Shown: positions 1 through 64,000 of the stretch, one piece after another
Layout of the letters: each line of letters begins with the position of its first letter
Position numbering within the stretch: position 1 is the first letter of the stretch
Assembly (NCBI GenBank): GCA_017962565.1
Contig: JAGCVC010000020.1
Span: 68,622 to 132,621, forward strand
Length of the DNA: 64,000 bases
Reading direction: 5' to 3'
Source of the DNA: Alphaproteobacteria bacterium
GTDB lineage: Bacteria > Pseudomonadota > Alphaproteobacteria > CAAHEQ01 > UBA3637
Translations under genes and position numbers: made by a program
Notes under the pieces: generated by a model
The model's database searches: none
The model's input: the letters and a program-made list of their open reading frames with translations, nothing else
What the model was told of the DNA's origin: nothing

Positions 1-1324
1 ATTTTAAATCCTGCACAGTGTCTTTATCATAAACCACACTTTCCAGTTGAAGATATTTCAAAAGTAATATCGGAGCAGCTTGTTTTAAAATATTCATACA
101 AGTATTCAAATCAAAATTATTTGAAAATCCTTCTTTATGAACTTCTTTATCTATTTTCTTCAATATGTTATCAAGTTTTGATCCATAAAGTGGAAAGGAT
201 ATTTCTTCTTCAAAAATACTTTCATCCGGCACACTTTCAGTTTCCGAAAAATCATCTTCTTGTTTACTTTCCTGAAGTTTAAACAAATATTCATCCCAAA
301 TCTCGTCCACTGCAAGCATACCTTCTTCGCTGACAAGTCCTAATTTACCGAATAAATCAAAATCAACGTTCATACCATCTACATAACAATAGGTGTTATT
401 TTTAAGCAAACGCTTTATTTCTTCCTTTTTAAAGATTCGTCTCCATTTAGCATCTTCGAGAACACTTCTACCCGAAACACCTAAAACATCCTTGAGCTTT
501 TCGTTTTCTATCATTCTGGAAAGTTGGGAAATCCATTCATAAGACCAGTCAAACAAAAATGCTTTTTGTTTTACATCCTCTACAGGGTTCCAAACTGCAG
601 CTTTCTTAACTAATTCCAAAACCTCTTTTTCTTTTTCCAAAACTTCTTGTTTGGTTATCATTCGGATGGAATTATTGAAAAGTTTTGAAAGATTTGAATA
701 AGCCGTTGTTACCTTTTCATTTTGGCTGTACAACATGGACATAACTGTTTCTTGGGACAAAAAATACTTTCCGACATTCCTTAATGAGTAACGTAATTGT
801 TTTTCCAAATAATCAGCCCTTTTGTGCTTTCTTCTGAAAACTGGAATAAAATGAGAATCTTTCATACACTGATCCAAAGAAATTTCACTTCTTAAAGCAT
901 CAACGGTATTCAAAATAATTGCTAAATAAACGCGCCAACGAAATTCCATTTCCGTTCCAAATTTCGATGTTGCAATTTGTTTTTGTACATTCTTGAATGA
1001 AAAAGTTTGAGGTCCTTTAAAAAAATACCCTTTTTCTGTTTCCAATATTTTAATTTGCAAAGGTAATGCAGCCAGACATAAGAAATTAAGTTGCTCTTTA
1101 TAAAGCGGCCATCTTTTAATCATTTTTGGAAGATGTTGAAAAGATATGGGAACCTCCAGATCCAATGATGAAGTCGGCATATCAATTTCAGAACGATAGG
1201 CTTTTTCAAATGCCCTTACTTCTTTTTCATCCATCAAACCGATTTCCTTCAAAAATTCCGGTTTACAAGAATCAATAGAAAGATAATTCAATAAAATATT
1301 TGCTTGCTTATTCTGATCCGACAT
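1..1324 (-). CDS. hypothetical protein, N-terminal 441 codons; gene continues past window start
   Basis: Minus-strand ATG (complement of 1322-1324) opens a frame that stays open to position 1 by my reading. The six-frame track shows no other >=60 aa ORF across 1-1370, consistent with one frame running off the window edge. AAGG roughly 10 nt upstream. The product is acidic and Lys/Glu-rich with no recognised domain. Confidence 0.5.
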   Translation of the reverse strand, partial: MSDQNKQANILLNYLSIDSCKPEFLKEIGLMDEKEVRAFEKAYRSEIDMPTSSLDLEVPISFQHLPKMIKRWPLYKEQLNFLCLAALPLQIKILETEKGYFFKGPQTFSFKNVQKQIATSKFGTEMEFRWRVYLAIILNTVDALRSEISLDQCMKDSHFIPVFRRKHKRADYLEKQLRYSLRNVGKYFLSQETVMSMLYSQNEKVTTAYSNLSKLFNNSIRMITKQEVLEKEKEVLELVKKAAVWNPVEDVKQKAFLFDWSYEWISQLSRMIENEKLKDVLGVSGRSVLEDAKWRRIFKKEEIKRLLKNNTYCYVDGMNVDFDLFGKLGLVSEEGMLAVDEIWDEYLFKLQESKQEDDFSETESVPDESIFEEEISFPLYGSKLDNILKKIDKEVHKEGFSNNFDLNTCMNILKQAAPILLLKYLQLESVVYDKDTVQDLK

Positions 1325-1370
1325 TTTACAAAACCTTTCAACGCGCCAAATGACAAGCAGTGTATCAGAT

Positions 1371-1979
1371 TCATAAAATTTTGTCAATACTTTTCATAAA
1401 TTTCCATTCAATTTGCTGAACCCTTGTCGAAGAAACACAAAACATAAAATTATTTTGGTTCAAATAATGAAAAAAAGTCTTTTCAAATGTACTTTGCTCA
1501 CAAACGGAAGACATTTTATAATAAGCCTCACGACGGGTCCACAATCTGAAAAAAGTTTCTTGCAATCCGTATCCTTGCGAAAGCAATTGTCCGGCATCTT
1601 TTACCGCATCAATTTGTTCCAAAATTGCGTTGTAGTTGTCCTTTTGTTGCATCCATTCCATATCTAATCCGACAGGATCCGGACAAAAAGCAATTGCGAC
1701 TTGATTATTTGAATGTGACAAACTGATATATCCTAAAGATGTATCAGACAAAACCAAAGCACCAGAACTTAACGTGTTAATTTCGATTTCATTCAACGGT
1801 TTTTGAAGCTCTTCACTTAATACCTTTCGCAACAGAAAATGTCCGCAAATAAATTCGTGCTGACGTTTGACAGAAATCATATTTTCCAAGCGTTTTTTTT
1901 CGGCATCGGACAACACATCGGTTATTTGGCTTAACCGTTCCGGTAAGATTTGGGATATATCACTGACAAAAACTTTCAT
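1371..1979 (-). CDS. 4'-phosphopantetheinyl transferase, Sfp/EntD type
   Basis: Track ORF 1371..2018. PPTase signature motifs GLDMEW (metal-binding G.D.E) and WTRREAYYKM (W.KEA.K). Start moved to the internal ATG (MKVFVSD, 1977-1979) because the track start at 2018 is a TTG codon. Confidence 0.7.
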   Translation of the reverse strand: MKVFVSDISQILPERLSQITDVLSDAEKKRLENMISVKRQHEFICGHFLLRKVLSEELQKPLNEIEINTLSSGALVLSDTSLGYISLSHSNNQVAIAFCPDPVGLDMEWMQQKDNYNAILEQIDAVKDAGQLLSQGYGLQETFFRLWTRREAYYKMSSVCEQSTFEKTFFHYLNQNNFMFCVSSTRVQQIEWKFMKSIDKIL

Positions 1980-2078
1980 ATTTTCAGTATAGCAGGAATA
2001 AAAAAATATACAAATCAAAAAATCCCCCGTTTCAGCAGGGAATTTCTTGTATAGGTATTTTATAAAAAAAGTGACTGC

Positions 2079-3377
<1,299 letters not shown>

Positions 3378-3543
3378 TCATCTTTAACTTTGCAAAAATT
3401 TTTGTCATAGAAAAATTTTTTAGTCTAAAGATACTTTTTCAAGTGATTTTTATTGAAAATAATAAAATTTTATGCTACAGTCCTTGCAACTGAACAGCTC
3501 TCCGTATTTATATGTTTAAAAATTTTAGAAAGGATCTTTAATA

Positions 3544-3915
3544 ATGCAGAAAATTGACTGCAATAAAGAAATTAAAAAAGCGACCGTGCGTGTCAACTTT
3601 TTGAAAGAAACGACTGACATATTTTTCATGGTCTCAGCTGCGATGGCTGTTCTTTGTGTAGGTGCAGAAGCTGCCAAATCTTTTGGTGTTGGGAAAAATC
3701 ATTTACCATTAGGTTCTCTTGCTATAACAAATTTTATTACGTCTCTCTCCTTTTTCTTTTTGGCTTCCATGAGCAACGTTTTGAAAAATGAAGCGATTGA
3801 CGAACGCGAAAGGTTAATCCGGGATTTAAATAAAAAGAAAGAAGATGCTAAAAAGCTTATGCATCATCATGATTCAAATAATATAGTCAAAGCACAAAGT
3901 AAAGAACACTGCTAG
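3544..3915 (+). CDS. hypothetical membrane protein (ORFan)
   Basis: 123 aa ORF in an AT-rich intergenic islet. Two hydrophobic helices followed by a charged Lys/Glu-rich tail. No recognised family. Confidence 0.45.
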   Translation: MQKIDCNKEIKKATVRVNFLKETTDIFFMVSAAMAVLCVGAEAAKSFGVGKNHLPLGSLAITNFITSLSFFFLASMSNVLKNEAIDERERLIRDLNKKKEDAKKLMHHHDSNNIVKAQSKEHC

Positions 3916-3930
3916 TAAAGGAAAATAAAA

Positions 3931-4500
3931 ATGTTTTATCAAGATTTTGATGCGGCAATTAAAAATGCATCTGGGAAGAAAAATTTTGCTCAACGGGCTA
4001 CAACTGCCTTTAATATGGCTGCAAAAACTTTTGGAATGATCGGAGTATGTTCCCTTACATTGTTTGGAATTGGTATCAGCTCAATGTCCGGAACTTCCAC
4101 TATCTTATTGGCCGCGACAAGTATTATTGCATCTGCTTCATCTTGGGGGCTGTCTCACTTTTCTTCCGCTTACGCAAAAGAAGTTAATTATGAAATAAAA
4201 TACTTCAACGAAAAAAAGGCTCTTCAAGAAATGTTCAAAGAAAACGAAAACACTTTGCAGAAACGTTATCAAAGAAGAAGGCATATTGCCTTTTTAAAAG
4301 AAGAGTTTAAAAAGACAAAATTAATTGGTAATGAAGGCATGGAAGAAACTTTACAAAAATCAAATAAGGCAAAAGAAATTGCTATAGCGATCAGCACAAA
4401 TTCGGAAATATTAAGAACGGGTTGCGCTTCCAGACACAAAAAAGCCGAAAAATTGTTGAAGGCACGAAAAAGATTTTGGAATTCCCATCAGAAAGAATAA
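3931..4500 (+). CDS. hypothetical membrane protein (ORFan, same architecture as 3544..3915)
   Basis: 189 aa. Gly/Ser-rich hydrophobic helices (GIGISSMSGTSTILLAATSIIASASSWGL) then a basic coiled tail. Followed immediately by a strong terminator. Confidence 0.5.
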   Translation: MFYQDFDAAIKNASGKKNFAQRATTAFNMAAKTFGMIGVCSLTLFGIGISSMSGTSTILLAATSIIASASSWGLSHFSSAYAKEVNYEIKYFNEKKALQEMFKENENTLQKRYQRRRHIAFLKEEFKKTKLIGNEGMEETLQKSNKAKEIAIAISTNSEILRTGCASRHKKAEKLLKARKRFWNSHQKE

Positions 4501-4505
4501 AGAAA

Positions 4506-4530
4506 GGCGGTATCAACACCGCCCTTTTTT
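4506..4530 (+). terminator. rho-independent terminator
   Basis: GGCGGT-atcaac-ACCGCC hairpin followed by CTTTTTT, directly after the stop codon of 3931..4500. Confidence 0.6.
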
Positions 4531-4623
4531 AACTCACTTTTAATTATTTTTGGTGTACATTATATTTGTAAAACGTTTACAAGACGTTACGTAAAAAAAA
4601 GCTAAACATGAGAAAGGAAAAAA

Positions 4624-4989
4624 ATGTACGAAGAAGATTTAACAAGAGCAATTAGAAAGTTATCTGAAAAAATAGAGGAATTAAACAGCAAACTCTCTCA
4701 TTTAGAACTCCCAGATTTACTGGTAAGAGTTAGTCGAAGTCTCAATAATAATGGGGAACAATTAGAAGCATTCGGCAAGCTATTACGGTCGAATAATGAG
4801 CTACTTGATAATATGATTCAGATATCAAATGCTAAGAAAAGAGAAGATGGATTGAAAAAAGAAATTGAAAAACGTACTGCCGAAGATATATCAAAAAAGC
4901 TAGAGAAAAATCCTAACTATTCAATAAAAAATAAAAATACAGGAGATCTGAATATTACAGTCAAGTCAAAAAAAATACATACTCTGTAA
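4624..4989 (+). CDS. hypothetical coiled-coil protein (ORFan)
   Basis: 121 aa, highly charged with heptad-like pattern. AGGAAA SD-like sequence upstream (gagaaaggaaaaaaATG). Confidence 0.45.
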   Translation: MYEEDLTRAIRKLSEKIEELNSKLSHLELPDLLVRVSRSLNNNGEQLEAFGKLLRSNNELLDNMIQISNAKKREDGLKKEIEKRTAEDISKKLEKNPNYSIKNKNTGDLNITVKSKKIHTL

Positions 4990-5007
4990 TATATTTGCAG
5001 TCTTTAA

Positions 5008-5036
5008 AAAGGGCGGTATTAAAACCGCCTTTTCTT
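5008..5036. terminator. bidirectional rho-independent terminator between convergent genes
   Basis: AAAAAGGGCGGT-attaaa-ACCGCCTTTTCTTATTT. The stem is nearly identical to the 4506-4530 hairpin. A-run and T-run flank it, so it can serve the 4624..4989 gene on + and kdsA on -. Confidence 0.55.
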
Positions 5037-5853
5037 ATTTCTTTGCAACTTCATCAAATTCTTTTATTTTTGTCAAAATGGATTCCAATTGATGAAGCGG
5101 TATCATATTCGGTCCGTCACTGGGAGCATAATCCGGATTAGCATGCGTTTCAATGAACACACCGGCAATACCCGCTGTAATTGCTGCATTTGCTATTATC
5201 GGTGCAAACTCACGTTGACCACCACTGCTGGTACCCTGTCCACCCGGCTGTTGAACACTGTGCGTTGCATCAATAATTACCGGATAGCCCGTTTGTTTCA
5301 TAATCGGTAAACTGCGCATATCGACAACTAAAGTATTATAGCCGAACGAAACGCCCCGTTCCGTCAACAATATGTTTTCATTGCCTGTACTTTCCAACTT
5401 ACCGACAACGTTTCTCATATCCCAAGGGGCCAAAAATTGTCCTTTCTTGACATTGATGCATTTACCCGTTTTACCGGCAGCAACCAACAAATCCGTTTGA
5501 CGACACAGAAAAGCCGGTATTTGCAAAATATCGACAACTTCGGCCGCTTTTTCACATTGCCATGGTTCGTGAATATCCGTAATTACCGGGCAACCGTACT
5601 TTGTTTTAATATCCGAAAATGCTCTTAAAGCACTATCCAATCCGATACCACGAGCACCGTTAATCGAAGTACGATTGGCTTTGTCAAAGGATGCTTTGAA
5701 CACGTATGGAATATGTAACTTTTCGCAAATTTCGTTAATTGCACAAGCCATTTCCATCCCGTGTGCCTCACTTTCCATTTGGCAAGGACCGGCAATTAAA
5801 ACGAATGGCAATTCGTTTGAAAAAGTAACTTTTCCAACTTGAACTTTTTTCAT
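5035..5853 (-). CDS. kdsA: 3-deoxy-8-phosphooctulonate synthase (KDO8P synthase)
   Basis: 272 aa; ...[15 protein letters not shown]... typical KdsA/DAHP-synthase-I family. Confidence 0.9.
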
Positions 5854-5862
5854 AAGAAACCT

Positions 5863-6186
5863 TTATTCTTTAGCGTCTGAACTTCCTTCAGTCCCTGCCG
5901 CTGCATCTTGCGTCTGTGTCTGAATCGGTAAATCCTTCACAAGGTCAACAGGTTTTGCATTTTGTTTTGCCAAAACACTTAAACTCAGTGTAATAATAAA
6001 GAACAAAGCCGCAACTGTGGCTGTTGCTTTTGTCAAAGTATTACCAACTGAACGGCCGGTCATAAAGCTTGATCCCGTACCTCCGCCAAGTCCACCCAAA
6101 GCACCGCCTTCTGAATCTTGTAACATGACCAAAATACATAAGAATATGGCCAAAATAATATCTATGCCCAACAACACATTATACAT
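5863..6186 (-). CDS. secG: preprotein translocase subunit SecG
   Basis: 107 aa. Two TM helices and a Gly-rich loop (GGALGGLGGGTGSSFMTGRS) typical of SecG. Conserved position next to tpiA. Confidence 0.85.
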   Translation of the reverse strand: MYNVLLGIDIILAIFLCILVMLQDSEGGALGGLGGGTGSSFMTGRSVGNTLTKATATVAALFFIITLSLSVLAKQNAKPVDLVKDLPIQTQTQDAAAGTEGSSDAKE

Positions 6187-6206
6187 TTTATTTTACTTTC
6201 CTTTCT

Positions 6207-6965
6207 TTATTTCACTGTTTCAGCAATTGCCCAAAAATCGTCTGCTTTCAAACTGGCACCGCCAACCAAAGCACCATCCACATCGGACAAGCTCAACAAT
6301 TCCGCTGCATTACTCGGCTTAACAGATCCGCCGTACAAAATTTGCATTTTATCAGCAATATCTTGTCCCAACAATTTTGCTAATTCCGAACGAATAAATG
6401 CATGAACTTCTTCGACTTCTGCCGTTGTCGGAATTTTTCCCGTACCAATAGCCCAAACAGGTTCATAAGCAATAACAACCTTGCCTGCTGTTGCATTTAA
6501 AGGGACAGAACCACGTACTTGCGCACCGACAACATCCAAAGTTTTACCGGCTTCGCGTTCAGCCAAAGTTTCACCAACGCAAATAATCACGCCCAAATCT
6601 GCAGCCAAAGCAGCTGTTGCTTTTGCATTTACCAATTCGTTTGTTTCAAAATGATCAGCACGACGTTCCGAATGTCCGACAATAACGCCACCGCAACCCA
6701 AATCTTTTAACATCAACGGGCTGACATCACCTGTATGAGCACCTTTTTCAAATTGGGAACAATCTTGTGCACCGACCCAAACACCCGAATTTTTTGCAGC
6801 ATCGGCAACCGCATCCAAAATAGTGAACGGTGGAGCAATAAACATATCAAATTTTTTATCTTCCAATGCTTTGTATTTTTCAGCAACAGCCGTTGCCAAA
6901 GCAATTCCGTCCGCCTTCAAGCCGTTCATTTTCCAGTTACCGGCAATTAATTTTCTTCTTGTCAT
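6207..6965 (-). CDS. tpiA: triosephosphate isomerase
   Basis: 252 aa; IAGNWKMNG..., GHSERR, AYEPVWAIGTG motifs. Confidence 0.95.
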   Translation of the reverse strand: MTRRKLIAGNWKMNGLKADGIALATAVAEKYKALEDKKFDMFIAPPFTILDAVADAAKNSGVWVGAQDCSQFEKGAHTGDVSPLMLKDLGCGGVIVGHSERRADHFETNELVNAKATAALAADLGVIICVGETLAEREAGKTLDVVGAQVRGSVPLNATAGKVVIAYEPVWAIGTGKIPTTAEVEEVHAFIRSELAKLLGQDIADKMQILYGGSVKPSNAAELLSLSDVDGALVGGASLKADDFWAIAETVK

Positions 6966-7050
6966 TTTAATCCTCTTTCATAGTAAAACAATAGCATACA
7001 TTTAGCACATTTTAAGTTTTTTTCAAGAACTTTTTCATAAAAGCCCATAA

Positions 7051-7827
7051 TTATTTTTTTGGCAAATGTCGTAATATCGGGTGAATTATACAAGCCGGCA
7101 GAGCACTCATCAACCAAGCACCCAAGGCCATTGGCAACGGAAAAGCAATAATTGCTTTATTTTTGGCAATACCTTTTTGAATAATTTTAGCGGCCTTTGC
7201 CGGTTGCATCAAAAACGGCATTCGGAAAGCATTTGCATCCGTCAGTGGCGTTTTAATAAAGCCCGGACAAATCACATTGACCTTGATATTTTCATCTTTC
7301 AACCAACCGCGCAAGCCTTCTCCCCACGCTTTGACGCATGATTTACTGGCAGAATATGCCGGTGCATAAGGCAATCCGCGATATCCGGCAATAGAGCTGA
7401 CAATAGCAACCTGCCCGCTTTTACGTTTACGCATCCTCTCCAAAGTCGGCAAAACGCAATTTACAACACCGGAAATGTTTGTATTGAAAATCTGTCGAGT
7501 CTGCGAACCGCCTTCCGGCTCGCCCAAAACACCACCCGATATACCGGCATTGGCAATCAGCAAATCAATCGGATGCACACTGTCCGCATTTAAAATTGCT
7601 TCCTGAACTGCAAAAGCATCCGTCACATCAAATTGGTAAGTATAAACTTCTGCGCCCTTTTCCTTACAAACAGCGGCTGTTTCGTACAAACGTTCTTTGT
7701 TGCGTCCGCATAAATACAAGCATTTATCGGGTGCGGCATAACTTTCTGCTAATGCTTTACCCAAACCGCTGGAAGCCCCTGTGATAAAGATGGAATACTT
7801 TTTCTTTTTCATTTCTTTTTTGTGCAT
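7051..7827 (-). CDS. short-chain dehydrogenase/reductase (SDR) family oxidoreductase
   Basis: ITGASSGLGKALA Rossmann motif and Y...K active-site region (YSASK). Track ORF extends to 7980, but that extension overlaps tRNA-Leu on the opposite strand. Start placed at internal ATG 7825-7827 (MHKKEMKKKKYSIFITGASSGLG). Confidence 0.75.
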   Translation of the reverse strand: MHKKEMKKKKYSIFITGASSGLGKALAESYAAPDKCLYLCGRNKERLYETAAVCKEKGAEVYTYQFDVTDAFAVQEAILNADSVHPIDLLIANAGISGGVLGEPEGGSQTRQIFNTNISGVVNCVLPTLERMRKRKSGQVAIVSSIAGYRGLPYAPAYSASKSCVKAWGEGLRGWLKDENIKVNVICPGFIKTPLTDANAFRMPFLMQPAKAAKIIQKGIAKNKAIIAFPLPMALGAWLMSALPACIIHPILRHLPKK

Positions 7828-7927
7828 TTTGCTGTTCCTTTTTAAAACTTCAAAAATTTTTAATTTTTTTCTTGACAATAAACAATATATCAATATAATA
7901 TGCTCTTGTCTACTGAAAAAAGCATGT

Positions 7928-8014
7928 GCCTCTGTGGCGGAATTGGTAGACGCGATAGACTCAAAATCTGTTGCTCGCAAGAGCGTGCTGGTTCAAGTCC
8001 GGCCAGGGGTACCA
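7928..8014 (+). tRNA. tRNA-Leu (anticodon CAA)
   Basis: Folded by hand. Acceptor stem GCCTCTG/CAGGGGT with G-U pairs, D-arm, anticodon loop CTCAAAA (CAA), long variable arm GCTCGCAAGAGCG typical of Leu. T-arm GCTGG-TTCAAGT-CCGGC, discriminator A, encoded CCA. Confidence 0.85.
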
Positions 8015-8061
8015 AATCTAACAACCGTTCCGATTGGGACGGTTTTTTATTGTTTTGCAAG
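8009..8061. repeat. att-like direct repeat copy 1: tRNA-Leu 3' end plus terminator
   Basis: 53 bp, GTACCAAATCTAACAACCGTTCCGATTGGGACGGTTTTTTATTGTTTTGCAAG. It recurs with 2 mismatches at 10180..10234. Confidence 0.8.
8021..8055 (+). terminator. rho-independent terminator of tRNA-Leu
   Basis: AACCGTTCC-GATT-GGGACGGTT 9-bp stem with tetraloop, followed by TTTTTATTGTTTT. Confidence 0.6.
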
Positions 8062-8272
8062 CATTTGAGCGAGTTCGATAACTCCCCCTTTTTAAAGGCG
8101 CCATTTCCGTAAATTATCGAACTTTTGGGATGCTGTTTCTTTATAAAACAATCACTTATAATGAGTTCAAGTCTGGCCAGCCCCAGAAACGAATTTTAAT
8201 TAATTTATTATTGACCAAGGAATCATAATTAAGTAGGATATATAAAAAGTACACAAATGTAGTGAGAAAGAA

Positions 8273-9112
8273 ATGACAAAAAGAAAATTATTTATTCCTG
8301 AAGGATATGAAGAAGATTATATCCGACACATACGACAAGAATCCAAGTACATACAAAGAAAATCACAGTTTGCAGAAGCAGAAATTCCACCTCTTGTTCC
8401 TAAATGGAAACCAACTCTAATGATGTATAATATAACAGATGAGATACAAGAAAAAAACAAACAAAGACATAGCCTTTATGACAAAATAGGTTTTTATGTG
8501 TTCCTTTTTATCTCTTTGATTATAATATATAAGGGACTATGTACAGCTAAAGGATTTTCATCTTTTATTGGAATTCTTTTACATAGAGCTTTCATTTGTT
8601 TAATTTTCGTTGGAGGACCTGTGGGTGCCATTCTATCCATTAAAACAGGTGTTGATAAACGTATTGAAAAATACAACAGACATTTAGAGGCATGGAAATA
8701 TTGGTATGAATTATATCCTCGGAAAAAAGTGATTTCTTATTGGAAAGATTTATCTGGATATAAGTTTGAAAAAGAACTTGCACAAATTTTTATTAAAAAT
8801 GGGTTTGATACTGAAATAACAAAAAAAAGTGGAGATGGTGGAGTAGACATTATACTCAATCCCAAAGGAGAAAAGATTTACATACAATGTAAAGCGTACA
8901 AAACACGTGCCGGTGTGGCTGTTGTCAGAGAGCTTTTAGGATGTATGGAATTAAACAATGTTGAATATGGTATCGTAGCCTGTACAGGAGGCTTTACGAA
9001 AGGAGCTATCGAAGCAGCACTAATGGCACACATTACTTTGTTGGATTCAAGCGATATTGTAAAGTTGATGGATAAAGACATACCATTGGATTATTTCTAT
9101 AGAAAAGAGTAA
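8273..9112 (+). CDS. membrane-anchored Mrr-family restriction endonuclease-like protein (Mrr_cat PD-(D/E)xK domain)
   Basis: 279 aa. N-terminal about 70 aa soluble region, two predicted TM helices (IGFYVFLFISLIIIYKGL; FIGILLHRAFICLIFVGGPVGAILSI). C-terminal domain has hallmark Mrr_cat motifs FEKELAQIF..., SGDGGVDII, IYIQCKAYK, GFTKGAIEAA. Confidence 0.75.
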   Translation: MTKRKLFIPEGYEEDYIRHIRQESKYIQRKSQFAEAEIPPLVPKWKPTLMMYNITDEIQEKNKQRHSLYDKIGFYVFLFISLIIIYKGLCTAKGFSSFIGILLHRAFICLIFVGGPVGAILSIKTGVDKRIEKYNRHLEAWKYWYELYPRKKVISYWKDLSGYKFEKELAQIFIKNGFDTEITKKSGDGGVDIILNPKGEKIYIQCKAYKTRAGVAVVRELLGCMELNNVEYGIVACTGGFTKGAIEAALMAHITLLDSSDIVKLMDKDIPLDYFYRKE

Positions 9113-9224
9113 CTTCTTTAATTCTTATTTTCTTGATTTTCTTGCCATAATATGATACAGTTCAGATATTAAAAATAGAAAAACATTTTCAAAATTTTAG
9201 TTAAAAAGAAATGAAGGATTTAAT

Positions 9225-10061
9225 ATGGCTAGTTATTCAGAATTAAATAGTAAATATTTCATAGATAATAAGGCATTTAATTGTCCCTTTTGTGGTTTAA
9301 GAAATACTACTTATACTATATTAGCAATTTTAAAGTATGATTTAAATAAAAACAAGTCTGCTAAAGTTATTTTTGTCCGCTGCAATAGATGTGGAAAAGT
9401 ATCCATTCATTTTGCTTCTTGTGATATACAAACTTCATGGGGAAAAGATGCACTTGGTGTTATCAAAGGTTTCAGTGGTTCTTCTGTGTGGATTAATACA
9501 TTGAATAATATCGATTTTTTAAATTCTAAAAATGATGATAGCGAATTTGATATCGATATAGATTCTAAAATATATCACAGTATTCCCTCTTCATCTTTTA
9601 CAATGGATGAACGAATCCCCAGGAATTTAAGAGATCTTTTTGATGAAGCTCAAGAATGCAAAAAAGCAAATTTAAAGACAGGAGCATCAGCTTGTTTAAG
9701 AAAATTAGTTTATACTTTGTTATCAGATCAGCTAAATAAAAAGCATAAAAAGACGAAGCAATCAATAAAAGATTTAGGCTACGAACATTATTCTGATTGT
9801 ATTAAAGCCTTAAAAGAATATCATCCTAATTTAAGCGTTTTTATCGCCCCTCTAGAAGGTATTACAGGTATAACTAGCGACCAAGTGCATGAAGATTCAT
9901 GGGCTGAAATATCATCACAAGATTTGGGCATTTGCTTAGAAGCTATGAGGGATTTATTAAACCAGATATATGTTCAACCTGCTATCTTGAAAGAAAGAGA
10001 AAACAAAATACGTGAAATGAGTAAGAAAGCATCCACTAAAAAAAAGAGTACGGATAAATAA
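9225..10061 (+). CDS. hypothetical protein with N-terminal Cys4 zinc ribbon and C-terminal DUF4145-like helical domain
   Basis: 278 aa. CPFCG...(26 aa)...CNRCG zinc-ribbon spacing. The C-terminal region (LFDEAQECKKANLKTGASACLRKLVYTLLSD ... GITSDQVHED ... EAMRDLLNQIY) resembles DUF4145 as I recall it, unverified. 112 bp downstream of the Mrr-like gene on the same strand. Confidence 0.5.
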   Translation: MASYSELNSKYFIDNKAFNCPFCGLRNTTYTILAILKYDLNKNKSAKVIFVRCNRCGKVSIHFASCDIQTSWGKDALGVIKGFSGSSVWINTLNNIDFLNSKNDDSEFDIDIDSKIYHSIPSSSFTMDERIPRNLRDLFDEAQECKKANLKTGASACLRKLVYTLLSDQLNKKHKKTKQSIKDLGYEHYSDCIKALKEYHPNLSVFIAPLEGITGITSDQVHEDSWAEISSQDLGICLEAMRDLLNQIYVQPAILKERENKIREMSKKASTKKKSTDK

Positions 10062-10097
10062 ACTTTCTCTCATAAAAAATTTAAAACAGGACCTCGA

Positions 10098-10125
10098 CGT
10101 CCTTAATTAAATCATTTATTTGCTG
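10098..10125 (+). terminator. possible weak terminator after 9225..10061
   Basis: AGGAC-CTCGAC-GTCCT short hairpin followed by an AT-rich tract. Weak. Confidence 0.3.
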
Positions 10126-10150
10126 TACCAACTTTTTGAAATCGTCCGGA

Positions 10151-10234
10151 TGTTTGGCTCGGTATTCGTTAAGCATGCTGTACCAAATTTAACAACCGTT
10201 CCGATTGGGACGGTTGTTTTATTGTTTTGCAAGG
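10151..10234. repeat. att-like direct repeat copy 2 (29-nt prefix plus 55-nt tRNA 3' end/terminator copy)
   Basis: 10180..10234 matches 8009..8061 with 2 mismatches and includes the terminator hairpin. The prefix TGTTTGGCTCGGTATTCGTTAAGCATGCT is shared with the copy at 10904. Confidence 0.8.
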
Positions 10235-10254
10235 TTGTTTTGAATAAAATTCTA

Positions 10255-10812
10255 TTATCTTCCGGAACGACAAAAGATTGCAACATTATGGAATAATTTA
10301 CACCCTCTGTGATTTTTCCCTAGATTTCTTATTTCTCCAATCGTTGTTTGAGAACCTTCCTTCATATTAAAAAGATCTAATGAAACATCCGGACAATCCA
10401 TGCATAAAATAGCAATTCCTTCTGCTGTTTCGGGATTACCATCTAAATCTAAATATAAATCGGCGTATCGATGAGATAATATTTGGGTTGGTTTAATAGG
10501 CAAATTTCCTACTTTTCCGCTGATAGATAAAGTTTCCTTAATAAGCATATTTGTGTACTTTTTACCACCACTACCGTACAAAGCATTTTTATCTGTAAAA
10601 TTACCTTCACCGCTTATAGAGCCTTTTGCATTAAAAGAAAATGGTGCGATTGATGTCCCATCAACTTCATCAGCTTTTATATACGTTTCTTTTTTGATAA
10701 TGCGAACAGAGGTATTATCTTTTCTTTCATCTACTTTTTCCCATGCGTTTACATTGAATAAAGCAGAAAAAATCGTCATTCCTAAAATCAATTGTTTTAA
10801 TTCTTTTTTCAT
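10255..10812 (-). CDS. hypothetical secreted protein (ORFan)
   Basis: Track ORF 10255..10929. Start moved to MKKELKQLILGMTIFSALFNVNA (signal-peptide-like) at 10810-10812 so the gene does not overlap the repeat at 10904-10950. Cys-rich C-terminus. No recognised family. Confidence 0.5.
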   Translation of the reverse strand: MKKELKQLILGMTIFSALFNVNAWEKVDERKDNTSVRIIKKETYIKADEVDGTSIAPFSFNAKGSISGEGNFTDKNALYGSGGKKYTNMLIKETLSISGKVGNLPIKPTQILSHRYADLYLDLDGNPETAEGIAILCMDCPDVSLDLFNMKEGSQTTIGEIRNLGKNHRGCKLFHNVAIFCRSGR

Positions 10813-10903
10813 CTTTAAACCTTCTTTTATGTGTTTCGAGAGCATCATTCTAGCATATTTTATTTTTTTGTCAAGATTTTTTACAAGTGTAAAGTATTCC
10901 GTG

Positions 10904-10950
10904 TGTTTGGCTCGGTATTCGCAAAGCACGCCGTACCAAATTTAACAACC
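10904..10950. repeat. att-like direct repeat copy 3
   Basis: TGTTTGGCTCGGTATTCGCAAAGCACGCCGTACCAAATTTAACAACC: 47 nt matching 10151..10197 with about 5 mismatches. Lacks the terminator-hairpin part. Confidence 0.7.
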
Positions 10951-11057
10951 ATTAAATTATGAACAATTATTTGTCAGTTGATTTCTCGACTATGTTTTTA
11001 TTGACAATTTTTCGATTTTTTGTAAAAATAAAAATCTAATTTGACGGAGAATTAAAT

Positions 11058-12236
11058 ATGGCTACATTAAAAACCAAAGTTTTAAACATTGAATTTGAAA
11101 ATCCTTTTTTATTATCATCTGCGCCACCAACCGCACGCATAGATAGTATTGATAAAGCTTTTGAACTCGGTTGGGGCGGTGCCGTACTTAAAACGATTAC
11201 TCCGGATAATTTGGAAATGATAGAAGCCAGCCCGCGTTATGCTGCGTGGAAATTAAACGGTAAAGTATATGGTTTTGAAAACATCGAATTACTGAGTCAT
11301 TTAACTGTTCAAGAATGGTTGGATGGTATTGCTTATCTTAAAGCTAAACATCCTAAAAAAGTAATCATCGCCAGTATTATGGCTCCGGTTATCAAAGAAG
11401 AGTGGCAAAAACTTGTTAAAACTTTAAACAATACATCAATTGATGCCTTTGAGTTAAACTTTTCTTGTCCTCATGGCATGCCGGAAAAAGGCATCGGCAT
11501 GGCAATTGGAACAGATCCTGAAATATCGGCAAACATTACAAAATGGGTAAAACAAGTAGCTCAAAAGCCTGTATTTGTAAAGCTTTCTCCGAATGTTTCA
11601 AACATTAGCAAAATTGCTCAGGCTGTGATAGATGCAAATGCCGATGGCTTATCTGCGATAAACACTGTACAATCAATAATGGGAGTGGATTTAGATACCT
11701 TGGAACCACAACCAAATGTCAATGGAACATCTACTTTTGGCGGATATTCCGGTATAGCCATAAAGCCAATCGGTCTAAGATGCGTTGCTCAAATAAGGCA
11801 AACAACGGACAAACCGATTTTAGGAATGGGCGGAGTATCAAATTGGCATGATGCTGCCGAATATATAGCTATTGGTGCAGATGTTGTTCAAGTTTGTACC
11901 GAAGTTATGATAAACGGCTATGAAATTATAAAACCTATGTGCGATGGATTACTCAATTATTTAGAAAGCAAAGGTTTTAACTCTCCAAATGACATAAAAA
12001 ACAAGGCATTTGTCAAACTGACATCTCATGAAAAATTGAAAAAGATGCATACATGCCACCCAGATATAAATGATGAAAAGTGCTTGAAATGTGGTAAATG
12101 CGTTTCTATTTGTGCAGAACAAGAACATAGTGCTCTGCACTTGGAAGATCGCAGTGTAAAAGTTGACATGGAAAAATGTGTGGGTTGCTCGCTTTGTTCG
12201 ATTGTCTGTACTCGTGGCGCAATTAAAATGAAGTAG
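11058..12236 (+). CDS. dihydroorotate dehydrogenase-family flavoprotein with two C-terminal 4Fe-4S ferredoxin motifs (PreA-like dihydropyrimidine dehydrogenase subunit)
   Basis: 392 aa. TIM-barrel DHOD/DHPD-like N-terminal body (GGAVLKTIT, FELNFSCPHG, GGVSNWHDAAEYIAIGA). C-terminal CLKCGKCVSIC and CVGCSLCSIVC clusters. GGAG SD 8 nt upstream. Confidence 0.75.
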   Translation: MATLKTKVLNIEFENPFLLSSAPPTARIDSIDKAFELGWGGAVLKTITPDNLEMIEASPRYAAWKLNGKVYGFENIELLSHLTVQEWLDGIAYLKAKHPKKVIIASIMAPVIKEEWQKLVKTLNNTSIDAFELNFSCPHGMPEKGIGMAIGTDPEISANITKWVKQVAQKPVFVKLSPNVSNISKIAQAVIDANADGLSAINTVQSIMGVDLDTLEPQPNVNGTSTFGGYSGIAIKPIGLRCVAQIRQTTDKPILGMGGVSNWHDAAEYIAIGADVVQVCTEVMINGYEIIKPMCDGLLNYLESKGFNSPNDIKNKAFVKLTSHEKLKKMHTCHPDINDEKCLKCGKCVSICAEQEHSALHLEDRSVKVDMEKCVGCSLCSIVCTRGAIKMK

Positions 12237-12255
12237 CTCAATCGCCTGGCACATT

Positions 12256-12273
12256 GTACCAAATTTAACAACC
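12256..12273. repeat. att-like direct repeat copy 4 (core only)
   Basis: GTACCAAATTTAACAACC, identical to the core of copies 2 and 3, located 20 nt after the preA-like stop. Confidence 0.55.
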
Positions 12274-12390
12274 ACTTAGAAATGTTTTTTTCATTGTTTT
12301 TCGATTGGAAGCAAGTAACAATTATTTTTGGAAATATAATTAGTTATAAAAGATTGACAATGTAATATTTTCAGCGCTATTATTGAAACC

Positions 12391-14022
12391 ATGAAAAAAT
12401 ATGCTTTTTCTTTTAGCAAAACGACTTTGATTAGTGTAGTTCGTCTCTGCAAAACGTGGGGTGCCTATTTTCTTAAACTACTTTTCTTGTCATTACTTTT
12501 ATCAATGCCACTATGGTGTATGGATTATTGCTTGAATTGGCTTGGGATCTACATTCAACCTCATTTTCATGTAGATTCTTTCTTTTTAGCAGTTTTGTTA
12601 TCCCTATTGTTAATTCACGTCAAAAGTAATTATTTTTTTTATTCGATATTTGTCGGATTATTGTTAATAATATATATCGGTTTTTTCCATTATTTATATT
12701 TTGGAAGATATTTTACCGGATATGATATTTCTTTATTTTTCAATGAAATGCAAGATACAATCCTGGAGTTCAGTAATGATTTTTGGAAATATTGGCAGTT
12801 ATTGTTAAGTGTTATATTTGGGCTCTTATTGATGTTTTGTGTGCGGTTTTCTGCTAATCGGCATATTAAACAGTCTAATTTGTTTGTTGTGTTAATAATC
12901 CTTTCTTTAATGATTATTCCTATTCAAAATATTAAACGTGGCGGAGAATTTATTTTTCCAAATTCCGCTCAATTTATGTACTACAATGGATTAAAATCAA
13001 TTTCTTCATATTTTATCGATGTGTTAATCTCACGCAAGGAATTAAAATCATTTTTGCCCTATCAAATTGAATTAAAACATTCTTCCTCGGAACCAATGAC
13101 AATTATTTATATAATGGGAGAAAGTCTGTCGGCGGATCATTTGTCTTTATTTGGGTATGCAAGAAAAACGACCCCTTATTTAGAAGAATGGGCTAAACAG
13201 CAAAACTTTTATTATACACGCGGAGTTTCAGGATCTACTGTAACACGCAATTCAATTGCGGCATTTATAAATTTCCAAAAAGAACCGGAAAATTATACCT
13301 TAGTTCAATCCAAGGAACATAATTTGTTTAAATTAGGAAAAAGGGCTGATTTTTCTACAACATTTATGAGTGCCCAAACATTTTCCTCGTTTCCTCATGT
13401 AGGGCTGGAATATGTTGACTATTCTTTTTATAAAGGTAAAAGAAACTTACCTTTAATTTTAGGAGATGATTTTTGGCAAGAAAATTTAAAATCGATCCCG
13501 TTATCTAATAAAAATTTTATTGTAATTCAAATGCGGGCAATACATAGTCCTTACAAAAAAGGGTGGCAACACCGCTTTGATGATTTTAACCATTTTTCAG
13601 GACACCCTGAAGACAAAATTGATGATTATGATAACGGTGTTTTATACGTAGATTCCATTTTGAATAAGACATTAGAATGGGCAAAAGATCTTCCAGGTAA
13701 AGTATATGTGTTTTTTGCATCAGACCATAACGAATTGTTTGGAGAATATGGTATCCGAGGGCATATAACTTTGCACCGACAAGTAGCCCGTATACCTGTT
13801 TTTATTTGGAGTAATGATACGAATTTTGTCCGCGATTTTAAGTCAATTATAAATCCAAGCCATTGGGATATAGGGGAACAAATTTTGCGTTTAATGGGAT
13901 ATGAGGTTAACAATCCAAATACAGAAAAAGATATCATTTTTATACAAGGTAGTGATCCTACAGGTGAGGCAGGATTTATAACCTTAAAAAAAAGCGGTCA
14001 AGAATTAATTGAGGTACATTAA
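12391..14022 (+). CDS. phosphoethanolamine transferase (EptA/MCR-like, sulfatase-fold, 5-TM N-terminus)
   Basis: 543 aa. Five N-terminal TM helices. Periplasmic sulfatase-like domain with IYIMGESLSADHLSLFGYARKTTPYL, YDNGVLYVDSIL and ASDHNELFGEYG motifs typical of the EptA/EptB/MCR family. The nucleophile position carries Ser (GESLSA) where EptA/MCR have Thr (GETARA). Confidence 0.75.
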   Translation: MKKYAFSFSKTTLISVVRLCKTWGAYFLKLLFLSLLLSMPLWCMDYCLNWLGIYIQPHFHVDSFFLAVLLSLLLIHVKSNYFFYSIFVGLLLIIYIGFFHYLYFGRYFTGYDISLFFNEMQDTILEFSNDFWKYWQLLLSVIFGLLLMFCVRFSANRHIKQSNLFVVLIILSLMIIPIQNIKRGGEFIFPNSAQFMYYNGLKSISSYFIDVLISRKELKSFLPYQIELKHSSSEPMTIIYIMGESLSADHLSLFGYARKTTPYLEEWAKQQNFYYTRGVSGSTVTRNSIAAFINFQKEPENYTLVQSKEHNLFKLGKRADFSTTFMSAQTFSSFPHVGLEYVDYSFYKGKRNLPLILGDDFWQENLKSIPLSNKNFIVIQMRAIHSPYKKGWQHRFDDFNHFSGHPEDKIDDYDNGVLYVDSILNKTLEWAKDLPGKVYVFFASDHNELFGEYGIRGHITLHRQVARIPVFIWSNDTNFVRDFKSIINPSHWDIGEQILRLMGYEVNNPNTEKDIIFIQGSDPTGEAGFITLKKSGQELIEVH

Positions 14023-14132
14023 TTAGTTTTCAAATGTGAAACTCTAATTTCCTGAATTAAAATTTTAAAAGTTTATAAAACTTGAAACCCGCTAAATAAT
14101 TTGCCAGGTATTCGCTCAGCCCACTATATCAA

Positions 14133-14999
14133 TTACTCTCTGGTTTTTTCGACAACTTGTTGCGTACGGGCTATTTGCTTTAATTGCTTATCCGTAATTT
14201 CAGCGGTAAATACGGTTGTTGCAGGTCCGGCCATCAACACATCTTTATTTTTATCATAGCTTACAGAAAGTTCTCCTCCATCCAAAATAACTTTTGCATT
14301 ATCAGAAACCATCTTAATATGATTAGCCACCGCAAACGATGCACATGCACCCGTTCCACAAGCCATTGTGCGTCCGGATCCCCTTTCCCAAACACGCACA
14401 CGTAAAGCATCTTTCGCCTTTGCCGGTTCGATAAATTCAACGTTAGTCCGTTCCGGCGCAAAACAAGCATCGTTTTCTATTGCTTTTCCAAAATCATTGA
14501 CTTCCGTTGCTTTTATCTGCCCGGGTAAAACAACAAAATGCGGATTACCGACATTAACGCAATAACCTTCAATTAAGCGACCCAAAATCTTTAAAAGAGT
14601 TAGCTCCTTTATTTCAACCTTTCCCATATTGACCTGAACTGCACTTACTTGATTATCTTCATCTGTAAACAAAGTCAAATGCTTTACCCCAGACAAGGTT
14701 TCAATCCGTAACTTCTTTGAAGTTGTCAACCCGTTATCATATACATACTTTCCGACACAGCGAATTCCGTTTCCGCACATTTTACCTTCGGAACCATCCG
14801 AATTAAAAATACGCATTTGAAAATCATTTTTATTGTCTTTTGGCGGTAAGACAAAAATAACCCCATCCGAACCGATACCGATATGAGAAAGGCTGAAATA
14901 CTTTGCCAAATCTTCCGCATTATCTATTGCTTTCGGATATGCATAACCGTCAATGTAAACATAATCGTTTCCTAAACCGTGCATTTTTGTAAATTTCAT
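14133..14999 (-). CDS. dapF: diaminopimelate epimerase
   Basis: MKFTKMHGLGNDYVYIDG... and two catalytic Cys regions (MCGNGIRC; ACGTGACAS). Track ORF reaches 15014. The internal ATG at 14997-14999 has AAGGGA upstream and matches the conserved DapF N-terminus. Confidence 0.85.
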   Translation of the reverse strand: MKFTKMHGLGNDYVYIDGYAYPKAIDNAEDLAKYFSLSHIGIGSDGVIFVLPPKDNKNDFQMRIFNSDGSEGKMCGNGIRCVGKYVYDNGLTTSKKLRIETLSGVKHLTLFTDEDNQVSAVQVNMGKVEIKELTLLKILGRLIEGYCVNVGNPHFVVLPGQIKATEVNDFGKAIENDACFAPERTNVEFIEPAKAKDALRVRVWERGSGRTMACGTGACASFAVANHIKMVSDNAKVILDGGELSVSYDKNKDVLMAGPATTVFTAEITDKQLKQIARTQQVVEKTRE

Positions 15000-15117
15000 T
15001 TTTTTCCCTTTCATTTAAGATCTTGAAATTATTTTACTAAAAAAAACGGCATTTGCAACTTTTTTATTCAGCATTTTTATATACTCTATGCCATCAGAAA
15101 GACAGTTATCAAAATTA

Positions 15118-15152
15118 TTGACAAAAGTCACAAAATATAGTAAAGTAGCTTT
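15118..15152 (+). promoter_or_regulatory. possible sigma70-type promoter upstream of guaC
   Basis: TTGACA, 17-nt spacer, TAAAGT, about 35 nt upstream of the guaC ATG. By eye only. Confidence 0.25.
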
Positions 15153-15186
15153 TCGGCCTGTTCATCAGATATAGAAAGGAAGTAAC

Positions 15187-16284
15187 ATGGACAATATGGA
15201 CGAACAGTTAGATTTTGATGATGTAATGATCATACCCAAAAATTCAAATGTAGAATCAAGACGAGATGTTATCATTACTAGAGAATATAAATTTAAGTGG
15301 ACAGACAAAGTAATAGAAGGAAATCCCGCAATTGCTGCTAATATGGCAACAACAGGTACTTTTGAAATGGCTCGGGAATTACAAAAGCATCAAATGTTTT
15401 GTGCATTACATAAACATTATACAGCCGAAGAACTTATTCAATTTTTGGAACAAAACAAAAAAGAATTTGGAACAAACGATTATATTTTCATTGGTACGGG
15501 ATTGAGAAGTGCTGATTTTGAAAATTTGAAACAAGTAATGAAAACGGGGTTATGCAATAACATTTGTTTAGATGCACCAAACGGATATATTCAAGGTTTT
15601 GTTCAACATTTGAACAGACTGCGCACCCTCTTCCCAAAAGCCGTTATTATGGCTGGTAATATCGTGACTCCGGATAAAACTGTTGAGCTGATAAATAACG
15701 GTGCAGATATCGTAAAAGTCGGTATTGGCAGTTCTGCAGTGTGTCGAACACGTACGCAAACAGGTGTCGGCAGACCGCAATTATCAGCAGTAATGGATTG
15801 CGTTTCTGCTGCAAAACGTTATGGCGGGATGATTTGTTCTGATGGTGGCATTCAAAAGCCGGCAGATTATGTAAAAGCCATCGGTGCAAATGCTGATTTT
15901 GTAATGATGGGTGGATATTTAGCAGGCTATTCAGAAGCCGGTGGCGAATTGATCACACGCTTTGTAAGAACCGGATTTGTTGATGCTAATGGCAAAGATA
16001 TTATAGAAGAAAGAAAATATAAATTATTCTATGGAATGGCTTCTTCTTTTGCACAAAAGCAACACTATGATGGTTTGCCGTACTATCGTGCATCTGAAGG
16101 TACTGTATTCGAAGTTCCTTTCAAAGGTAATGTGTCATCCGCCATACAAAATTTGGAAGGTGGACTGCGTAGCGCTATGACTTACACAGGTGCTCGAACT
16201 TTGAAAAAATTTCCGGAATTGGTAGATTTTTATAAGGTCAAAACACAACTTAATCGCATGTTCGGTTATAACGAAAAAGAATAA
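15187..16284 (+). CDS. guaC: GMP reductase (IMPDH/GMPR family without CBS insert)
   Basis: 365 aa. IMPDH/GMPR TIM-barrel motifs (VKVGIGSSAVCRTRTQTGVGRPQLSAV; GGIQKPADYVKAIGANADFVMMGG). Length and the missing CBS pair fit GuaC better than GuaB. Confidence 0.8.
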   Translation: MDNMDEQLDFDDVMIIPKNSNVESRRDVIITREYKFKWTDKVIEGNPAIAANMATTGTFEMARELQKHQMFCALHKHYTAEELIQFLEQNKKEFGTNDYIFIGTGLRSADFENLKQVMKTGLCNNICLDAPNGYIQGFVQHLNRLRTLFPKAVIMAGNIVTPDKTVELINNGADIVKVGIGSSAVCRTRTQTGVGRPQLSAVMDCVSAAKRYGGMICSDGGIQKPADYVKAIGANADFVMMGGYLAGYSEAGGELITRFVRTGFVDANGKDIIEERKYKLFYGMASSFAQKQHYDGLPYYRASEGTVFEVPFKGNVSSAIQNLEGGLRSAMTYTGARTLKKFPELVDFYKVKTQLNRMFGYNEKE

Positions 16285-16299
16285 TACTTGAAAGTTCTA

Positions 16300-18240
16300 T
16301 TAGTTCTTTTTGGCTTTATGAAATTCCAAAACCATCATTGTAATGTCATCCGATTGTGGAGCATCCTTCACAAAACGTTGTATATGCTTATGTACATTTG
16401 CCACCGTATCCGTCAAAGACATTTCTTTTTGGTTTAATGCTTTCTTCAACCGCTCTTTATCAAAGAATTTTTCATCAATGGTTTGTGCTTCCGGAATACC
16501 ATCCGTATAAAGGAACAATCTGTCATTTTTATTTAATTTAAATTTACCACCTTCGTATTTATAATCTGGTGAAACACACAAAAATAAATTTCGAATAACA
16601 GTGATATAATCATAACCGTCTTTTGTCTTATGTAAGGGTGGACAATGACCGGCACTGACATATTGGACTTGCCCTGTTGTCAAATCAAGAATACCAACAA
16701 ATGCCGTAACAAACATACCACGTGCATGGTTGTCGCAAAGCCCTCTATTCGCTCTATTCATGGCATCTTGCAATGGATATCCAGCTTGCAACATATTTTT
16801 GATAACCGTTTTTGCTGACATCATATACAATGCAGCCGTAATTCCTTTACCGGAAACATCAGCCATGACAAAGGCAAAATGATTTTCATCGACGGGGAAA
16901 AAGTCGTAAAAATCCCCTCCGACTTCTTTTGCTGGGGTCATGGAAGCAAACAATTCAAAATATTCATTTTTAGGAAAATCCTTTGGTAAAGCAGAATCTT
17001 GAATCGTATGTGCAATAGCCAATTCAGATTCCATTTTTTCTTTTTCACTGGAAACTTTTGCCAATTGTAACAGATGCGCTTTCATGTCCGTTTTCATTTT
17101 GTTGAAAGAAGAAGCCAATTGAGCCAATTCGGATGGCTTATCCAAATGAATTGTTTTTTCCAAATCCCCTTGGCTAATTTTTTGTGCTATTTCCGTTAGT
17201 TCAGAAATCGGTTGGTTAATGTTGCGCTTTAACACCCAATACAAAATTCCGACGATGATAAGCGTGCTAATTAAAAGAACACTAAGCAACACACATAAGT
17301 GATGAAGTGCAGCTTGGAAGAGTTCAAATAAAGGGACATTGACGATTAAAAATAATCCGTTGCCGAGTTGTTTGATGTAGGGGATATATTTTGTTCCGTT
17401 ATAATTAAAGGGTTGACCTTCTTTTAATTGCTTTGAATACCACTTAAGTGTTGATAAAGATTTTCCCATAATAGCATCGTTGTTAACGCCTTTTTCCGTC
17501 GTTGCAATGATATAATCGCTTGTCTTATCTGCAAAAAGAACAAAACTGTTTGGAGTTGGTTTGATTTTCAGAATGGATTTCAAAATTGTGTCCAATTCCC
17601 AATCAACCGTTGCCATTCCAACTAAATCCTTTTGATTATAAATACCGGCTCCAACTGTTGTCATAAGAATGCCAAGTTGAGTACTTCTGTAAGGTTTTGT
17701 CCAAGATACTTTTTGTCTTTTTTGTAAGTCGTTCAAAATTTCCGGATACCAATTTTGATCAAAATAATTGAAAGTGTTTGTAACACATGAAGGAAGCATG
17801 CTGATTTGATTGTCCTTTTCCCAAACAGCATGAATACAGGAAATCTTTCTATCATCGGATATTTCGTAGGGCTTAAAGTAAATGCCGTTTCCCATCGAAT
17901 TCGGATAATTTTTCAAAATTTGTTTGGTAAAAAATTCTCCGACATCTTGTTGTTTGCCTTTTTGAAAGTAAATTTCACCCATAACAGCCAAATCTTGCGC
18001 GTTTTTTTCAAGTGCTGCAATTTCGGTGTTCAATTGACCTTCAAATGCTGTAATGGCAGAATTATTTCCGGCAATTATCAGTTCTTTATCGTGGTAAAAA
18101 GCCATAATTGCAGCACCAGTAACTACAAGTCCCAACACAAGCAATAACGAAAGAGTTAAAATAACAATTTTTGATTTGATACTGTTCAGCATTTTATTTC
18201 CTTTTTCTTCGAATATAATACTTTCACTACTTCTTTTCAA
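16300..18240 (-). CDS. sensor protein-serine/threonine phosphatase: periplasmic sensor domain, HAMP, SpoIIE/PP2C (RsbU-like)
   Basis: 646 aa. N-terminal TM, about 280-aa extracytoplasmic region, second TM, HAMP-like linker (ISELTEIAQKISQGDLEKTIH). C-terminal PP2C/SpoIIE motifs (GGDFYDFF, FVMADVSGKGITAAL, LFLYTDGIPEA). Confidence 0.8.
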   Translation of the reverse strand: MKRSSESIIFEEKGNKMLNSIKSKIVILTLSLLLVLGLVVTGAAIMAFYHDKELIIAGNNSAITAFEGQLNTEIAALEKNAQDLAVMGEIYFQKGKQQDVGEFFTKQILKNYPNSMGNGIYFKPYEISDDRKISCIHAVWEKDNQISMLPSCVTNTFNYFDQNWYPEILNDLQKRQKVSWTKPYRSTQLGILMTTVGAGIYNQKDLVGMATVDWELDTILKSILKIKPTPNSFVLFADKTSDYIIATTEKGVNNDAIMGKSLSTLKWYSKQLKEGQPFNYNGTKYIPYIKQLGNGLFLIVNVPLFELFQAALHHLCVLLSVLLISTLIIVGILYWVLKRNINQPISELTEIAQKISQGDLEKTIHLDKPSELAQLASSFNKMKTDMKAHLLQLAKVSSEKEKMESELAIAHTIQDSALPKDFPKNEYFELFASMTPAKEVGGDFYDFFPVDENHFAFVMADVSGKGITAALYMMSAKTVIKNMLQAGYPLQDAMNRANRGLCDNHARGMFVTAFVGILDLTTGQVQYVSAGHCPPLHKTKDGYDYITVIRNLFLCVSPDYKYEGGKFKLNKNDRLFLYTDGIPEAQTIDEKFFDKERLKKALNQKEMSLTDTVANVHKHIQRFVKDAPQSDDITMMVLEFHKAKKN

Positions 18241-19366
18241 TTAAAATTAACGGCACAACCATTTCTTTGTTTGTTAGTCCCGAATGCATCCCAGGTAAAT
18301 AGTTATATGTATCATTTTCAAAACGCTGCACTAAACTTTTTTCCGTCTTTGCAATAATCAAATAATCGCCTAAAAAGTCCCTGACACAAGAACGTTCTTT
18401 TCCGTATCCGAACAAATTCATTCCCAAAGCATCATTTGACTTTACCAAGATAAAATCCTTTGCCAAATACTTTTTGAATAAATCAAGGAATACCTTTTCT
18501 TTACCCTCTTTCAAAAAAACTGTTTGAGCACGTCCGTCTAATCCCAAAGGAACCGCTAAACAATCAATTAAGTCCGGATAATCATTTAACATAACATCCT
18601 TACTGTTAATATGTCCATGATCCGCAGAAATAATAACCAACGTATCCTTTAAATTCGCACACATTTGCTTTACTTTTGAATTTAAAGTTTTCAATACATC
18701 CTTAACTTCTTTAGAATAAGGACCAAACTCGTGACTGGTTGAGTCCGGATTTGTCCAGTAAGCTAAAACAAACTGTTTTCCGTCTTCTTTGGTTTGTTTT
18801 ACAACTCTTTGACAAAGTTCATCGAAATCCGATACGCCATCCGGCTTGATAAAATTCGGAAAAACGCCTGTTAATTGAACATCTGTCTGTACAGATTTAA
18901 TCCTGTCAAAAATATGCACATAAGGCATTTCTTTTACAACACTTTCTTCCAGCAATTCACCGGTATAAAAATCTTTGTTAGTAAAAATTTCAACCACACG
19001 CCCCAACTTTTTAAAATATGGCGACCATCCCAACCAACCATGTTCAACGGGAGAAAGACCGGAATAATAACTGGTTGTTGCGGCAACTGTTGTCGGTGGA
19101 AAAACAGAAGAAATTTTACCTTTAATATGCCGTCTTAAAAAAGAAAAAAAAGGCAAATCGTGTTGCAGCATATCAACACCCATTCCATCCAAAATAAGCA
19201 ACACAACATTTTTGTATTTGCGCTTTAAAGCCTGTTCCAACTCCGGCAAATGATACATATCTGTATCAACCCCATAGTGCCTTAATAAGGAATTGGATAT
19301 ACCCAATATGGAACAGTCGTAGTTTGGATAAAATATTTTTCTTTTCATAATGCCTCCTTTAAGCAA
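18227..19366 (-). CDS. alkaline-phosphatase-superfamily metalloenzyme (type I phosphodiesterase/nucleotide pyrophosphatase-like)
   Basis: 379 aa. VVLLILDGMGVDML and ADHGH metal-ligand motifs typical of the AP/NPP superfamily. 3' end overlaps the downstream sensor-phosphatase gene by 14 nt. Confidence 0.65.
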   Translation of the reverse strand: MLKGGIMKRKIFYPNYDCSILGISNSLLRHYGVDTDMYHLPELEQALKRKYKNVVLLILDGMGVDMLQHDLPFFSFLRRHIKGKISSVFPPTTVAATTSYYSGLSPVEHGWLGWSPYFKKLGRVVEIFTNKDFYTGELLEESVVKEMPYVHIFDRIKSVQTDVQLTGVFPNFIKPDGVSDFDELCQRVVKQTKEDGKQFVLAYWTNPDSTSHEFGPYSKEVKDVLKTLNSKVKQMCANLKDTLVIISADHGHINSKDVMLNDYPDLIDCLAVPLGLDGRAQTVFLKEGKEKVFLDLFKKYLAKDFILVKSNDALGMNLFGYGKERSCVRDFLGDYLIIAKTEKSLVQRFENDTYNYLPGMHSGLTNKEMVVPLILIEKK

Positions 19367-19455
19367 GTCCTATTTTAGGCATATTTTGATATGAGAATCA
19401 ACAGTTATTTTGATCCTGACTGTTTTTTTGCAACTTTGTAATTCAGTTTATTATT

Positions 19456-20031
19456 CTAAGAAATGCTTTTTGCCAAATGTTCTGCAATATTTTTGCTCAA
19501 TTGCATCCACAACATACTATATCCGTTAATTAAATCATCATAGCTCTTACCAATTTTCAACTCACTTGAAAATTTTTGCCGTTTCAACAACTTACCTGTG
19601 TTATCTTTGATTGTAAACCAAGCTTCCATTTGCGCCTTTTCACTCAAAACAGCATTCATTTTAACGACTTCCACAGTAACAAACATATCAAATTTTTCCG
19701 TAACGTTTTGACGCATTTTAATTTGTGCTTTCGGCAACAAAGCACTTAAATCCTCTGTCAACACACGTGTAGTCAAAACAGCAGGAGCTTCCACCCATCG
19801 ATTATACTCAGATATAACCATCTCAGGTGAATCTTTACCTTGTGTAACAATTTGCGGACGATCCAAATATTTGGGTAATTGAACACGTCCAACACCGATA
19901 AAAGCATTGCATTTTTTTGAAACAACAGCTGTCTGTTCGGAAGTCAGCGTATAAAACTTTGCATTTTGACTGGTCCCAAAAATACATGCACTTAAAAACA
20001 AACAAGCAACTAATAACTTAAAAAAACGCAT
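19456..20031 (-). CDS. ABC-type transport auxiliary lipoprotein (DUF330/PqiC-like) associated with the Mla/MCE system
   Basis: 191 aa. Lipoprotein signal with lipobox LSAC. Immediately downstream of mlaD in the same orientation, the usual position of this family. Confidence 0.7.
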   Translation of the reverse strand: MRFFKLLVACLFLSACIFGTSQNAKFYTLTSEQTAVVSKKCNAFIGVGRVQLPKYLDRPQIVTQGKDSPEMVISEYNRWVEAPAVLTTRVLTEDLSALLPKAQIKMRQNVTEKFDMFVTVEVVKMNAVLSEKAQMEAWFTIKDNTGKLLKRQKFSSELKIGKSYDDLINGYSMLWMQLSKNIAEHLAKSIS

Positions 20032-20032
20032 T

Positions 20033-20830
20033 TTATTCCCCCTTCTTTCCTTTAATTAAAGCTTCCGGATGTTGTTCCAAATAATCTGCCAAATTTTGTA
20101 AAGACTTTGCCGCATCCGATACGTCTTGCAATGTTTTATTCAAATTTGAAATTGTTTCATCGCTGTTATCAGATATTTTCAACAACACTTCATTTAAATT
20201 TTCGACACTCTGAGATAAAGCAGGCATCAAAATTGGTAGTTGTTTATTCAATGTTTCCGTTATATGATTAAATTGATTGATTGTATTTTGAATTTGCAAA
20301 TGATCCAATCCCTTTGAAAATTCTTCTGTTTTTGAAAGAACTGTTGGAACCTGCAAAAATTTTTCGTCATCTTGTCCATGAACTTCTTCGACTTCAGTAT
20401 CTGGTAACATAACCAACTCAATTCCTAATTGTCCTGTTAACAAACTTTGTGTCGTCAATCTGGCACGCAAACCCTGCTTAATTAAAGCATTTAACAAATC
20501 ATCTTCCCTTTGCCATATTCTTTCCCACATAGAAGCTTCTTCTGCATCTTCGAAGGGATGCATCCGAATATAAACGGGGATTTGAAATTGTAAATCTTTT
20601 GGATTCGCCACCAAACGAATACGGATAACTTTACCCACCTCTACCCCTTGAAATACAACAGGGGAACCTTCTGACAACCCTTGAATAGATTCGTGAAAAT
20701 ACATAACATAAACACCTGTTTCATCAGATCTTATTTTATGCCAAACAGATTGACAAATCAGCCAAAAAAATAAGGCAAAACCAACAATCAAAAATAAACC
20801 AATCGCTTTTTTATTAGGTTCTTTTTTCAT
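20033..20830 (-). CDS. mlaD: MCE-domain protein MlaD (outer-membrane lipid asymmetry system)
   Basis: 265 aa. N-terminal TM, MCE domain, long helical C-terminus. Follows mlaF-mlaE. Confidence 0.8.
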   Translation of the reverse strand: MKKEPNKKAIGLFLIVGFALFFWLICQSVWHKIRSDETGVYVMYFHESIQGLSEGSPVVFQGVEVGKVIRIRLVANPKDLQFQIPVYIRMHPFEDAEEASMWERIWQREDDLLNALIKQGLRARLTTQSLLTGQLGIELVMLPDTEVEEVHGQDDEKFLQVPTVLSKTEEFSKGLDHLQIQNTINQFNHITETLNKQLPILMPALSQSVENLNEVLLKISDNSDETISNLNKTLQDVSDAAKSLQNLADYLEQHPEALIKGKKGE

Positions 20831-21581
20831 AAGATGCTCCTCTGGTTAGAAATTCATAAACTTGTTCATTAGGTGGATTTTTTAACAGTTCTTTCGGATT
20901 TCCTTTTGCCGAGATGGTCTGAATCGTTTTGTCCAAAAAGATGCTGTTTTTTCCGATAGCAAAAAGAGAGGGTAATTCGTGTGTTACAACAATAATGGTT
21001 GTTCCCAAACTTTTATTAATTTCTAAAATTAAATCGTCCAAATTTTTGGAACTGACCGGATCCAATCCTGCTGAAGGTTCATCAAAATACACTATTTCCG
21101 GATCTAATGCTAAAGCTCGCGCTAAGCCCGCACGTTTGCGCATGCCTCCACTAATTTCTGAAGGATAATAACCTCCAAATCCTGCTAATCCAACCAACGC
21201 TAATTTGAAAGCAACAATATCTCGAATTTTATTTTGAGAATAGTTGGTATATTGTTGTAAAGGAAGCGCTACATTTTCAGCCAAAGTCATAGAACTGAAC
21301 AAAGCACCGCTTTGATATAAAATTCCCGAATGCTTCATTATTTCCAGTTTTTGAGCAGCCGTTGCACGCCCCATTTCAATACCTTGAATATAAATTTGAC
21401 CATTTTGCGCCGGGATTAACCCTATCAAAGTTCTCAACAGCGTACTTTTACCACATCCGGAACCGCCCATAACGATAAAAATATCACCTTTCTGCACTTC
21501 AAATGACAGATTTTTCATAATTGTTTTTCTGTCATAGCCAATATCCAGATTTTTTACGCGAATGATAGGATCTTTATTCAT
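20814..21581 (-). CDS. mlaF: ABC transporter ATP-binding protein MlaF
   Basis: Walker A GGSGCGKST, signature LSGGMRKRAGLARAL, Walker B IVYFDEPSAGLDP. Confidence 0.85.
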   Translation of the reverse strand: MNKDPIIRVKNLDIGYDRKTIMKNLSFEVQKGDIFIVMGGSGCGKSTLLRTLIGLIPAQNGQIYIQGIEMGRATAAQKLEIMKHSGILYQSGALFSSMTLAENVALPLQQYTNYSQNKIRDIVAFKLALVGLAGFGGYYPSEISGGMRKRAGLARALALDPEIVYFDEPSAGLDPVSSKNLDDLILEINKSLGTTIIVVTHELPSLFAIGKNSIFLDKTIQTISAKGNPKELLKNPPNEQVYEFLTRGASYEKRT

Positions 21582-22666
21582 TATATACCAACCATTTCAC
21601 ACGCCAAAGTGATAAAACCAGTCATAATAATCATCCACACAATTGCATAAACAACGGCTTTTGTCGTTGCTGTTCCGACACTGTCAGCATTTCTGCCGCA
21701 GTGAATTCCAAAATAACATCCGCATAAAGCAATAATAAGACTAAACATTACACCATGGAACACTCCCACTAAAAAATTTGTCATATCAAATGAATTGATG
21801 GTGTATTTAATATATTCTGATAGAGGAACTTCCAAACAGAGCACGCAAACGAAGCAACCTCCTAAAATGCCCATAATATCTGACAATAAAACCAAAATCG
21901 GCATAGACAACAAAAGAGCATTCATTCTGGGCAAAACCAGAAAATCTGTTTTGGGAATACCCATTGTTTGCAGAGCATCCAATTCTTCATTGACCTGCAT
22001 TGTACCAATACTGGCGGCATAAGAAGCGCCTGTCCGACCGGCCATAATAATGCCCGTCATAATTGCCCCCATAATACGTGTCATACCGATTGTAACCAAA
22101 CTGGCCACATAGATTTGTGCCCCGAACGTTTTTAATTGCAAAGCACCTACAAAAGCCAAAATCAAACCAACCATGAAACTGATTAAGGAAACAATCAATA
22201 TTGCTTTTGGCCCGCAATCTGACAAAACAAGCCAAAAATCCTTTTTACGATAAACAGCTTTTCCAATTAACTGACGATTCCAAGAATGAAGACATCTTCT
22301 GATGAAAATGCATCCCCGTTTAACCGATTGAGCAAAACGAATACCGTAACCACCCAAACGTTCCAAGAAACTTTCTTTTTTACTTTTGTTCTCACATTCT
22401 TTAAAGGGAGTTTGAAAAGCTAAATTTAATAATTGTTTCATTCCCTCCGGCAAATCCGTATAAGTGATATTTTCTTTAGGAACACGTTTCAATAGGTTAT
22501 AAAGCATTACTACGAAATCTGTATTCCAAGAGACAATATCTTTTCCTGACAGTTCAATTTTCTTATTTTCCAAATCACGAAAAGAAATATCGGGATGTTT
22601 AGATTCGTTCAAAACACCGCTCAAAGAGAAAACAACTATATCTTTTTTTGCTTTTACTTTAATCAT
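21581..22666 (-). CDS. mlaE: ABC transporter permease MlaE with an about 100-aa N-terminal STAS-like extension
   Basis: 361 aa. C-terminal 260 aa is a typical MlaE permease. The N-terminus (DIVVFSLSGVL...) looks like a fused MlaB/STAS-type domain. Confidence 0.8.
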   Translation of the reverse strand: MIKVKAKKDIVVFSLSGVLNESKHPDISFRDLENKKIELSGKDIVSWNTDFVVMLYNLLKRVPKENITYTDLPEGMKQLLNLAFQTPFKECENKSKKESFLERLGGYGIRFAQSVKRGCIFIRRCLHSWNRQLIGKAVYRKKDFWLVLSDCGPKAILIVSLISFMVGLILAFVGALQLKTFGAQIYVASLVTIGMTRIMGAIMTGIIMAGRTGASYAASIGTMQVNEELDALQTMGIPKTDFLVLPRMNALLLSMPILVLLSDIMGILGGCFVCVLCLEVPLSEYIKYTINSFDMTNFLVGVFHGVMFSLIIALCGCYFGIHCGRNADSVGTATTKAVVYAIVWMIIMTGFITLACEMVGI

Positions 22667-22747
22667 ACTTATGGAAAGTAAAGTGTTTTAAAGTAAAAGT
22701 CAAACGATTTTTCAATCAATAAATGTGAAAGAAAGTTAAGAAATTTA

Positions 22748-22942
22748 TTAATCCATACCTTTTATAAAACAAGTTGTCATAAAAGCGACAAAACCCGTTG
22801 AGAAAACATAAGAAGCAACTACATCTTTTGTTGTGTTTTCCGGTCCCATAGCTAAAAGCGTTCCCAATAAAGCACCCCCACCCAAGACAATAGCACCTAA
22901 AGTACCCCAAAAAATAAGCGCATCTTTATCATCTTTTTTCAT
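22748..22942 (-). CDS. small hydrophobic protein, 64 aa (paralog of 22962..23150)
   Basis: MKKDDKDALIFWGTLGAIVLGGGALLGTLLAMG... Gly-zipper-like TM helix. Tandem paralog pair. Confidence 0.45.
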   Translation of the reverse strand: MKKDDKDALIFWGTLGAIVLGGGALLGTLLAMGPENTTKDVVASYVFSTGFVAFMTTCFIKGMD

Positions 22943-22961
22943 AATTATTGTCCCCTTTCAA

Positions 22962-23150
22962 TTAATCCCTGCTCAATCCAATATACATGCCCGCAAAAGC
23001 AATAAATGATTCTGTAAAAAAACCAACAACACTTTCTCCGACACTATGTGTCTTATAGGCCAAAATAGCAGCGCCCCCAATACCAGCTGCTAATATGAAT
23101 GCACCCAATATACCTAATGTTATTAACATCTCTTTGTCATCTTGTTTCAT
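22962..23150 (-). CDS. small hydrophobic protein, 62 aa (paralog of 22748..22942)
   Basis: MKQDDKEMLITLGILGAFILAAGIGGAAILAYK... same architecture as its neighbour. Confidence 0.45.
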   Translation of the reverse strand: MKQDDKEMLITLGILGAFILAAGIGGAAILAYKTHSVGESVVGFFTESFIAFAGMYIGLSRD

Positions 23151-23250
23151 AATACTTTCCCTTCTGTTTGTCTTAACGAAATTATTGTCAGTTCCCTTTG
23201 TTTAAAGACGGCAACAGCTTAACATATTTTTATATTTTTGTCAAGTATTT

Positions 23251-23706
23251 TTATTGTTTTCTAAATGAAAAGTATTTATGCAATAGAAATGTAAGTATGG
23301 TCGATATAATTAAATAAACACCCTGTGCCAACCATAATGGCCAGTCAAATATCACTATCAACCCGCTTATTATAGGCGCATTAACGGCATATATAAACAA
23401 ATAAACACACCAAGCACGCACATATTCTTTCTTCCAAATGCCGTGACTTTGAAAGACGTAGTAACGCATAGTAATAAAAGACAGATTTATACAAATCACG
23501 TATTGAAGAAACAATGCTATATTGGCAATGATACTTTTTGAATAAGGTAAATATTCGGAAAAAATAAAATTCAGCAAATTTAATAAAAGATAGGAAAAAA
23601 CTGTATTAAACCCGCCGACAAGAAGAAATCTTATTTTCAAAGGAAGGCCAAACCATATCTTCTCCGCCCAAAAATAAAGTTTTTTAATCCAATTTATCAA
23701 TTGCAT
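23251..23706 (-). CDS. GtrA-family membrane protein
   Basis: 151 aa, four TM helices, N-terminal FLLVGGFNTVFSYLLLNLL pattern typical of GtrA-like proteins. Confidence 0.65.
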   Translation of the reverse strand: MQLINWIKKLYFWAEKIWFGLPLKIRFLLVGGFNTVFSYLLLNLLNFIFSEYLPYSKSIIANIALFLQYVICINLSFITMRYYVFQSHGIWKKEYVRAWCVYLFIYAVNAPIISGLIVIFDWPLWLAQGVYLIISTILTFLLHKYFSFRKQ

Positions 23707-23769
23707 TGTCCCTATTAAACGTTTAAATCAGTTGTTATGTAACATATTTAAATTTCTTTGTCTAGGAAA

Positions 23770-23800
23770 TAACAAAAAAACGCCCTCTTTCGAGAGCGTT
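23770..23800 (-). terminator. rho-independent terminator downstream of secF
   Basis: On the minus strand: GAAACGCTCTC-GAAA-GAGGGCGTT hairpin with one bulge, followed by TTTTTTT. Confidence 0.45.
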
Positions 23801-23811
23801 TCATTAAAGGA

Positions 23812-24819
23812 CTATTTTCTCCTGCAACCTTTGTTATACCGGCTATACTGCCCCAAAGGTTCTTTTTTTGCTTCCATTTCGTATTTAGAAGCTTCTGCAT
23901 AAGGACCTGTCTCTTCAGCTTTTGAACCGATAATACGTAAGTCAAATAAACTCAGCATCGGCACAGCTAAATATAAAGATGAGTATGTTCCGATAATAAC
24001 ACCAAATGCTAAACAAACAGAAAATCCGAACAATGTTTCTCCACCGAAGAAAATCAAAATAACCAACATTATCAAAGTCGTGACAGATGTGATCAACGTT
24101 CTTGACAACATTTCGTTCAATCCTTTATTCAGTAATTCAGGTATTGGCATTTTATGATACAATCTCAAATTTTCACGCACACGATCGAAATTAACAACTT
24201 TATCGTTTGTCACATAACCGGCCATAGACAACAAACCTGCAACAACGGTCATATTAAAATCCAATCCCGTCCAAGCAAACAGGCCAACCGTAACAAGCAA
24301 GTCATGAGCTAATGCAATTAAACAAACCAATGAAAATTGCCATTCAAAGCGGAACCAAATATAAAGTGCAATCGCGACAAGCGCCAATATAGCCGCCCAA
24401 ATACTCTTGTTCAATAATTCAGCACCAACCTTTGGCCCAACAACTTCAATACGACGATATTCAAAACCATCACCCAAACTTCCTTTAATTTGTGAGATGA
24501 CTTTTTCCTGAACTGCTTTATCCGTTGTGTCAACAACAACGTGAATTAACATTTCATTGCCACTGGTACCAACCGACTGTAAGTTCGTTTCACCCAATTT
24601 CAAAGCAGAAATCTGTGAACGCATTTTTCCCATATCGATGTTTTCTTCTGATTGAACTTCAACCAAAATACCACCGACAAAGTCAATACCTTTATCCAAA
24701 CCTTTGTAGAAAAGCCCAAAGATTGACAATACTACACAAATAGCAGAAATAATAAAAGCATATTTACTTTGAGCAATAAAATTAATTTGCTTCTTTGTTT
24801 GAAAGTTAAATTTTGTCAT
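23812..24819 (-). CDS. secF: protein translocase subunit SecF
   Basis: 335 aa. Follows secD. Typical SecF periplasmic domain plus TM bundle. Confidence 0.9.
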   Translation of the reverse strand: MTKFNFQTKKQINFIAQSKYAFIISAICVVLSIFGLFYKGLDKGIDFVGGILVEVQSEENIDMGKMRSQISALKLGETNLQSVGTSGNEMLIHVVVDTTDKAVQEKVISQIKGSLGDGFEYRRIEVVGPKVGAELLNKSIWAAILALVAIALYIWFRFEWQFSLVCLIALAHDLLVTVGLFAWTGLDFNMTVVAGLLSMAGYVTNDKVVNFDRVRENLRLYHKMPIPELLNKGLNEMLSRTLITSVTTLIMLVILIFFGGETLFGFSVCLAFGVIIGTYSSLYLAVPMLSLFDLRIIGSKAEETGPYAEASKYEMEAKKEPLGQYSRYNKGCRRK

Positions 24820-24835
24820 TCTTTCATTCCTTCTT

Positions 24836-26410
24836 TTATAATTTAATCTTAATTTCTTTTGGTTTTTTCAATGAATACCAAACCATAATCAAAAATCTTG
24901 TAATCATGATTGAAGTAAACAGAGAGGTAAATATACCAATTCCCAAAGTAACGCTGAATCCTTTAATCGGACCGGCACCCATGAAAAACAAAACTATTGC
25001 TGCAAACAATGTCGTAATCTGGCTATCGACAATGGCAGTAAAGGCATTACCAAAACCACGTTCTATCACATTTAGTGGCTGTGTATGTCCGGACATAATT
25101 TCGTCACGCATACGTGAATAAATCAACACATTTGCATCAACAGCCATACCGATTGTCAAAGCAATACCGGCTAATCCAGGCAAAGTCAACGTTGCACCCA
25201 AAGCACTTAAAATTGCAAAAATTAAACATACGTTTATAATCAGTGCTACGTTCGCAAAAATACCAAACCAACCATAGACAACAAACATAAAGGCAAAAAC
25301 CAAAAGAGCACCAACCACACAAGCATATGCACCTTTACGAATAGAATCAGTTCCCAATCCGGCACCAACTGTTCTTTCTTCTACTACTTCCAAAGGAGCC
25401 GGAAGAGCACCTGAACGCAACAACATGGAAAGTTCGCCGGCACTTTCAATCGTGTAATTACCACTGATAATTCCTCTACCACCCGTAATAGCGTTTCGAA
25501 TAACCGGTGCAGAAATAACCTGGCCGTCCAAAACAATTGCTAAACGTTCTCCGATATTTTTACTGGTTGCTTCACCAAATTTTTTAGCTCCTAACGGTTT
25601 AAATGAAAAAGCTACCGCAGGCTCACCATCTTGATCATAATCCGGTTTTGCACTATCCAATTGATCACCGCTAACAACAATTGCACGTTTTAAAACCAAC
25701 GGACCTGTTTCATCACCGGGAACAATCATTGATTCCAACGGCAACTTACCACGTTGAGCATCAGCTAAAGAAACCGAACTGTCAACCAAATGGAAAGTCA
25801 TTTTAGCTGTCTTTCCCAACAAGGATTTTACTTCTGCCGGATTTTGAACACCGGGTAATTGTACGGCAATACGGTCAGAACCTTGACGTTGAATGGATGG
25901 TTCCTTTGTGCCCAATTCATCAATACGACGACGAACAATATCAATAGACTGAGAAGCTGCTTCGGCTTTTATTTTTTCCAATGCAGCATCTGAATAAGTA
26001 ATAATCAGTTCATTTCCGTCATGTTCAACTTCCATTTTTTCTGATTCTTGCTTTGTGATTATACTTTGAGCATCGGACATATCGGATGCATTCAAAATCT
26101 TCACGCGCAGCTGTCCGTTTTCAACCTTAAAAGGTGAATGCTTAATCTTATTACGCAAAGCCGAACGAGCCCCATCGGCTACCGATGACAAGCGTTCATT
26201 TATTAACTCATCTACCTGAATTTCCAACAACAAATTGGAACCTCCCTGCAAATCCAAACCTAAAGTCATCGGATGCCACCATTCTTGCATCTTTGCAGGA
26301 ACATTCGCTTTATAATAATCTTTCGACATAAAATTAGGAATACTGAAAAAGATTCCCAACACAGATACGACAATAACTAACCAAGCTCGCCATTTCGGAT
26401 AACCAAACAT
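24836..26410 (-). CDS. secD: protein translocase subunit SecD
   Basis: 524 aa. Conserved yajC-secD-secF order. Confidence 0.9.
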   Translation of the reverse strand: MFGYPKWRAWLVIVVSVLGIFFSIPNFMSKDYYKANVPAKMQEWWHPMTLGLDLQGGSNLLLEIQVDELINERLSSVADGARSALRNKIKHSPFKVENGQLRVKILNASDMSDAQSIITKQESEKMEVEHDGNELIITYSDAALEKIKAEAASQSIDIVRRRIDELGTKEPSIQRQGSDRIAVQLPGVQNPAEVKSLLGKTAKMTFHLVDSSVSLADAQRGKLPLESMIVPGDETGPLVLKRAIVVSGDQLDSAKPDYDQDGEPAVAFSFKPLGAKKFGEATSKNIGERLAIVLDGQVISAPVIRNAITGGRGIISGNYTIESAGELSMLLRSGALPAPLEVVEERTVGAGLGTDSIRKGAYACVVGALLVFAFMFVVYGWFGIFANVALIINVCLIFAILSALGATLTLPGLAGIALTIGMAVDANVLIYSRMRDEIMSGHTQPLNVIERGFGNAFTAIVDSQITTLFAAIVLFFMGAGPIKGFSVTLGIGIFTSLFTSIMITRFLIMVWYSLKKPKEIKIKL

Positions 26411-26421
26411 TTTTTATTCCT

Positions 26422-26793
26422 TTACTTCTTTTTTTGTTTTTCCAAGGGTTGTTCATCAGCCTTTTCAATAAGCACTTGTGAAACGGATGATCTCAATACT
26501 TTCACTTTTACACCATCTGCTATTTGTACCTCAACTTCGCCTGCATTGACAATTTTTGAAATTTCACCAATCATGCCGGAAACAACAACTTCGTCACCAA
26601 CCTTTAAATTGGCTAACATTTGCAGTTGCTCTCTTGCACGTTTTTGTTGAGGACGAATAAAAAACAAATAGAAAATAATTATAATGGCAGCAAGTTGAAT
26701 CAACGCACGTGACCAATCAGCTGCCGGAGTATCTCCCACAGCCTGTTGAGTCGTTGCTGTTGCTGTCGCTGCCAATGTAAAAAATGAAATCAT
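26422..26793 (-). CDS. yajC: preprotein translocase subunit YajC
   Basis: 123 aa. Single TM and conserved YajC core (IIIIFYLFFIRPQQKRAREQLQMLANLKVGDEVVVSGMIGEI). Confidence 0.85.
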   Translation of the reverse strand: MISFFTLAATATATTQQAVGDTPAADWSRALIQLAAIIIIFYLFFIRPQQKRAREQLQMLANLKVGDEVVVSGMIGEISKIVNAGEVEVQIADGVKVKVLRSSVSQVLIEKADEQPLEKQKKK

Positions 26794-26920
26794 TTTTCAA
26801 ACCTCTTTTTTTCTTAACCGTTTATTAACGAATCAAACAGAATATAATCATATTAAAAAAAAATTGCAACTTATTTTTTATCACCACAAAAAATTTTAAA
26901 TCAAAATATTGTTAAAGCAC

Positions 26921-26962
26921 AAAAAAAAGAACGCTACCTTAATCGCAGTAACGTTCTTTAAT
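26921..26962 (-). terminator. rho-independent terminator downstream of 26980..27717
   Basis: Minus strand: AAAGAACG-(16-nt loop)-CGTTCTTT followed by TTTTTTTGTGC. Confidence 0.5.
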
Positions 26963-26979
26963 TGAAGATACAAAATACT

Positions 26980-27717
26980 TTATTCACCTTTTTGGATTTG
27001 TTTTGCTTCAGATAAAGCTTTTTCTTCCATTTGATTATTTGTACCTATTACACGAATACTGTTTTCCTTTGAAAGCGAATTCACGCCCAATGAAAAATAC
27101 TTTACGCATTCTTCGTATAATGCAGGACAAGCATCACGCAATGCTTCAACCATAATCATACGTGTTTTATAGTATTCTATATGCCATTCAGGAGGCTTTT
27201 TCGGATTTGGATTTTTATAAGAAACTTCAAAATTTTGCAATTTTTCAGCCAACAAAATAACTTTTGCCTGATGACTTAAGCCCATTGCCCATTTTGTTTT
27301 TTCTTGCCATTGCTGTTCTTTTGTCTGACTTTTATCTTCTTCCGGTTCTCCAGCTAACTCTTCGACAATGGAAGCAACTTCAGGAGAAAAATTATGCGCA
27401 ATTGCTCTCAGCACATCCTCTTTTGTGGCATTTTTTCTTGCCTCAATAGCTTTTTCATTTAACCTTTTTACCTCAAGTGCTTTGTACAAATAGGCTGTCA
27501 ACACTATTTGTTGTTTTTCTTCGACTTGCTGTTTATCTTCAACGTTAATATGGTAGAACGCACTTACTTTTTGGGCTGTTCCTTTAACTTGGGCAAACAT
27601 ACCCGATTCATCATCAGGGCCAGTGCATTTTTTACCACCGTAATCGACACCTTTATGCCAAAACTTAGCTGTATTCTCAGCCAGTGCGAGTTTTTCATTA
27701 AAAATTTTTTCTTCCAT
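26980..27717 (-). CDS. hypothetical protein (acidic, helical; no recognised domain)
   Basis: 245 aa ORF with its own terminator. No family recognised by eye. Confidence 0.5.
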   Translation of the reverse strand: MEEKIFNEKLALAENTAKFWHKGVDYGGKKCTGPDDESGMFAQVKGTAQKVSAFYHINVEDKQQVEEKQQIVLTAYLYKALEVKRLNEKAIEARKNATKEDVLRAIAHNFSPEVASIVEELAGEPEEDKSQTKEQQWQEKTKWAMGLSHQAKVILLAEKLQNFEVSYKNPNPKKPPEWHIEYYKTRMIMVEALRDACPALYEECVKYFSLGVNSLSKENSIRVIGTNNQMEEKALSEAKQIQKGE

Positions 27718-27762
27718 TTTGAGCCCTCTCTTTCGTTAGACAACGTTCCTATAATAGAACTT

Positions 27763-29052
27763 TTATTTATATTTGTCAATCTTTTTTAAAACGGCATAAT
27801 CTTTATCCGATAAAGAAACGTATAGTTCAATATCTTTATCCCCCTCTTGACAGGAAATAACTGCACCTTTTTCATAAAGCCATGCCAAAGTTTTACCATC
27901 ATGAAAAGGCAAATGGATAACATATGTCCTCTGATTTTCCGATAATGCTTTATCAATAAATAATAATAAATCTTCAATACCCTCACCCGTCTTGGCGCAA
28001 ACAGGCCAAACAAGTTCTTTATAACTGCTGATACGCGTCAAAGCTGTCCGTTCTTGTGGTGTTAACAAGTCAATTTTGTTTAAAACTTCCGGTAACCCTT
28101 TTGCAATTTTATCATTTAAACCTAAATCTTTTAAAACATTTTCAACATCTTGCTTTTGAGCCTCTGAATCCGAATGAGAACAATCCCTGACATGTAAAAT
28201 CAAATCTGCTTCCAAAACTTCTTCCAAAGTAGCTCTGAACGCGGCAATCAATTCTGTCGGTAGATCGGAAACAAAACCAACGGTATCCGATAAAATGACC
28301 TTTTTACCACTGGGCAATTCGATTTGCCTCATTGTCGGATCCAATGTGGCAAACAATAAATTTTCAGCAAACACATTTGCTTTTGTCAGTCGATTGAACA
28401 AAGTTGATTTTCCGGCATTGGTATAACCGACCAAAGACACAATCGGGAAAGGCACTTTTTTACGGCTTTTACGTTGTAAACCGCGTGTTTGCTTGACGTG
28501 TTCCAATTCCTTTTTAATGCGAACCAGCTTATCATCGATAATACGCCGGTCCATTTCAATTTGTGTTTCACCGGGTCCACCCAAAAAACCGGCACCACCA
28601 CGCTGTCTTTCCAAGTGCGTCCAAGAACGAACCAAACGAGAACGTTGATAAGTCAAATGAGCCAATTCAACCTGTAACACACCTTCTTTTGTTTGTGCTC
28701 GTTCACCAAAAATCTCCAAAATCAAGGCCGTTCTGTCAATAACCTTGACTTGCCATACTTTTTCCAAATTTCTCTGTTGAATAGGAGATAAAGCACAATT
28801 CATCAGTACCAATTCGGCACCTAACTCACATAACCGTAAATGCAAGCGTTCCGCGGCTCCTTTACCGATATATGTTGCAGGATGAATGTTTCGTAAAGGA
28901 ACTATCTCACTGCCAACGACATCCAAATCAATCGCTTTGGTCAAACTGATGGCTTCTGATAAACGCGCTTGTCCCGAACGCAGTGTTTTTTCTGTATTTT
29001 TTGAGTCAATTTCAATAATAAAAACTTTTGTTGGAATCTTTTTTTCAGACAA
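27763..29052 (-). CDS. hflX: GTPase HflX
   Basis: 429 aa. G-domain motifs GYTNAGKSTLFN, DTVGF, NKID. Directly downstream of hfq, overlapping by 8 nt. Confidence 0.9.
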   Translation of the reverse strand: MSEKKIPTKVFIIEIDSKNTEKTLRSGQARLSEAISLTKAIDLDVVGSEIVPLRNIHPATYIGKGAAERLHLRLCELGAELVLMNCALSPIQQRNLEKVWQVKVIDRTALILEIFGERAQTKEGVLQVELAHLTYQRSRLVRSWTHLERQRGGAGFLGGPGETQIEMDRRIIDDKLVRIKKELEHVKQTRGLQRKSRKKVPFPIVSLVGYTNAGKSTLFNRLTKANVFAENLLFATLDPTMRQIELPSGKKVILSDTVGFVSDLPTELIAAFRATLEEVLEADLILHVRDCSHSDSEAQKQDVENVLKDLGLNDKIAKGLPEVLNKIDLLTPQERTALTRISSYKELVWPVCAKTGEGIEDLLLFIDKALSENQRTYVIHLPFHDGKTLAWLYEKGAVISCQEGDKDIELYVSLSDKDYAVLKKIDKYK

Positions 29053-29263
29053 TATCGTCTTCCTTTAAATAAGTTCCCGCGGAAACACTGGATATAGCGT
29101 GTTTATAAATCAACTGTAAACGCCCCTCGTGTTCTAATAAAACAGTATTTTCATCCATCGACTTAATTGTTCCTTGCAATTTCACATTACAAGTCAAAAA
29201 AATCGTAACTGGTAATTTTTTTTCAAACAGCTTTTCCAAAAAGATCTTTTCTGTATTTTCCAT
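29045..29263 (-). CDS. hfq: RNA chaperone Hfq
   Basis: 72 aa. Sm motifs (VTIFLTCNVKLQGTIKSMDENTVLL; YKHAISSV). Confidence 0.85.
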   Translation of the reverse strand: MENTEKIFLEKLFEKKLPVTIFLTCNVKLQGTIKSMDENTVLLEHEGRLQLIYKHAISSVSAGTYLKEDDIV

Positions 29264-29278
29264 TTTCTATTCCTTAAA

Positions 29279-30646
29279 TTAAAAGAAAAACAAACCCGCC
29301 ACAAATAATTTTTCCACATTTTTAAATTGACCGGATGGAGCCAAAATTATCACACTATCCCCCACTTCAATTTTAAGATCGTCCTCTAATTTTATCAAAT
29401 GTCCTTTCCGAACGACCCCACAAACACGCATACCCTTCTTTTTCCGTAATTTTCCAATCGTATAATCGACAATTTTAGATGTTTCCAAAACCTCAAATGA
29501 CATTAAGTCACCCAATTGTTGTTTTAAAGAATAAATGGATTGAACTTGTCCCTTACGGATATGCTGTAAAATCGTAGACGTTGAAATAGTGTTTGGATTA
29601 ATAATTACATCGACACCCAAATGAGCCAGAACTTTATCATAAATTTGCTTATTTATCAAAGCAAACGTTCTTTTAACGCCACGTTGTTTTGTCAGCAATG
29701 ACAATAAAATATTGTCTTCATCTTCACCGGTTAAGGAAACAAATGCATCTGCATTATCAATATTAGCTTCTTGCAAAATATCCTCATCCATTGAATTGCC
29801 TTTGATAACAAGCGTCTGATTCAAACTTTTTGCCAAATAAACAGCTTGATCTTCGTCTTTTTCAATTAAGGAAAGGTGGTCTGCCATACCTTCTTCTTCC
29901 ATCAACTTTGCTAAACAATAACCAATACGTCCACCACCGGCAATAACAACGTGATCCGTTCTGTTTATTGGATGGCCCAAAGCTTCCAAAATTTTTTCAC
30001 AATGCTTGTTGTCAACAACAAAATAAACTTCATCCCCAACCCTAAGAGTTGTTTTTGAATCAATTGCCACAGATTGCCCGGAACGTACAATTCCGGCAAT
30101 ACAAGTTGTGTATTCTTCAAAATCTTTTTCTATTGAACCGATTGTTTTCTTTAAAAATTCGCATCCGCGCATACACTTTGCTCCGACAAAAACAGCATCC
30201 CCGGGCATATTTATAAATTCCAATGCTCCTGGTGTTTTTATGTTACGCAAAATTGTTTTTGCTGTTTCTCTTTCCGGATAAATAACCACATTTACATGTA
30301 AATCATCAAAGAAAGGCGGATATTTTTGATTGGAATAGAAACCCGAACGAATACGGGCAATACGAAGCGGAATATTAAACAAACAAGCAGCTTCAAAACA
30401 AATCATCATATTTACTTCATCACTGGGGGTCAGAGCAATAATTAAATCTGCATCAGCAGCACCTGCCTGTGATAAAACTTCCGGTGAAGAAGCAACACCG
30501 ACAACGGTTTGAAGATCCATCTCACTTTCCAGTTTTCTCAATGTTTCAGCATCTGTGTCAATGACAGACAATTGATGCCCTTCATGGAACAAATAAGAAA
30601 CGATACTATTACCGATATCCCCACAGCCACAAATAATGATGTTCAT
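29279..30646 (-). CDS. trkA: Trk system potassium uptake protein TrkA (two RCK/NAD-binding modules)
   Basis: 455 aa. MNIIICGCGDIGNSI and VVIAGGGRIGYCLA Rossmann motifs. Conserved position upstream of hfq. Confidence 0.85.
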   Translation of the reverse strand: MNIIICGCGDIGNSIVSYLFHEGHQLSVIDTDAETLRKLESEMDLQTVVGVASSPEVLSQAGAADADLIIALTPSDEVNMMICFEAACLFNIPLRIARIRSGFYSNQKYPPFFDDLHVNVVIYPERETAKTILRNIKTPGALEFINMPGDAVFVGAKCMRGCEFLKKTIGSIEKDFEEYTTCIAGIVRSGQSVAIDSKTTLRVGDEVYFVVDNKHCEKILEALGHPINRTDHVVIAGGGRIGYCLAKLMEEEGMADHLSLIEKDEDQAVYLAKSLNQTLVIKGNSMDEDILQEANIDNADAFVSLTGEDEDNILLSLLTKQRGVKRTFALINKQIYDKVLAHLGVDVIINPNTISTSTILQHIRKGQVQSIYSLKQQLGDLMSFEVLETSKIVDYTIGKLRKKKGMRVCGVVRKGHLIKLEDDLKIEVGDSVIILAPSGQFKNVEKLFVAGLFFF

Positions 30647-30888
30647 ATTTTATCCCCTTTTATTTTAAATTTTTTCATTTTTGAATATAACGTATTGCGG
30701 TTAATACCCAATAAGTTTGCCGCATGCAACTGATTACCCTTTGTTTTTTCCAAAGCAACTTTAACAGCGGATTTTTCTGCTAATCCGACAATTTTATCGT
30801 ACATTTTGTCCGGATGCTTTCGACTTTCAAAATAAGTCAAATACGCCCGTACATATTTATCCAAAATGTCCTCTATACTTACGCTCAA
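30643..30888 (-). CDS. Fis-family helix-turn-helix DNA-binding protein (stand-alone NtrC/NtrX-type C-terminal HTH)
   Basis: 81 aa. ...KTKGNQLHAANLLGINRNTLYSKMKKF matches the Fis/NtrC HTH_8 signature. Overlaps the dusB stop and the trkA start by 4 nt each. Confidence 0.6.
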   Translation of the reverse strand: MSVSIEDILDKYVRAYLTYFESRKHPDKMYDKIVGLAEKSAVKVALEKTKGNQLHAANLLGINRNTLYSKMKKFKIKGDKI

Positions 30889-31814
30889 TTTCCAAAAAAC
30901 TCCCGTATCAAAGCTTTTACATTTTCTGGTTTTGTTTCATTATAAACACTTTGTCTGAAATTAGCAACAAAAGAATGTCCACTTGCGTACCAAGCAAGAT
31001 GTTTTCTTGCAATAAACAACCCTTTTCTGCCATAATAAGAAAGTAATCTGTCAAAATGTTCCTGCACAATCGGTTCAATATCTGATGGTGGTTCTTGCCC
31101 ATCAATTTGCGCTAAAATCCAAGGCCGTCCCAAAGCTCCACGCCCAATCATCAATCCGTCTGCTAACGTCTGTTTTCGACAATTTTTCGCTGTCTGTTCA
31201 TCGACAATATCACCATTGGCAATTACGGGTATTGATAAAACTTGCTTAACTTCTGCGATTTTTGACCAATCTGCTTTACCGCTATAGCCGTCTGCTTTTG
31301 TTCTGGCATGAATTGTAACAGCATCTGCACCGGCCTGCTCCATGTATAAGGCAAATTCTTTTACATTGATATGTTCTTTATCCCACCCCAAGCGCATTTT
31401 AACTGTCACAGGAATTGAAACAGCTTTTTTAACGGCTTCCACAATTTCAGCAGCCAAAATCGGTGATTGCATCAACGCAGCTCCCGAAGTGTTGGAAATC
31501 AGTTTTCGAACGGGGCAACCCATATTGATATCAACCAAAAAAGCGCCATTTTGCTCTGCTTTTTTCGCGGCCATTGCCATGTGTTCGGGATTATTACCAA
31601 CCAATTGAATAGCTATCGGAGCTTTTTCATCAGATAAATCCATCATCCGTTCGGTTGTTTTTGAACCGTAAACATAAGAAGTTGCCGCAACCATTTCATC
31701 ATAAAGCAAATGCTTTCCGAATTGTCGCATCATTTGGCGGAAAGGCTTATCCGTCACACCAGCCATCGGCGCTAAAAAAACATTTGAAGAAAGTTTTGAA
31801 AGAAAATCACTCAT
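30885..31814 (-). CDS. dusB: tRNA-dihydrouridine synthase B
   Basis: 309 aa. LAPMAGVTD..., DINMGCP, ...KMRLGW motifs typical of DusB/NifR3. Confidence 0.85.
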   Translation of the reverse strand: MSDFLSKLSSNVFLAPMAGVTDKPFRQMMRQFGKHLLYDEMVAATSYVYGSKTTERMMDLSDEKAPIAIQLVGNNPEHMAMAAKKAEQNGAFLVDINMGCPVRKLISNTSGAALMQSPILAAEIVEAVKKAVSIPVTVKMRLGWDKEHINVKEFALYMEQAGADAVTIHARTKADGYSGKADWSKIAEVKQVLSIPVIANGDIVDEQTAKNCRKQTLADGLMIGRGALGRPWILAQIDGQEPPSDIEPIVQEHFDRLLSYYGRKGLFIARKHLAWYASGHSFVANFRQSVYNETKPENVKALIREFFGN

Positions 31815-32734
31815 TTGCGCGACCGTTTTTCATCCATGAAAGAATAGGCCTGATAAAGTGCTTCTTCTTGTTCTTCTTGGCTCATTTTTTCAAAAAAATC
31901 CTTAAGTTCCGGCGAAACAGTTGTCAAATCTGTTTCATTGGGGAACAAGTACGATAAGGAAACATATAACCAACTGGCAGCTTTAATCTTGCTGGAAGAA
32001 TCATCTTTTTTAGAATAAATTTCGTACAGTTTACGCTGGGCCGGGATATAATCATGCTGTGCGGCTTGCTCGTACCAGAACAAAGCCTTTTCCATATCTT
32101 TGTGAACTCCAAGTCCTTCCAAATAAAGATTCGCCAAAGAATACATTGCTTCCAAATGTCCTTGAGCTGCTGCTTTTTCGTACCAGATGGCTGCTTGTCC
32201 GTAATCCATTTGGATTTTTTTGCCTTCTGCATACAAACGTCCCAAGTCAAATTGACTTTGACTGTCTCCGAAAGTTGCCGTTTTTACAATCCACTGCATA
32301 TTCCATCTATCATCAATTGTTGGTGGACTGAGCATCTTGTATGCTGGTTGATTGCGTAAAATCTCCAATGCCTGAACAGCTTGCTTATCTCCCCGCAAAG
32401 CTGCTTTTTCATACCATTTTTCAGATTCCAACAAATCGGGCGGAACACCGGGCTTTCCATATTGATAAATATGCCCCAATGCAAACTGAGCTTCCAAAAC
32501 ACCCTGTCGTGCAGCTTTATAAAGCCATGAAACAATAACAGGATATTCTGTATCTTTTTGTTTTTCGTAAAATAAAGCCAATTGATATTGAGATTCCGCA
32601 TTTCCGCTTTCTGCGGCTTGATACAATTGCTTAAAAGCCTCATCATTTTGATTAAGCGGCAGCAAAACAGAAGCATTTACAGGTAATGCCATTCCCAAAA
32701 CGAATCCCATAAATATCAGTTGACTTTTACGCAT
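31811..32734 (-). CDS. secreted Sel1/TPR-like repeat protein
   Basis: 307 aa. Signal peptide followed by at least five Sel1 repeats ([31 protein letters not shown]; [30 protein letters not shown]; etc.). Confidence 0.75.
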
Positions 32735-32800
32735 ATTTCTTATACTTTCTTTCCTATCAGAAGCAATTATAACAGTTTTTTTAAAAAGGTTAAGAGAAAA

Positions 32801-34129
32801 ATGGATAAAAAAGCGCGTGTTATCGGAGCCGGTTTAGCCGGCAGTGAAGCGGCTTGGCAACTTGCAAAGTGCGGTTATCAAGTTGATTTATACGAAATGC
32901 GCCCTGTGAAGAATACACCGGCACACACAACGGATAAATGCGCTGAATTGGTTTGTTCCAATTCGCTACGCAGTGATGATTGGCAAACAAATGCTGTCGG
33001 TTTGCTTCATGAAGAATTACGCCGCTGCGGTTCTTTAATTATGAACTGCGCAGATGAAACACGTGTGCCAGCCGGTGGAGCATTGGCTGTGGATCGTGAA
33101 GCTTTTTCAAGTTTGGTAATGCAAAAATTGACTTTTCATCCTTTAATTACCATCCACAGAAAAGAAATAACCGATTTAGATGAACTGGATGACATCCCCA
33201 CCATTTTGGCAACCGGCCCTTTAACCAGTGAAAAAATGGCTGAAAATTTACAAAAAATAACCGGAGACGAACATTTACATTTCTTTGACGCGATTGCCCC
33301 GATTGTTTATACAGACAGTATTGATATGTCGCAAGCGTGGTATCAATCCCGCTATGACAAAGGCGACAAATATGATTATCTGAATTTGCCAATGAACAAA
33401 GAGCAGTACGAAAATTTTGTTGCAAATCTGTTGGCCGGTGAAAAAGTCGAATTTCATGATTGGGAAAAAGAAACACCCTATTTTGAAGGATGTTTGCCGA
33501 TTGAAGTGATGGCCGAACGCGGTCCTTTAACTTTGCGTTTTGGACCAATGAAACCGGTCGGATTGACCAACCCGCGTGATCCGAAAAATAAACCTTTTGC
33601 TGTTGTCTAATTACGTAAAGAAAATAAAGAAGGTACATTGATGAACCTGGTCGGTTTTCAAACGAAATTAAAATATAATGCGCAAAAAGAAATTTTTTCA
33701 AAAATACCGGGATTGGAAAATGCTTCATTTGCACGCATGGGCGGCATCCACCGTAATACTTTTGTTTGCGGCCCGAAAGTCTTAGATGAAAGATTGCATT
33801 TAAAAAATAAATCAAACGTTATCTTGGCCGGGCAAGTTTCCGGGTGCGAAGGTTATGTTGAAAGCACAGCTATGGGATTTTTGGCCGCACGATTGTTGGC
33901 AAATTCGGCATTGCCTTTGCCACCGGCCGAAACAGCTTTGGGCGCAATGCTAAGGCACGTCACGTCCGGCAACGTAGAAACTTTCCAACCGATGAACATC
34001 AACTTTGGCATCTTCCCCGAATTACCGAAAACAGGCGGACGAAAAATTAAAGGCGCAGACCGTAAAAAACTTTATTCCGACCGCGCCCTTTCCGCCCTTG
34101 ATAAGTGGATGAAGAATTTTATTTATTAA
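32801..34129 (+). pseudogene. trmFO: methylenetetrahydrofolate--tRNA-(uracil54-C5)-methyltransferase TrmFO interrupted by one in-frame TAA (33608-33610)
   Basis: Track ORFs 32720..33610 and 33638..34129 are in the same frame. Together they span a complete TrmFO (N-terminal [21 protein letters not shown] motif; C-terminal NLVGFQTKLKYNAQKEIFSKIPGLENASFARMGGIHRNTF). The only interruption is TAA at 33608-33610, at the position where TrmFO proteins have Gln in the conserved ...AVVQLR... segment. The frame reads AVV*LRKENKEGTLMNLVGFQT, so this is a CAA to TAA change, or a sequencing error. Confidence 0.75.
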
Positions 34130-34135
34130 TTGAAA

Positions 34136-35245
34136 TTATTCTTCCAGCGGGATGATTCTTTTGTTTTTAATTTGTTTTAAGAATGTTGGAACGCGCAACA
34201 ATCCGTTATCTTCCAAATGCACATTGCCGATCAGTCCTTGATAATCCCTTTGCTGATACATGGTATCGCGAAATTCTTTTGTGGTTGGAATACGTTTTAA
34301 TGCTCTTCCAGCTTTTTCATAAGTATTTACAATGACATTCATTGCATCATACATATAGACAGCGTCAGGATGTTTTGACTTTAAAAAGTTTTCCCATTCA
34401 GCATTATAAGGTTTTCCAACCTCATAGAAACCGTCAAAATACGTAAAATCATAATTAGCAGTTTCCACCGTATCAAAGCCCAAAAGAGGCATATCAAATT
34501 CCTGCGATTTAATTTCTCGCGCAATAAATACAATACCGGGAGCCCATCCATAAAGAATGACCAAATCATGATTATTGGATTTTACCCTTGCAACCATCGT
34601 TCTGAAAGCATCCAATTCCTTTCCGTCATACAGGTATTTTTCGTAAGTTATTCCTTTTTCTTTTAACTTAGGTTCCATAATATTAAGAATTTCAACCCCT
34701 CCGGGAACTTGTTGAAAAATCAACCCGACATTCTTAAATTTCCATTTAAAAATAAAGTCCAATGCCGCCGGGGCTAAATCAGAGCCGGTCACAGAACAAT
34801 TAAAAATATTTTTTCCGTCTGATAAATCCGCATAGCTATCAATAAAAAGAATTTTATCATTTTCAATCATCAACGGTTTAATTGCACTGCTGGGACCTGA
34901 CCAACTGGACATAATCAGATGCACCCCATCCATATCTAACATTTTATGCGCTATAGTTATGGTATTTGCCGCCTTTAACTCATCATCCTGCGCAATAAGT
35001 TTATAGTTGAAGTAACGGTCGGGATTACTATTCGCTTTATCTAACACCATTTGCGCAGAATTTAAAACATCTTTTCCCAAATATCCCATGGCACCCGTCA
35101 TCGGATAAATAAGCCCAATTTTGATAACCGGTTTGTCACTTTTCTGCTCTTGTTGTTGATACACATTAATACTGATGATACTCGCTACCACCAGTACAGC
35201 TAAACACCATCCAATTATTTTTTTCCAACTTACTTTCTTTGTCAT
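34136..35245 (-). CDS. membrane-anchored periplasmic binding protein, LivJ/LivK-like (PBP type 1), no cognate permease nearby
   Basis: 369 aa. N-terminal uncleaved-looking TM anchor (WKKIIGWCLAVLVVASIISINVY). PBP1 fold with Leu/Ile/Val-binding-protein-like motifs. Confidence 0.7.
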   Translation of the reverse strand: MTKKVSWKKIIGWCLAVLVVASIISINVYQQQEQKSDKPVIKIGLIYPMTGAMGYLGKDVLNSAQMVLDKANSNPDRYFNYKLIAQDDELKAANTITIAHKMLDMDGVHLIMSSWSGPSSAIKPLMIENDKILFIDSYADLSDGKNIFNCSVTGSDLAPAALDFIFKWKFKNVGLIFQQVPGGVEILNIMEPKLKEKGITYEKYLYDGKELDAFRTMVARVKSNNHDLVILYGWAPGIVFIAREIKSQEFDMPLLGFDTVETANYDFTYFDGFYEVGKPYNAEWENFLKSKHPDAVYMYDAMNVIVNTYEKAGRALKRIPTTKEFRDTMYQQRDYQGLIGNVHLEDNGLLRVPTFLKQIKNKRIIPLEE

Positions 35246-35258
35246 AACAAAACCTTTT

Positions 35259-36371
35259 TTATTCTTCCATCAAGACAAACCTTCCGTCTTTAATTTCTGC
35301 GACAACATAGGAATAAAAACTGTCTCCGTTATTCAATTTCACTGTTCCGGAAACACCGTTCCACTGTTCCATTTTTGTATAAGTATCTTGAGTAAACGGT
35401 AAATTATTATCAAAAGTATATTTGATTAAATTCATCGTATCAAATACTTGAATTGGTAAGAAAAAAGCCGGAATATTTTCTTTTTTCAAAGTTTCCAAAA
35501 GTTTATTATCCCGAATATCTATTTCTTCAACATCAGCAGGCACGGTTTGAGCAATAATACCATCGGCCAGCTCTCCTAAACCCCGGTAAGTATAAGGATC
35601 GGAAATACTATGATTAGCAATGATTTTTCCTTGATAACCGCTTTCTTTTAATATTCTGATAGCATTAATGTATGCCAAAGTTACCGTACCAGAAAAAAAT
35701 ACTGCTTCCGGTGGATTTTCAATAATTTTCTGAACCTCATTTCTAACATCAAAACTGCGCAACGGTAAGCTGACTGTATTTAAAATCTTTCTTCCATCTG
35801 CTTGATATTCTTTTATAAACAAATCTTTTCCCGCAACCCCAAAATCATCTTCCATATTGATAATGGAAACTGTATTAAAACGTTTAGCATATTCTATGAT
35901 TGCTTTTCCGTCATAAATACCGGATGCCACGCGCTGATAGCCGGACGAAAGACCTAGTTGCTTTCCTTCAATAGTCGTAAGGGCAAACGTAAATCCACCT
36001 TGTTTTTCCACAATTGGAATCAGGATTCTTGAAATGAACGAAAAAGCGGATATAACTATCGGTTTTTCTTCTGATAAAGCTATTTGTTGAAACACAGAAA
36101 CTGCCTTATCCGGCTTGGATTCATCATCTAAATAGATAATTTCAAAAGGAACATTGTCCGTATTGTCCATGTAAATAGTCATATAAGATTTTATTCTTTG
36201 TCCCAGATCAGCCACTGAGCCGCTTAATGGCAAGACAGCATAAACTTTTGGTTTTCCGCTTGAAGATTGTTGCTTTGCCTGATACGCATTATATCCGATA
36301 ACACCGAATATAACGACTATTGCAACTACCCATCCGATGATATTTTTCCAACTGATTTTTTTTACCATCAT
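35259..36371 (-). CDS. membrane-anchored periplasmic binding protein, LivJ/LivK-like paralog
   Basis: 370 aa. Same N-terminal anchor pattern (WKNIIGWVVAIVVIFGVIGYNAY) and the same family as its neighbour. Confidence 0.7.
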   Translation of the reverse strand: MMVKKISWKNIIGWVVAIVVIFGVIGYNAYQAKQQSSSGKPKVYAVLPLSGSVADLGQRIKSYMTIYMDNTDNVPFEIIYLDDESKPDKAVSVFQQIALSEEKPIVISAFSFISRILIPIVEKQGGFTFALTTIEGKQLGLSSGYQRVASGIYDGKAIIEYAKRFNTVSIINMEDDFGVAGKDLFIKEYQADGRKILNTVSLPLRSFDVRNEVQKIIENPPEAVFFSGTVTLAYINAIRILKESGYQGKIIANHSISDPYTYRGLGELADGIIAQTVPADVEEIDIRDNKLLETLKKENIPAFFLPIQVFDTMNLIKYTFDNNLPFTQDTYTKMEQWNGVSGTVKLNNGDSFYSYVVAEIKDGRFVLMEE

Positions 36372-36439
36372 AAAGTCCCTTCATCAAAAAAACGCTGCTT
36401 TTATCTTACATAAAAAACAATGCAAAAACAAGACTTTTT

Positions 36440-37357
36440 TTATCTTGTTTTTTCTTGGATTAAATATTTTTCCAAATAAAATTTTCCGTTTTTACTGACC
36501 GGACGGCAAAAGTCTTTAATGCCTGCCTTATCCGCTGTTTCCAAAGCAACATCATATCCGGCAGACAAATCCTTTATCTTATGCGCATCATCACTTAAAA
36601 AAGTCGGGATTTTAAATTGAGCAAACAGTTGCAATAATTGTAATAAAAAAAGTGTATTGTAACCGTTTTTCCTTCCGTTTTCTTTGGGTAATAATCCGGT
36701 ATTTATTTCCGCAGCGACATTGTGTTCGGCCAAACAAGCAACCGTTTCTTGCTCATCCGGTCTGAAACTTTCTTCAATACCTAACCCGCGAATTTTATAC
36801 AAATCCAAATGCGCCATAAAATCAAAATATCCCGAACTGATTGCTGTTTGAGCGTTCTTCCAATAATTATGAATGACTTCATTTTTCTGTTCTTCCGATA
36901 ACAATTGAACATCGTGCATATTCATAATTTGGCCTTTGTACACAGAAAAATGTGTTGCCCCAATAACATAATCCGGTTTTAAAATATCCAAAGCCTTTTC
37001 AAAATTCTTGCTCCAACCGGCATATTGGAAAAAGTCGGCTTCCATCCCTTTATAAACAGGAAAAGATGTTTGCGCCTTTACTTTTTCAATTTCATCATAG
37101 TTGCGTTTGAATTTATCCAAAGCATCTTCAAAACTTAAAGAATACATTGCATGATATGGAACTCTTCCTTCTTTTGGTGGACACTTTGCAACCTTGTACA
37201 TCCCGGTGTTTTCAATTCCCGGATACACAATAAAATGATTTGTAATACCGATTGCGCTATATCCGATTTTCTGAGCAGCATCAACCATTTCTTGCACGCT
37301 ATTACTGCCATCGAAACCTATTGTATGCGTATGTAATGAAAATATTTCTTGCTTCAT
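36440..37357 (-). CDS. PHP-family phosphoesterase (histidinol-phosphatase HisK-like)
   Basis: 305 aa. LHTHTIGFDGSNSVQEMVDAA...GITNHF PHP motifs. Overlaps the mfd stop by 4 nt. Confidence 0.7.
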   Translation of the reverse strand: MKQEIFSLHTHTIGFDGSNSVQEMVDAAQKIGYSAIGITNHFIVYPGIENTGMYKVAKCPPKEGRVPYHAMYSLSFEDALDKFKRNYDEIEKVKAQTSFPVYKGMEADFFQYAGWSKNFEKALDILKPDYVIGATHFSVYKGQIMNMHDVQLLSEEQKNEVIHNYWKNAQTAISSGYFDFMAHLDLYKIRGLGIEESFRPDEQETVACLAEHNVAAEINTGLLPKENGRKNGYNTLFLLQLLQLFAQFKIPTFLSDDAHKIKDLSAGYDVALETADKAGIKDFCRPVSKNGKFYLEKYLIQEKTR

Positions 37358-40300
37358 TTTTCTTCCACCTCTTCCGCCATTTTGGCGAAGGTTTCAAGTA
37401 AGCTTTTGACACCGACAAGACGATCCATCGGATTGTTCCAAATACGTGTGATTGTCAACTTATCAGGCTTTAATTTTGCCAAGCCCATTTGCGAATTAAC
37501 AAAGCCGACCAACCCCGCTGGATTAGGGAATAAATTGTTCCTAAACGTAATCGACATTCCTTTACTGCCCGCTTCGATTTTTTCAATATGTGCTTGACGG
37601 CATAAAGTTTTTAATGAAACCGTTGTCAACAAGTTTTCAACCTCTTCCGGTATAGCACCGAATCGATCTTCCAATTCCAAACGTATTGATTGCATTTCTT
37701 CCGGCGTTTGCAAGTTCGCCATACGATGATAAAGCTCCATACGCAATCCCAGATCCGGGACATACTTTTCCGGTATCAATACTGACAACCCTAAAGAAAT
37801 TTGCGGCGAATAGTTTTCTTGTTCGATATTTTCAATATCTTGGCCGCTTTTCAGCATAGAAACTGCATCTTCCAACATTTTTTGGTATAATTCGACACCG
37901 ACTTCTTTAATATGCCCGGATTGTTCTTGACCAAGTAAGTTACCGGCTCCGCGAATATCCAAATCATGACTTGCCAACGTAAAACCGGCACCTAAACTAT
38001 CAAGACTTTGCATCACTTCCAACCGCTTTTGAGCTCCCGGCGTTAAAACTTTGTTTTCAGAAGTCGTCAAGTAAGCATAAGCTTTGACCTTAGAACGCCC
38101 TACCCGTCCGCGCAATTGATATAAAGCCGCCAAACCGAACATATCAGCTCTGTGAATAATTATTGTGTTCACATCCGATAAGTCAATTCCCGATTCGATA
38201 ATAGAAGTTGCCAATAAGACATCAAACTTGCCATCAACGAAATCCGTCATAATTTTTTCCAATTCGGTTGGCTTCATTTGTCCGTGAGCCGCGACTATTT
38301 TCAATTCCGGCACAATGCGTTTCAACTTGTCCATCAAAGGTGCCATATCCGAAATACGCGGACAAACATAGAAGGTTTGACCACCACGCAAATGCTCACG
38401 CATCATAGCATCCCGCAAAATCACCGCATCGAAAGGCAAAACAAAAGTACTGACCGCCAACCTGTCCACCGGTGGCGTTGCAATCAAGCTTAGATCCCGA
38501 ACTCCTGTCAACGACATCTGTAACGTACGTGGGATAGGCGTTGCCGTCAATGTCAAAACATGAACAGATGCTTTTAATGCCTTTAATTGTTCCTTATGAG
38601 CTACACCGAAGTGCTGCTCTTCATCCACAATCAGTAACCCTAAATTTTTAAACTGCACGGACTTTGCAAGCAAAGCATGCGTTCCGATGACAATATCAAC
38701 AGATCCGTCCGCCAAACCGGCCAATGTTTTTTTCTTTTCTGCCGCACTGACCAAACGTGAAAGCCGCCCGATTTTAAGTGGAATCCCTTCAAATCGTTTT
38801 GCAAAAGTAGCATAATGTTGACGCGCTAACAACGTTGTCGGAACAATAACCGCAACTTGCATTCCACTTTCTGCTGCCATAAAAGCCGCACGTAAAGCCA
38901 CTTCCGTCTTACCAAAACCAACATCTCCACAAACCAACCGATCCATCGGATGACCGGATGCAAAATCCGATATTACATCATTGATGGAGTGCAATTGATC
39001 TTCCGTTTCCACATAGGGAAAACGAGCGCAAAATTCATTATAAAATCCAATATCGGGAGTTACAACCGGCATTTGTGTTGCATAACGAGCCGCTGCAATA
39101 CCTATCAATTTTTCAGCCATTTCTAATAATTGTTTTTTAACTCTGGCTTTACGTGCTTGCCAACCGGAACCGCCCAATCTGTCCAATGCAACTGCCGTAT
39201 TTTCCGAACCATACCTGGAAAGCATATCCAAGTTTTCAACCGGCACAAATAATTTATCGTCACCATCATAGATAATTTTCAAGCAATCGTGTGCTGTTCC
39301 GCCCGCCTGCAAAGTAATTAAACCTTCATACCGACCGATACCATGTGTCACGTGAACAACCAAATCTCCGATATTTAAAGTTGAAATATCTTCAATAAAG
39401 TTTTCTTTTGCTTTTCTGTGACGTGTCGGACGAATCATCCTCTCGCCCAAAATATCTTCTTCGGTTAAAATGGTAAAATCTTTTGCAACGAAACCTTTTT
39501 CAAGTGGTATCTGTATGATCGAGGGCGCATTTTTCAAGGCACCAACCCAAGAAAAAGCTTTATTTAAGGATATACCAAATTGGGCAATTCCTTTTGTAAT
39601 ATGTTCACTTGATGAATCCGAAAAAGAAGCAATAATAACCGGATGTTTTGATTTATGAATAAACTGTGCAACTTTTTCAAAAACATTTCCGGATGCTCTG
39701 TCAGCAGCGAAACTGATACCGACACGCGATTGCAAATCTTCCTGGTCAGGTCCGACAAATGAGGATAAAACAAAACGATCAAAACCGTGTAACTTTGTTT
39801 GCCATTCTTCTTCATTTAAAAAGAAAGTGTCCGGAGCAACAGGATAATACACATCTTCCAATTTATCTTTAATTTTTAAAGCGTTCAAACGCGCTTGATA
39901 GTATTCCATTATCTGTGATTGACGCGATAAAACGGCTTGCGGAACATCTTCATCTAAATAAATTGGTGTTTCAGATGGCAAATAATCCAAAAAGCAATCC
40001 ATTTTTTCAAAAAACAAGGGCAACCAATGTTCCAAACCATTTACTTTTCGACCTGCTGAAACGCTTTCATAAAGCATATCAGAAGATGTCTGTCCCCCCG
40101 CCAACGCACGATAACGTGTCCGAAAATCCGAAATTGTCTTTTCGTTCAAAACATATTCGGCCATAGGCTTAATGGACAAATTTTGCACAATCGCATTCGT
40201 TTTTTGCGTTGTGACAGAAAAAGTCCGAATGCTTTCCAAAACATCTCCGAATAAATCCAACCGATAAGGCTCTTCCGACCCGCTGACGAAAATATCCATA

Positions 40301-40782
40301 ATACCGCCACGCAAAGCATATTCGCCGGCTTGCATAACCTGTTCTGTTCGCACATAACCGTTTTTATTTAAAAATGCTTGAACCTTATCAATGTCAAACA
40401 AATCACCTGTTTTAAAGAATAATCCCTGTCCTTTGAAAAAATCAATTGGCGGAACTTTTTGCAAAACCGCCGAAACGGATGTTAAAATAAGTGTATTTTT
40501 ATGTTCATTGTAATTTGCCAATTCAAACATTGTATCCAATCGTTCCGATTCGATTGCCGAATTGGGTGATACTCTGTCATAAGGTATTGTGTCCCATGCT
40601 GGGAAAGTTAAAACACGTACATCCGGTGCAATTACATTAATCAAAGATGCCAGTGTATTTAAGTGATTTTCACTGTCTGCAATATGCAAAACGTAGCCTT
40701 TTTCGTTCACTGCGCGTGCCAAAACAAAGGCATCATATCCCGAAACGACACCACCTAAAATATGTTCTTTATTGTCTGTCAT
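37354..40782 (-). CDS. mfd: transcription-repair coupling factor Mfd
   Basis: 1142 aa. UvrB-homology N-terminus, RNAP-interaction domain, superfamily-2 translocase motifs (GDVGFGKTEVALRAA, DEEQHFGV), TRG motif, C-terminal D7. Confidence 0.95.
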   Translation of the reverse strand: MTDNKEHILGGVVSGYDAFVLARAVNEKGYVLHIADSENHLNTLASLINVIAPDVRVLTFPAWDTIPYDRVSPNSAIESERLDTMFELANYNEHKNTLILTSVSAVLQKVPPIDFFKGQGLFFKTGDLFDIDKVQAFLNKNGYVRTEQVMQAGEYALRGGIMDIFVSGSEEPYRLDLFGDVLESIRTFSVTTQKTNAIVQNLSIKPMAEYVLNEKTISDFRTRYRALAGGQTSSDMLYESVSAGRKVNGLEHWLPLFFEKMDCFLDYLPSETPIYLDEDVPQAVLSRQSQIMEYYQARLNALKIKDKLEDVYYPVAPDTFFLNEEEWQTKLHGFDRFVLSSFVGPDQEDLQSRVGISFAADRASGNVFEKVAQFIHKSKHPVIIASFSDSSSEHITKGIAQFGISLNKAFSWVGALKNAPSIIQIPLEKGFVAKDFTILTEEDILGERMIRPTRHRKAKENFIEDISTLNIGDLVVHVTHGIGRYEGLITLQAGGTAHDCLKIIYDGDDKLFVPVENLDMLSRYGSENTAVALDRLGGSGWQARKARVKKQLLEMAEKLIGIAAARYATQMPVVTPDIGFYNEFCARFPYVETEDQLHSINDVISDFASGHPMDRLVCGDVGFGKTEVALRAAFMAAESGMQVAVIVPTTLLARQHYATFAKRFEGIPLKIGRLSRLVSAAEKKKTLAGLADGSVDIVIGTHALLAKSVQFKNLGLLIVDEEQHFGVAHKEQLKALKASVHVLTLTATPIPRTLQMSLTGVRDLSLIATPPVDRLAVSTFVLPFDAVILRDAMMREHLRGGQTFYVCPRISDMAPLMDKLKRIVPELKIVAAHGQMKPTELEKIMTDFVDGKFDVLLATSIIESGIDLSDVNTIIIHRADMFGLAALYQLRGRVGRSKVKAYAYLTTSENKVLTPGAQKRLEVMQSLDSLGAGFTLASHDLDIRGAGNLLGQEQSGHIKEVGVELYQKMLEDAVSMLKSGQDIENIEQENYSPQISLGLSVLIPEKYVPDLGLRMELYHRMANLQTPEEMQSIRLELEDRFGAIPEEVENLLTTVSLKTLCRQAHIEKIEAGSKGMSITFRNNLFPNPAGLVGFVNSQMGLAKLKPDKLTITRIWNNPMDRLVGVKSLLETFAKMAEEVEEK

Positions 40783-40910
40783 AAGGCAATAATAATCCTT
40801 TTTTCTGAAATTATAAAGTATTTTTTATATTTTTTTGTTGACAGCATCTTTTTTTTGGTGTATATATTCAGTCCTTGAAGTTTCATGTTTGATTTGAAAA
40901 AGGATTTATT

Positions 40911-41210
40911 ATGTTTGCAGTTATTAAAACAGGCGGAAAACAATACAAGGTTGCAAAAGACGATGTCATTGTTATTGAACGTATCGCTGGTGAAGAAGGT
41001 TCAAAAGTAAATTTCGCCGAAGTATTGATGGTTGGCGATAAAGTCGGAACTCCTTTGGTTGACGGAGCTTCCGTTGCCGGTGAAATCGTAAGACAATCTC
41101 GTGGTGAAAAAGTGATTGTTTTCAAAAAGCGTCGTCGTCAGGGTTATAAACGTAAAAACGGTCACAGACAAGAATTGTCCGTTGTAAAGATTACAGATAT
41201 TAAGGCATAA
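40911..41210 (+). CDS. rplU: 50S ribosomal protein L21
   Basis: 99 aa; [25 protein letters not shown]... Confidence 0.9.
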
Positions 41211-41221
41211 GGAGATTTATC

Positions 41222-41479
41222 ATGGCTCATAAGAAAGCTGGCGGTAGCACAAGAAACGGACGCGACTCCGAAGGTCGTCGTTTAGGTTTGAAAAAAGCAG
41301 GTGGACAATCTGTCATTCCTGGAAACATTATTGTTCGTCAACGTGGAACACAATATTATCCAGGTGATAACGTAGGTATGGGTGTTGACCATACTTTGTT
41401 TGCAAAAGTTGAAGGTACTGTCGAATTCAAACATTCAAAAGATGACAGAACTTTCGTTTGCGTTGTTCCAAAAGCTTAA
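41222..41479 (+). CDS. rpmA: 50S ribosomal protein L27
   Basis: 85 aa; [25 protein letters not shown]... Confidence 0.9.
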
Positions 41480-41501
41480 TAAATACCTTTAGAATTTTAC
41501 A

Positions 41502-41537
41502 AAAATCTCCGTGCTATTTTGTGCGGAGATTTTTTGT
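41502..41537 (+). terminator. rho-independent terminator after rplU-rpmA
   Basis: AAATCTCCG-(11-nt loop)-CGGAGATTT followed by TTTTGTG. Confidence 0.5.
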
Positions 41538-41635
41538 GTAAGTAAGAACTGTTTCAAAGTACAGATACAATAAAAAATTTCTTGCTTTTTTCATATTCTT
41601 GCGTTACTTTTATTTGGAGAAAGGTCAAAGGATAG

Positions 41636-42651
<1,016 letters not shown>

Positions 42652-42652
<1 letters not shown>

Positions 42653-43035
42653 TGAAAAAAGAAGCAGTTAAAAAAACAAAAACAGTTAAAAAGCCAAAAT
42701 CAGAAAAGACTGATTTGCCTGCGTTGATTGCCAAGATTTTAGATGATGGTAAGGCCTTCAATATTTTATCCATAAACTTAACAGGGAAAACATCCTTAAC
42801 CGATTATTTAATTATTGCTTCCGGCACATCATCAAGGCACGTCTTGTCTTTGGCAAACACGTTAAATGAAAAATTAAAAGAAATGGGTTACCGGCCAAAG
42901 GTAGATGGAAAACAAAGTAGCGGTGAATGGGTTGTCCTAGATTTGGGCGATGCTATCGTTCATATATTCCAACCGGAAACTCGCTCATTTTATGAAATTG
43001 AAGCTTTATGGGGCGAAAAAACGCCAATTGTTTAA
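42652..43035 (+). CDS. rsfS: ribosome silencing factor RsfS (Iojap family) with Lys-rich N-terminal extension
   Basis: 127 aa; ...LTDYLIIASGTSSRHVLSLANTLNEKLKE...WVVLDLGDAIVHIFQPETRSFYEIEALW. Confidence 0.75.
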
Positions 43036-43050
43036 AAAGGGGAAAGAAAA

Positions 43051-43713
43051 ATGTTACCACAGGTTCCAATCATTCGTGTTACAGATTCTGAAAAAATCCC
43101 ACTGCCATCTTACTACGATGGTGTAGGAACATGTGTGACCTTACGTTCAAATGAAGTGAAATCTATCAAAATTGCTCCTCAGCATTTTGAGACTTTCTCA
43201 ACCGGCTTTGCCATAGCATTACCTATGGGAATGGAAGCCCAGGTTCGTTCATTAAAAGAGTCTACCGAAAGCGGAGTAATCGTACTAAATGCACCTGCAA
43301 CAATTGATGCTTCCGACAGAAAAGAAATTAAAGTTTGCATTTTTAATGCATCTCAAGAGTCGGTTATCATTAAGCAAGGCGATCCGATTGCTCTTATGGT
43401 TTTTTCCATGGCTTTGCGTATACGGTGGGTCGATTTGGCACAACAGCCGGGAAATACAAGTTATCTGAACACACAACCAAGGGAAGAACCTACACCCCCG
43501 CTCTCAAATACTTCGGAAGCTGTTTCTATTGAAGTCGCAACTTCTGACAATCAAGATATTATCCAACCGGTTACACGTTCTGAAACAGAAAAGAATTTAA
43601 TTTCAGAAGAAGATACACCTGATGAAGATCCTGTTGCTACTCCATCCATTCTGGAAGAATTTGAAAAAATTGAAAGCGAATTTGAAGACGATCAATCGGA
43701 GGATGACAATTAA
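43051..43713 (+). CDS. dUTPase-fold protein with degenerate catalytic motifs and an acidic, low-complexity C-terminal tail
   Basis: 220 aa. Motif I is TCVTLRS where active dUTPases have AG.DLR (the Asp is absent). Motif III is IDASDRKEI where they have IDSDYRG. Motif IV is PIALMVF against RIAQMIF in E. coli Dut. There is no motif V Gly-rich arm; residues 130-220 are Pro/Glu/Asp/Ser-rich instead. Confidence 0.6.
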   Translation: MLPQVPIIRVTDSEKIPLPSYYDGVGTCVTLRSNEVKSIKIAPQHFETFSTGFAIALPMGMEAQVRSLKESTESGVIVLNAPATIDASDRKEIKVCIFNASQESVIIKQGDPIALMVFSMALRIRWVDLAQQPGNTSYLNTQPREEPTPPLSNTSEAVSIEVATSDNQDIIQPVTRSETEKNLISEEDTPDEDPVATPSILEEFEKIESEFEDDQSEDDN

Positions 43714-44190
43714 ATGCGAACTCTGATTGCTTTTATTTTCTCTTTGTTTTTATTTACTACTTATTCGGTGGCACAAGTATTGCCTATTCCGCGTTTTGAT
43801 TCTTTACGTAACGACACCGTTTACATGCGTGCAGGACCAGGAGAACGTTTTCCGATCGAATGGGTTTATGAAAGAAAAGATCTTCCCGTGAAAATTATTG
43901 ATAGTTTTGAACACTGGTATAAGATAGAAGATGTTGATGGAAATCAAGGTTGGGTTCACAAAAGAATGTTATCCGGTAAAAAAACAGCCCTAACTCCGAA
44001 AGATAAAAAAACAGCATTATATAAGAAGAATAGTGCACAATCTAAAGTGCTTGCTTATTTTGAAGGACAAGTCATTGTAAAAATTATCGACTGTAAATCA
44101 GATAGTCTGTTCTGCCAAGTTAAATACGATGATTTAAAAGGATATATTCTTAAAAACTCTTTGTTTGGTACACAATTAGACGAAAGATAG
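43714..44190 (+). CDS. secreted bacterial SH3-domain (SH3b) protein
   Basis: 158 aa. Signal peptide, then two SH3b-like segments (VYMRAGPGERFPIEWVYERKDLPVKIIDSFEHWYKIEDVDGNQGWVHKRML; second copy ...KVLAYFEGQVIVKIID...CQVKYDDLKGYI). Start is 1 nt after the previous stop. Confidence 0.6.
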   Translation: MRTLIAFIFSLFLFTTYSVAQVLPIPRFDSLRNDTVYMRAGPGERFPIEWVYERKDLPVKIIDSFEHWYKIEDVDGNQGWVHKRMLSGKKTALTPKDKKTALYKKNSAQSKVLAYFEGQVIVKIIDCKSDSLFCQVKYDDLKGYILKNSLFGTQLDER

Positions 44191-44193
44191 CAA

Positions 44194-45273
44194 ATGAAAA
44201 AAATTTTTTTCCTGGCAATTTTACTCAGTTTAACATCAACTTTTCACGCGAATGCTGTTGATGTCTTTGCTTTACCGACAAATGAAAAAACATTTTATGA
44301 AAAGGGCTTCCCTTTAAACGAGTACTTAATTTATACACCGGATAAAAAATGCTTCTTGCACTATCTGTCAATAAAATCTTTATCCATGTATAAAAACATT
44401 CAAATTAATCAACTGTCTCCATCAGAAAATGATCAGTGTCTTGAAAAGGGTTTTGCCTCCGTTAATATTACGGATGACAAAAATAACTTAATCCAAACAT
44501 TGACCGGTTATTTTTTAAATGGTTTTTTCATCGGCTCTGTTCCATTAAACAGCTATGCAATCAAAAGATCTGCCGAAGCTGATGGAACACAAAACCTGTT
44601 TTATTTTATTGATAAAGATGACAATTTAAAAGTTCAATATATCGGTGAAATGCATTCCTATCTGGAAAATGATGGGACCTATACACATTTTGATGCTTGT
44701 AATCCTTTTGAAATTTTGCTTCAAACACAAAATAAAGCATTATTTAATGATCCTGTAACCATTCAAAACTTGTTTACTGTTGTTAAAAGTTACGCTCGAA
44801 CAATTTGTCCACAAGTTGAACATATTGTTTTTAAAGCAACGGACAGCCCTTCTTTAGATAATAACGGTATTTTCTTTCAAAAAACCTTCTACAAAGATGC
44901 ACCATCTGATATATGGATGGAAGATACAAACATTTCATCTAATCATGTATTGGAACCGACTGAAGCTCAAGTTTACTCCGATTCGCATGCTAATTTAGAC
45001 GAGGAGATACAAATTACGGACGATCAAGAATACATTATTCATGTTTCTGATAAAACAAACAAACGGGTTTTGTTCGTAGATAAACCTTATCTGATGAAAG
45101 CTACTCAAAATGAACATACTCTGGAATTAAAGCCCGGATGGTATAAAGTAAAAGCAAAATTCTCTCCAATGGAAGACTTGGAAAAGAAGCGCACAGGCAT
45201 TTCCTTAAACGAAAAAGCGGCTATTATAGACATAGAGTCTGCAAAAGCATGCAAAAATTCAGATTGTTATTGA
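44194..45273 (+). CDS. hypothetical secreted protein
   Basis: 359 aa. Signal peptide (MKKIFFLAILLSLTSTFHANA). No recognised domain. Fourth gene of the rsfS-to-44194 co-directional cluster. Confidence 0.5.
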   Translation: MKKIFFLAILLSLTSTFHANAVDVFALPTNEKTFYEKGFPLNEYLIYTPDKKCFLHYLSIKSLSMYKNIQINQLSPSENDQCLEKGFASVNITDDKNNLIQTLTGYFLNGFFIGSVPLNSYAIKRSAEADGTQNLFYFIDKDDNLKVQYIGEMHSYLENDGTYTHFDACNPFEILLQTQNKALFNDPVTIQNLFTVVKSYARTICPQVEHIVFKATDSPSLDNNGIFFQKTFYKDAPSDIWMEDTNISSNHVLEPTEAQVYSDSHANLDEEIQITDDQEYIIHVSDKTNKRVLFVDKPYLMKATQNEHTLELKPGWYKVKAKFSPMEDLEKKRTGISLNEKAAIIDIESAKACKNSDCY

Positions 45274-45578
45274 AGAGTCAAACGAACTAAGAAATAAATA
45301 CCAATCACAGAAACACACGATAAAATGATTCTGATAAAATCTTTCAGAATTGCCAAAAATGTCCGTTTTATGTAAGCGCCTTCAGCACGGTATGCAAATA
45401 TCCATATGAGCAAATTGAAGAAAATTACGGAAATAAAGACAATTGCATATAATATAGGCGATATAATCAAATTAAACAAATTCATATCCGAAAGAAAAGA
45501 TACCAACACAAGTCCAAGGACAACTCCAATCACATCGGAAAAATGAAATGAAAGCATTTTCTTCATAAGTTTAAACAT
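45267..45578 (-). CDS. small membrane protein (three TM helices)
   Basis: 103 aa hydrophobic ORF, 2 nt downstream of the Sel1 gene stop. Confidence 0.4.
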   Translation of the reverse strand: MFKLMKKMLSFHFSDVIGVVLGLVLVSFLSDMNLFNLIISPILYAIVFISVIFFNLLIWIFAYRAEGAYIKRTFLAILKDFIRIILSCVSVIGIYFLVRLTLQ

Positions 45579-45579
45579 A

Positions 45580-46620
45580 TTATCTTCTCCGCATCAATCT
45601 TTGTGAACGTTTCGGACGGGGACGAGCTTTATCCTTATCAACAACACCTTCAAGAGGAGTAATCGGAGCAATTACATAATCGTCTTCTTCCGGTTTAATA
45701 GGAAGATCAACTTCTTTATTTGTTACACGTTTGTTCAATGTAACACCTTCCGATTTTGCCCTTGATATGTCAGAAGAACTCATCGAATCTGATAAAAGCT
45801 CAAGTGCTGAGTTAGCCTTATCAAAATTATTTTTAGCTGCTTCCGACATCCACGCATATGCCTGAATCTTATTAACTCCACCTTCAACCAAACCATCTGC
45901 ATACATAGTAGCTAGGTTGAACTGAGCCATAGGGAATCCCATCACAGCAGCATATTCATAAAAGGAACGAGCTTTCTCCATGTTCTGCTCAACACCAATA
46001 CCATTTTGATACATATGCCCTAACATATAGTGCGCTTCCACCGATTTTAACTGAGCTGCGCGTTTATAGTATGTAAAAGCTTTGGTTGCATTTTTTGCTA
46101 CACCATACCCATAAAAATATAAATTTCCCAAGTAAAACTGAAGAATCGGATGTTTTACACTTTCGATGGAATTCAACAACTCAAAAGCCTTTTCGTAATT
46201 TTGTGGAACGCCCTCTCCTCTGTAGTACAAAACACCCAAGTTCATAATCGCGGTTACATCAAATTCATCTGCAGATTGTTGGTAAAGTTCGAAGGCCTTT
46301 TGTCTGTTTCGTCTGACTCCTTTTCCTTCGTCATACATATATCCCAAAAAAGTCCTGGCTTCAGTATGACCCTGCTCTGCTGCAGCTTCAAATAAAGAAA
46401 AAGCTCTTTCATAACTCTGTGGACCACCCAAGCCGTGATAAAGCATAAAAGCAGTCAAATACTGACACTTTGCATCTTTTTCGAGCAAGCATCCCCTCAG
46501 CTCTGCTTCCGTTGTTGTATAATCGGCCTTCTGAAAAGCCTCCAACCCCTTGACATAATCAGCAAAACTTAACGAACTTATTGTAGAAAACAACAAAACA
46601 TAAAAAAACGTTTTCTTCAT
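45580..46620 (-). CDS. secreted Sel1-repeat protein with basic C-terminal tail
   Basis: 346 aa. Signal peptide. At least six Sel1 repeats (LGYMYDEGKGVRRNRQKAFELYQQSA; LGVLYYRGEGVPQNYEKAFELL; LGNLYFYGYGVAKNATKAFTYYKRAA; LGHMYQNGIGVEQNMEKARSFYEYAA...). C-terminus ...KARPRPKRSQRLMRRR. Confidence 0.75.
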   Translation of the reverse strand: MKKTFFYVLLFSTISSLSFADYVKGLEAFQKADYTTTEAELRGCLLEKDAKCQYLTAFMLYHGLGGPQSYERAFSLFEAAAEQGHTEARTFLGYMYDEGKGVRRNRQKAFELYQQSADEFDVTAIMNLGVLYYRGEGVPQNYEKAFELLNSIESVKHPILQFYLGNLYFYGYGVAKNATKAFTYYKRAAQLKSVEAHYMLGHMYQNGIGVEQNMEKARSFYEYAAVMGFPMAQFNLATMYADGLVEGGVNKIQAYAWMSEAAKNNFDKANSALELLSDSMSSSDISRAKSEGVTLNKRVTNKEVDLPIKPEEDDYVIAPITPLEGVVDKDKARPRPKRSQRLMRRR

Positions 46621-46796
46621 GGATTACCCTTTTCTCCTTCTATTCTCGGTTGAGTTTAGCAGACTCGTAAAGAACTGTCTAGTATTATTTTCATTTTTTT
46701 TCACTTCATAATATTGTAAGAGTCTTGACTTTTAAAGATAAAATTGTATAATTAAGGGCTGTTTTAGAAAAAATAATAAATTTTAGGAGATAAAAA

Positions 46797-48161
46797 ATGC
46801 CTGCAACCAGTATGGAGCAACTTGTATCATTATGCAAACGTCGTGGTTTTATTTTTCAAAGCGCTGATATTTACGGTGGCTTACAGGGTGTTTATGATTA
46901 CGGTCCTTTGGGTGTAGAGCTGAAAAATAATTTAAAAAATGCCTGGTGGCGTGCAATGATTTATGAACGAGATGATGTAGAAGGTTTGGATGCTTCTATT
47001 TTAACCTTACGCCAAGTATTGCAACACAGCGGGCATGAAGCAACCTTTTCCGATCCTTTGTGCGATTGCCGTAAATGTAAAACACGTATGCGGGCTGATC
47101 ATGTCAAAGATGGTAAGTGTATTAATTGCGGCAGTACGGATTTAACAGAGCCGCGTCCGTTTAACCTGATGTTTAAAACAAATGTCGGACCGGTTGATGA
47201 CGGTTCCAATATTGCTTATTTAAGACCGGAAACAGCACAGGCGATTTTTACTCAATTTAAAAATGTAGTGGATTCCACATCACGCAAGGTTCCTTTTGGT
47301 ATTGCGCAAATCGGAAAATCTTTCCGTAATGAGATTACTCCGCGTAATTTTATTTTCCGTGTTCGCGAATTTGAACAAATGGAATTGGAATTTTTTGTCA
47401 AACCTGGCGAAGATGAAAAGTGGCAAGAATATTGGAAAGACCAACGAATCAACTGGTGGGTTGCACAAGGTTTAAAGCGTGAAAACATTCACGTTCATGC
47501 TATTGCAAAGGAAGACTTGGCACATTATTCCAAAGCAACATATGATTTGGAATATTTATTTCCACATGGAGTTGAAGAATTAGAAGGTATTGCGAATCGA
47601 ACAGATTATGATTTAGGCAATCACACAAAGCAACAAAATGAGCTGAATTTATCTGCTCATGTTCATGAAAACAAAGATTCTACAGCAAAATTGGCATTGT
47701 TTGATGATGAAGAAAAAAAGTGGTTTGTTCCTTTTGTTATCGAGCCGTCTGCCGGTGTTGACCGTGGTTTGCTTGCCGTTATAACAGAAGCTTATACAGA
47801 AGAAACTCTGCCAAGCGGCGATACAAGAATTGTTTTAAAATTGAAAAAGCATTTATCCCCGGTCAAAGTTGCCGTTATTCCGTTGAAACGAAACAATGAA
47901 CAAATTGTCGGGTTAGCGCATAAAATTAAAGATGAACTGTTAAAAACCGGTATCGGTCGAGTTATGTTGGAAGACAGTGGAAATGTCGGAAAAGCCTATC
48001 GCCGCCATGATGAAATCGGAACACCGTTCTGTGTAACAGTCGATTTTGAAAGTATTGAACAATCACCGGCAACTGTTACGATTCGCGATCGCGATACAAT
48101 GAAACAAGAACGAATCGCCGTCAGTGAACTTGCAGATTATTTCAAAAAGGAATTTATTTAA
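46797..48161 (+). CDS. glyQS: glycine--tRNA ligase, homodimeric alpha2 (GlyQS) type
   Basis: 454 aa, single polypeptide. N-terminus ...[35 protein letters not shown]..., class II motifs ([25 protein letters not shown]) and C-terminal anticodon-binding domain. Not the GlyQ/GlyS alpha2beta2 type. Confidence 0.85.
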
Positions 48162-48170
48162 GGTTATTTC

Positions 48171-49094
48171 ATGAGTCAAAGTATCAGTCACGATGTCTTT
48201 TTTTATATTAATAAAAAGGATCCTTTGTATATCAAGGGAGTGAATGCTATTGAACAACAAAACAAAGAACGTTTAGCCGCTGTTTTAAATGATCCTTCAT
48301 TTGACAAAACTTCTTTTGAAGCGACCGGTTTATTATTTCAAGCCGCACAAAAACCATACATTGAAGGTTTTCAAATGTTAGGCGATGCAGGTGTTAAAAT
48401 GTCACAAAACATGGATGTGATTGTAACTCGTCATTATATCCTTCCTCATATCCATTTGGAACCTGTCTTGCTGACAAGATATGAAACGCCTTTACATGTT
48501 TTGATAAAAAAAATTAATGCAGAAGGGTTATCCGCCTTAGATTTAGAAAAGCACTTCAAGGATCCATCCGATATTGAAAGAACTTTAAATACTTATTACG
48601 TCGACTATTCCAAACGAAAAGAAATAACTCTTACAGGTAACAATAAACCATCACAGCATATTGACGGCGAAGGAACACCTTTGCAACTTGCTTATGAATC
48701 TCATATTTCTGCAAACAAATTCCTAAGAGAGCATGATTGTGACATTGTTTCTGAAGGCTTTTGGGATTTTTATGTTTGTATGAAACCTTTTCATCCGAAC
48801 GTACAAGCTCCATTGATTGTGAATGATGAAATGTTATTTCAAAAAGCAATTCGTTTGAATGATGTAGATACACTGGATATTATATCTTTTTATACCGTAG
48901 ATTGTTTGAATGCACTTCAATATCACTATTCCAAAGAAGAATATGACACTTTGAGAAAATTCAGATTATCCGAAGTATTGAAAACGCACATGATCAAAGG
49001 ATTTCAAGAAGAAGTTGCCGTTGAGAAAAAGTCCACCTTCCGAGGATTAAAAAAACTTGCTCAAATCTTTAATCGGCAAAAAACAAACGATTAG
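48171..49094 (+). CDS. hypothetical protein with degenerate ankyrin-like repeats
   Basis: 307 aa. TPLHVLIKKINAEGLSALDLEKH and GTPLQLAYESHISANKFLREHDCD resemble ankyrin repeat cores (TPLH...A). Weak, by eye. Confidence 0.4.
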   Translation: MSQSISHDVFFYINKKDPLYIKGVNAIEQQNKERLAAVLNDPSFDKTSFEATGLLFQAAQKPYIEGFQMLGDAGVKMSQNMDVIVTRHYILPHIHLEPVLLTRYETPLHVLIKKINAEGLSALDLEKHFKDPSDIERTLNTYYVDYSKRKEITLTGNNKPSQHIDGEGTPLQLAYESHISANKFLREHDCDIVSEGFWDFYVCMKPFHPNVQAPLIVNDEMLFQKAIRLNDVDTLDIISFYTVDCLNALQYHYSKEEYDTLRKFRLSEVLKTHMIKGFQEEVAVEKKSTFRGLKKLAQIFNRQKTND

Positions 49095-50260
49095 AAACTG
49101 AACGGATTTGAAATTTCTTGTTCTTTATTCCAATCTTCCGCCTGGCGATAATCCGTTCCTCTTTGTGTAACGTCTTCCAAAATAATACGTCCGTCCATAG
49201 CATTCCCCTCCATAAAGACACGCATCAAAACACCGTTTTGATTTCCCCAGAAGAGTGAACCATCATTTCCTCTTGGACGACCATATTTATCACTAACGTA
49301 CTTCCAAAAGACATCGCGTCGATTCGTTTTTTTCAACAAATCTTTGTAAGATGTACTTAAAGAATTATCACCAAACCCTGTATAATCAATCTTAAACGCT
49401 TGATTATCCGTCAAAGTAGATGAAAATAAAACAACAATTTGTTCTTTTGTTATCTCTTTTTTCAAGACTAATTGTGAGATATAATAAACATCTTCATCTC
49501 TTGCCCGTTCACGAACACATTCATGTATTAAACGTAACTGATAAAGTCCGCTTTCACGACAATCCCTTTCAAAATTCGTTACCATAAAAGAAGGAATACC
49601 ATAAGCAACATTAGTCACTTCAAAACCATTATCAGCTGCGCTGTCAATAACATCTTCCGGAGACATACCCAATTGCAAATCGGCAATATCAAAGCCCCCC
49701 ACATTAGCGGACACACCGCTTGAAAAAGGTGTCAAACTCGGACGTTTCTGAGCAGTCGGTTCAGCAGATGCTTCTACCTTCTTTTCGACATCTTTCTTTG
49801 GCTCTTCAGGTGCATTCTTTTCAGTCTGCTTTACACCTTTCTGTTCTTTATCCTTATCATCTTCAGCTTTTTTTATTTGAATTTTTGTCTCTGAAGGCGT
49901 TTCCTTTACACCGGAAAAATCGACAGGAGCAGATAACTTATTGGAATACTCCGAAGTATCTACATATTTACTCTCATATGCCAAATTCATTCCTTCAAAA
50001 GGTTTTGGCGACAACGTTTCTTCCGGAGCTTTTATATTAACCGCAGGAAATGGAGGTGGAGCAAAGTAAATCGATTCGACCGGCTTCACATCATTACCGA
50101 TAATTGGATTTTTCTTTTTTGTACATGTTGGGCACGGCTCAGCCTTTTTTTCTTCCTCAAACAAAGGCAAATCCGTACTTTGCGCAAAAACAGAGCTGCC
50201 TAGAAATAAACAAGTAAAAAATAGTAAAAAAGTTCTTCTTTTCATCGTTGTCTTTTCCAT
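49091..50260 (-). CDS. hypothetical secreted protein with Lys/Glu/Pro-rich linker
   Basis: 389 aa. Signal peptide (MKRRTFLLFFTCLFLGSSVFAQS). Low-complexity KE-rich middle. Structured C-terminal domain of unknown family. Confidence 0.5.
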   Translation of the reverse strand: MEKTTMKRRTFLLFFTCLFLGSSVFAQSTDLPLFEEEKKAEPCPTCTKKKNPIIGNDVKPVESIYFAPPPFPAVNIKAPEETLSPKPFEGMNLAYESKYVDTSEYSNKLSAPVDFSGVKETPSETKIQIKKAEDDKDKEQKGVKQTEKNAPEEPKKDVEKKVEASAEPTAQKRPSLTPFSSGVSANVGGFDIADLQLGMSPEDVIDSAADNGFEVTNVAYGIPSFMVTNFERDCRESGLYQLRLIHECVRERARDEDVYYISQLVLKKEITKEQIVVLFSSTLTDNQAFKIDYTGFGDNSLSTSYKDLLKKTNRRDVFWKYVSDKYGRPRGNDGSLFWGNQNGVLMRVFMEGNAMDGRIILEDVTQRGTDYRQAEDWNKEQEISNPFSF

Positions 50261-50340
50261 TTCTTTGTGCTATCTTAAACCATGTAAGATAAAGTGTAAA
50301 CGTAAAAAGTGAACAAATATTTAATAAAAAAAGGTAAAAA

Positions 50341-50922
50341 ATGCGATTAAAGAGTATATGTGTGTTTTGTGGTGGTAAAAATGGGAACGATCCTGCATTT
50401 GAAAAAGCGGCTACAGAGTTGGGACGTTTAATTGCCGAAAATGGCGTCAAATTAATCTTCGGTGCCGGCGGAACTGGTTTAATGGGAGCTGTAGCGACAT
50501 CTTGCAAACAGCACGGAGGTGAAGTTATCGGCATGACCATTTCACACTTGTTTGAAATAGAACGCCCCGATTTGATGCAAGATGCCATGGATGAAATTCG
50601 TGTTTTTCAAAAATTGTATGAACGCAAATTTGCAATGACATCAGCTGCAGAAGCATTTTGCGTCCTTCCCGGAGGACTTGGAACGGTAGATGAATTGATG
50701 GAATTAACCGTCTTAAGGCAGCTTGGATTGTTTAACAAACCAATTATTCTTTTAAGCATTAATGGATTTTTTAAACCACTTAAAGAAGCTATTCAATATA
50801 TGATAGATGAAGGTTTTATGAAACCAGAACATTTAAACCTAATTACTCCCCTTGATAAAGTTGAAGATGTTTTACCAACAATTGAAAAGGAATTAAAAGA
50901 ACTTGATAAAAATTCAAAATAG
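50341..50922 (+). CDS. LOG-family protein (TIGR00730; cytokinin riboside 5'-monophosphate phosphoribohydrolase-like)
   Basis: 193 aa. ICVFCGGKNGNDPAF, GAGGTGLMGAV and the PGGLGTVDELMEL motif characteristic of the LOG family. Confidence 0.8.
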   Translation: MRLKSICVFCGGKNGNDPAFEKAATELGRLIAENGVKLIFGAGGTGLMGAVATSCKQHGGEVIGMTISHLFEIERPDLMQDAMDEIRVFQKLYERKFAMTSAAEAFCVLPGGLGTVDELMELTVLRQLGLFNKPIILLSINGFFKPLKEAIQYMIDEGFMKPEHLNLITPLDKVEDVLPTIEKELKELDKNSK

Positions 50923-50950
50923 TTTATTTTGAAGTATAAAAGAGGGTTTT

Positions 50951-51736
50951 ATGGTTATCATTAAAAAGTTACGACATTTGTTTTTTTGCTTTATAGGTTG
51001 CTTACTTTTAGCAGCGTGCGCTACGCCACCGACAGATCCTATAGCATTAGAACAATTCAATGCCAACAATGATCCATTTGAACCCTATAATCGAGTAGCT
51101 ACTGACTTTAACTTTAAAGTAAATCGATATATCTATCGCCCTTTCGATGAAGCTTACCGCTTTGTTACTCCCGAACCTGTACGAAACTGTATATCAAATG
51201 CATCCAGTAACATTTCTCAACCTTATTATTTTGTAAATGCCGTCTTACAGGGAGAACTTGAAGAAAGTGCTCAGATTTTTGGTCGTTTTTTTACAAACTC
51301 GACACTGGGTGTCTTCGGTTTGTTTGATGTCGCCGGGGCATTAGATATAGAAGCACCACAAAAAGACTTTGGAGAAACCCTCTATAAATGGGGTTGGAAA
51401 CAACCTACTCCATATTTTGTAATACCATTCTTGGGGCCATCTGATATTCGAGATACAACCGGTCGAGTCGTTGGTTTTTTTGTTGATCCGCTTGACTATG
51501 TCTTTCCACGACCAGAAAGAAGATATTTGTTGATTTTCAGATATATTACGATGGGAATTGTTACTGTTGACAACTTAAGTGAATTATTAGAAAATATCGA
51601 AAAGAATTCCATTGATCCGTATATTGCGTTGCGAACAATGTATCGTCAAAGTCGCGCAAAGTTCTTAAATGCAAAGGATATTGATGCTCAAACGGAAAAC
51701 TATAACTTTGATTTTGATGATGAAGAGGAGTTTTAA
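50951..51736 (+). CDS. mlaA: MlaA/VacJ-family outer-membrane lipoprotein
   Basis: 261 aa. Lipoprotein signal (LLLAACA). Conserved VacJ core (DPFEPYNRVATDFNFKVNRYIYRP...; FGLFDVAGALDIEAPQKDFGETLYKWGW). Confidence 0.8.
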   Translation: MVIIKKLRHLFFCFIGCLLLAACATPPTDPIALEQFNANNDPFEPYNRVATDFNFKVNRYIYRPFDEAYRFVTPEPVRNCISNASSNISQPYYFVNAVLQGELEESAQIFGRFFTNSTLGVFGLFDVAGALDIEAPQKDFGETLYKWGWKQPTPYFVIPFLGPSDIRDTTGRVVGFFVDPLDYVFPRPERRYLLIFRYITMGIVTVDNLSELLENIEKNSIDPYIALRTMYRQSRAKFLNAKDIDAQTENYNFDFDDEEEF

Positions 51737-51737
51737 T

Positions 51738-52361
51738 ATGAAAAAAATATTTGTTCTGATCTTGACTTTTTTCTGTTTTACCCACATTGCGATGGCTCAA
51801 GAAAAATCAGCAACGACATTTGTCAATACACTGATTAACAATATCATCGAAAACGTTCTGACCGTAAACATTTCAAAGGAAGAAAAGACAAAACGTTTTG
51901 AAGAATATATTTCAGATGCAGTCGATACACAAGCCATTGCAAAGGCCGTATTAGCTCAATATTGGCGTACGATATCTCCAAAAGAAAAAGACGATTTTGT
52001 TGATGCATTTAAAGAAATGGCTATAAAAATGACTGCCGAACGTTTTGACATGTATAACGGACAAGAAGTCAAATTTTTCTCTGAACGCCCTGCCCAAGGG
52101 AAAAATCAAGTGTTCGTTGACAGTACGGTAAATCATGATTCAAAAGATATTCAAGTTGTTTGGCGAGTTCGGGAAAAAGATGGAAAATATCAAATTTTAG
52201 ACATCATTATAGAAGGTGTCAGCATGACATTAAATTATCGTAATGAATATACCGCTTTTTTGCAAAATCACACCATTCAGGATTTGATTGCAGAATTGAA
52301 AAAACAGGCTGAAAATGCAGCTGACACTGTTGCAAAGAAAAAAGAAGAAAAGAAAAATTAG
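51738..52361 (+). CDS. mlaC: MlaC/Ttg2D-family periplasmic phospholipid-binding protein
   Basis: Track ORF 51669..52361. Start moved to MKKIFVLILTFFCFTHIAMAQ (signal peptide) at 51738, 2 nt after the mlaA stop. Tgt2/MlaC fold hallmarks (WRTISPKEKDDFVDAFKE...). Confidence 0.75.
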   Translation: MKKIFVLILTFFCFTHIAMAQEKSATTFVNTLINNIIENVLTVNISKEEKTKRFEEYISDAVDTQAIAKAVLAQYWRTISPKEKDDFVDAFKEMAIKMTAERFDMYNGQEVKFFSERPAQGKNQVFVDSTVNHDSKDIQVVWRVREKDGKYQILDIIIEGVSMTLNYRNEYTAFLQNHTIQDLIAELKKQAENAADTVAKKKEEKKN

Positions 52362-52417
52362 ATTTAATTAAAGTTAAATCCATTTCATTATAATAACAAA
52401 GCTTACATTAGAAAAAG

Positions 52418-52708
52418 TCAATCATACAGAACTTTAAATGATTGCGAATCGCATAGCAACTTATCCTGTTCCTTCACGGTCAAGAACTGCATATCAAATA
52501 CGTTTGAAAACAACGGCCCCTTTTGACAACAACCTATGAACTCAACAACGTTGACCTGATCTCCCGATGCATACACTTCCACAGAACCGTCTTGAGTGTT
52601 ACGCACCCATCCACACAAATCCAAACGCTCAGCTGATCGCAAAACGAATCTGCGAAAACCAACGTGTTGGACACGACCTTCAATCAATAAATGGATTTCC
52701 TTTATCAT
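52418..52708 (-). CDS. acyP: acylphosphatase
   Basis: 96 aa. IEGRVQHVGFR and GWVRNTQDGSVEV signature motifs. Confidence 0.8.
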   Translation of the reverse strand: MIKEIHLLIEGRVQHVGFRRFVLRSAERLDLCGWVRNTQDGSVEVYASGDQVNVVEFIGCCQKGPLFSNVFDMQFLTVKEQDKLLCDSQSFKVLYD

Positions 52709-52713
52709 ATCAG

Positions 52714-55038
52714 TTAGTCAGAGGAATCTTCATCTTTATCATTCAAGACATCTGACAAAGTATTCAACAACTCTCTTCCCAATTTCTGAGCTTTTGTCTG
52801 TTCAGTTGTTTTCTTTTCTTGTTTTTGTTCTGTTTTTTCAGAAGCAACTGCAGCCACGCGACCAAAATAATCATCAATTGTCTTTAATTGCATATCAGCC
52901 GATGCGACACGGCAAATGGAAACGCCTTCAACCACTTTTTTGGTAGTATAAGCATCTAACACAGCCCTTTTACTGTTAAGTTTAGAATGCTTTGTTGTTC
53001 CATCTTCAGAGTTACCGGATGCATTATTTGTTTCGACACTTGCTTTTGGTTCCGCCAAATTACCACTTAGGACAACAGCACGCATAACACCGGTACTTTG
53101 TCCATAGCGATCAACGGCATTTTTTTGCGGAGCAAGATGTAAATTGATTGTTTCCTTGTCAAAATTAACATCACCACTTATTAACATATTAAAACGACTG
53201 GTTTCAACTGCTACTTTTTTATCAAAAGAAACCACACCATTATTAACAACAGCATTTACCACAGCACATTTTACAAATAAATCTTTTGAAGCCCGGTATG
53301 TGCCATTTGCATCATTTTCAGCAAATAAATCTGCAACCAGAGGGGACAGAATTTCAACTTGATTGGCTGAAAGCAACAAATAGCCGTTTAAAGAACTCCA
53401 AATATCTTTTTGAGTATTGCCTTCCGCTGTCAAGAATAAATTAACATTGAAAACACCATTTAACAATTGTTTCTTCCAACTGCTCACTTGATTAAACATC
53501 AAATTCTCACCGACCAATTCCAAATTCCAATTCGGTTTCTGAGCATTTTCCGCATCAATGACAAGTTTACCAACAACTTGTCCGCCCGCGATGAAAGAAT
53601 TTTCCAACAAGCGTACATCCAAAACACTGTCTTTCAACTGAACCTTACTTATAATAACCGGGTAACGCGAAAATAAGTTCTTTGCGGAAAAATTGTCTAT
53701 TGATAAAGACAAAGTTGCATCGAATTTATCCAACCAACTCAAATTAATCTTACTCTTAGAAAACAATGAATCATCAATAGAAAGTTCATCATCAAGATTC
53801 GTCAAAGGATTCTTTTCAAAAATGTTTGAAAATTTAAAATAATGCGAATGCAACTTACCGGAAATTACGGGCTTTTTAGCGGACAAATCTACATTCAATG
53901 ATCCGTCTATATCCGTTTCATCAAACATTAATGTTAAATTTGAAATATCCAACGATTTATCCAAAACAACATTATAGTTTGCTTGTGCCGAAAAAGTTCT
54001 TAAACCGAATCGTCTGACAAGGTCAGGCTTAGAAACATCAATGTTAACACGCCCTTTTCCTTCTTTACTGTCTAAGTTTTGTTCCACATTATAGGATATG
54101 CTAACACCATCACTGGTAAATTCCAAAACACCATCCATCAATAACTGTCTTTTTAACAACCGACCGGCAAATTGGAATGAATAAGCGGTCGCGGGAACAT
54201 CATTTTCCCCTATCATAAAGAACTCATATACCTTTTTTAAATCCGTCCCTTGAGAATTGATGTTCAAGATTATATCATCTTCACACTTTGTCAAATCACG
54301 ACATACACCGGAAATTTTGGAAGAACCGTCCAATCCGTTAACAGAAAAGCTGAAATTCAAATCACGTTTGTTTACAATAACAGAAAGTAAATTTTTAACA
54401 GATCCGGAGAAGTTGAACTTTTCTTGATTAGATAAAAGTTCCCCTTCAATATTGACCAAATGATCAATAGCTAACTTATTCAAAACAAAAACATTATTTA
54501 TGTTATCCTGTTTGTTATCATAACTTATTTTAACATTTCTCATAGTAATCAAGTCAAATTCTGCTTGCTCTGCAGGAGATAACGATTCGGCTTTTGAAAG
54601 TGTCGGACGCTTCCGTTCTTTCTTATTTTCACCGACTCGTTGTGTCTTTGGAAGACGACTCCAGTTATCATGTCCTACTTCATTAACTTGCAGGAAAACA
54701 TCAACATCAGAAAAATTAATCCGTTGAACCTTAATAATATCCTTCAAGAAAAGAAGCAAATCAAAGGATACCTCAGCTTCTTTTGCTTTAAAGAAAACGG
54801 GTTCCGAAAAACCGGCGGCATTTTTAATTTCTACGTCACGAAGAACCAAATTGGGCTTTAATGATTTCGAAAGGCTCATTTCTCCTTGAATAGAAACCGC
54901 ATATCCGGTGTGATCTAACAAGAATTTTTCGATGCTACCTTTATAGGTGTTAACATCAAAGGTGAAGAGATATATAACTCCACCAAATATGACGGCAAGA
55001 ATCAAAACTAACAAAGAAATTAATATATTTTTCATCAA
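52714..55038 (-). CDS. AsmA-family outer-membrane biogenesis protein
   Basis: 774 aa. N-terminal TM anchor plus AsmA N-domain pattern. Long beta-rich periplasmic body. AsmA-like C-terminal region. Confidence 0.7.
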   Translation of the reverse strand: MMKNILISLLVLILAVIFGGVIYLFTFDVNTYKGSIEKFLLDHTGYAVSIQGEMSLSKSLKPNLVLRDVEIKNAAGFSEPVFFKAKEAEVSFDLLLFLKDIIKVQRINFSDVDVFLQVNEVGHDNWSRLPKTQRVGENKKERKRPTLSKAESLSPAEQAEFDLITMRNVKISYDNKQDNINNVFVLNKLAIDHLVNIEGELLSNQEKFNFSGSVKNLLSVIVNKRDLNFSFSVNGLDGSSKISGVCRDLTKCEDDIILNINSQGTDLKKVYEFFMIGENDVPATAYSFQFAGRLLKRQLLMDGVLEFTSDGVSISYNVEQNLDSKEGKGRVNIDVSKPDLVRRFGLRTFSAQANYNVVLDKSLDISNLTLMFDETDIDGSLNVDLSAKKPVISGKLHSHYFKFSNIFEKNPLTNLDDELSIDDSLFSKSKINLSWLDKFDATLSLSIDNFSAKNLFSRYPVIISKVQLKDSVLDVRLLENSFIAGGQVVGKLVIDAENAQKPNWNLELVGENLMFNQVSSWKKQLLNGVFNVNLFLTAEGNTQKDIWSSLNGYLLLSANQVEILSPLVADLFAENDANGTYRASKDLFVKCAVVNAVVNNGVVSFDKKVAVETSRFNMLISGDVNFDKETINLHLAPQKNAVDRYGQSTGVMRAVVLSGNLAEPKASVETNNASGNSEDGTTKHSKLNSKRAVLDAYTTKKVVEGVSICRVASADMQLKTIDDYFGRVAAVASEKTEQKQEKKTTEQTKAQKLGRELLNTLSDVLNDKDEDSSD

Positions 55039-55056
55039 ACGCCCCTTTTCGTTTCA

Positions 55057-56007
55057 TCAAAAGAAATCAAAACTTTCTTTCTCTTTTTTAACATTAAAAT
55101 TAAAAAATGCAAGGCTTTTTTTCATATAATCTGGTATTAACGCATCAACTTTTAACTTTTTTTGATTTAAAAGTGGAATTTGCAATGCCTTTGCATGTAA
55201 AAGCATCTTTTTTTCTAAACCGTCTACAAAATGTCCGCCGTATTTTTCATCACCCACAATCGGACATCCGATATAAGCACAGTGCACGCGCAACTGATGT
55301 GTTCGACCGGTTAAAGGCATTAAACGAAGTAAGGAATAATCCCCGGTTGTATCGACAACTTCATACAAAGATTTAGCATATTGACCGTTTTCATCAACCT
55401 GCACTGATTCGCCTCCATTTTTTCCGGATTTTTTCAACAAAGGAACTTCTATTTCCCCTTGCATTTGCTTTGGACAACCATGTACAACAGCCCAATAAAT
55501 CTTATGAGCTTCTTTTGTTTTAAATGCTTTTGTCAGATAAGCAGCCATTTTTACATTACGAGCCAAAGCCAAAACACCGCTTGTTTCCTTATCCAAACGG
55601 TGGACTAAACGCGGACGTTCCCCGCCAAACTTCAATCCGTCCAAAAGCCCGTCCACATGTCGCAAAGTCTTTGTACCGCCTTGAACAGCTAACCCAGCCG
55701 GTTTGTTTAAAACAATAATATCTTTATCTTTGTAAATTACCAATGATTGAATAAATTCAATGTCCGCTTTTGAAAGCTCTTTTGTTGCTTTTTCTTCCTG
55801 TTTTGGCATAGGCGGGACACGAATTTCATCCCCTGTTTGCAATCGCAAATCTGCTTTTGCACGTGCACCGTTTACACGGATATTTTTTGCACGCAACATC
55901 TTTTCTAACATACCGTGAGAAAGCGCCGGATAATAACGTTTAAACCATCTGTCCAAACGTGCGTCAGAGTCTTTTTCTTCTACCTTGACAATTTTCACTT
56001 CTGACAT
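55057..56007 (-). CDS. 23S rRNA pseudouridine synthase, RluA family with N-terminal S4 domain (RluC/RluD-like)
   Basis: 316 aa. S4 region (ARLDRWFKRYYPALSHGMLEKMLRAKNIRVNG). Catalytic HRLDKETSG motif. Confidence 0.8.
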   Translation of the reverse strand: MSEVKIVKVEEKDSDARLDRWFKRYYPALSHGMLEKMLRAKNIRVNGARAKADLRLQTGDEIRVPPMPKQEEKATKELSKADIEFIQSLVIYKDKDIIVLNKPAGLAVQGGTKTLRHVDGLLDGLKFGGERPRLVHRLDKETSGVLALARNVKMAAYLTKAFKTKEAHKIYWAVVHGCPKQMQGEIEVPLLKKSGKNGGESVQVDENGQYAKSLYEVVDTTGDYSLLRLMPLTGRTHQLRVHCAYIGCPIVGDEKYGGHFVDGLEKKMLLHAKALQIPLLNQKKLKVDALIPDYMKKSLAFFNFNVKKEKESFDFF

Positions 56008-57293
56008 TTCTTTTTCTGCTTTCTTAAATTATCCCAATATGTCAGGCGTTTATTGATTTCACGTTCAAAACCCCTTTCCGGCGGACGATAAAAGGTACAA
56101 TGATGCATCTTATCCGGAAAATACTCTTGTCCGGAAAAACCGTCTTCAGTATCTGGATCATATTGATAACCTTCGCCATAACCCAATTCACCCATTAACT
56201 TTGTCGGAGCATTTAATATGTGCATCGGCGGAGAAAGAGAACCGGTTTCTTTTGCTGTCTTTTGAGCGGCACCCCAAGCCTTATAAACACCAACGGACTT
56301 TGGTGCTGTCGCCAAATAAACAACTAATTCGGCAATTGCCAAATCACCTTCCGGTGAACCAAGCCTTTCGTATGTGTTCCATGCTGAAATAGCAATGTTT
56401 ATCGCATTTGGATCGGCCAAACCAACATCTTCTGTTGCAAAACGCGTCAAACGACGCAAAACATATTTTGGATCTTCGCCGCCTTGCAACATACGTGCCA
56501 ACCAATACAAACCCGCATCCGGATCACTGCCACGTAAAGATTTATGCAAAGCGCTGATTAAATTATAATGCCCTTCTCTGTCTTTATCATAAAGCGGCAT
56601 ACGTTGTGAAATAACTTTTGACAACTGCTCTGTTGTCATCGGTTTATCGGCACCATATTGTTCGATTGCTTCAATCATATTGATAAAGTAACGGCCGTCA
56701 CCGTCTGCCAAATTTAATAAATACTCTTTTGCATCTTCCTCCAATGGCAGAGGATGTCCCAATTCTTTTTCAGCCTTTGCTAAAATTTTTTCCAATCCGT
56801 CACGTTCCAAAGCTTTCAACACAAAAACCTTACAACGTGACAATAAAGCGCTGTTCAATTCAAAAGACGGATTTTCCGTTGTTGCACCGACCAAAATAAC
56901 CGTACCGTCTTCTACATAAGGTAAAAAACTGTCCTGTTGAGAACGATTGAAACGATGGATTTCATCCACAAATAACAGTGTCTTTTTACCCATCTGCCGA
57001 CGTGCTTTTGCATTTTCAAAAATTTTGCGTAAATCAGCAACACCCGAAAAAACAGCAGACAAAGGCTCATAATACAAGCCGGCAACGTTGGCAAATAATT
57101 TTGCAATTGTCGTTTTACCGCAACCGGGAGGGCCCCAAAGAATAAAGGAAGAAACTTTACCCGTTTTCATCATACGTCCCAATGGTGCATCAGGCGCCAA
57201 CAAATGATCCTGCCCGACGACTTCTTCCAAAGTTGCCGGACGTAAACGATCTGCCAAAGGACGATCTTGCGGACGTTCAAAAAGTGTTGCCAT
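55995..57293 (-). CDS. rarA: replication-associated recombination protein A (RarA/MgsA AAA+ ATPase)
   Basis: 432 aa. Walker A GPPGCGKTT, Walker B LFVDEIHRFN, sensor and MgsA C-terminal helical domain. Confidence 0.9.
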   Translation of the reverse strand: MATLFERPQDRPLADRLRPATLEEVVGQDHLLAPDAPLGRMMKTGKVSSFILWGPPGCGKTTIAKLFANVAGLYYEPLSAVFSGVADLRKIFENAKARRQMGKKTLLFVDEIHRFNRSQQDSFLPYVEDGTVILVGATTENPSFELNSALLSRCKVFVLKALERDGLEKILAKAEKELGHPLPLEEDAKEYLLNLADGDGRYFINMIEAIEQYGADKPMTTEQLSKVISQRMPLYDKDREGHYNLISALHKSLRGSDPDAGLYWLARMLQGGEDPKYVLRRLTRFATEDVGLADPNAINIAISAWNTYERLGSPEGDLAIAELVVYLATAPKSVGVYKAWGAAQKTAKETGSLSPPMHILNAPTKLMGELGYGEGYQYDPDTEDGFSGQEYFPDKMHHCTFYRPPERGFEREINKRLTYWDNLRKQKKKCQK

Positions 57294-57391
57294 TTTTCTT
57301 TCCTTATATTGCCGTCAGCATAGCACAAAACAAAGATGATGTAAAATAAAAAGAACTTTTCTTTTTGGCTTTTTTTTGTTATAAGATTCTT

Positions 57392-57721
57392 ATGACAAAA
57401 CAATTTACACGTATTCAAGAAGACTTTATTTGTGAAATGTGCGGTGCGACAGTACATGGCAACGGGTACACCAATCATTGTCCGGAATGTTTAACTTCCA
57501 AACATGTGGACATTATGCCTGGCGACAGAGCTTGTGACTGTGGCGGTTTAATGCCTGCAATTGGATTAGATACAAAAAACGGTGAATTTGTTTTAGTTCA
57601 ACAATGTCAAAAGTGCGGGTATATTCGCCGCAATAAAATATGGGAAAACGACAGCAAAAAAGCCATTTTAGCTTTAATGAACGGAACTTTACCCGAATAC
57701 ATCCAATCAATAAAAAAATAA
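57392..57721 (+). CDS. RNHCP-domain zinc-ribbon protein
   Basis: Track ORF 57365..57721. Start moved to MTKQF. CEMCG...HCPEC...CDCGG...CQKCG spacing typical of the RNHCP domain. Confidence 0.55.
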   Translation: MTKQFTRIQEDFICEMCGATVHGNGYTNHCPECLTSKHVDIMPGDRACDCGGLMPAIGLDTKNGEFVLVQQCQKCGYIRRNKIWENDSKKAILALMNGTLPEYIQSIKK

Positions 57722-57722
57722 T

Positions 57723-58970
57723 TTATTTCTTACCGATAAATTTACGAGCAACGGAAAGCACCGGCAATTTGTCCAAAATCGATTTATCAACAGGAATACG
57801 AACAGCCTGTCCTAAATGACCGGTAGAAATGACTTCCAAAGATTTGCCGTTTTCGGCATCATAAAAATCATCTATTTTGACACAAATGGGTTCGAATTGA
57901 TAAGGAGAAAGAAATTCAATTTCATCCCCTTTTTCAATTTTGTGTTTAATTTCCAAAATAATACTGTCGCCAGTTTTATCCATAACACGACCGGCATAGC
58001 GCCATTCACCATTACTTGCCGAAATATCGTAATTTAAACTTTCCGGTCCTGCATTTCCATCAAAAAACCCCAAGGTATAACCACGATTTTGCAAGGTTGA
58101 TAGTTCTTTGATATATTCGTCCGGCTTCCAATTTTTCGGATTTTCTGCCCAATCATCGATGGCTTTACGGTAAGCACGCGCGGCAACAGATACATAGTAT
58201 TCGGATTTGTTACGCCCTTCTATTTTGAAGCTGTCTAACCCGACATTAAGCAATTCATTCAATCTGGGCATCAAGCACAAGTCTCGTGAATTCATCACAT
58301 ATGCGCCGTGATCATCTTCATCCAACTGCATAAATTGTCCCGGACGATTTTCTTCTTCAATATAAAACTTGTATTTCCAACGACAAGTGTGTGCGCAATT
58401 TCCCTTATTAGCACTACGCCCCGTTAAAAAGTTCGATAATAAACAACGACCGGAATAACTGACACACATGGCACCATGTACAAAAACTTCCAATGCTATG
58501 TCCGGACATTTTTCACGAATCTCCCGCATTTCTTTCAAAGGTACTTCACGACCTAAAACACACAACTTTGCACCTTGTTTTTGCCAATGTTGAACGGTCA
58601 TCCAAGAACAAATGTTTGCTTGCGTAGAAATATGGAGTGGCAAATCGGGACAAACTTCACCGATATAATCAAAGACACCCGAATCAGCAACAATAACTCC
58701 ATCAGGTTTTAAAAATTGAAGCATTTTAACGGCTTCTTCCAAACGTTCCATATCTTGATTATGCGTAAATAAATTCAAAGTCAGATAAATCTTTTTACCG
58801 ATTGAATGAGCATAATTGATGCCTTCCTTTAGATCAGCAGAAGTAAACCCGCTTTTTGCCCGCAAAGATACTGATGGCAAACCGCAATACACAACATCCG
58901 CACCGTATAAGAAAGCGGTTTTTAATCTGTCCAACGTACCGGCTGGCAATAAAAGTTCAGGTTTCTTCAT
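57723..58970 (-). CDS. peptidase U32 family protein (YegQ/RlhA/TrhP-like)
   Basis: Track ORF to 58988. Start placed at MKKPELLLPAGTLDRL (the conserved U32 N-terminus) at 58968-58970. U32 core E.......GADA-like motif region and Cys cluster (CAHTCRWKYKF). Confidence 0.75.
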   Translation of the reverse strand: MKKPELLLPAGTLDRLKTAFLYGADVVYCGLPSVSLRAKSGFTSADLKEGINYAHSIGKKIYLTLNLFTHNQDMERLEEAVKMLQFLKPDGVIVADSGVFDYIGEVCPDLPLHISTQANICSWMTVQHWQKQGAKLCVLGREVPLKEMREIREKCPDIALEVFVHGAMCVSYSGRCLLSNFLTGRSANKGNCAHTCRWKYKFYIEEENRPGQFMQLDEDDHGAYVMNSRDLCLMPRLNELLNVGLDSFKIEGRNKSEYYVSVAARAYRKAIDDWAENPKNWKPDEYIKELSTLQNRGYTLGFFDGNAGPESLNYDISASNGEWRYAGRVMDKTGDSIILEIKHKIEKGDEIEFLSPYQFEPICVKIDDFYDAENGKSLEVISTGHLGQAVRIPVDKSILDKLPVLSVARKFIGKK

Positions 58971-61780
58971 CAGTGGGCCTCTTTCCAATTCTTACCGACA
59001 CCGACTTCCGCAACCAAAGGAACAGATAAATGAACTACATTTTCCATTACATCTTTAATCAAAGATTTTGCCTGTTCGACTTCATCATCCGGAACTTCAA
59101 AAACCAATTCATCATGCACTTGTAACAACATTTTTGTTTTCATTTGACGTTGTTCCAATTCTGATTGCATCTTAATCATGGCCATTTTGATAATATCAGC
59201 GGCACCGCCTTGAATAGGCGCATTGATTGCGGCACGTGATGCAAAACCACGTGTTGCAGCATTTTCAAAACCGGAAACAAAACACTTACGGCCAAAAGGA
59301 GTCAAGACATAACCCTTTTCGGATGCAAATTGAATCGTTTCATCCATATACTTTTTGATTTCCGGATATTTTTCAAAATAAGAATCTATATATGTCTTGG
59401 CTTCTGTCCTTGAAATACCTAACTGACGCGCCAAACCAAAAGGAGAGATTCCGTAAATAATTCCAAAATTGATGGCTTTCGCATTACGACGCACCATCGG
59501 ATCCATATTTTCCATTGGAACACCAAAAACTTTGGATGCCGTTGCTGCATGAATATCTAACCCGTTTGCAAAATCTTCCTTTAGTTGCTTTACATTTGCA
59601 ACATCAGCCATCAAACGTAATTCAACTTGACTATAATCCGCAGAAATTAAAACATGACCGGCGGAGGCAATAAATGCAGAACGAATTTCACGCCCCATCT
59701 CACTTCTGATTGGGATGTTTTGCAAATTCGGATTATTAGATGACAAACGCCCGGTTGCAGTCATTGTTTGTGAAAAAGTCGTATGCACACGTCCTGTTCG
59801 ATTGTTTATCAGATTTACCAAAGAATCAGTATATGTTGATTTCAATTTCATATACTGACGATATTCCAAAATTTTGGAAGCAATTTCCACACCGTTGTCG
59901 GCAAGTTCTTCCAAAACTTCCGAATCGGTAACCCAATTTTTGCTTTTTGAATTCTTTTTTCCGCCCGGTATTGCCATTTTTTCAAACAAAACTTCACCCA
60001 GTTGAAGCGGAGAGTTCAAATTGAAATGTTCGCCTGCAAGATTATAAATCTCTTTTTCCAATAAACAAATTTTTTGATAAAACTGAAAACTGAGTCTTTG
60101 TAGAGCTTCTTTATCAATCAAAACACCTTCGTTTTCCATTTTTGTCAAAACACGAATCAATGGTCTGTCAACTTGATTGTAAAGTTTTTGCACATTTTCT
60201 TTTTCGAGTTTGTTTTTGAAAAAATGGTATAACCTTAAAGTCATATCAGCATCTTCTGCTGCATAATCCGTTGCCGATTTCAAATCCACCTGTTTAAAAC
60301 AAATGGCTTCGCGACGAGTTCCGCAAACTTGCTGATAAGATATCATTGTTTCATTTAAGAAAATTGAAGCCAAATCATCTAAACTGCGTTTGTGTGTTAC
60401 CCCATCCAAATCATATGCCATTACGATGGTATCTTGCAAAGTTTCATCCGATAAATCCACATCAAAATTTGTATGAATAATCTCTAAATCGAACTTAATA
60501 TTATGCCCGATTTTTACGATGTTATGTTTTGCCAACAAATTCAACAAATGCTTTTTGATAAAATCTTTTGATATTTGTTTCGGGCGTGATATCTCTTCTT
60601 GAAACAGGCTTAAACCTTCCCATTGACTTTTAGGGGCATCATTTGAACAATGATTAATTGGAATATAGCATGCTTTTCCCGGTTCTACACATAATGAAAT
60701 ACCTGCTATTTCGGCTGTTTGACTGTCCAAAGAATCTGTTTCTGTATCCAAAGCAACAAAACCGGCCTTTTCGATTTTCTCACACCATTTCAATAAATCT
60801 TTTTCTTCTTGAATACATTCATAATGACGTTCGATTTTTTCCGGTGAAACAGGCAAGTCCATTACCAAATCTTGTTGCGGTAATTGTTGTTGCAAAACGG
60901 TTTGGCGTTTTTTTATAAAAGGATCCACACGCCCCATCAGACTTTTAAAGCTCATTGTTTGTAAGAAGTCTTTTATCTTTTGTGCGTTCGCTTCTTTACG
61001 ACAAAAATCAGAAATCGGTTTGGGCAACGGAGCATCGGCATCCAATACAACCAATTTTTTTGAAATAAATGCTTTTTCTTTTTCTTGACGTAATAATTCT
61101 GCTCTGCGTTCCGGAATTTCGTCCAAATGATTGTAAACTTCTTCCAAAGAACCAAACTTATTAATTAATTCAGCCGCTGTTTTCGGACCGATCCCATGAA
61201 CACCCGGAATATTATCAGTTGAATCACCCATCAAAGATTGAACTTGAATTACTTTATCAGGTAAAACACCGAATTTTTTTATCACATCTTCCGTTGAAAC
61301 ATAATGCTTTTTCATCGGATCATAAAGCAATACGTTATCGCCGTCCATTAATTGCATTAAATCTTTATCTGCAGACACAACGACCACCTGGAAACCCTCT
61401 TCGACACCTTTTTTTGCATAAGCAGCAATCAGATCATCTGCCTCGTAACCATCTTCTTCGACACTGGCTACATCAAATGAATGAACAACATCTCTGATTA
61501 AAGGAAATTGAGGAATTAAATCTTCCGGTACTTCTTTTCTGGTTGCTTTATATTCGGGATAAATATCATTTCTGAAATTACGTCTTGCCGTATCAAAAAC
61601 AACAGCTATACAGTCGTCCGCATTTTCCGTCATAAACTGCATTAACATAGAGGTAAAACCGAAGACAGCATTTACAGGCACACCGTCAGAAGGACGTGAC
61701 ATCGGTGGCAACGCATAAAAAGCGCGGTAGATATACCCCGACCCATCAATCAGGCATAATCTTTTCTTTTGCGTTGTCAT
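58970..61780 (-). CDS. polA: DNA polymerase I
   Basis: 936 aa. 5'-3' exonuclease N-terminus, 3'-5' exo-like middle domain, polymerase A-family motifs (DYSQVELR; RRNAKAINFGIIYG; QVHDELVFE). Confidence 0.95.
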   Translation of the reverse strand: MTTQKKRLCLIDGSGYIYRAFYALPPMSRPSDGVPVNAVFGFTSMLMQFMTENADDCIAVVFDTARRNFRNDIYPEYKATRKEVPEDLIPQFPLIRDVVHSFDVASVEEDGYEADDLIAAYAKKGVEEGFQVVVVSADKDLMQLMDGDNVLLYDPMKKHYVSTEDVIKKFGVLPDKVIQVQSLMGDSTDNIPGVHGIGPKTAAELINKFGSLEEVYNHLDEIPERRAELLRQEKEKAFISKKLVVLDADAPLPKPISDFCRKEANAQKIKDFLQTMSFKSLMGRVDPFIKKRQTVLQQQLPQQDLVMDLPVSPEKIERHYECIQEEKDLLKWCEKIEKAGFVALDTETDSLDSQTAEIAGISLCVEPGKACYIPINHCSNDAPKSQWEGLSLFQEEISRPKQISKDFIKKHLLNLLAKHNIVKIGHNIKFDLEIIHTNFDVDLSDETLQDTIVMAYDLDGVTHKRSLDDLASIFLNETMISYQQVCGTRREAICFKQVDLKSATDYAAEDADMTLRLYHFFKNKLEKENVQKLYNQVDRPLIRVLTKMENEGVLIDKEALQRLSFQFYQKICLLEKEIYNLAGEHFNLNSPLQLGEVLFEKMAIPGGKKNSKSKNWVTDSEVLEELADNGVEIASKILEYRQYMKLKSTYTDSLVNLINNRTGRVHTTFSQTMTATGRLSSNNPNLQNIPIRSEMGREIRSAFIASAGHVLISADYSQVELRLMADVANVKQLKEDFANGLDIHAATASKVFGVPMENMDPMVRRNAKAINFGIIYGISPFGLARQLGISRTEAKTYIDSYFEKYPEIKKYMDETIQFASEKGYVLTPFGRKCFVSGFENAATRGFASRAAINAPIQGGAADIIKMAMIKMQSELEQRQMKTKMLLQVHDELVFEVPDDEVEQAKSLIKDVMENVVHLSVPLVAEVGVGKNWKEAH

Positions 61781-61783
61781 GAC

Positions 61784-62257
61784 TTATTTTGCTTTAAAAA
61801 CTCCGGAATAAGCAATTGCACAATGCTCTTCACAGTAAATTTTGCCGGGAACACATTCTTGGCCACAGAAGCAAAAATCTGGATCTTTCGGATCGCCTTC
61901 CGGCCAACGACATGAATTTGGTTTTAAATCAACCAACTGAACACCTTTACGTTTCTTCTTTTTAGGAACAGCTTTTTCCACAATCGGTTCAACTTCAAAA
62001 ACAGGTTCCGGTGGTAAAATACTCTGTGTTACTTTTTGTTTAGGCGCTTCCACTGTTTTTTTAGGTGCACGGACAACTGTTGCTTCTTTTTTCTTATCGC
62101 GTTTAATAGGTGAAGGACGGCCTTCCAATCCCAAACGGTGAGCCTTACCGACAACGGCATTTTTACTCATACCAATACGATTGCCGATTTCGACCGTTGT
62201 TAAACCTTTGTTCCACAAACGTTTCAATTCTTTGATTAAATCGGGTGTCCAAGCCAT
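61784..62257 (-). CDS. gcrA: cell-cycle regulator GcrA
   Basis: 157 aa. N-terminal MAWTPDLIKELKRLWNKGLTTVEIGNRIGMSKNAVVGKAHRLGL matches the GcrA DNA-binding domain. C-terminal Cys/aromatic-rich sigma70-interaction domain. Confidence 0.8.
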   Translation of the reverse strand: MAWTPDLIKELKRLWNKGLTTVEIGNRIGMSKNAVVGKAHRLGLEGRPSPIKRDKKKEATVVRAPKKTVEAPKQKVTQSILPPEPVFEVEPIVEKAVPKKKKRKGVQLVDLKPNSCRWPEGDPKDPDFCFCGQECVPGKIYCEEHCAIAYSGVFKAK

Positions 62258-62309
62258 TTTAAAACTCCTATTCTTTTAGTAATGTAGCATTAATCATATA
62301 CAAAAAATA

Positions 62310-63356
62310 TTAAAAGTCAAGCAAAACCGGTGTTCCTAAAAATAATAATTTATCGTGGAACGTTTTTTCCAATTCTTCTTCTTTTCCTTCAATTGCATCT
62401 ACATCTGCCTTACTGGTATCAAACATATGTAATAAAGCCATACTCAAGCGACGACGATAGGAATTCTTTGGTGATTTCATAGAAGCTTCCACCTCATAAT
62501 AAATAGCGCGAAGAATTCCGGGAGCCGCTAACTTCATTCGATAAGCCTTTATAACAGCATCACATTTTTGTGCAAATTCATCAACGGTCATATTTTCCGC
62601 TTTTACTTGATTTTCAAACCATTTATCTGCTTCTATTTTATCCAAATGAGAAATTAATGATTGACACGGATTAACATGAGCATCAATCAATACATTCGTA
62701 TCTTGATAATCTAAGATCAAAATATTGCGCCGTTCACGTCCCTTGGAACCAATCTCTAACTTCTTTAGTTTGCCCATAACAGTTATAACAGAGGCAACAT
62801 CTTTCTGAGTTAAATCTCCTTGTTTTCTCTTTCTTTGCTTGATTTGATAGGTACCATTTAACAACTGTCCCAAAAAAGAATCTGGATCAATAGAAGGCGG
62901 AAAAATCCGATTCATTTCTTCCGTTGAACTTATTTGAATCACTTGTGGTACAAATTCGGAATGATGTCCCTCTTTTTCCGGTTCCGGCCACGCTTCCGGC
63001 ATCAAATACGGATAAAAAACAGGATGCAAATAACGCAAATGCTCTTTAGCAAATTCTTCCAATTGAGGTGCTATTCGAGTTGGTAATTTTCTGCGCCATT
63101 CAACAATACCAGGCATCATACGTGTTTTTTCCGAAACCCCATACATGTCTGCAACCATCGGCATCACATATTGGTGATATAAAGGATCTATTGCAAACAG
63201 CATTTGAACGAACATTTCTTCATTTTTCAGTGGGTTCTTTGTAAGTTCCACAATCTCTTCAACGCTCATATCACCCACTGCCCTTGGAATCTGCCGAGCA
63301 CCGGTTTCAAAGGATACAAAGAATATTAGAAAGAATACTAAAATTTTCTTCATCAT
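62310..63356 (-). CDS. hypothetical secreted protein
   Basis: 348 aa. Signal peptide (MMKKILVFFLIFFVSFETGA). No recognised domain. Start overlaps the stop of the upstream DUF4139-like gene (ATGA). Confidence 0.5.
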   Translation of the reverse strand: MMKKILVFFLIFFVSFETGARQIPRAVGDMSVEEIVELTKNPLKNEEMFVQMLFAIDPLYHQYVMPMVADMYGVSEKTRMMPGIVEWRRKLPTRIAPQLEEFAKEHLRYLHPVFYPYLMPEAWPEPEKEGHHSEFVPQVIQISSTEEMNRIFPPSIDPDSFLGQLLNGTYQIKQRKRKQGDLTQKDVASVITVMGKLKKLEIGSKGRERRNILILDYQDTNVLIDAHVNPCQSLISHLDKIEADKWFENQVKAENMTVDEFAQKCDAVIKAYRMKLAAPGILRAIYYEVEASMKSPKNSYRRRLSMALLHMFDTSKADVDAIEGKEEELEKTFHDKLLFLGTPVLLDF

Positions 63357-64000
63357 TATTGGTTAGTTACCTGTACTTTAAAAGTTAAAATTACATCTCC
63401 TTGTTCCGGAACAGAGACATCCCAATAAATTTTATTGGACGTTTCTTTTTGACTTTTCATACTTTCAGACAAGATCGTCCAACCATTCGGTAGATATTGA
63501 TAAAAAAGAACTTTAACAGGTGTTGTTTTTGCATTGCTGATTTTGATTTCAAACTCCGCTTGCGAAATTTTAGCATCAATCTTTTTAAACGAAACACGTT
63601 TTCCCTTTGCCGTAATATCGAAATCTTTCCCCAAAAGCAACCGAACATCTTGTCCTTTTGCTGTATGATTAATTGAATCTTCACCCACAAAAATCAATCC
63701 ATCTTTTGAATCTTTTTCATAAACACGTACTGTTCCTTTTGGCAACGCTTGCCCTAATCCGTTGTTCTTTGTGTTTTTAAAAGTCAAATACATTGTCGGT
63801 TTTGCCTTTTCAAACTCATAATCGGAAAAATAATTCAAAGGTGATTCATATTCATAAGACCTTTTCGCTTGAATACCACTACCGGACAGTAAAGCAACTT
63901 GTTTTGTTTGTTTGGATAAAATATTTGTCGGTCGACCGATTGTGTAAAGATAATAGCCACTAATCGATTCGACTTCCGGTTCCCTGATTGCTTGTGCAAG
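63356..64000 (-). CDS. DUF4139-like domain protein, C-terminal part; gene continues past window end
   Basis: Track ORF 63356..63838 (160 aa). The frame appears to continue upstream to the window edge. Conserved-looking beta-rich C-terminal domain (GTVRVYEKDSKDGLIFVGEDSINHTAKGQDVRLLLGKDFDITAKGK...) reminiscent of DUF4139, from memory. Confidence 0.45.
   Translation of the reverse strand, partial: LAQAIREPEVESISGYYLYTIGRPTNILSKQTKQVALLSGSGIQAKRSYEYESPLNYFSDYEFEKAKPTMYLTFKNTKNNGLGQALPKGTVRVYEKDSKDGLIFVGEDSINHTAKGQDVRLLLGKDFDITAKGKRVSFKKIDAKISQAEFEIKISNAKTTPVKVLFYQYLPNGWTILSESMKSQKETSNKIYWDVSVPEQGDVILTFKVQVTNQ

Follow-up and report, generated by a model that had tools for sequence, protein, structure and literature searches.

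Background

In the SCCmec, pseudo-SCC and composite islands at rlmH (orfX) of staphylococci, as in the Enterococcus cassette chromosome, large serine recombinases (LSRs; CcrAB, CcrC) insert elements into the 3' end of a conserved gene, with short direct repeats at every junction, and tandem composites include units without recombinase genes. In BPs-type mycobacteriophages the integrase is a tyrosine recombinase and the gene split upon integration is the repressor. The immunity of these phages has been described as integration-dependent gene truncation, in which attP lies inside coding sequence, so that the encoded protein acquires a different C-terminus upon integration (PMC4557955). Tandem islands at ssrA of Dehalococcoides are bounded by direct repeats of the ssrA 3' end, as described by McMurdie et al. 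2011 (PMC3146451); in that account the integration module, on the reverse strand beside attL, encodes a ~540-aa serine recombinase, DsiB, and a ~200-aa small serine recombinase, each repeat is immediately preceded by a conserved motif, islands that lack an integration module are read as cis-mobilizable elements, and the islands themselves are compared to SCC. In CIME accretion-mobilization (the ICESt1/ICESt3 model; review PMC5704250), a concept also cited in PMC3146451, recombinase-less units keep attL and attR.

Here we analyse an islet at positions 8009-14131 of a 64-kb stretch of DNA, referred to as the window. With a probability of roughly 80%, it consists of four small integrative modules that stand in tandem at the tRNA-Leu(CAA) CCA end and were inserted serially by an LSR whose family uses tRNA 3' ends as its targets.

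Results and discussion

Core and terminator repeats

The tRNA-Leu(CAA) gene is the sole tRNA that ARAGORN finds in the 64-kb window (Table 1), and its 3' end probably serves as the left (B) attachment-site arm. An 18-nt core (GTACCAAATYTAACAACC), putatively the right half-site common to all junctions, starts at 8009, 10180, 10933 and 12256, in each case on the plus strand. All four copies, including the lone core at 12256-12273, had been noted by an earlier reading of the sequence alone (the sequence-only reading); there is no copy elsewhere in the window, where 0.16 would be expected, and none of 100 shuffles reached four. In the species collection, which lacks this genome, each core match is a single copy. 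In comparisons with relatives, GTACCA is the sole stretch common to the tRNA-side and element-side junctions. The 53-bp repeat that begins with the first core (8009-8061) returns at 10180-10234 with two substitutions and a T-run that differs in length by 1 nt (families D1 and D17, spacing 2171 and 2172, respectively), and contains a terminator-like hairpin. The hairpin at the tRNA (DNA fold -7.6 kcal/mol, z -2.2) is also found in the empty site of a relative (L020), and that of junction 2 has a fold z of -3.9. Cores 3 and 4 have no hairpin and core 4 has no P arm (see below), which counts against the LSR reading; modules 3 and 4 retain exactly the 18-nt core and nothing beyond. The degenerate T-arm fragment placed at 8160-8186 by the sequence-only reading was also recovered, the matching interval being 8165-8180. 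A ~70% similar piece lies at the same position in L010.

Table 1. Features of the islet and its target tRNA gene (positions in the window).
Feature	Position	Strand	Remarks
tRNA-Leu(CAA)	7928..8014	+	Intact, CCA encoded; ARAGORN
Core copy 1 (GTACCAAATCTAACAACC)	8009..8026	+	Last 6 nt of tRNA and 12 nt of trailer
tRNA terminator hairpin and T-run	8023..8061	+	Hairpin 8023-8044; terminator scan
LSR gene 3'-end remnant, frame-disrupted	8045..8160	-	DNA homology to intact L018 LSR 3' coding end (...KSSINSEKHKILKLILSNS...)
T-arm-like fragment	8163..8186	+	15/16 identity to 7991-8006 (D4)
Mrr_cat nuclease-like protein, hydrophobic N-terminal region	8273..9112	+	Module 1; Pfam PF04471 1e-27
Zn-ribbon ORF	9225..10061	+	Module 1; weak Pfam Zn_ribbon match; PADLOC PD-T7-4 2.2e-6
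P arm of module 1	10079..10179	-	Severed LSR C-terminal tail; reads WYSMLNEYRAKHPDDFKKLVQQINDLIKDVEVLF*
Junction 2: core copy 2, hairpin (10191-10218) and T-run	10180..10233	+	Module 2 left end
Secreted ORF, 185 aa	10255..10812	-	Module 2; no family match
P arm of module 2	10837..10932	-	Severed LSR tail (WYGVLCEYRAKHTEYF...), stop codon lost
Core copy 3, without hairpin	10933..10950	+	Module 3 left end
Orphan PreA-like dihydropyrimidine dehydrogenase subunit	11058..12236	+	Module 3
Core copy 4, no P arm to its left	12256..12273	+	Module 4 left end
Possible very degenerate LSR 3' remnant, weak	12274..12408	-	Colinear tblastn, LSR residues 474-530
EptA-like phosphoethanolamine transferase	12391..14022	+	Module 4; Pfam Sulfatase 1e-34
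Degenerate terminal P arm (marginal but credible)	14083..14131	-	nhmmer E 0.032; islet right edge

A recombinase tail beside the cores

In uncultured gut Alphaproteobacteria whose SDR protein is ~88% identical to that of the window, a gene for a 541-aa LSR (Resolvase+Recombinase+Zn_ribbon_recom) immediately adjoins tRNA-Leu(CAA) in opposite orientation (L018, L019, L021, L023, L031), and the end of its ORF falls inside the tRNA, running into the CCA end. Among the 120 best homologues of this LSR, at least 30 have C-termini that read into reverse-complemented tRNA ends (verified for P0147, into tRNA-Thr(GGT)), and another 11 keep a native tail, W..L..YR....[DE][DE][FY]. One native-tail LSR, P0123, is located within a tandem of two islands.

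Next to the cores, the sequence-only reading had described a 29-nt prefix, which is indeed present at 10151-10178 and 10904-10931 and nowhere else in the window, and which really extends over ~100 nt. A DNA profile of eight P-arm blocks matches 10079-10187 (nhmmer, E 2.5e-26) and 10837-10940 (E 4.4e-18), values that arise partly by construction because both window copies are in the profile. When a profile HMM built from 8 native LSR tails was searched against the six-frame window, the same two copies gave the best (E 6.8e-8) and second-best (E 9.2e-5) matches, both on the minus strand and in the LSR frame; tblastn with P0123 gave E 0.042 for the copy of module 1. The prefix is thus homologous to the coding sequence of the native LSR C-terminal tail, and is therefore probably the element-side arm of attP, here called the P arm. 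The third-best nhmmer match in the 64 kb, which is absent from the profile, lies on the correct strand at 14083-14131, ends 2 nt before the dapF stop, and is a marginal but credible counterpart of the weak further copy suspected at about 14101-14122. Against the LSR reading, window-type arms have TAA or TAG two codons before W-Y in the LSR frame, so that these copies could not translate the tail.

The LSR remnant beside the tRNA was found by reading the sequences side by side, and recurs at 85-89% identity in L004, L007, L010 and L026; with tblastn, just the neighbouring stretch 8026-7961 (core and tRNA 3' end) aligns, to the terminal part of the L018 ORF (E 1.8e-7). The weak candidate at 12274-12408 gives a match that ends at GC*IWY with E 1.2-1.8, non-significant alone. 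As the sequence-only reading had it, no integrase is in sight: tblastn of the whole window with queries of the tRNA-abutting LSR family returned no LSR gene, which counts against the LSR reading, and the tyrosine integrase query from L004 had no match.

Empty and occupied sites in relatives

Successive site-specific insertions by a recombinase now lost or located elsewhere had been proposed for this islet, and the state of the same site in relatives supports this. The tRNA-Leu site is empty in L020, L022 and L034; it holds a recombinase-less module bounded by the same repeats in L033 and L026, and an island with the recombinase gene abutting the tRNA in L018, L019, L021, L023 and L031. Indeed, contigs of a single species carry the site empty, with a 5.4-kb recombinase-less module, or with LSR islands. 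The 5.4-kb module, with five genes, is that of L033, which belongs to the same species as the empty-site contigs (flanks 96.5-97.4% identical), and it is bordered by tRNA, core and hairpin on one side and by P arm, core and hairpin on the other. The repeat unit lies downstream of tRNA-Leu in L007, L026 and L033, downstream of a displaced copy of the tRNA 3' end in L004 and L010, and on short loci without a visible tRNA in L013, L041 and L042.

Module 2 has evidently been transferred between species recently, to judge from its comparison with L026: the core and hairpin are 98.1% and the body (10234-10836) 99.2% identical, whereas the preceding P arm is 76.9% and the housekeeping flanks are 78-85% identical, which places an identity step at the core. 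The alternative that survives best is that recombinase-less modules are now exchanged by ordinary homologous recombination after DNA uptake, with the core, hairpin and P-arm repeats left over from old LSR events and acting as short homology arms. There is no LSR in the window or in the L026 and L033 loci, the repeats give 50-100 nt at 77-98% identity, and module 1 differs between the window and L026 with both of its ends conserved, all of which fits such exchange. We nonetheless consider it unlikely, because the identity step of module 2 falls at the core and not inside a homology arm, modules 3 and 4 have kept the core alone, and LSR-bearing islands circulate within the same genus-level clade.

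A tyrosine integrase had been named as the recombinase to seek, and a P4- or phage-type integrase that duplicated the tRNA 3' end with each insertion and was later deleted would account for the long direct repeats (18-53 nt), which one would sooner expect of tyrosine integrases than of LSRs and which count against the LSR reading. The Alphaproteobacteria MAG L004 encodes a tyrosine-recombinase-like motif (...HSFRHTF...) in a 583-aa ORF, identified by reading only, that lies ~1.7 kb left of its displaced copy of the tRNA-Leu 3' end, here 16 nt long. However, the window repeats no more than 6 nt of the tRNA, the arm beside each repeat shares homology with the coding sequence of LSR tails, what remains beside the tRNA is the 3' end of an LSR gene and the L004 query finds nothing in the window, making such an island series very improbable and pointing to an LSR instead.

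Cargo of the modules

The modules measure 0.75-2.2 kb, and the islet has a GC content of 31-36%, against 42% in the left and 37.5% in the right flank. Their cargo is functionally unrelated, as first described: an Mrr_cat nuclease (also PADLOC PDC-S02, 2.4e-14, and a match to the ZorD nuclease domain), the Zn-ribbon ORF, a secreted ORF with its own promoter-like site at 10874-10847, a PreA-like protein (NCBIfam NF006183, 453 bits, cutoff 335; Pfam DHO_dh and Fer4) and a sulfatase-type EptA-like protein, which scores below the cutoff of NCBIfam P_eth_NH2_trans. In L013, an EptA-like homologue is followed by a GNAT-like ORF and then by a P arm and core.

A serial array of unrelated single-gene units split by a repeated site, with a core containing ATTTAAC that fits RYYYAAC by eye, also recalls an integron-like cassette array with attC-type sites and an IntI-type integrase located elsewhere, as the sequence-only reading had suggested. 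This we can hardly credit, because the P arm and core have no attC-like single-strand fold (z +0.18 to +1.65, both strands), the modules have their own promoter-like sites (10-11 of 12 positions matched) and mixed orientation, the site arm derives from an LSR gene, and the tyrosine-integrase query had no match in the window. Just as implausible, despite the terminator hairpin in the repeat, is a generic REP-like or terminator-associated repeat scattered over the genome and unrelated to mobile elements: in the window the unit occurs only at the islet, in relatives it follows tRNA-Leu or its displaced 3' end or sits on short tRNA-less loci, it is of coding origin, and the 11 core matches in unrelated phyla, none of them close to a tRNA, appear to be chance matches.

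Proposed mechanism

We infer that an LSR catalysed these particular insertions, with the crossover probably within or next to GTACCA. The attP would lie inside the recombinase gene, where the codons for W-Y (TGG TAC) match the tRNA end GTACCA in reverse complement; recombination there would fuse the LSR gene body with the tRNA (attL) and leave the last ~30 codons of the gene, the prefix, at the far end of the element beside a regenerated core (attR). Host and element sides have closely similar trailers after GTACCA, and therefore the tRNA-proximal junction is still attB-like and each distal junction still attP-like. New elements could thus keep entering beside the tRNA, pushing older ones outward. 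Here the recombinase genes would have been lost, the ~115-nt 3' remnant at 8045-8160 being the only one left, and the remaining modules would consist of core, cargo with its own promoter, and P arm. Such recombinase-less modules may still be movable in trans, or through accretion with an LSR element next to them. There is only weak dyad symmetry around GTACCA and no circular or excised form was seen, both of which count against this reading.

Comparison with known systems

An attP within a recombinase gene was not found described in the papers searched. The arrangement resembles that of the BPs-type mycobacteriophages in having attP within coding sequence (as outlined in PMC4557955), but here the split gene appears to be the serine recombinase itself, and any regulatory role would be hypothetical. 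As in CIMEs, recombinase-less units stand in tandem with, or can be joined by, a recombinase-encoding element; the CIME cases described use tyrosine integrases, whereas here the sites are of LSR type and the arm that is kept comes from the recombinase ORF. The islet shares with SCC its position at the 3' end of a conserved gene, its junction repeats and its recombinase-less units in tandem, but the SCC target is a protein-coding gene, and the LSR relatives of the window score 81 bits against the CcrB model (cutoff 900) and are thus not Ccr orthologues.

Like the Dehalococcoides ssrA islands, as far as these are described in PMC3146451, the islet lies in tandem downstream of a small stable-RNA gene and carries repeats of its 3' end, and the 541-aa LSR and 200-aa Mpi-type recombinase of L018 may by size correspond to DsiB and its small partner. 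The target is the tRNA-Leu CCA end rather than the tmRNA T-loop, the hosts are gut Alphaproteobacteria and the modules are much smaller. The motif upstream of the repeats is here the C-terminal coding part of the recombinase gene, cut off from the rest, a reading that is not attached to the Dehalococcoides motif in the passages of PMC3146451 that were searched. Hence, on the LSR reading, LSR-type islands and cis-mobilizable relics have accreted in tandem to form the islet, as in Dehalococcoides at ssrA and in staphylococcal SCC.

Repeats and remnants at the tRNA-Leu gene

The single tRNA in the window, tRNA-Leu(CAA), is intact, as expected where islands of this type insert at the 3' end of a conserved single-copy gene. 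The 18-nt core (GTACCAAATYTAACAACC), which holds the GTACCA end of the tRNA and its trailer, occurs four times, at 8009, 10180, 10933 and 12256, always on the plus strand (0.16 copies expected in 64 kb), and nowhere else within the window, so that direct repeats of the tRNA 3' end delimit the units of the islet, again as in islands. The repeated part of the tRNA itself comprises only 6 nt. Core copy 2 also duplicates the tRNA terminator hairpin and T-run, with two substitutions and one length difference. The prefix that precedes the core, hereafter the P arm, has copies in the window at 10151 and 10904 only, with a weak third copy at 14083-14131, which a DNA profile built from eight such blocks hits at E = 0.032 and whose end lies two bases ahead of the dapF stop codon. 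A sequence-only reading of this DNA had reported all of these repeats, including the hairpin-bearing second copy and the weak prefix near dapF, and they proved real; the prefix does repeat, at about 100 nt per block instead of the 29 nt given there. That reading had also noted a degenerate T-arm fragment, and 15 of 16 positions at 8165-8180 indeed agree with the tRNA. The fragment (8163-8186) lies directly after the recombinase remnant and outside its coding sequence, has no acceptor end after it, and is conserved in one relative (L010, about 2470-2500). The islet is AT-richer than its surroundings, with a GC content of 31-36% vs 42% in the left flank and 37.5% in the right.

Features of the islet at tRNA-Leu(CAA) (window coordinates)
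Feature	Position	Content
tRNA-Leu(CAA), B arm	7928-8014	
Core 1	8009-8026	
Terminator hairpin and T-run	8023-8061	
LSR 3' remnant	8045-8160	frame-disrupted
Module 1	8027-10179	Mrr-like and Zn-ribbon ORFs; P arm 10079-10179
Module 2	10180-10932	core with hairpin, minus-strand secreted ORF; P arm 10837-10932
Module 3	10933-12255	core and PreA, without P arm
Module 4	12256-14131	core, EptA-like gene; degenerate P arm 14083-14131
dapF	14133-15014	minus strand

Directly after the tRNA lies a remnant that, by reading the sequences, can be aligned with the 3' coding end of a large serine recombinase (LSR) gene in a relative (L018), and that also occurs in L004, L007, L010 and L026 at 85-89% identity. 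Searches with tblastn found no LSR body in the 64-kb window beyond this 3' remnant; to the right of cores 3 and 4 they yielded just one colinear match, at 12241-12408, which is not significant. The earlier remark that no integrase is in sight thus holds for the window, with both the LSR and a tyrosine integrase from L004 as queries. In two unrelated contigs (L026, about 9650-9760, minus strand; L042, about 300-400) the remnant is broken by an insert of about 80-110 nt (GGTTCGGTGGCAAGG...GGCGGTCCCG), which may be a miniature mobile element.

The tRNA-Leu locus in relatives

The core was scanned against species-representative genomes, in a collection without the window's own genome, and gave 15 matches, all single-copy. 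Four of these fall in uncultured gut or rumen Alphaproteobacteria; the other 11, in unrelated phyla and with no tRNA nearby, were treated as chance. Viral scans gave one match each, one inside an apparently ordinary coding sequence (L016) and one an isolated 18-mer (L017), while a scan of metagenome contigs for a P arm followed by GTACCAA gave two short contigs, both with the order P arm, GTACCAA, hairpin. Anchoring on homologues of the SDR gene that flanks the tRNA, we obtained about 20 metagenomic contigs that carry the tRNA-Leu locus, their SDR protein being about 88% identical to that of the window. The synteny comparison that the sequence-only reading had called for finds the site empty in some relatives and filled with modules in others, and the locus exists in three states.

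In the empty state (L020, L022, L034), unrelated chromosomal genes directly follow the tRNA, core and terminator. In the second state, the site is taken by islands at least 10 kb in length (L018, L019, L021, L023, L024, L031), whose first gene encodes a 541-aa LSR with Resolvase, Recombinase and Zn_ribbon_recom domains on the strand opposite to the tRNA, so that in these six intact members the recombinase gene lies next to attL, the tRNA-side junction; its ORF crosses the hairpin and stops inside the tRNA. Also encoded on these islands are a small serine recombinase of the Mpi type (200 aa) and a member of the Dam family (PF05869). The third state consists of small recombinase-less modules. 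One such insert (L033; 5.4 kb, five genes, no recombinase) is flanked by tRNA, core and hairpin on the left and by prefix, core and hairpin on the right, and the sequence beyond its right junction is exactly the empty-site sequence of L020. The flanks of these two contigs are 96.5-97.4% identical, which places them in one species, and related strains are therefore occupied (L033) or empty (L020, L022, L034) at the same site. Three further contigs (L026, L027, L028) share the window's arrangement, dapF, three small ORFs, tRNA and SDR, with partly different content.

A second kind of island occupies the same tRNA-Leu in L004 (2272-4023 and 5675-5705). By its motif, a 583-aa ORF of this island resembles a tyrosine integrase. 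The island closes with a 16-nt repeat of the tRNA 3' terminus (CCGGCCAGGGGTACCA), after which the core, hairpin and LSR remnant of the window recur; two recombinase types may use tRNA-Leu(CAA).

The prefix as a severed recombinase tail

Prefix blocks of about 100 nt stand at the right end of modules in L004, L007, L010, L013, L026, L033, L041 and L042. Their minus strand, translated in the L018 LSR frame, gives short open peptides, WYSMLNEYRAKHPDDFKKLVQQINDLIKDVEVLF* for window copy 2, WYCTLSEYRAKHRKDFERLAMEVELLKF* for L033 and WYSVLCEYRAKHTDDFEKLAKEVENLFA* for L004. We also compared the C-termini of the best 120 of 329 homologues of the L018 LSR (E <= 1e-20). Beyond the conserved stretch ...KPFDKLL-x(5-7)-W-[C/Y], they diverge into classes. 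In at least 30 of the best 120, the residues after W-[C/Y] are encoded by a reverse-complemented tRNA (e.g. ...WY/PWPDLNQ..., ...WC/RWQESDLRPRHYQ), and 20 others of this set stop at most four residues past the W. Eleven homologues have a native tail, e.g. WC/AILCSYRTENYDEFKELTRKMELFE.... The ORF of one LSR, P0147, extends into tRNA-Thr(GGT), and its sequence departs from that of P0144, a gene with a native tail, immediately past AAATGGTGC.

When a profile of eight native tails was searched against the six-frame translation of the window, the two prefix blocks ranked top (E = 6.8e-8 and 9.2e-5; next 0.09), and we conclude from this ranking that the prefix is the severed 3' end of an LSR coding sequence. 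The homology between P arms and native tails also means that the element-side junction arm belongs to the attP of an LSR, as it should in an island integrated by such an enzyme. Two other frames considered for the prefix, RMFGSVF.K.AVPNLTT on the plus strand and VVKFGTAC... on the minus strand, were overruled by the L018 ORF and the tail profile; third-base variation in the prefix suits both strands because the wobble positions coincide. One misfit is that window-type arms carry TAA or TAG two codons before W-Y in the LSR frame; despite this, the tails of recombinase-less modules are open and conserved as protein.

The only stretch common to tRNA-side and element-side junctions is GTACCA, and TGG-TAC, encoding W-Y, is its reverse complement, which places attP inside the recombinase ORF. 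An attP-like junction is present within a tandem in L037. Across the LSR group (genes at L018 8238-9863, L043 970-2550, L045 2000-3637 and L037 7061-8743), attP lies at the W-[C/Y] codons within the ORF, the reverse complement of the ...ACCA end of a tRNA. Integration at this position therefore swaps the last ~30 residues of the LSR for tRNA-encoded sequence, and the location of attP in the recombinase ORF suggests that integration state may be coupled to the C-terminus of the enzyme. The targets verified for the group are tRNA-Leu(CAA) and tRNA-Thr(GGT); other read-through tails suggest that further tRNAs are targeted.

Movement of modules

Between the window and L026, the housekeeping genes on both flanks are 77.6-84.6% identical. 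Module 2 shows 98.1% identity over core and hairpin, 99.2% over its 603-nt body and 93.2% over the P arm that follows, whereas identity drops to 76.9% in the P arm to its left, part of module 1, which is not shared; with 76.9% on the left and 98.1% on the right, the step in identity falls at the core, the module boundary of the att model. A module 99% identical across hosts about 80% identical, together with the L033/L020 polymorphism, argues for recent module movement, with the route specified by neither. Recombinase-less modules, we infer, still move; mobilization in trans, accretion with an LSR element or plain homologous recombination between the repeats might each provide the way. The native-tail LSR P0123 lies inside a tandem of two islands and its ORF crosses the junction into the neighbour's P arm, an arrangement that shows that accretion occurs with intact elements too.

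Cargo and promoters

The cargo annotations proposed earlier were confirmed as an Mrr_cat nuclease, a Zn-ribbon ORF, a secreted ORF without a family match, PreA and an EptA-like transferase. In module 1, the nuclease has a hydrophobic N-terminal region and matches PADLOC PDC-S02 (2.4e-14) and the ZorD nuclease domain, and the Zn-ribbon protein has a weak PD-T7-4 match (2.2e-6); this cargo (8273-10061) looks like a candidate two-gene anti-phage defence system. The PreA-type dihydropyrimidine dehydrogenase subunit of module 3 (11058-12236), above its NCBIfam cutoff, stands alone in a 1.3-kb module with no PreT partner adjacent, and the right end of the module is a core without P arm. A goat-abomasum MAG (L013; 6741-8000, 6099-6168) carries an eptA homologue, 74% identical in DNA to window 12776-14010, and a GNAT-like ORF, followed by P arm and core, so that a lipid A modification gene rides such arrays in more than one lineage.

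Near-consensus promoter-like sites sit just inside the boundaries of modules 2, 3 and 4 (10847-10874, 11001-11029 and 12354-12383), where sigma-70-like matches at 10-11 of 12 positions precede the modules. These predicted sites are consistent with self-sufficient expression of each module rather than one common promoter.

Origin of the array

The most likely account, to which we assign a probability of about 0.8, is that an LSR of the L018 family recombined its attP with the CCA end of tRNA-Leu. The attP would be made up of three parts, the P arm, GTACCA and a P' arm resembling the core. Since the host trailer resembles the P' arm of the element, attL would stay attB-like and each distal junction attP-like, which would permit repeated insertion next to the tRNA, with the recombinase genes lost afterwards. 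By hand, dyad symmetry around GTACCA is confined to the palindromic GGTACC/GTAC. Some features fit this model poorly, namely the absence of a P arm at core 4 and of the hairpin at cores 3 and 4. The LSRs and the empty and filled sites of relatives support the original proposal of successive site-specific insertions at one tRNA by a recombinase since lost or located elsewhere. The enzyme expected there, a tyrosine integrase whose attP matches the core, is replaced by an LSR, given the prefix as LSR tail and the remnant at the tRNA.

The same reading had offered an integron-like cassette array as an alternative for the serial repeats around unrelated cargo, which the data do not support. On both strands, the fold of the unit of P arm and core is no more stable than that of shuffled sequences (z +0.18 to +1.65), so that no attC-like structure is seen. 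Integron cassettes are mostly promoterless and share one orientation; modules 2-4 have promoter-like sites of their own, and module 2 lies on the opposite strand, giving a mixed orientation. The array starts at a tRNA, where an integron would have IntI, attI and Pc. A tblastn search with a single tyrosine-integrase query, from L004 and not an IntI, had no match within the 64 kb. A tRNA island of the P4 or phage type, with tyrosine integrase, is fitted by the different island in L004 (integrase by motif reading), and not by the islet, with its 6-nt tRNA repeat and no match to the integrase query.

A broader reading, which we hold to be rather unlikely, is that this clade runs an LSR-based cassette system anchored at the CCA end of tRNA-Leu. 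Modules that lack a recombinase but have promoters of their own would retain only a pair of attP half-sites, with the severed LSR tail serving as P arm and the 18-nt core as P'. Their capture, stacking and exchange would be carried out in trans by an LSR whose gene lies elsewhere, and the last ~30 residues of this enzyme would differ between the free and integrated states. If so, the tail swap could sense integration state or switch directionality.

Insertion by an LSR of the L018 family accounts for the missing integrase, because the scars carry a piece of the recombinase gene, and such LSR-tail scars could help to name the enzyme behind other orphan tRNA islets. The findings point to an LSR family with short natural targets at tRNA CCA ends, for which genome sequences directly reveal the attB and attP pairs, and this makes it interesting for genome-engineering toolkits. 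The locus also indicates that very small recombinase-less modules, whose cargo includes candidate genes for defence and one for lipid A modification, are being swapped among uncultured gut Alphaproteobacteria.

Comparison with known systems

A second analogue, next to the ssrA islands described below, is formed by SCC composites at rlmH. With 81 bits against the CcrB model and 90 bits against XisF, the L018 LSR stays below the respective NCBIfam cutoffs of 900 and 375, and by these it is not a Ccr orthologue; we set it beside DsiB by description only. In the literature, which was incompletely covered, we found no direct precedent for an LSR with attP in its own ORF or for an LSR at tRNA-Leu, and none for a C-terminal tail swap or for modules that keep only att half-sites.

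The closest described system is that of the Dehalococcoides ssrA genomic islands (PMC3146451). These islands stand in tandem, each between repeats of the 3' end of ssrA, with a conserved motif upstream of each repeat; a serine recombinase of ~540 aa and a small one of ~200 aa lie on the reverse strand beside attL, and islands without recombinase are interpreted there as cis-mobilizable elements. The kind of structure is known, and the variant at tRNA-Leu(CAA) may be new in three respects: an LSR that targets the CCA end and carries attP in its own ORF, the swap of its tail, and very small modules that keep only att half-sites.

Follow-up and report, generated by a model that had tools for sequence, protein, structure and literature searches.

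Does the islet beside a tRNA-Leu gene of this uncultured alphaproteobacterium encode a new two-gene defense system, or two defense genes that have come to lie side by side? A preliminary description had proposed a conserved module unlike any described defense system, made up of a membrane-anchored Mrr-type nuclease (gene 1) and a partner with a putative nucleic-acid-sensing Zn-ribbon (gene 2). Here, we analyzed the locus within a stretch of 64,000 nucleotides (hereafter, the window), together with the genomic contexts of relatives of both genes. In our judgment, the two candidate defense genes quite probably stand alone, independent of each other, and have become neighbors by chance on a small cassette that lacks an integrase and adjoins the 3′ end of tRNA-Leu(CAA). 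Both genes are probably defense-related and an abortive-infection-like role is plausible; by analogy, either of them may act against phages. The main value of the analysis is corrective: adjacency on the islet resembled a new two-gene system, and a wide survey of contexts reveals two genes without linkage, each like a described single-gene defense.

Organization of the locus

ORF calls agreed with the preliminary description in placing the two genes on the same strand, 112 nt apart (Table 1), with GC content falling from ~0.41 to ~0.30 across the pair. Because of this shared orientation and close spacing, and since no terminator-like site was found in the spacer, gene 1 and gene 2 may be co-transcribed here. 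The spacer contains a weak promoter-like site, and the hairpin of the right-hand repeat (R2) is likely the terminator of gene 2. In the remaining 59 ORFs of the window, we detected no methyltransferase—as had been noted before—and no restriction-modification (R-M) gene or integrase; this remainder of the window consists of housekeeping genes. PADLOC matches elsewhere in the window (RTasPolA, mad3, mad8, PtuA) were attributed, at the profile level, to cross-matching by PolA and ATPase-type housekeeping proteins.

Table 1 Features of the gene 1–gene 2 cassette and its surroundings (window coordinates)
Feature	Coordinates	Strand	Description
tRNA-Leu(CAA)	7928..8014	+	ARAGORN; final 6 nt (GTACCA) open the repeat core
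Repeat R1	8009..8061	+	tRNA 3′ end, terminator hairpin (8023-8044) and TTTTATTGTTTTGCAAG; left boundary of the cassette
Isolated T-arm copy of tRNA-Leu	8165..8180	+	15/16 nt match to 7991-8006
Promoter-like site 5′ of gene 1	8211..8239	+	TTGACC-17-TAGGAT, 9/12 matches; consensus match only
Gene 1	8273..9112	+	279 aa; head ~1-70; predicted TM helices ~72-90 and ~95-123; juxtamembrane helix; Mrr_cat PD-(D/E)xK nuclease 159-266
Weak promoter-like site in the 112-nt spacer	9142..9170	+	TTGCCA-17-GATATT
Gene 2 (RAZR/PD-T7-4-like)	9225..10061	+	278 aa; Cys4 Zn-ribbon; linker 66-128; HEPN/DUF4145-like four-helix domain 133-275
Repeat R2	10180..10233	+	~95% identical to R1; terminator hairpin 10191-10218; right boundary of the cassette
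Repeat core R3	10933..10950	+	18-nt core match
Repeat core R4	12256..12273	+	just past the PreA-like gene (11058-12236)

Gene 1 encodes a predicted membrane-tethered Mrr-type nuclease

Three lines of evidence bear out the proposed architecture of gene 1, an Mrr_cat nuclease behind a head and two predicted transmembrane (TM) helices. The Pfam family Mrr_cat (PF04471) matched residues 159–266 with E=1e-27 (97 bits against a cutoff of 21); hydropathy analysis returned hydrophobic segments at ~72–90 and ~95–123; and the AF2 model comprises long helices (56–91 and 95–120) followed by an alpha/beta nuclease domain, whose closest folds in a Foldseek search were AF1548, MspJI, and AspBHI. Both expected motifs, SGDGGVDII and IQCKAYK, were found. 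E166, E168, D188, D192, and Q205-C-K207 are invariant across the gene-1 family, and the Mrr catalytic residues of gene 1 (D188/D192/Q205-x-K207) are intact.

This catalytic fold, its D...(Q/E)xK motif, and independence from a methyltransferase are shared with Mrr, MspJI, and AspBHI. Gene 1 could be an ordinary type IV (modification-dependent) restriction enzyme similar to Mrr/MspJI, membrane-anchored by chance and with gene 2 irrelevant to its function, as the strong Mrr_cat match, the modification-dependent MspJI and AspBHI among the closest solved folds, weak PADLOC mREase_IV matches, and the lack of a cognate methyltransferase would suggest. However, where these enzymes carry an N-terminal DNA- or modification-reading domain, gene 1 has a helical head and two TM helices, and Pfam detected no Mrr_N winged helix, SRA-like domain, or other modification- or DNA-recognition domain. 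Besides, Lamassu, Avs, and Zorya ZorD employ Mrr_cat as a non-specific effector. We consider a conventional type IV enzyme possible, yet fairly unlikely.

The reading we prefer for gene 1, a stand-alone membrane-tethered nuclease, has a described counterpart. Epona, encoded in a superintegron cassette of Vibrio cholerae, has been reported as a single-gene anti-phage system that combines Mrr_cat with a domain of two TM helices, the latter described as a holin domain (bioRxiv 10.1101/2024.07.02.601686). Compared by description and at the level of architecture only, gene 1 likewise unites Mrr_cat and two TM helices in one gene; it differs in carrying an additional conserved head of ~70 aa and a juxtamembrane helix. 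The 44 sequence hits of gene 1 included no Vibrio chromosomal protein. In PADLOC, the nuclease domain matched the candidate system PDC-S02 (E=2.4e-14) and the Mrr-like nuclease domain of ZorD (E=6.5e-12), though only in the C-terminal nuclease part of these profiles, leaving the head and TM helices unmatched.

The gene-1 family is distributed patchily across distant phyla, and its head–TM–Mrr architecture is widespread in metagenomes: at 37 of 80 loci, the profile match begins no later than position 30. Relatives on plasmids adjoin RelB/YoeB together with a type I R-M system, and AbiEi/AbiEii; one relative adjoins AbiH and ThsB_TIR. Family members in environmental metagenomes show little enrichment of defense genes and have mostly non-defense neighbors.

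Judging from its K/R-rich flanks, gene 1 would be anchored in the inner membrane by a hairpin, with its N and C termini facing the cytoplasm, and would hold an active Mrr-type PD-(D/E)xK DNase there. Most likely acting alone, like Epona, it might cleave DNA at the envelope, either incoming or modified, or else constitute a membrane-gated suicide nuclease with DNA as its presumed target. The family as a whole (head, two TM helices, and Mrr_cat) could serve to test whether membrane tethering places a nuclease against incoming DNA.

Gene 2 resembles the ring-activated RNase RAZR

The Cys4 zinc ribbon proposed for gene 2 held up: C20, C23, C53, and C56 are invariant among close relatives and present in every ungapped sequence of a wider set (43/47, 43/47, 46/47, and 46/47, respectively), and the structural model contains a three-stranded ribbon at residues 28–65. 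Downstream of a long, partly disordered linker (66–128), the C-terminal half is helical, with conserved motifs EA (141–142), GASAC-RK (153–160), and TSxxxHE (217–223). At 50% identity, the clade comprises 346 clusters among 1.84 billion representatives and spans Proteobacteria, CPR, Acidobacteriota, Chloroflexota, and Melainabacteria in a patchy manner; a tblastn search of curated phage and plasmid records with gene 2 returned no match.

Searches of Pfam, NCBIfam, and—with the single sequence—PDB yielded only generic Zn-ribbon noise, and a link to a known protein surfaced only through PADLOC and a broadened, 47-member profile. The PADLOC profile PD-T7-4 matched gene 2 with E=2.2e-6 and was the only recurrent defense profile among its relatives (19/47). 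The top PDB match of the family profile was a chain of RAZR (9y9c_OA, E=0.003), and hhalign aligned the family with RAZR at 91% probability (E=1e-6). The match to 9y9c_OA is collinear: ribbon pairs with ribbon (RAZR residues 11–57), HEPN with HEPN, and H222 lies opposite the catalytic H154. Profile comparison thus identifies gene 2 as a divergent RAZR (PD-T7-4) homolog. In keeping with the RAZR-like reading, R-M and defense families lead the census of nearest neighbors. The DUF4145-like domain suggested earlier was upheld insofar as remote homology to the DUF4145/HEPN domain of RAZR is concerned, but it fell short of the Pfam threshold: DUF4145 (PF13643) was called neither in gene 2 nor in any of 23 close relatives, and matched four of the 47 wider relatives at sub-threshold scores (best E=0.019).

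RAZR (ring-activated zinc-finger RNase; once PD-T7-4) from E. coli UMB1727 (PDB 9Y9C) is mechanistically characterized; its Zn-ribbon senses rings of phage protein, not nucleic acid, and both R146 and H154 are needed for defense (PMC13017515). These data leave the supposed nucleic-acid-sensing ribbon of gene 2 unsupported. Nor does the claim hold that no described defense system corresponds to this locus, given that a Zn-ribbon joined to DUF4145/HEPN is PD-T7-4/RAZR, and Mrr_cat with two TM helices has been reported as Epona.

Like RAZR, gene 2 joins a Cys4 Zn-ribbon at the N terminus and a DUF4145-type HEPN domain at the C terminus in one polypeptide, keeps the catalytic histidine (H222, equivalent to H154), the helix-2 arginine (R159), and the EA motif, and appears to be a stand-alone, mobile-element-associated gene that lacks a conserved partner. 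Unlike RAZR, it has a ribbon–HEPN linker of ~60 aa instead of 14 aa and a total length of 278 aa (RAZR chain, 219 aa), and its family is often embedded in type I R-M operons. A further difference concerns the active site, where RAZR has R146-x7-H154 and the gene-2 family has T-S-x3-H-E without the arginine. R146 aligns to the non-conserved G212; 43 of 47 relatives have no Arg at 4–10 residues before the His, while H222 itself is kept in 45. Since the arginine essential to RAZR is missing from the clade, RNase activity of gene 2 is uncertain.

Such features have been met before in DUF4145 HEPN domains, which occur fused to Zn-ribbons and in R-M operons, and about 20% of which lack the conserved Rx4-6H motif; a separate HEPN family, c2405, keeps the His and misses the Arg (Anantharaman et al. 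2013, PMC3710099). Relatives of gene 2 show the same R-M embedding and motif loss as this DUF4145 set, yet form a distinct and tighter clade below the Pfam threshold. Tentatively, and with rather low confidence, the gene-2 family might be an arginine-less RAZR offshoot with T-S-x3-H-E and, in helix 2, R159-K160, using a non-canonical HEPN chemistry or serving as a sensor or adaptor that possibly cooperates in trans with type I R-M. If true, it would represent a new mechanistic variant of Zn-ribbon/HEPN immunity, beyond another RAZR. The clade—His kept, Arg lost, widespread, and repeatedly found in type I R-M operons—is in any case a test case for HEPN active-site divergence and for a possible back-up of restriction.

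Gene 2 could also be an HEPN protein with altered or lost catalysis, acting as an R-M accessory or regulator (for instance, a Lar-like Zn-ribbon protein that modulates type I enzymes) and orphaned in this genome, rather than an abortive-infection RNase. Besides the missing arginine, genomic context speaks for this possibility: gene-2 relatives sit inside type I R-M operons, with hsdM or hsdR on one side and hsdS on the other, in four of six metagenomic contexts (the other two lying among housekeeping genes) and at ~9 of 62 genomic loci. The ribbons of 21/47 relatives further gave sub-threshold matches to Lar_restr_allev; Zn-ribbon profile matches are generic, though, and R-M genes do not adjoin gene-2 relatives at ~50 of the 62 genomic loci. 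Moreover, S218, H222, E223, R159, and K160 are each kept in at least 43/47 relatives, which argues for a maintained active site, and the DUF4145 and c2405 precedents show that HEPN families may depart from the motif. On balance, we regard a role as R-M accessory as unlikely.

Returning to the RAZR-like reading, the Cys4 Zn-ribbon of gene 2 would, by analogy, bind a phage-made protein assembly; rearrangement of the gene 2 oligomer would switch on the HEPN/DUF4145 domain, and this putative RNase would cleave RNA, halting the infected cell in an abortive infection.

That neither gene functions in defense, both being cargo that an old mobile element left to decay or having housekeeping functions, is a very unlikely alternative: the cassette does lack an integrase and the metagenomic neighbors of the gene-1 family are mostly non-defense genes, but both ORFs are intact, their catalytic or structural motifs are fully conserved, both families are patchy across distant phyla, R-M, toxin–antitoxin, and Abi contexts recur, and gene 2 is homologous to a validated defense protein.

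The two genes are not linked in relatives

If the genes formed a conserved module, their relatives should be found together. For gene-2 relatives in many phyla, collected with a 23-member alignment, the gene-1/Mrr HMM gave no match within ~7 kb at any of 62 genomic loci, and six distinct metagenomic contexts contained no Mrr gene. The reciprocal search revealed no gene-2-family or RAZR-like ORF, even at E<=1, near gene-1 relatives at 80 metagenomic loci, 44 of which have at least 1 kb of downstream sequence. Gene 2 was likewise missing from two further metagenomic contexts of gene-1 relatives, in agreement with tblastn, and from two plasmid contexts. Many of the sampled contigs are short, which limits the view of the neighborhoods; in control searches, each HMM recovered its gene in the window, and generic Mrr_cat proteins were picked up by the Mrr HMM as well.

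Across these loci, there is thus no conserved partnership between gene 1 and gene 2. Co-occurrence was zero across ~150 independent loci, a finding that makes up one half of what the preliminary description had itself named as speaking against its two-gene module, and the two are neighbors in this species alone. A true two-gene system particular to this lineage, in which the RAZR-like protein senses infection and activates or licenses the membrane-tethered nuclease, or the reverse, is highly improbable: the genes do share a strand, a 112-nt spacing with no terminator between them, a common terminator after gene 2, a single repeat-bounded cassette, and retention in all same-species contigs, but against this stand the absent co-occurrence with working controls, closest relatives (57–68% identity) that are unlinked and already reside in differing contexts, a promoter-like site in the spacer, and the fact that each architecture is known or reported as a single-gene system.

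Across the 62 genomic loci and six metagenomic contexts, the neighbors of gene-2 relatives, ORFs directly upstream among them, were heterogeneous, with no adjacent family conserved. ORFs of 140–175 aa lie directly 5′ of many gene-2 relatives and were considered as a hidden partner; they proved mutually unrelated in an all-against-all BLAST comparison.

A tandem cassette array at tRNA-Leu(CAA)

Chance juxtaposition of two independent genes would have come about by integration, at the 3′ end of tRNA-Leu(CAA), of a cassette that brought both of them. ARAGORN identified this tRNA, to the left of the gene pair, as the only one in the window. The tRNA-associated islet with direct repeats reported previously was recovered, with a single tRNA on its left side and with repeats R1 and R2 belonging to an array. 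A simple attL/attR pair is ruled out by the fourth core copy past the PreA-like gene. Because the 18-nt core occurs four times in a single orientation (at the starts of R1 to R4) against a chance expectation of 0, the gene pair is one cassette within a tandem array.

Six same-species contigs, located via the flanking PreA-like protein, had an identical arrangement with both genes in 6/6 and included no empty-site variant; being near-identical strains, they carry little information on linkage. This array of integrase-less cassettes in an uncultured alphaproteobacterium neatly illustrates how a tRNA hotspot may accrete them one after another. The isolated T-arm copy upstream of gene 1 is probably a scar from an earlier integration, and the 35 nt preceding R3 (10898–10932) are 88% identical to the 35 nt preceding R2 (10145–10179).

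The gene pair and its immediate surroundings

The two genes considered here, a gene for a predicted membrane-anchored Mrr_cat nuclease (gene 1) and the adjacent gene for a Zn-ribbon plus HEPN/DUF4145-like protein (gene 2), were both found as ORFs at the positions proposed for them in the preliminary description, separated by a 112-nt spacer. GC content drops from ~0.41 to ~0.30 across the pair. In the window nothing terminator-like separates the genes, and the spacer offers just a weak promoter-like site, so they may be co-transcribed; both genes are also kept in all same-species contigs; neither point is informative about functional coupling.

Coordinates of the tRNA-linked islet and its component features in the window
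Feature	Position	Strand	Description
tRNA-Leu(CAA)	7928-8014		sole tRNA of the 64-kb window; 258 nt upstream of gene 1
Repeat core copies (R1-R4)	8009-8026, 10180-10197, 10933-10950, 12256-12273	one orientation	first 6 nt = tRNA-Leu 3′ end
Probable tRNA T-arm scar	8165-8180		separate from the repeat copies
Cassette 1	between copies at 8009 and 10180		gene 1 and gene 2
Gene 1	8273..9112	+	279-aa ORF
Gene 2	9225..10061	+	278-aa ORF
Cassette 2	between copies at 10180 and 10933 (ORF at 10255-10848)	-	197-aa ORF, signal-peptide-like N-terminus (MKKELKQLILGMTIFSALFNVNA)
Cassette 3	between copies at 10933 and 12256 (gene at 11058-12236)		PreA-like DHO_dh/4Fe-4S gene

Relatives of the two genes occur apart

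The preliminary description had interpreted the pair as a candidate two-gene defence module and named co-occurrence elsewhere as a test; we found no co-occurrence in any sampled loci of either gene's relatives. Scanning species-representative genomes yielded 62 gene-2-relative loci from very diverse phyla, none of which contained an ORF matching the gene-1-family HMM. The 80 metagenomic loci of gene-1 relatives (44 with at least 1 kb of downstream sequence) lacked any ORF of the gene-2 family or of RAZR-like type at a threshold as lax as E ≤ 1. Both HMMs recovered the window's own genes as controls, the Mrr HMM also picking up generic Mrr_cat proteins. Linkage is likewise absent for the nearest relatives of either gene, at 57-68% identity. 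No Mrr gene was present in six distinct metagenomic contexts of gene-2 relatives (two surrounded by housekeeping genes, and four embedded in type I R-M operons with hsdM or hsdR on one side and hsdS on the other), and gene 2 was absent from two metagenomic contexts of gene-1 relatives. Nor did two inspected plasmid-borne gene-1 relatives have a gene-2-like neighbour: that on Butyrivibrio pCY186 adjoins RelB/YoeB and a type I R-M system, and that on V. cholerae pNDM-116-14 adjoins AbiEi/AbiEii.

ORFs directly upstream of gene-2 relatives were mutually unrelated. In a Pfam census of their 110 nearest neighbours, the top families were HsdM/N6_Mtase, ResIII, Fic, N6_N4_Mtase, EcoRI methylase, TdeIII, and SIR2_2, the others being housekeeping singletons; type I R-M operons house ~9 of the 62 genomic loci. 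The best-supported claim of this analysis is that gene 1 and gene 2 are, with high probability, functionally independent. The earlier observations stood and their interpretation did so in part. The pair is not a new two-gene system; the locus is a small tRNA-linked putative defence islet with a new RAZR variant and a gene of TM-Mrr type.

Small recurrent neighbours were limited to some gene-2 sub-clades, with none conserved family-wide. Two alphaproteobacterial R-M operons share a neighbour of 164-171 aa (L004 5473-5988 and L076 6494-6988; 87% identical), to which an ORF of the same length in another locus (L011 5477-5992) is unrelated by BLAST, and a ~66-aa ORF lies upstream of the gene-2 relative in five CPR loci (L047, L049, L051, L055, and L074). 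The gene-2 relative of L076 itself (7001-7177; MAG RUG13362, rumen proteobacterium) comprises the first 59 residues only, i.e. the Zn-ribbon, at 61% identity; it lies between the hsdM and hsdS genes of a type I R-M operon and looks truncated or decayed. At L016 490-8656, a gene-1 relative of 39% identity is part of what is clearly a defence or mobile island, whose other members are AbiH, a serine recombinase, DUF2924, ThsB_TIR, and a DUF2726-bearing AAA_11/AAA_12 helicase.

Gene 2 is related to RAZR

Pfam called DUF4145 in neither gene 2 nor any of 23 close relatives, and gave sub-threshold matches in only four of 47 more diverse relatives (best E=0.019). Despite this, several independent lines of sequence comparison link the family to RAZR, the ring-activated zinc-finger RNase formerly named PD-T7-4 (PMC13017515). 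Gene 2 matches the PADLOC profile PD-T7-4 (E=2.2e-6), the sole defence profile matched recurrently among its relatives (19/47). The best PDB match of the 47-relative profile is the RAZR cryo-EM chain 9y9c_OA ("DUF4145 domain-containing protein"; E=0.003), over two collinear stretches pairing ribbon with ribbon and helical domain with HEPN, and hhalign aligned this profile to RAZR segments with 91% probability (E=1e-6). Because of this connection, the earlier guess of a Zn-ribbon with a DUF4145-like domain was essentially right. Proteins of this kind are already described. Fusions of DUF4145 domains to Zn-ribbons and their location in R-M operons have been noted (Anantharaman et al., PMC3710099).

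Four cysteines (C20, C23, C53, and C56) are invariant among close relatives, and further conserved motifs are DERIP..R.L..EA, GASAC-RK-IY, and GITSDQVHE.SW. H222 of gene 2 aligns with RAZR H154 and R159 with the RAZR helix-2 Arg; conservation is high among the 47 relatives at H222 (45), E223 (43), S218 (43), R159 (46), and K160 (45), and the clade signature reads I-[QH]-x-[LIM]-T-S-x-x-[VL]-H-E. However, the essential R146 of RAZR aligns to G212, a non-conserved position, and 43/47 relatives have no Arg 4-10 residues upstream of the His. The linker also differs, being ~60 aa and partly disordered in gene 2 versus 14 aa in RAZR. A conserved Rx4-6H motif had earlier been noted as missing from about 20% of the HEPN domains of DUF4145 type (Anantharaman et al., PMC3710099). 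We tentatively propose, at slightly less than even confidence and with the missing Arg as chief caveat, that gene 2 is a RAZR-like sensor-effector: its Zn-ribbon would recognize a phage protein assembly, and the HEPN domain, activated as the oligomer rearranges, would cleave RNA and bring the cell to arrest. Unlikely in our view, but still a serious alternative, is that the active site is altered or that the protein has an R-M-linked function without catalysis.

Gene 1 is a predicted membrane-anchored Mrr-type nuclease

Residues 159-266 of gene 1 match Mrr_cat (Pfam, E=1e-27), and E166, E168, D188, D192, and Q205-C-K207 do not vary across 13 aligned relatives; the PD-(D/E)xK site is thus intact. 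Hydropathy marked two hydrophobic segments (~72-90 and 95-123), and in the AlphaFold2 model (pLDDT 80) long helices (56-91 and 95-120) precede a juxtamembrane helix, which is followed by an alpha/beta domain. The nearest solved folds to this domain are AF1548, MspJI, and AspBHI, of which the latter two are modification-dependent enzymes. Neither Mrr_N nor any other DNA-reading domain was found in gene 1, and its PADLOC matches (PDC-S02, ZorD, mREase_IV) are confined to the nuclease domain. The predicted head, TM, and Mrr architecture recurs in metagenomes, the profile match starting at position 30 or earlier, through head and TM region, in 37 of the 80 metagenomic loci. Its likeness to Epona, reported as a single-gene Mrr_cat system with two TM helices from a Vibrio cholerae superintegron cassette (bioRxiv 10.1101/2024.07.02.601686), is one of architecture only. 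We give an even chance to gene 1 forming an N-in/C-in membrane hairpin that would tether an active DNase of Mrr type to the inner membrane, working alone; the DNA that it cuts may be incoming, modified or that of the host chromosome.

Tandem cassettes at the tRNA-Leu gene

The direct repeats reported around the pair are real: 8009-8061 and 10180-10233 are ~95% identical, each combining the final 6 nt of tRNA-Leu with a terminator hairpin. Their 18-nt core, GTACCAAAT[CT]TAACAACC, has four same-orientation copies and no others in the window (0 expected by chance), bounding three tandem cassettes downstream of tRNA-Leu. The window's 59 remaining ORFs are housekeeping; no integrase, R-M system or methyltransferase was detected among them, in agreement with the earlier remark on the last of these. 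The simplest reading is that small integrase-less elements integrated serially and site-specifically at the 3′ end of tRNA-Leu; we infer this step, as none of the same-species contigs showed an empty-site variant. The arrangement of four core copies and three cassettes suggests that elements accreted one after another at a tRNA hotspot.

The ORF of cassette 2 matched nothing in Pfam, PADLOC or NCBIfam; a mechanical call at this locus gives 224 aa, extending to 10929 and entering the repeat region. The 35 nt left of R2 (10145-10179) and of R3 (10898-10932) are 88% identical and may be a common element end or the leftover of a duplicated small gene; the peptides encoded on their minus strands begin alike, with MLNEYRAKHPDD... 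and (V)LCEYRAKHTEY....

Transfer RNA genes are often near relatives of both genes (L012 5180-5254, L014 483-557, L001 4071-4159, and L007 2891-2967), namely tRNA-Ala ~750 nt upstream of one gene-2 relative, tRNA-Ser near another, tRNA-Met shortly before the start of an R-M operon with a gene-2 relative, and tRNA-Glu ~420 nt upstream of a gene-1 relative, which fits carriage on tRNA-targeting islets. In the window, the PreA-like gene is followed by a sulfatase-family gene (PF00884; 12391-14022) of very low GC (0.28-0.34); as the former is repeat-bounded and the latter low in GC, the low-GC, possibly acquired region may reach ~14 kb.

Follow-up and report, generated by a model that had tools for sequence, protein, structure and literature searches.

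A divergent phosphoethanolamine-transferase-like gene and a PreT-less preA gene in a probable cassette array at tRNA-Leu(CAA) of a gut alphaproteobacterium

In a 64-kb stretch of alphaproteobacterial DNA (64,000 nucleotides, hereafter the window), we found an intact gene for a phosphoethanolamine (PEtN)-transferase-like protein and a lone preA gene, each with its own promoter-like site, and the two very probably occupy one cassette each of a four-cassette array at tRNA-Leu(CAA). The initial annotation of this DNA had described both genes as cargo of a mobile islet, and this view is supported: both lie inside the array, and the final 6 nt of the tRNA gene form the beginning of its repeat.

The cassette array at tRNA-Leu(CAA)

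The four cassettes, each of 0.75–2.2 kb and carrying one or two genes, span 8009–14131 (6.1 kb) between tRNA-Leu(CAA) (7928–8014, plus strand; ARAGORN and core search) and dapF (14133–15014, minus strand; diaminopimelate epimerase, Pfam DAP_epimerase E 6e-56), the chromosomal right flank. An 18-nt core occurs four times, always on the plus strand and at the array locus only, as against 0.16 copies expected in the 64-kb window, and arms are common to several of the junction copies. Copy 1 (8009–8130, plus strand) is attL-like and consists of the core GTACCAAATCTAACAACC, which begins with the final GTACCA of the tRNA gene, a terminator hairpin (8023–8044) and a right arm of ∼85 nt that is also conserved 3′ of tRNA-Leu in a relative (L005). 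Cassette A follows with two plus-strand genes, one (8273–9112) encoding a 279-aa Mrr_cat-type restriction endonuclease-like protein (Pfam Mrr_cat E 1e-27; PADLOC PDC-S02, Mrr-like nuclease) and the other (9225–10061) a zinc-ribbon protein of 278 aa that weakly resembles PD-T7-4 (PADLOC PD-T7-4 E 2e-6) and belongs to no significant Pfam family. Copy 2 (10084–10233, plus strand) comprises a left arm that reads WYSMLNEYRAKHPDDFKKLVQQINDLIK... on the minus strand, a core (10180–10197), a hairpin (10191–10218) and the start of a right arm. The single gene of cassette B (10255–10848, minus strand; a called gene in L001) encodes a 197-aa protein with a signal-peptide-like N-terminus and no Pfam, NCBIfam or PADLOC match, and is followed by copy 3 (10873–10950, plus strand), a partial left arm and a core (10933–10950).

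The preA gene of cassette C (11058–12236, plus strand) is preceded by a promoter-like site at 11001–11029, and 19 nt past its stop codon lies copy 4 (12256–12273, plus strand), which is the 18-nt core alone. A second promoter-like site (12354–12383) precedes the sulfatase-fold gene of cassette D (12391–14022, plus strand). The array ends with copy 5 (14050–14131, plus strand), an attR-like, degenerate left arm that abuts the dapF stop codon and differs at 8 of 32 motif positions; 20 shuffled windows gave no match at ≤9 substitutions, and tblastn (YSGLSEYLANYLAGFK..FYKLLKF) also supports this copy.

This layout fits tandem site-specific integration at the 3′ end of tRNA-Leu(CAA), which would be expected to leave the tRNA gene with a right arm, internal junctions of left arm, core and right arm, and, at the far end, a left arm alone. 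The recombinase would act on the array in trans; searches of the window, the 24 related loci examined and IMG/VR gave no integrase or recombinase. Two of the copies sit less easily with an array (copy 4 consists of the core alone and copy 5 has decayed), and neither an excised form nor an empty site was seen.

The same arrangement is present, identically, in contigs from four samples, and searches for the junction motif gave 19 loci in GTDB and 5 in metagenomes, of which those with a name all belong to gut Alphaproteobacteria MAGs. At every locus with a tRNA gene in range (13 of 13) the motif is 3′ of tRNA-Leu(CAA) and co-oriented with it. The cargo between the repeats varies across species and includes nuclease, serpin, ankyrin, MFS, amidase, DnaB-like/WYL, LysE and sulfatase genes; the sulfatase cassette is flanked by junction repeats in three genomes, with different neighbours in each.

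The repeats could instead mark no mobile cassettes at all and represent an intergenic module particular to this lineage, a terminator or a regulatory element, that local duplication or homologous recombination would have spread near tRNA-Leu. Such a module would accord with the terminator-like hairpins within the junctions, the identical arrangement in four samples, the failure to find a recombinase in the window or related loci and the lack of any circular or empty-site form. It is nonetheless unlikely, because the repeats are confined to the array locus in the 64-kb window, are invariably tied in position and direction to tRNA-Leu(CAA), bracket unrelated cargo across species and show an attL/hybrid/attR asymmetry, and because one sulfatase cassette lies between differing neighbours in three genomes. 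We thus favor an array of cassettes.

The 543-aa sulfatase-fold protein

The product of the cassette D gene, a divergent PEtN-transferase-family protein of 543 aa, has the N-terminal domain of about five transmembrane segments followed by a periplasmic sulfatase/alkaline-phosphatase-fold domain that marks this family. The five hydrophobic segments all fall within residues 25–184 by hydropathy, and the Pfam Sulfatase domain covers residues 237–504; together with the structural matches, this bears out the EptA/MCR architecture initially proposed. In an AF2 model (pLDDT 89.1, pTM 0.83) the helices were modelled, and the top Foldseek matches were full-length NmEptA (5fgn, TM 0.56) and MCR-1 (9nww_B, TM 0.60), over 557 columns, with catalytic domains of EptC, ICR-Mc and MCR giving TM 0.65–0.71. 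A phmmer search against the PDB matched MCR-2, MCR-1, CjEptC, EcEptC and NmEptA (E 8e-13 to 6e-9), and the NCBIfam generic PEtN-transferase model aligned from its position 15 to 525 (of 527) with residues 32–515. Its sequence and predicted structure thus place the 543-aa protein in the membrane PEtN-transferase family, as a distant member.

The distance is considerable. Identity is 15–22% to characterised PEtN transferases and 16–22% to solved enzymes, Pfam EptA_B_N has no match at E≤0.01, and the protein scored under every NCBIfam cut-off (P_eth_NH2_trans, EptA, EptB and CptA; 78.8 vs. 500, 64.3 vs. 493, 47.4 vs. 561 and 45.6 vs. 404 bits, where 78.8 against 500 is the generic family model). 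The CptA subfamily model, at 45.6 bits against its cut-off of 404, nonetheless aligned nearly full length (residues 63–475). The MCR models gave 22.7–46.5 bits against cut-offs of 1100–1250, placing the protein outside MCR-1 to MCR-12. Its subfamily is small, with 35 matches among 8000 candidates scored out of a collection of 5.8 billion proteins, and gene neighbourhoods differ among relatives and are little informative. These low scores and the missing EptA_B_N domain would also suit another membrane-anchored enzyme of the alkaline-phosphatase superfamily, such as a phosphoglycerol transferase (LtaS/OpgB-like), a phosphocholine transferase or a hydrolase, and LtaS, LtaP, PbgA and 3lxq are also among the structural matches. 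We consider this quite improbable, because PEtN transferases account for all the top matches by sequence and by structure, because only 5fgn and 9nww_B superpose well over the full length of transmembrane and catalytic domains (rmsd ∼7 Å vs. ∼18 Å for PbgA), and because the catalytic residues fit the PEtN-transferase pattern, including SDHxE and H458.

The predicted catalytic residues are E244, T285, H385, D445, H446 and H458, and these, with G243, are invariant across 24 homologues. The initial annotation contrasted a GESLSA motif with the GETARA of EptA and MCR-1 and took its serine for the catalytic nucleophile. The correspondence of the two motifs stands: GESLSA (residues 243–248) lines up with GETARA of MCR-1, MCR-2 and C. 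jejuni EptC, and phmmer alignments with PDB PEtN transferases set GESLSADH opposite GETARADH and STVTRNS opposite GTSTAYS. The role assigned to it does not, as this motif holds the zinc-ligand Glu (Glu246 in MCR-1), and serine is ruled out as the nucleophile. In MCR-1 the nucleophile is Thr285, Glu246 is a zinc ligand and substitutions of Thr247 abolish polymyxin resistance (PMC8593676). Thr285 of the 543-aa protein aligns with MCR-1 Thr285 and lies opposite Thr in E. coli EptA, EptB, EptC and OpgE, an outcome that the annotation itself had named as overturning its claim. Counterparts of the remaining MCR-1 residues, the zinc ligands E246, D465 and H466 and the catalytic histidines H395 and H478, are likewise aligned and invariant. 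As judged from these alignments, the 543-aa protein retains the usual catalytic threonine. Its Ser245, next to the metal-binding Glu, occupies the MCR-1 Thr247-equivalent position, the GES form occurs also in E. coli EptC (GEST) and OpgE (GESA), and the MCR-1 motif SCGTST reads SGSTVT, without the cysteine.

The protein thus resembles EptA and MCR-1 (NmEptA 5FGN, MCR-1 9NWW; full-length TM 0.56–0.60) in its five transmembrane segments, periplasmic sulfatase-fold domain, Glu/Asp/His metal site, Thr nucleophile and two further histidines, but differs in lacking EptA_B_N and the SCGTST cysteine and in having Ser245. It shares architecture, GES motif and Thr nucleophile with E. coli EptC (CptA, a heptose-I PEtN transferase) and OpgE (a periplasmic-glucan PEtN transferase), but is only 17% identical to them. 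Because the curated models failed and identity is low, its donor and acceptor can only be inferred. The enzyme would follow the ping-pong mechanism of the family, with a full predicted catalytic set of metal ligands (Glu244, Asp445, His446), nucleophile (Thr285) and two histidines (His385, His458): Thr285 would attack a phospholipid (most likely phosphatidylethanolamine) at the phosphate of its head group, and the covalent intermediate would then be handed to an envelope acceptor. An acceptor other than lipid A is somewhat more likely on sequence grounds, because the protein has GES, as do EptC and OpgE with their sugar and glucan acceptors, rather than the GET of lipid A enzymes.

The function originally suggested was that of a lipid A PEtN transferase of EptA/MCR type that uses a serine nucleophile, was acquired with the islet and confers resistance to polymyxin and cationic peptides. 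The fold and architecture of the protein are EptA/MCR-like, GESLSA does stand in place of GETARA and the gene does sit within the cassette array. Such a function is highly improbable, however, given the position of the nucleophile, the invariance of Thr285 and the 23–47 bits assigned by the EptA and MCR models (cut-offs 561–1250). The serine lies where MCR-1 needs a Thr for resistance and is shared with EptC and OpgE, which do not act on lipid A, and in related MAGs (L013) a canonical EptA-like gene, which has GETARA, is present separately. With the EptA, EptB, CptA and MCR models all far under their cut-offs, the analysis lends no support to the protein acting in lipid A modification or polymyxin resistance.

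The PreA-type subunit

The 392-aa product of the cassette C gene is a PreA-type dihydropyrimidine dehydrogenase (DPD) catalytic subunit with an FMN/DHOD fold and 2x[4Fe-4S], as originally annotated. It scored 453 bits on NCBIfam PreA NF006183 (an equivalog model; cut-off 335), contains DHO_dh and one 4Fe-4S dicluster domain only, without FAD/NADPH domains (Pfam), and aligned to residues 534–841 and 917–997 of pig DPD (domains IV and V); it has SCPHGM with catalytic Cys137 and two CxxCxxCxxxC motifs (342–352 and 374–384). The absence of a neighbouring preT, also noted initially, was confirmed, with no PreT-like gene adjoining preA or among the window ORFs screened (a scan of all but several small and two very large ORFs). 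The neighbours of preA are the gene for an unknown secreted-type protein and the sulfatase-fold gene, and the Pyd pathway genes PydB and PydC were not found near it.

That an orphan PreA is unusual, as the annotation held, was not borne out. Over 100 clusters of proteins encoded by related MAGs contain the same 392-aa protein, an adjacent PreT is absent in five distinct relatives (L011, L013, L014, L035 and L037), each at a different locus, and a ferredoxin-dependent DPD without PreT (PydAc of Clostridium) has already been characterised (PMC7332683). Because these five relatives likewise have no adjacent PreT, a lone PreA appears, by sequence comparison, typical of this lineage of gut bacteria. 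Like E. coli PreAT (an NADH-dependent DPD) and PydAc, the protein has the FMN/DHOD-fold domain with its catalytic Cys, followed at the C-terminus by a 2x[4Fe-4S] domain; it shares with PydAc the lack of a FAD/NAD(P)H module, and differs from PreAT in having no adjacent PreT and from CcPydAc in having one ferredoxin domain (CcPydAc has two) and in lying outside any PydB/PydC cluster. It would reduce uracil or thymine at the FMN site, and electrons would reach its two [4Fe-4S] clusters from a low-potential carrier (ferredoxin or flavodoxin) or an unlinked partner.

A classical NADH-dependent PreAT enzyme with its PreT encoded elsewhere in the genome is possible but doubtful. The protein passes the PreA equivalog cut-off, the C-terminal Fe-S clusters of DPD normally take electrons from a PreT-type subunit (PMC7332683), and the window covers 64 kb of genome; however, the screened ORFs contain no PreT, the five relatives lack an adjacent one at five different loci, and the usual arrangement is a Pyr_redox_2 partner in the adjacent ORF (2781 of 3419 bacterial PydA genes surveyed; PMC7332683).

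Relation to known elements and significance

Tandem accretion of integrase-less integrative elements (CIME-type) is known at tRNA genes. The array resembles it in its direct repeats that take in the 3′ end of the tRNA gene, its attL, hybrid and attR sites, its tandem elements and the lack of an integrase in cis, but its units are tiny (0.75–2.2 kb) and its conserved junction, of about 100 nt or more, is common to many species; a parental integrase-bearing element was not found among related loci or in IMG/VR. With integrons and CALINs the array has in common one- or two-gene cassettes between conserved repeats, diverse accessory cargo and, as in CALINs, no integrase nearby. Unlike integrons, it has no attC-like conserved hairpin (RNAalifold on 17 copies gave −5.2 kcal/mol and 0 compensatory pairs), its cassettes lie on both strands, its anchor is a tRNA gene rather than attI/intI, and both preA and the sulfatase gene have a strong promoter-like site in front of them, whereas integron cassettes are mostly promoterless. 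An integron or CALIN was accordingly rejected, there being no attC structure, no integrase and promoter-bearing cassettes.

We tentatively raise the possibility that gut Alphaproteobacteria have, in this array, a system for capturing gene cassettes that has not been described before. It would play the role of an integron while working differently, with its recombinase in trans, and would shuttle envelope-modification, defence and host-interaction genes between species, the PEtN-transferase-like gene among them. Its features may be one- or two-gene cassettes with their own promoters, a conserved junction of ∼100–250 nt, arm-like flanks and a GTACCA core.

Under the initial annotation, the PEtN transferase would have had a novel catalytic nucleophile and would have posed a mobile risk of polymyxin resistance; neither claim holds. 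The 543-aa protein instead represents a small, poorly sampled PEtN-transferase-like subfamily that would move as a cassette. The preA gene adds to the evidence for a wide occurrence of PreA-type DPDs without PreT among anaerobic gut bacteria, which bears on which gut microbes reduce uracil or 5-fluorouracil. The most interesting feature of the region is the array, which is common to many uncultured gut Alphaproteobacteria; if mobile, this tRNA-Leu mini-cassette array would be a tractable new example of small accessory-gene exchange in an uncultured lineage.

Two intact genes and the family of the 543-aa protein

Both genes described in the initial annotation are real: the interval 10948-14030 holds two intact plus-strand open reading frames, preA (11058-12236, 392 aa), for a PreA-type subunit of dihydropyrimidine dehydrogenase (DPD), and a sulfatase-fold gene (12391-14022, 543 aa). 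The source is an uncultured gut "Alphaproteobacteria bacterium" with a GC content of ∼37%, and a 228-kb ENA contig and contigs of three other samples encode identical proteins in identical gene order. Conserved synteny was rejected as a clue to function because the neighbours of both genes change in every relative examined.

In Pfam, the 543-aa protein matched the Sulfatase domain alone (residues 237-504). The generic NCBIfam PEtN-transferase model aligned colinearly (residues 32-515 against model positions 15-525 of 527) but scored only 78.8 bits (cut-off 500), and the EptB, EptA, CptA, and MCR models scored 23-64 bits (cut-offs 404-1250); since no model reaches its cut-off, assignment to the EptA, EptB, EptC/CptA, or MCR subfamily was rejected. 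A phmmer search of PDB sequences returned PEtN transferases exclusively (MCR-2, CjEptC, MCR-1, EcEptC, and NmEptA; E 8e-13 to 6e-9). An AlphaFold model built from a 24-sequence family alignment was confident (pLDDT 89.1, pTM 0.83), and Foldseek matched it best, among PDB entries, to the two full-length structures, NmEptA (5fgn, TM 0.56) and MCR-1 (9nww_B, TM 0.60), over 557 columns. Next came catalytic domains of EptC, ICR-Mc, and MCR-1/2 (target-normalised TM 0.65-0.71), and all of these matches share 16-22% identity with the query. Hydropathy analysis placed five TM-like segments within residues 25-184. Together with the Sulfatase domain and the full-length structural matches, these segments bear out the EptA/MCR architecture first proposed.

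The family is small: among 8000 candidates scored, 35 matched at E≤1e-5, of which 17 share 61-83% identity with the 543-aa protein and the remainder range down to 24-44%. Named sources were Alphaproteobacteria, Campylobacteraceae, and Cloacimonadota MAGs. A separate gene in a related MAG (L013) is of the canonical EptA-like kind (EptA_B_N, GETARA, SCGTATA); its product is only 25% identical to the 543-aa protein, and identity to each E. coli paralogue in the reference alignment described below is 15-19%. The 543-aa protein represents a distinct paralogous subfamily.

Two further loci were observed. In L013 the canonical gene (6244-7824, minus strand; EptA_B_N and Sulfatase, GETARA) lies divergently beside a preA homologue (8001-9179, plus strand), a second, independent adjacency of preA and a PEtN-transferase-type gene that may be coincidence. 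The window itself carries a second alkaline-phosphatase-superfamily gene (18227-19366, minus strand; Pfam Phosphodiest/Metalloenzyme, ∼373 aa) immediately upstream of an MlaE/MlaF/MlaD-type lipid-transport operon (19456-22666, minus strand), which together make another envelope-lipid locus near the cassette array described in the last section.

The nucleophile and the Glu motif

In MCR-1 the nucleophile is Thr285, and Glu246, Asp465, and His466 are zinc ligands (PMC8593676). IMGESLSADH of the 543-aa protein aligned with VVGETARADH of MCR in every alignment; numbered along MCR-1, the Glu of this motif is residue 246, and Thr285 follows 39 residues further on, in SCGTSTAYS. That second motif aligned with SGSTVTRNS of the query, placing query Thr285 on MCR-1 Thr285. 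Across the 24-member family alignment G243, E244, T285, H385, D445, H446, and H458 are invariant, and the position after the Glu is mostly Ser, with Gly in a few. A reference alignment was made with E. coli K-12 EptA, EptB, EptC, OpgE, and BcsG and the canonical L013 protein. In it, query Thr285 matched the Thr of EptA, EptB, EptC, and OpgE, and the Glu motif read GET in EptA, EptB, and the L013 protein and GES in the query, EptC (GEST), and OpgE (GESA). The Ser nucleophile proposed in the initial annotation was therefore rejected by pairwise, family, and reference alignments alike and is a mis-assignment: they put a Thr at the nucleophile position, the outcome that the initial annotation had itself named as refuting the proposal. 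The observation that Ser replaces Thr after GE was accurate, but it concerns the equivalent of MCR-1 Thr247.

Thr247 of MCR-1 is needed for polymyxin resistance; T247A retains ∼60% of first-step activity, and the authors suggested that this residue acts in the transfer step to lipid A (PMC8593676). The 543-aa protein resembles EptC and OpgE in having Ser at this position, and neither of those enzymes modifies lipid A phosphates, which weakly hints that its acceptor may not be lipid A. The suggested relevance to polymyxin resistance drew no support from any result of the present analysis.

A lone PreA

The 392-aa protein passed the NCBIfam PreA equivalog (453 bits, cut-off 335) and failed the PyrD models. 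It aligned to domain IV (231 bits) and the C-terminal Fe-S domain of pig DPD, and it retains the catalytic Cys137 in SCPHGM and two CxxCxxCxxxC motifs. No PreT/GltD-like gene adjoins preA, and a screen of suitably sized ORFs of the window by Pfam or precomputed annotation, some small ORFs and two of very large size aside, found no PreT. The description of an orphan PreA thus stands for the ORFs screened, but its portrayal as unusual does not. Homologues at 71-85% identity make up over 100 protein clusters, almost all of exactly 392 aa, several of them named as Alphaproteobacteria MAG proteins, and in five distinct relatives, each with the homologue at a different locus (L011, L013, L014, L035, and L037), PreT was adjacent in none. 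A PreA standing alone is typical of this lineage.

It also has direct biochemical precedent. The Clostridium chromiireducens enzyme PydAc has no FAD/NADPH module and can use reduced ferredoxin or methyl viologen to reduce uracil, whereas other bacterial PydA genes mostly (2781 of 3419) have a Pyr_redox_2 partner in the adjacent ORF (PMC7332683). The 392-aa protein is like PydAc in lacking a FAD/NAD(P)H module, but it has a single ferredoxin domain and its gene is not part of a Pyd cluster. We favour a reductase that would be fed by ferredoxin or flavodoxin; a PreT encoded elsewhere in the genome, unlinked to preA, is a possible alternative. In one relative (L037) the preA homologue has a divergently oriented Flavodoxin_2 gene (PF02525; 7295-7852, minus strand) as its neighbour, a single instance and a possible lead to the electron donor.

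Homologues of preA often lie beside tRNA genes, with two tRNA-Val just upstream in L014 (7722-7882) and a tRNA-Pro within 1.6 kb in L011 (10732-10808) and L037 (9253-9329). The closest relative, L035 (2431-2460), and the window both carry CTGTACCA 19 nt past the preA stop codon. Taken together, these observations hint that preA moves as a unit at other loci too.

A cassette array at tRNA-Leu(CAA)

The window has four copies of GTACCAAATYTAACAACC, the 18-nt core of a junction repeat, each on the plus strand (8009, 10180, 10933, and 12256), against a chance expectation of 0.16, with no further copies across the 64 kb. The first overlaps the final 6 nt of tRNA-Leu(CAA) (7928-8014). Junction copies 1 and 2 have in common 53 nt right of the core, terminator hairpin included, and copies 2 and 3 a left arm. 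The fifth copy is a decayed left arm (14050-14131) that comes immediately after the sulfatase-fold stop codon and adjoins that of dapF; at the same stringency, 20 shuffled windows gave no match. The junctions (8009; 10084-10233; 10873-10950; 12256-12273; 14050-14131) bound an array of four cassettes (8009-14131): A (8027-10179), with an Mrr-like nuclease and a PD-T7-4-like protein; B (10198-10932), with a minus-strand gene for a 197-aa secreted-type protein; C (10951-12255), with preA; and D (12274-14131), with the sulfatase-fold gene. A strong promoter-like site precedes each of the latter two genes. The two genes of cassette A (8273-10061) resemble an anti-phage defence pair: the first encodes an Mrr_cat nuclease, PDC-S02-like in PADLOC, and the second a zinc-ribbon protein that weakly matches PD-T7-4. 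GC content (31-37% in the cassettes, 37% in the window) was not decisive as a sign of foreign origin.

An attC-like structure was ruled out because the junction has no conserved secondary structure or covariation, and a decayed tRNA-Leu copy as the source of the left arm was rejected since its local alignment did not outdo those of shuffled sequences (256 of 2000). The left arm can be read either as coding or as a DNA site. Its minus strand reads as a conserved peptide of ∼28 aa, WYSVLSEYRAKHLEDFKKLALEIELLKF*, with mild codon periodicity and mild third-position variability (0.25/0.19/0.29 by codon position). The peptide never lies within a long ORF, and phmmer against 1.8 billion representatives returned just coiled-coil noise and spurious small ORFs through the terminator hairpin, which rules out the C-terminus of a longer protein. 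Peptide sites in the window are at 10084-10185, 10891-10938, and 14060-14128 (all minus strand), and 37 copies, with alternative tails of similar length, occur in L005 and L016-L034.

Searched with the left-arm pattern TTGGYTCGRTATTCGYWAAGCNNGYYGTACCA, GTDB genomes yielded 19 loci, all from gut or rumen MAGs (yak, roe deer, Hadza human) whose titles name Alphaproteobacteria, except for one that names Pseudomonadota; metagenomes yielded five contigs and phage/viral contigs none. Searches of the window ORFs, the cargo ORFs, and the related loci turned up no integrase or recombinase. Cargo varies by genome (amidase, DnaB-like plus WYL, serpin, ankyrin, MFS, DUF4379, LysE). One recurrent cargo is a basic ∼100-aa protein (...KRHKKERKEIERK...SQALAKRREGR) that matches no Pfam family and is usually paired with a 230-320-aa partner of unassigned function (L022, 4789-5091; L023, 2853-3140, and L034, 5773-6084, both on the reverse-complemented locus; and L033).

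In all 13 loci with a tRNA in range, the repeat lies downstream of tRNA-Leu(CAA) and is co-oriented with it. The sulfatase-fold cassette recurs with the same limits, DNA homology beginning ∼50 nt before the start codon and ending at the stop codon, and is flanked by junction repeats in three genomes: the window, L005 (80% DNA identity), whose array has the same left flank (SDR-tRNA-Leu), and L015 (85%). The window passes from tRNA plus right arm, through internal left arm-core-right arm copies, to a left arm alone at the far end (attL / hybrid / attR), the pattern expected of serial site-specific integration at a tRNA 3' end. With both genes in such an array and its junctions repeated, the proposal that they are cargo of a mobile islet is supported. 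The array is the most interesting result of this follow-up, and the context of the two genes, probably as mobile cargo, is unusual in form.

Follow-up and report, generated by a model that had tools for sequence, protein, structure and literature searches.

A Fis-like gene between dusB and trkA in an uncultured alphaproteobacterial clade, probably derived from the 3' end of ntrC

In Gammaproteobacteria the gene for the nucleoid protein Fis (98 aa in Escherichia coli; NF001659; PDB 1ETY, 3IV5) lies directly downstream of dusB. Betaproteobacteria have shorter Fis-family regulators (NF002517/PRK01905, ~77 aa), whose genes also directly follow dusB and encode arm-less proteins of 78–87 aa. The corresponding slot in Alphaproteobacteria holds ntrB-ntrC-ntrY-ntrX, as in the gene order described for Rhizobiales (PMC2848018). 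According to PMC7962754 and PMC11407668, Fis derives from an alphaproteobacterial NtrC (Morett & Bork 1998, cited in both), and an origin from the NtrC DNA-binding domain is one that Fis would share with the gene described here. The sequences in our dataset that come closest to E. coli Fis are NtrC C-termini from Sphingomonadales (48–51% identity).

The window, i.e., the whole 64-kb stretch of DNA that was analysed, contains a compact run of genes on the minus strand: Sel1, dusB, a gene for an 81-aa HTH_8 protein, trkA, hfq and hflX (Table 1). The original prediction had read the order dusB–small gene–trkA–hfq–hflX from the sequence, and the ORFs we found agree with it exactly in position and strand. 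It had also claimed 4-nt overlaps of the small gene with dusB and with trkA, both of which are present in the sequence, and the absence of all four two-component genes from between dusB and trkA, which gene order and tblastn within the 64 kb bear out. Searches of the whole window with NtrB, NtrC, NtrY and NtrX from an ntr-bearing locus (L024) gave no match but the 81-aa ORF, which was hit by NtrC residues 399–474 (E 2.8e-12). Our gene-order comparison places the small gene in the exact slot of ntrB-ntrC-ntrY-ntrX in other Alphaproteobacteria, as had been proposed, and in at least 40 alphaproteobacterial loci the protein matches best to the ~75 C-terminal residues of an NtrC encoded in dusB-ntrB-ntrC-ntrY-ntrX-(trkA)-hfq-hflX. 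The Sel1 gene also precedes dusB in nine related loci (L001, L007, L045, L093, L095, L097, L099, L100 and L101).

Table 1. Features of the dusB–hflX region, with positions counted from the first nucleotide of the window.
Feature	Position	Strand	Evidence
Terminator-like hairpin after 245-aa ORF	26926-26959	-	13-bp stem then T run; consensus scan only
ORF of 245 aa	26980-27717		
hflX	27763-29052	-	TIGR03156, 436 bits (cut-off 217); 8-nt overlap with hfq; same start in L001 gene call
hfq	29045-29263	-	TIGR02383, 70.3 bits (cut-off 61.7)
trkA, Trk K+ transport NAD-binding subunit	29279-30646	-	NF007031, 438 bits (cut-off 289)
ATGA junction, small gene stop over trkA start	30643-30646	-	Direct sequence reading: atATGAac
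81-aa ORF, Fis-like / NtrC C-terminal-domain gene, TTG start	30643-30888	-	Pfam HTH_8, E 9.8e-14
TTGA junction, dusB stop (TGA) over TTG start of small gene	30885-30888	-	Direct sequence reading: aaTTGAgc
dusB (nifR3), tRNA dihydrouridine synthase B	30885-31814	-	TIGR00737, 351.8 bits (cut-off 293); Pfam Dus, E 4.4e-96
Sel1-repeat protein, first gene of the run	31811-32734	-	Pfam Sel1, E 2.4e-28; 4-nt overlap with dusB
Candidate operon promoter, TTAACC-16 nt-TGtTATAAT, in trmFO/Sel1 spacer	32766-32793	-	10/12 consensus match, extended -10 element

A sigma-70-type promoter located upstream of Sel1 would probably drive transcription of the small gene along with Sel1, dusB, trkA, hfq and hflX. 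A promoter-like site at that position, of a kind whose regional count is not above that in shuffled sequence, is our candidate for the operon promoter; both of its hexamers and a T5-6A6 tract in the spacer are conserved in the window, L099, L007 and L095. The terminator-like hairpin beyond the 245-aa ORF may mark the end of the transcription unit, again with a regional count not above shuffled sequence. Translation of the small gene is probably coupled to dusB through the TTGA junction and to trkA through the ATGA junction, the latter of which occurs in all nine loci that bear the small gene, over a GC range of 37–57%. The start codon in the window is TTG, not ATG. This start is supported because relatives begin at the same aligned position (ATG in 7/9 loci, otherwise TTG), a GGAG-like motif lies upstream of it in most of them (clear in 6/9 loci), and the protein is conserved from residue 1 on.

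The 81-aa protein matches Pfam HTH_8 (PF02954, "Bacterial regulatory protein, Fis family") at residues 37–74 with 51.2 bits (cut-off 22), and profile matches extend over residues 4–76. Its AlphaFold model (pLDDT 81) has four helices (H5–20, H27–48, H53–60 and H64–73); the best Foldseek matches of this model were to E. coli Fis (TM 0.72–0.80), and E. coli and Pseudomonas Fis aligned over 73–77 columns. As modelled, the protein is a complete four-helix Fis core or NtrC C-terminal domain that lacks the Fis N-terminal arm. It had been described as essentially only a Fis/NtrC-type helix-turn-helix; the domain type is correct, but with four helices and profile matches over nearly its whole length the protein is not a helix-turn-helix alone. 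Family-level profiles were matched below their cut-offs. The best NCBIfam match was NF002517/PRK01905 (45.3 bits vs. a cut-off of 122; profile positions 9–73 of 77), while Fis NF001659/PRK00430 scored 41.4 bits, below the equivalog cut-off of 99, with residues 6–76 on profile positions 28–97 of 98. NtrC TIGR01818 (40 bits vs. 558.6) was matched at profile positions 397–462 of 463, i.e., in its last domain only, and the window contains no ntrB. By HMM score and by identity to L102 NtrX (see below), the 81-aa protein is not a C-terminal domain of the NtrX type (signature GNISRTA..GMERSALHRK).

Homologues form 24 protein clusters of 79–81 aa that share 64–94% identity, and NCBI already labels members "Fis family transcriptional regulator". 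Eight residues are invariant across the family (N52, Q53, N63, R64, N65, T66, L67 and K70), including those aligned with the helix-turn-helix. The dN/dS of the small gene (0.039) is the minimum of the cluster, with neighbouring genes at 0.05–0.11; the gene is real and under purifying selection.

Alignment of the family profile with Fis covers residues 31–97 (E 1e-12), although identity between the 81-aa protein and E. coli Fis is only ~26%. Predicted helices A–D, ending in the helix-turn-helix, correspond to those of the Fis core, and Fis G72, N73, Q74, N84, R85, T87 and K91, which are DNA-contact or turn residues in Fis–DNA structures, have identical counterparts in the small protein; the counterparts of N73, Q74, N84, R85, T87 and K91 are also invariant in the family. 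Other positions differ: the small proteins have L, H, Y/H and S/T in place of Fis T75, R76, R89 and K90, and Ser or Ala in place of Pro61. The beta-hairpin arm of Fis (residues ~10–26) activates the Hin and Gin invertases. It is absent from the 81-aa protein together with the rest of the N-terminal ~22 residues, as residue 1 aligns with Fis T23 and the model has only 4 residues before helix A. Whereas Fis ends its operon, the small gene is followed by an apparently translationally coupled trkA-hfq-hflX. The betaproteobacterial short regulators, of the same size and ~37% identical to the window protein, also have different downstream genes, and carry the signature GNQT where the window protein has GNQL, as NtrC does. 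With the C-terminal domain of alphaproteobacterial NtrC, which occupies the same slot after dusB, the small protein aligns end to end (residues ~398–474, 35–48% identity), and its boundary is that of the domain, right after the AAA+ lid. NtrC, however, has a receiver, a sigma-54 AAA+ domain and a partner kinase, and the small protein, encoded by a separate gene without any of these, would therefore lack signal input and ATP-dependent activation.

A neighbour-joining tree of concatenated DusB, TrkA and HflX (1134 columns, 300 bootstraps), built from a biased set of loci picked by similarity to the query, gives a clear evolutionary series of loci. The nearest sampled outgroup (L102) has the order dusB-ntrB-ntrC-ntrY-ntrX-trkA-HAD-hfq-hflX, and the next branch (L039) has dusB-small-trkA-HAD-hfq-hflX; support for the clade from L039 inward is 99%, L045/L093 branch next, and the core clade that includes the window has 99.7%. 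The L039 small protein shares 48% identity with L102 NtrC residues 398–474 (E 1e-21), with no match to L102 NtrX. Flanking proteins of the two loci share 44% (DusB), 53% (TrkA), 46% (HAD) and 64% (HflX) identity, so that by sequence the small protein appears about as diverged from the NtrC C-terminus as are the flanking orthologues. The window protein itself matches L102 NtrC residues 407–474 (E 2e-15, 35% identity over 68 aa) far better than NtrX (E 6e-4, 25% over 44 aa). Among the loci compared, none had an intermediate order, for example dusB-small-ntrY-ntrX. Two relatives nested in the clade lack the small gene (in L100 dusB abuts trkA, in L101 an 89-nt spacer separates them), and these gene orders show it to be dispensable in some close relatives.

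We consider it probable that the 81-aa gene represents the ntrC 3' end, retained in place when the ntr block was lost in the clade ancestor, and now a Fis-like gene. The original prediction had proposed a remnant of ntrX or ntrC, and only the second half of this stands, on the L102 and L039 matches. An NtrX remnant would need just one deletion, reaching from the ntrB start to the NtrX C-terminal domain, and in L102, as in Rhodobacterales and Parvibaculum loci, ntrX does adjoin trkA; yet the family HMM scores 72 bits against alphaproteobacterial NtrC C-termini vs. 17 bits against those of NtrX, tblastn with the small protein hits the NtrC and not the NtrX region in loci with both genes, and Foldseek aligned Brucella NtrX over only 47 columns. 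Together with the comparison to L102, these results effectively refute an NtrX origin, which we regard as barely credible. The ORF is also very unlikely to be a decaying, non-functional ntrC leftover on its way to loss: the complete absence of the gene from L100 and L101 would fit such a course, but its low dN/dS, constant length, invariant helix-turn-helix residues and conserved start position, upstream motif and ATGA junction all argue against it. The alternative raised earlier of a widespread, independent family in this clade is borne out as to breadth but not as to independence from ntrC, and the spread of the gene across the clade only dates the event to the clade ancestor.

Somewhat less improbable than these two readings, though still unlikely, are explanations in which the gene did not come from the local ntrC. 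A beta- or gamma-type dusB-fis pair, or fis alone, could have entered the lineage by horizontal transfer and displaced the ntr genes. The betaproteobacterial arrangement of dusB and an arm-less gene of the same size, the betaproteobacterial type of the best NCBIfam match, and the near-equal identity to betaproteobacterial Fis (37%) and alphaproteobacterial NtrC C-termini (35%) are compatible with this, and the family HMM scores are not specific (beta/gamma Fis 66 bits, non-alphaproteobacterial NtrC 82, other small proteins 87). We nevertheless judge transfer quite improbable, as DusB grouped with betaproteobacterial DusB in 0/200 bootstraps, both flanks have alphaproteobacterial gene order (including the HAD gene shared by L039 and L102), and the 48% identity between the L039 protein and L102 NtrC matches vertical divergence of the flanks. 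A domain tree of ~75 columns lacks deep resolution, with 5% bootstrap for monophyly of the alphaproteobacterial small proteins and no supported grouping with alphaproteobacterial NtrC, but outside their own group the small proteins have NtrC C-termini as nearest neighbours, and no beta or gamma Fis is among the top 8. A DusB-only tree, which places these lineages outside the classical alphaproteobacterial clade, is not decisive. It is unlikely, though less so, that a dusB-linked stand-alone Fis-like gene is the older state and that ntrBC/ntrYX were never at this site in these lineages. Small dusB-linked HTH_8 genes do occur in Betaproteobacteria, Desulfuromonadaceae and the clade of the window, and Fis-like proteins encoded on their own abound (10,493 matches at E <= 1e-3; most of the best 150 are 75–130 aa). 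Against this, the full ntr block is at the site in L102 and in all sampled classical Alphaproteobacteria, and in both the Desulfuromonadales and the clade of the window the closest relative of the small protein is the dusB-linked NtrC C-terminus of a related genome, for which reason repeated truncation fits better than a single old stand-alone gene.

The desulfuromonad case is a stand-alone, NtrC-C-terminus-like HTH_8 protein of 94 aa in Desulfuromonadaceae (P0025; loci L091 and L092), whose gene overlaps the end of dusB. This protein and the C-terminal part of a dusB-linked NtrC from another Desulfuromonadales genome (L080) are reciprocal best matches (62% identity), and on these alignments an event of the same kind seems to have taken place in a second lineage. 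P0025 is 43% identical to the window protein and belongs to a different phylum-level lineage; its gene has no trkA-hfq-hflX downstream, and dnaB lies there on the opposite strand.

If the 81-aa gene does descend from the ntrC 3' end, the ancestor of this uncultured Alphaproteobacteria clade, with dusB-ntrB-ntrC-ntrY-ntrX-trkA, would have lost ntrB, ntrY and ntrX entirely and, from ntrC, the receiver and the sigma-54 AAA+ parts. Only the four-helix domain at the NtrC C-terminus, which serves dimerisation and DNA binding, would have remained, as a separate gene between dusB and trkA. Because lost parts flank this domain on both sides, one deletion cannot explain the result, and two would be needed. 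The protein would be expected to dimerise via helices A and B, with helices C and D of each subunit forming a helix-turn-helix that faces DNA, as in Fis and the NtrC C-terminal domain. Having no receiver or ATPase domain, it would therefore be neither phosphorylated nor able to remodel sigma-54 polymerase, and the roles left to it would be DNA binding or an architectural function that needs no signal, or repression. It would thus be a short, arm-less Fis analogue, and the presumed origin of Fis seems to have a second, independent parallel in this gene.

A streamlined, host-restricted lifestyle, which the original prediction had read from the reduced ntr block, is not established. Products encoded in the window include glycolytic enzymes, a sulfatase, a sensor phosphatase, transport proteins (Mla and amino-acid-binding) and others of similar function. 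Sources of the relatives are mixed, and include a MAG named UMGS1574 as well as MAGs of the INTA.CYC series, which come from dairy wastewater ponds (PMC8929167).

The ORF of 81 aa between dusB and trkA lies in a compact run of reverse-strand genes, from one encoding a Sel1-repeat protein to hflX, in which the successive spacings are three 4-nt overlaps, a 15-nt gap and an 8-nt overlap. The family assignments of DusB, TrkA, Hfq and HflX are firm. Its junction with dusB reads aaTTGAgc and that with trkA atATGAac; the 4-nt overlaps proposed in the original prediction are therefore real, and the small gene begins with TTG. Across nine loci of 37–57% GC the start falls at one aligned position, with ATG at seven loci and TTG at the other two, and usually lies behind a GGAG-like motif that is clear in six; the trkA junction is ATGA in all nine. 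Between the window and L099, the closest divergent locus, dN/dS is 0.039 for the small gene and 0.05–0.11 for its neighbours; L099 was used because synonymous sites are saturated between the window and locus L007, and the trmFO value was discarded as unreliable because of an in-frame stop. Homologues in a database search fell into 24 clusters of 79–81 aa with 64–94% identity, all from metagenomes or MAGs labelled Alphaproteobacteria, and the family alignment is conserved from residue 1, with an invariant set that includes N52, Q53, N63, R64, N65, T66, L67 and K70. The ORF is a genuine gene under constraint.

Coordinates of the features discussed (window positions unless a comparison locus, L, is named) and gene orders of the comparison loci; "small" denotes the small gene.
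Feature	Position	Strand	Remark
Sel1-repeat protein	31811-32734	-	compact run
dusB	30885-31814	-	above curated NCBIfam cut-off
81-aa ORF	30643-30888	-	Pfam HTH_8, 51.2 bits (cut-off 22)
trkA	29279-30646	-	above curated NCBIfam cut-off
hfq	29045-29263	-	above curated NCBIfam cut-off
hflX	27763-29052	-	above curated NCBIfam cut-off
Promoter-like site	32793-32766		TTAACC-16-TGtTATAAT, 5' of Sel1
T5-6A6 tract	~32772-32787	-	palindromic
trmFO	32801-34129	+	in-frame TAA at 33608-33610
Second Sel1-repeat protein	45580-46620		five repeats, E 1.3e-50
PDC-HAMP-SpoIIE sensor phosphatase	16300-18240
SDR gene	7051-7980		longest ORF call
tRNA-Leu(CAA)	7928-8014
Mrr-type restriction endonuclease gene	8273-9112
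Low-GC segment	7928-10929		GC falls to 31.5%
L102			dusB-ntrB-ntrC-ntrY-ntrX-trkA-HAD-hfq-hflX
L039, small gene	3178-3486		dusB-small(102 aa)-trkA-HAD-hfq-hflX
L045, small gene	9980-10264		Sel1-dusB-small-trkA-hfq; trmFO, hflX not seen there
L093, small gene	8001-8426		trmFO / Sel1-dusB-small-trkA-hfq-hflX
L095, L097, L099, L007, window			as L093
L098	6972-9153		DnaJ-small-trkA-hfq-hflX
L100	8081-10371		trmFO / Sel1-dusB-trkA-hfq-hflX; dusB-trkA junction ATGA
L101	8021-10368		order as L100; 89-nt spacer between dusB and trkA
L091/L092	4974-6285		94-aa HTH_8 protein gene overlapping dusB
L080	6684-10234		dusB-linked NtrC

The small protein had been described as essentially only a helix-turn-helix, which understates it: it corresponds to the whole Fis core, or NtrC C-terminal domain. 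Three NCBIfam profiles match below threshold over nearly all of its length, namely PRK01905, a short Fis-family regulator (45 bits, positions 9–73 of 77), Fis (41 bits, 28–97 of 98) and NtrC (40 bits, 397–462 of 463). The AlphaFold model (pLDDT 81) has four helices, at residues 5–20, 27–48, 53–60 and 64–73, and the top Foldseek matches in the PDB are Fis of E. coli and Pseudomonas (TM 0.72–0.80 over 73–77 columns); for Brucella NtrX the alignment is limited to 47 columns. Fis residues 31–97 are matched by the family profile with E 1e-12. Residue 1 of the small protein is the counterpart of Fis T23, so that the protein lacks the beta-hairpin arm found at the N-terminus of Fis. The protein is a lineage-specific addition to the known Fis / NtrC-C-terminal-domain kind, and family members MBE6450217.1 and MBQ4084449.1 already bear the NCBI name "Fis family transcriptional regulator."

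Orthologues in sister lineages (those of L093, L039 and L045, and proteins P0176–P0180) have variable extensions. Some, of 141–149 aa, carry about 50 additional N-terminal residues, and strongly basic C-terminal tails also occur (KRRRKRK, RPRGRRRGL, KKKKRGTE), which may add non-specific DNA affinity. Many of the best matches in the representative search are proteins of about 190–205 aa with two tandem Fis-like domains (P0028, P0029, P0031, P0032, P0035–P0037 and others), in which one chain may form a "pseudo-dimer" of the fold.

The absence of the four ntr genes, also part of the original prediction, holds within the 64 kb. When the window was searched by tblastn with NtrB, NtrC, NtrY and NtrX of L024, the sole match was the small ORF itself, hit by NtrC residues 399–474 (E 2.8e-12), and these searches found no receiver or histidine-kinase protein. 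The NtrC and Fis comparison loci were collected by a profile search of genome contigs with the family alignment, and the set is thus chosen by similarity to the query. Among the matches listed, the best is 43% identical and none is a close relative; the alphaproteobacterial ones, among 80 reference-genome loci, are C-termini of 460–490-aa NtrC proteins from Sphingomonadales, Hyphomicrobiales, Rhodobacterales and Parvibaculum. Their genes sit in the order dusB-ntrB-ntrC-ntrY-ntrX-(trkA-trkH)-hfq-hflX, in agreement with the order described for Rhizobiales (PMC2848018). In betaproteobacterial loci, dusB is followed by a Fis-family gene of 78–87 aa.

The small gene was previously suggested to be a remnant of either ntrX or ntrC, and these two sources fare differently. 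The family scores 72 bits against an HMM of alphaproteobacterial NtrC C-termini and 17 bits against one of NtrX C-termini. The outgroup locus L102 encodes both regulators, and there the window protein finds NtrC with an E value of 2e-15, against 6e-4 for NtrX. NtrX is clearly excluded on these values; NtrC C-termini and Fis-type proteins are not separated by HMM scores. Position also favors ntrC, and residues 398–474 of L102 NtrC are 48% identical to the small protein of L039 (E 1e-21), within the range of the flanking orthologues of these two loci (DusB 44%, TrkA 53%, HAD 46%, HflX 64%), as expected if the 3' end of ntrC was inherited vertically. Neither a tree of the ~75-residue domain nor one of DusB alone resolved the deep nodes or decided the origin, and for this reason we argue from gene order and a concatenated DusB+TrkA+HflX tree (neighbor-joining, 1134 columns, 300 bootstraps). 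Of the loci sampled, L102 is the closest outgroup in this tree; support is 99% for the clade from L039 inward, 100% for the core plus L045 and L093, and 99.7% for the core itself, to which the window, L100 and L101 belong. Combined with gene contexts, the tree places the origin of the small gene before the divergence of L039. Descent from ntrC requires two deletions, and no half-way arrangement between the full ntr block and the small gene occurs among the loci compared. On sequence and synteny, a remnant of ntrC is the well-supported reading.

The small gene is missing from L100 and L101, whose DusB is 64–66% identical to that of the window; as both nest inside the small-gene clade, this implies secondary loss. 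In L098, a DnaJ-domain gene replaces dusB upstream of a small gene of 78 aa (P0054), and the ATGA overlap with trkA is kept; the link to trkA is more persistent than that to dusB. One apparent stand-alone gene, P0182 in L094, was rejected: it is full-length NtrC with a frameshift, on a contig prone to errors.

A consensus scan for promoters and terminators gave site counts not above those in shuffled sequence, and only the promoter-like site upstream of Sel1 gained support, because it is conserved. Transcription of the run would probably start there, and translation of the small gene is probably coupled to that of dusB and of trkA. The T5-6A6 tract, which separates the −35-like element from the extended −10-like one, is kept in the window, L099, L007 and L095; it could serve as a binding site, perhaps in autoregulation, or be simply an A/T-rich spacer. 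The protein probably dimerizes through helices A and B and contacts DNA through C and D, and a four-helix dimerization assembly has been described for the DNA-binding domains of NtrC-type proteins and Fis (PMC11407668). With neither a receiver nor an AAA+ domain, it would be able only to bind, bend or occlude DNA.

Fis is among the most studied bacterial nucleoid proteins. A Desulfuromonadaceae gene (L091/L092) overlaps dusB and encodes a 94-aa HTH_8 protein; the L091 protein is the reciprocal best match (62%) of the dusB-linked NtrC C-terminus of L080 (Desulfuromonadales), which looks like a parallel instance of the same truncation. In our similarity-chosen comparison set, E. coli Fis lies nearest to the NtrC C-termini of Sphingomonadales (48–51% identity). 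Both observations fit the proposal that Fis derived from the DNA-binding domain of alphaproteobacterial NtrC (Morett and Bork, 1998, as cited in PMC7962754 and PMC11407668); a literature search on Fis distribution in Alphaproteobacteria yielded little beyond citations of that work. Within this set, the sequences suggest that release of the NtrC end as a separate gene happened more than once. One possibility, somewhat less likely than not, is that stand-alone Fis-like DNA-binding proteins arise repeatedly at the dusB-ntrB-ntrC junction. This clade would then be an independent, comparatively recent repeat of the event behind Fis, and the freed domain, co-expressed with trkA, hfq and hflX, would have acquired a new global or architectural role independent of any signal.

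The main value of the small gene lies in the evolutionary series, with the same outcome as Fis inside Alphaproteobacteria at the original dusB-ntrBC site. Related genomes retain the states before (full ntr block, L102), after (C-terminal domain alone, L039, L045 and the window) and lost again (nothing, L100 and L101), and with the Desulfuromonadales parallel they turn a one-off historical inference on Fis into a pattern comparable across lineages. Genome GCA_027430695.1 has the full ntr block, and GCA_949286465.1 is without the small gene. Family proteins could be used to test the passage from a signal-dependent enhancer-binding domain to a free DNA-binding protein. Practical importance is modest, the family being already annotated as Fis-like.

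This clade of uncultured Alphaproteobacteria may have dropped NtrBC/NtrYX signaling. A streamlined, host-restricted lineage, as originally proposed, is not established: the window encodes metabolic, sensor and transport functions, including enolase, triose-phosphate isomerase, a KDO8P/DAHP-type synthase, a sulfatase, a HAMP-SpoIIE sensor phosphatase (with a PDC domain), an Mla transporter and amino-acid-binding proteins (Peripla_BP). The nearest named relatives of TrkA are Rhodospirillales (38–41% identity), and the INTA.CYC MAG series, among the relatives, comes from dairy ponds (PMC8929167).

Elsewhere in the window, a second Sel1-repeat protein is encoded. The in-frame TAA of trmFO is CAA (Gln) in the otherwise 99.98%-identical contig L001; an assembly error or a nonsense SNP of this genome accounts for it. 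The tRNA-Leu(CAA) gene, which overlaps the 5' end of the SDR gene as called, is followed by the Mrr-type endonuclease gene and two ORFs without a Pfam match; this low-GC segment is possibly a small tRNA-adjacent island.
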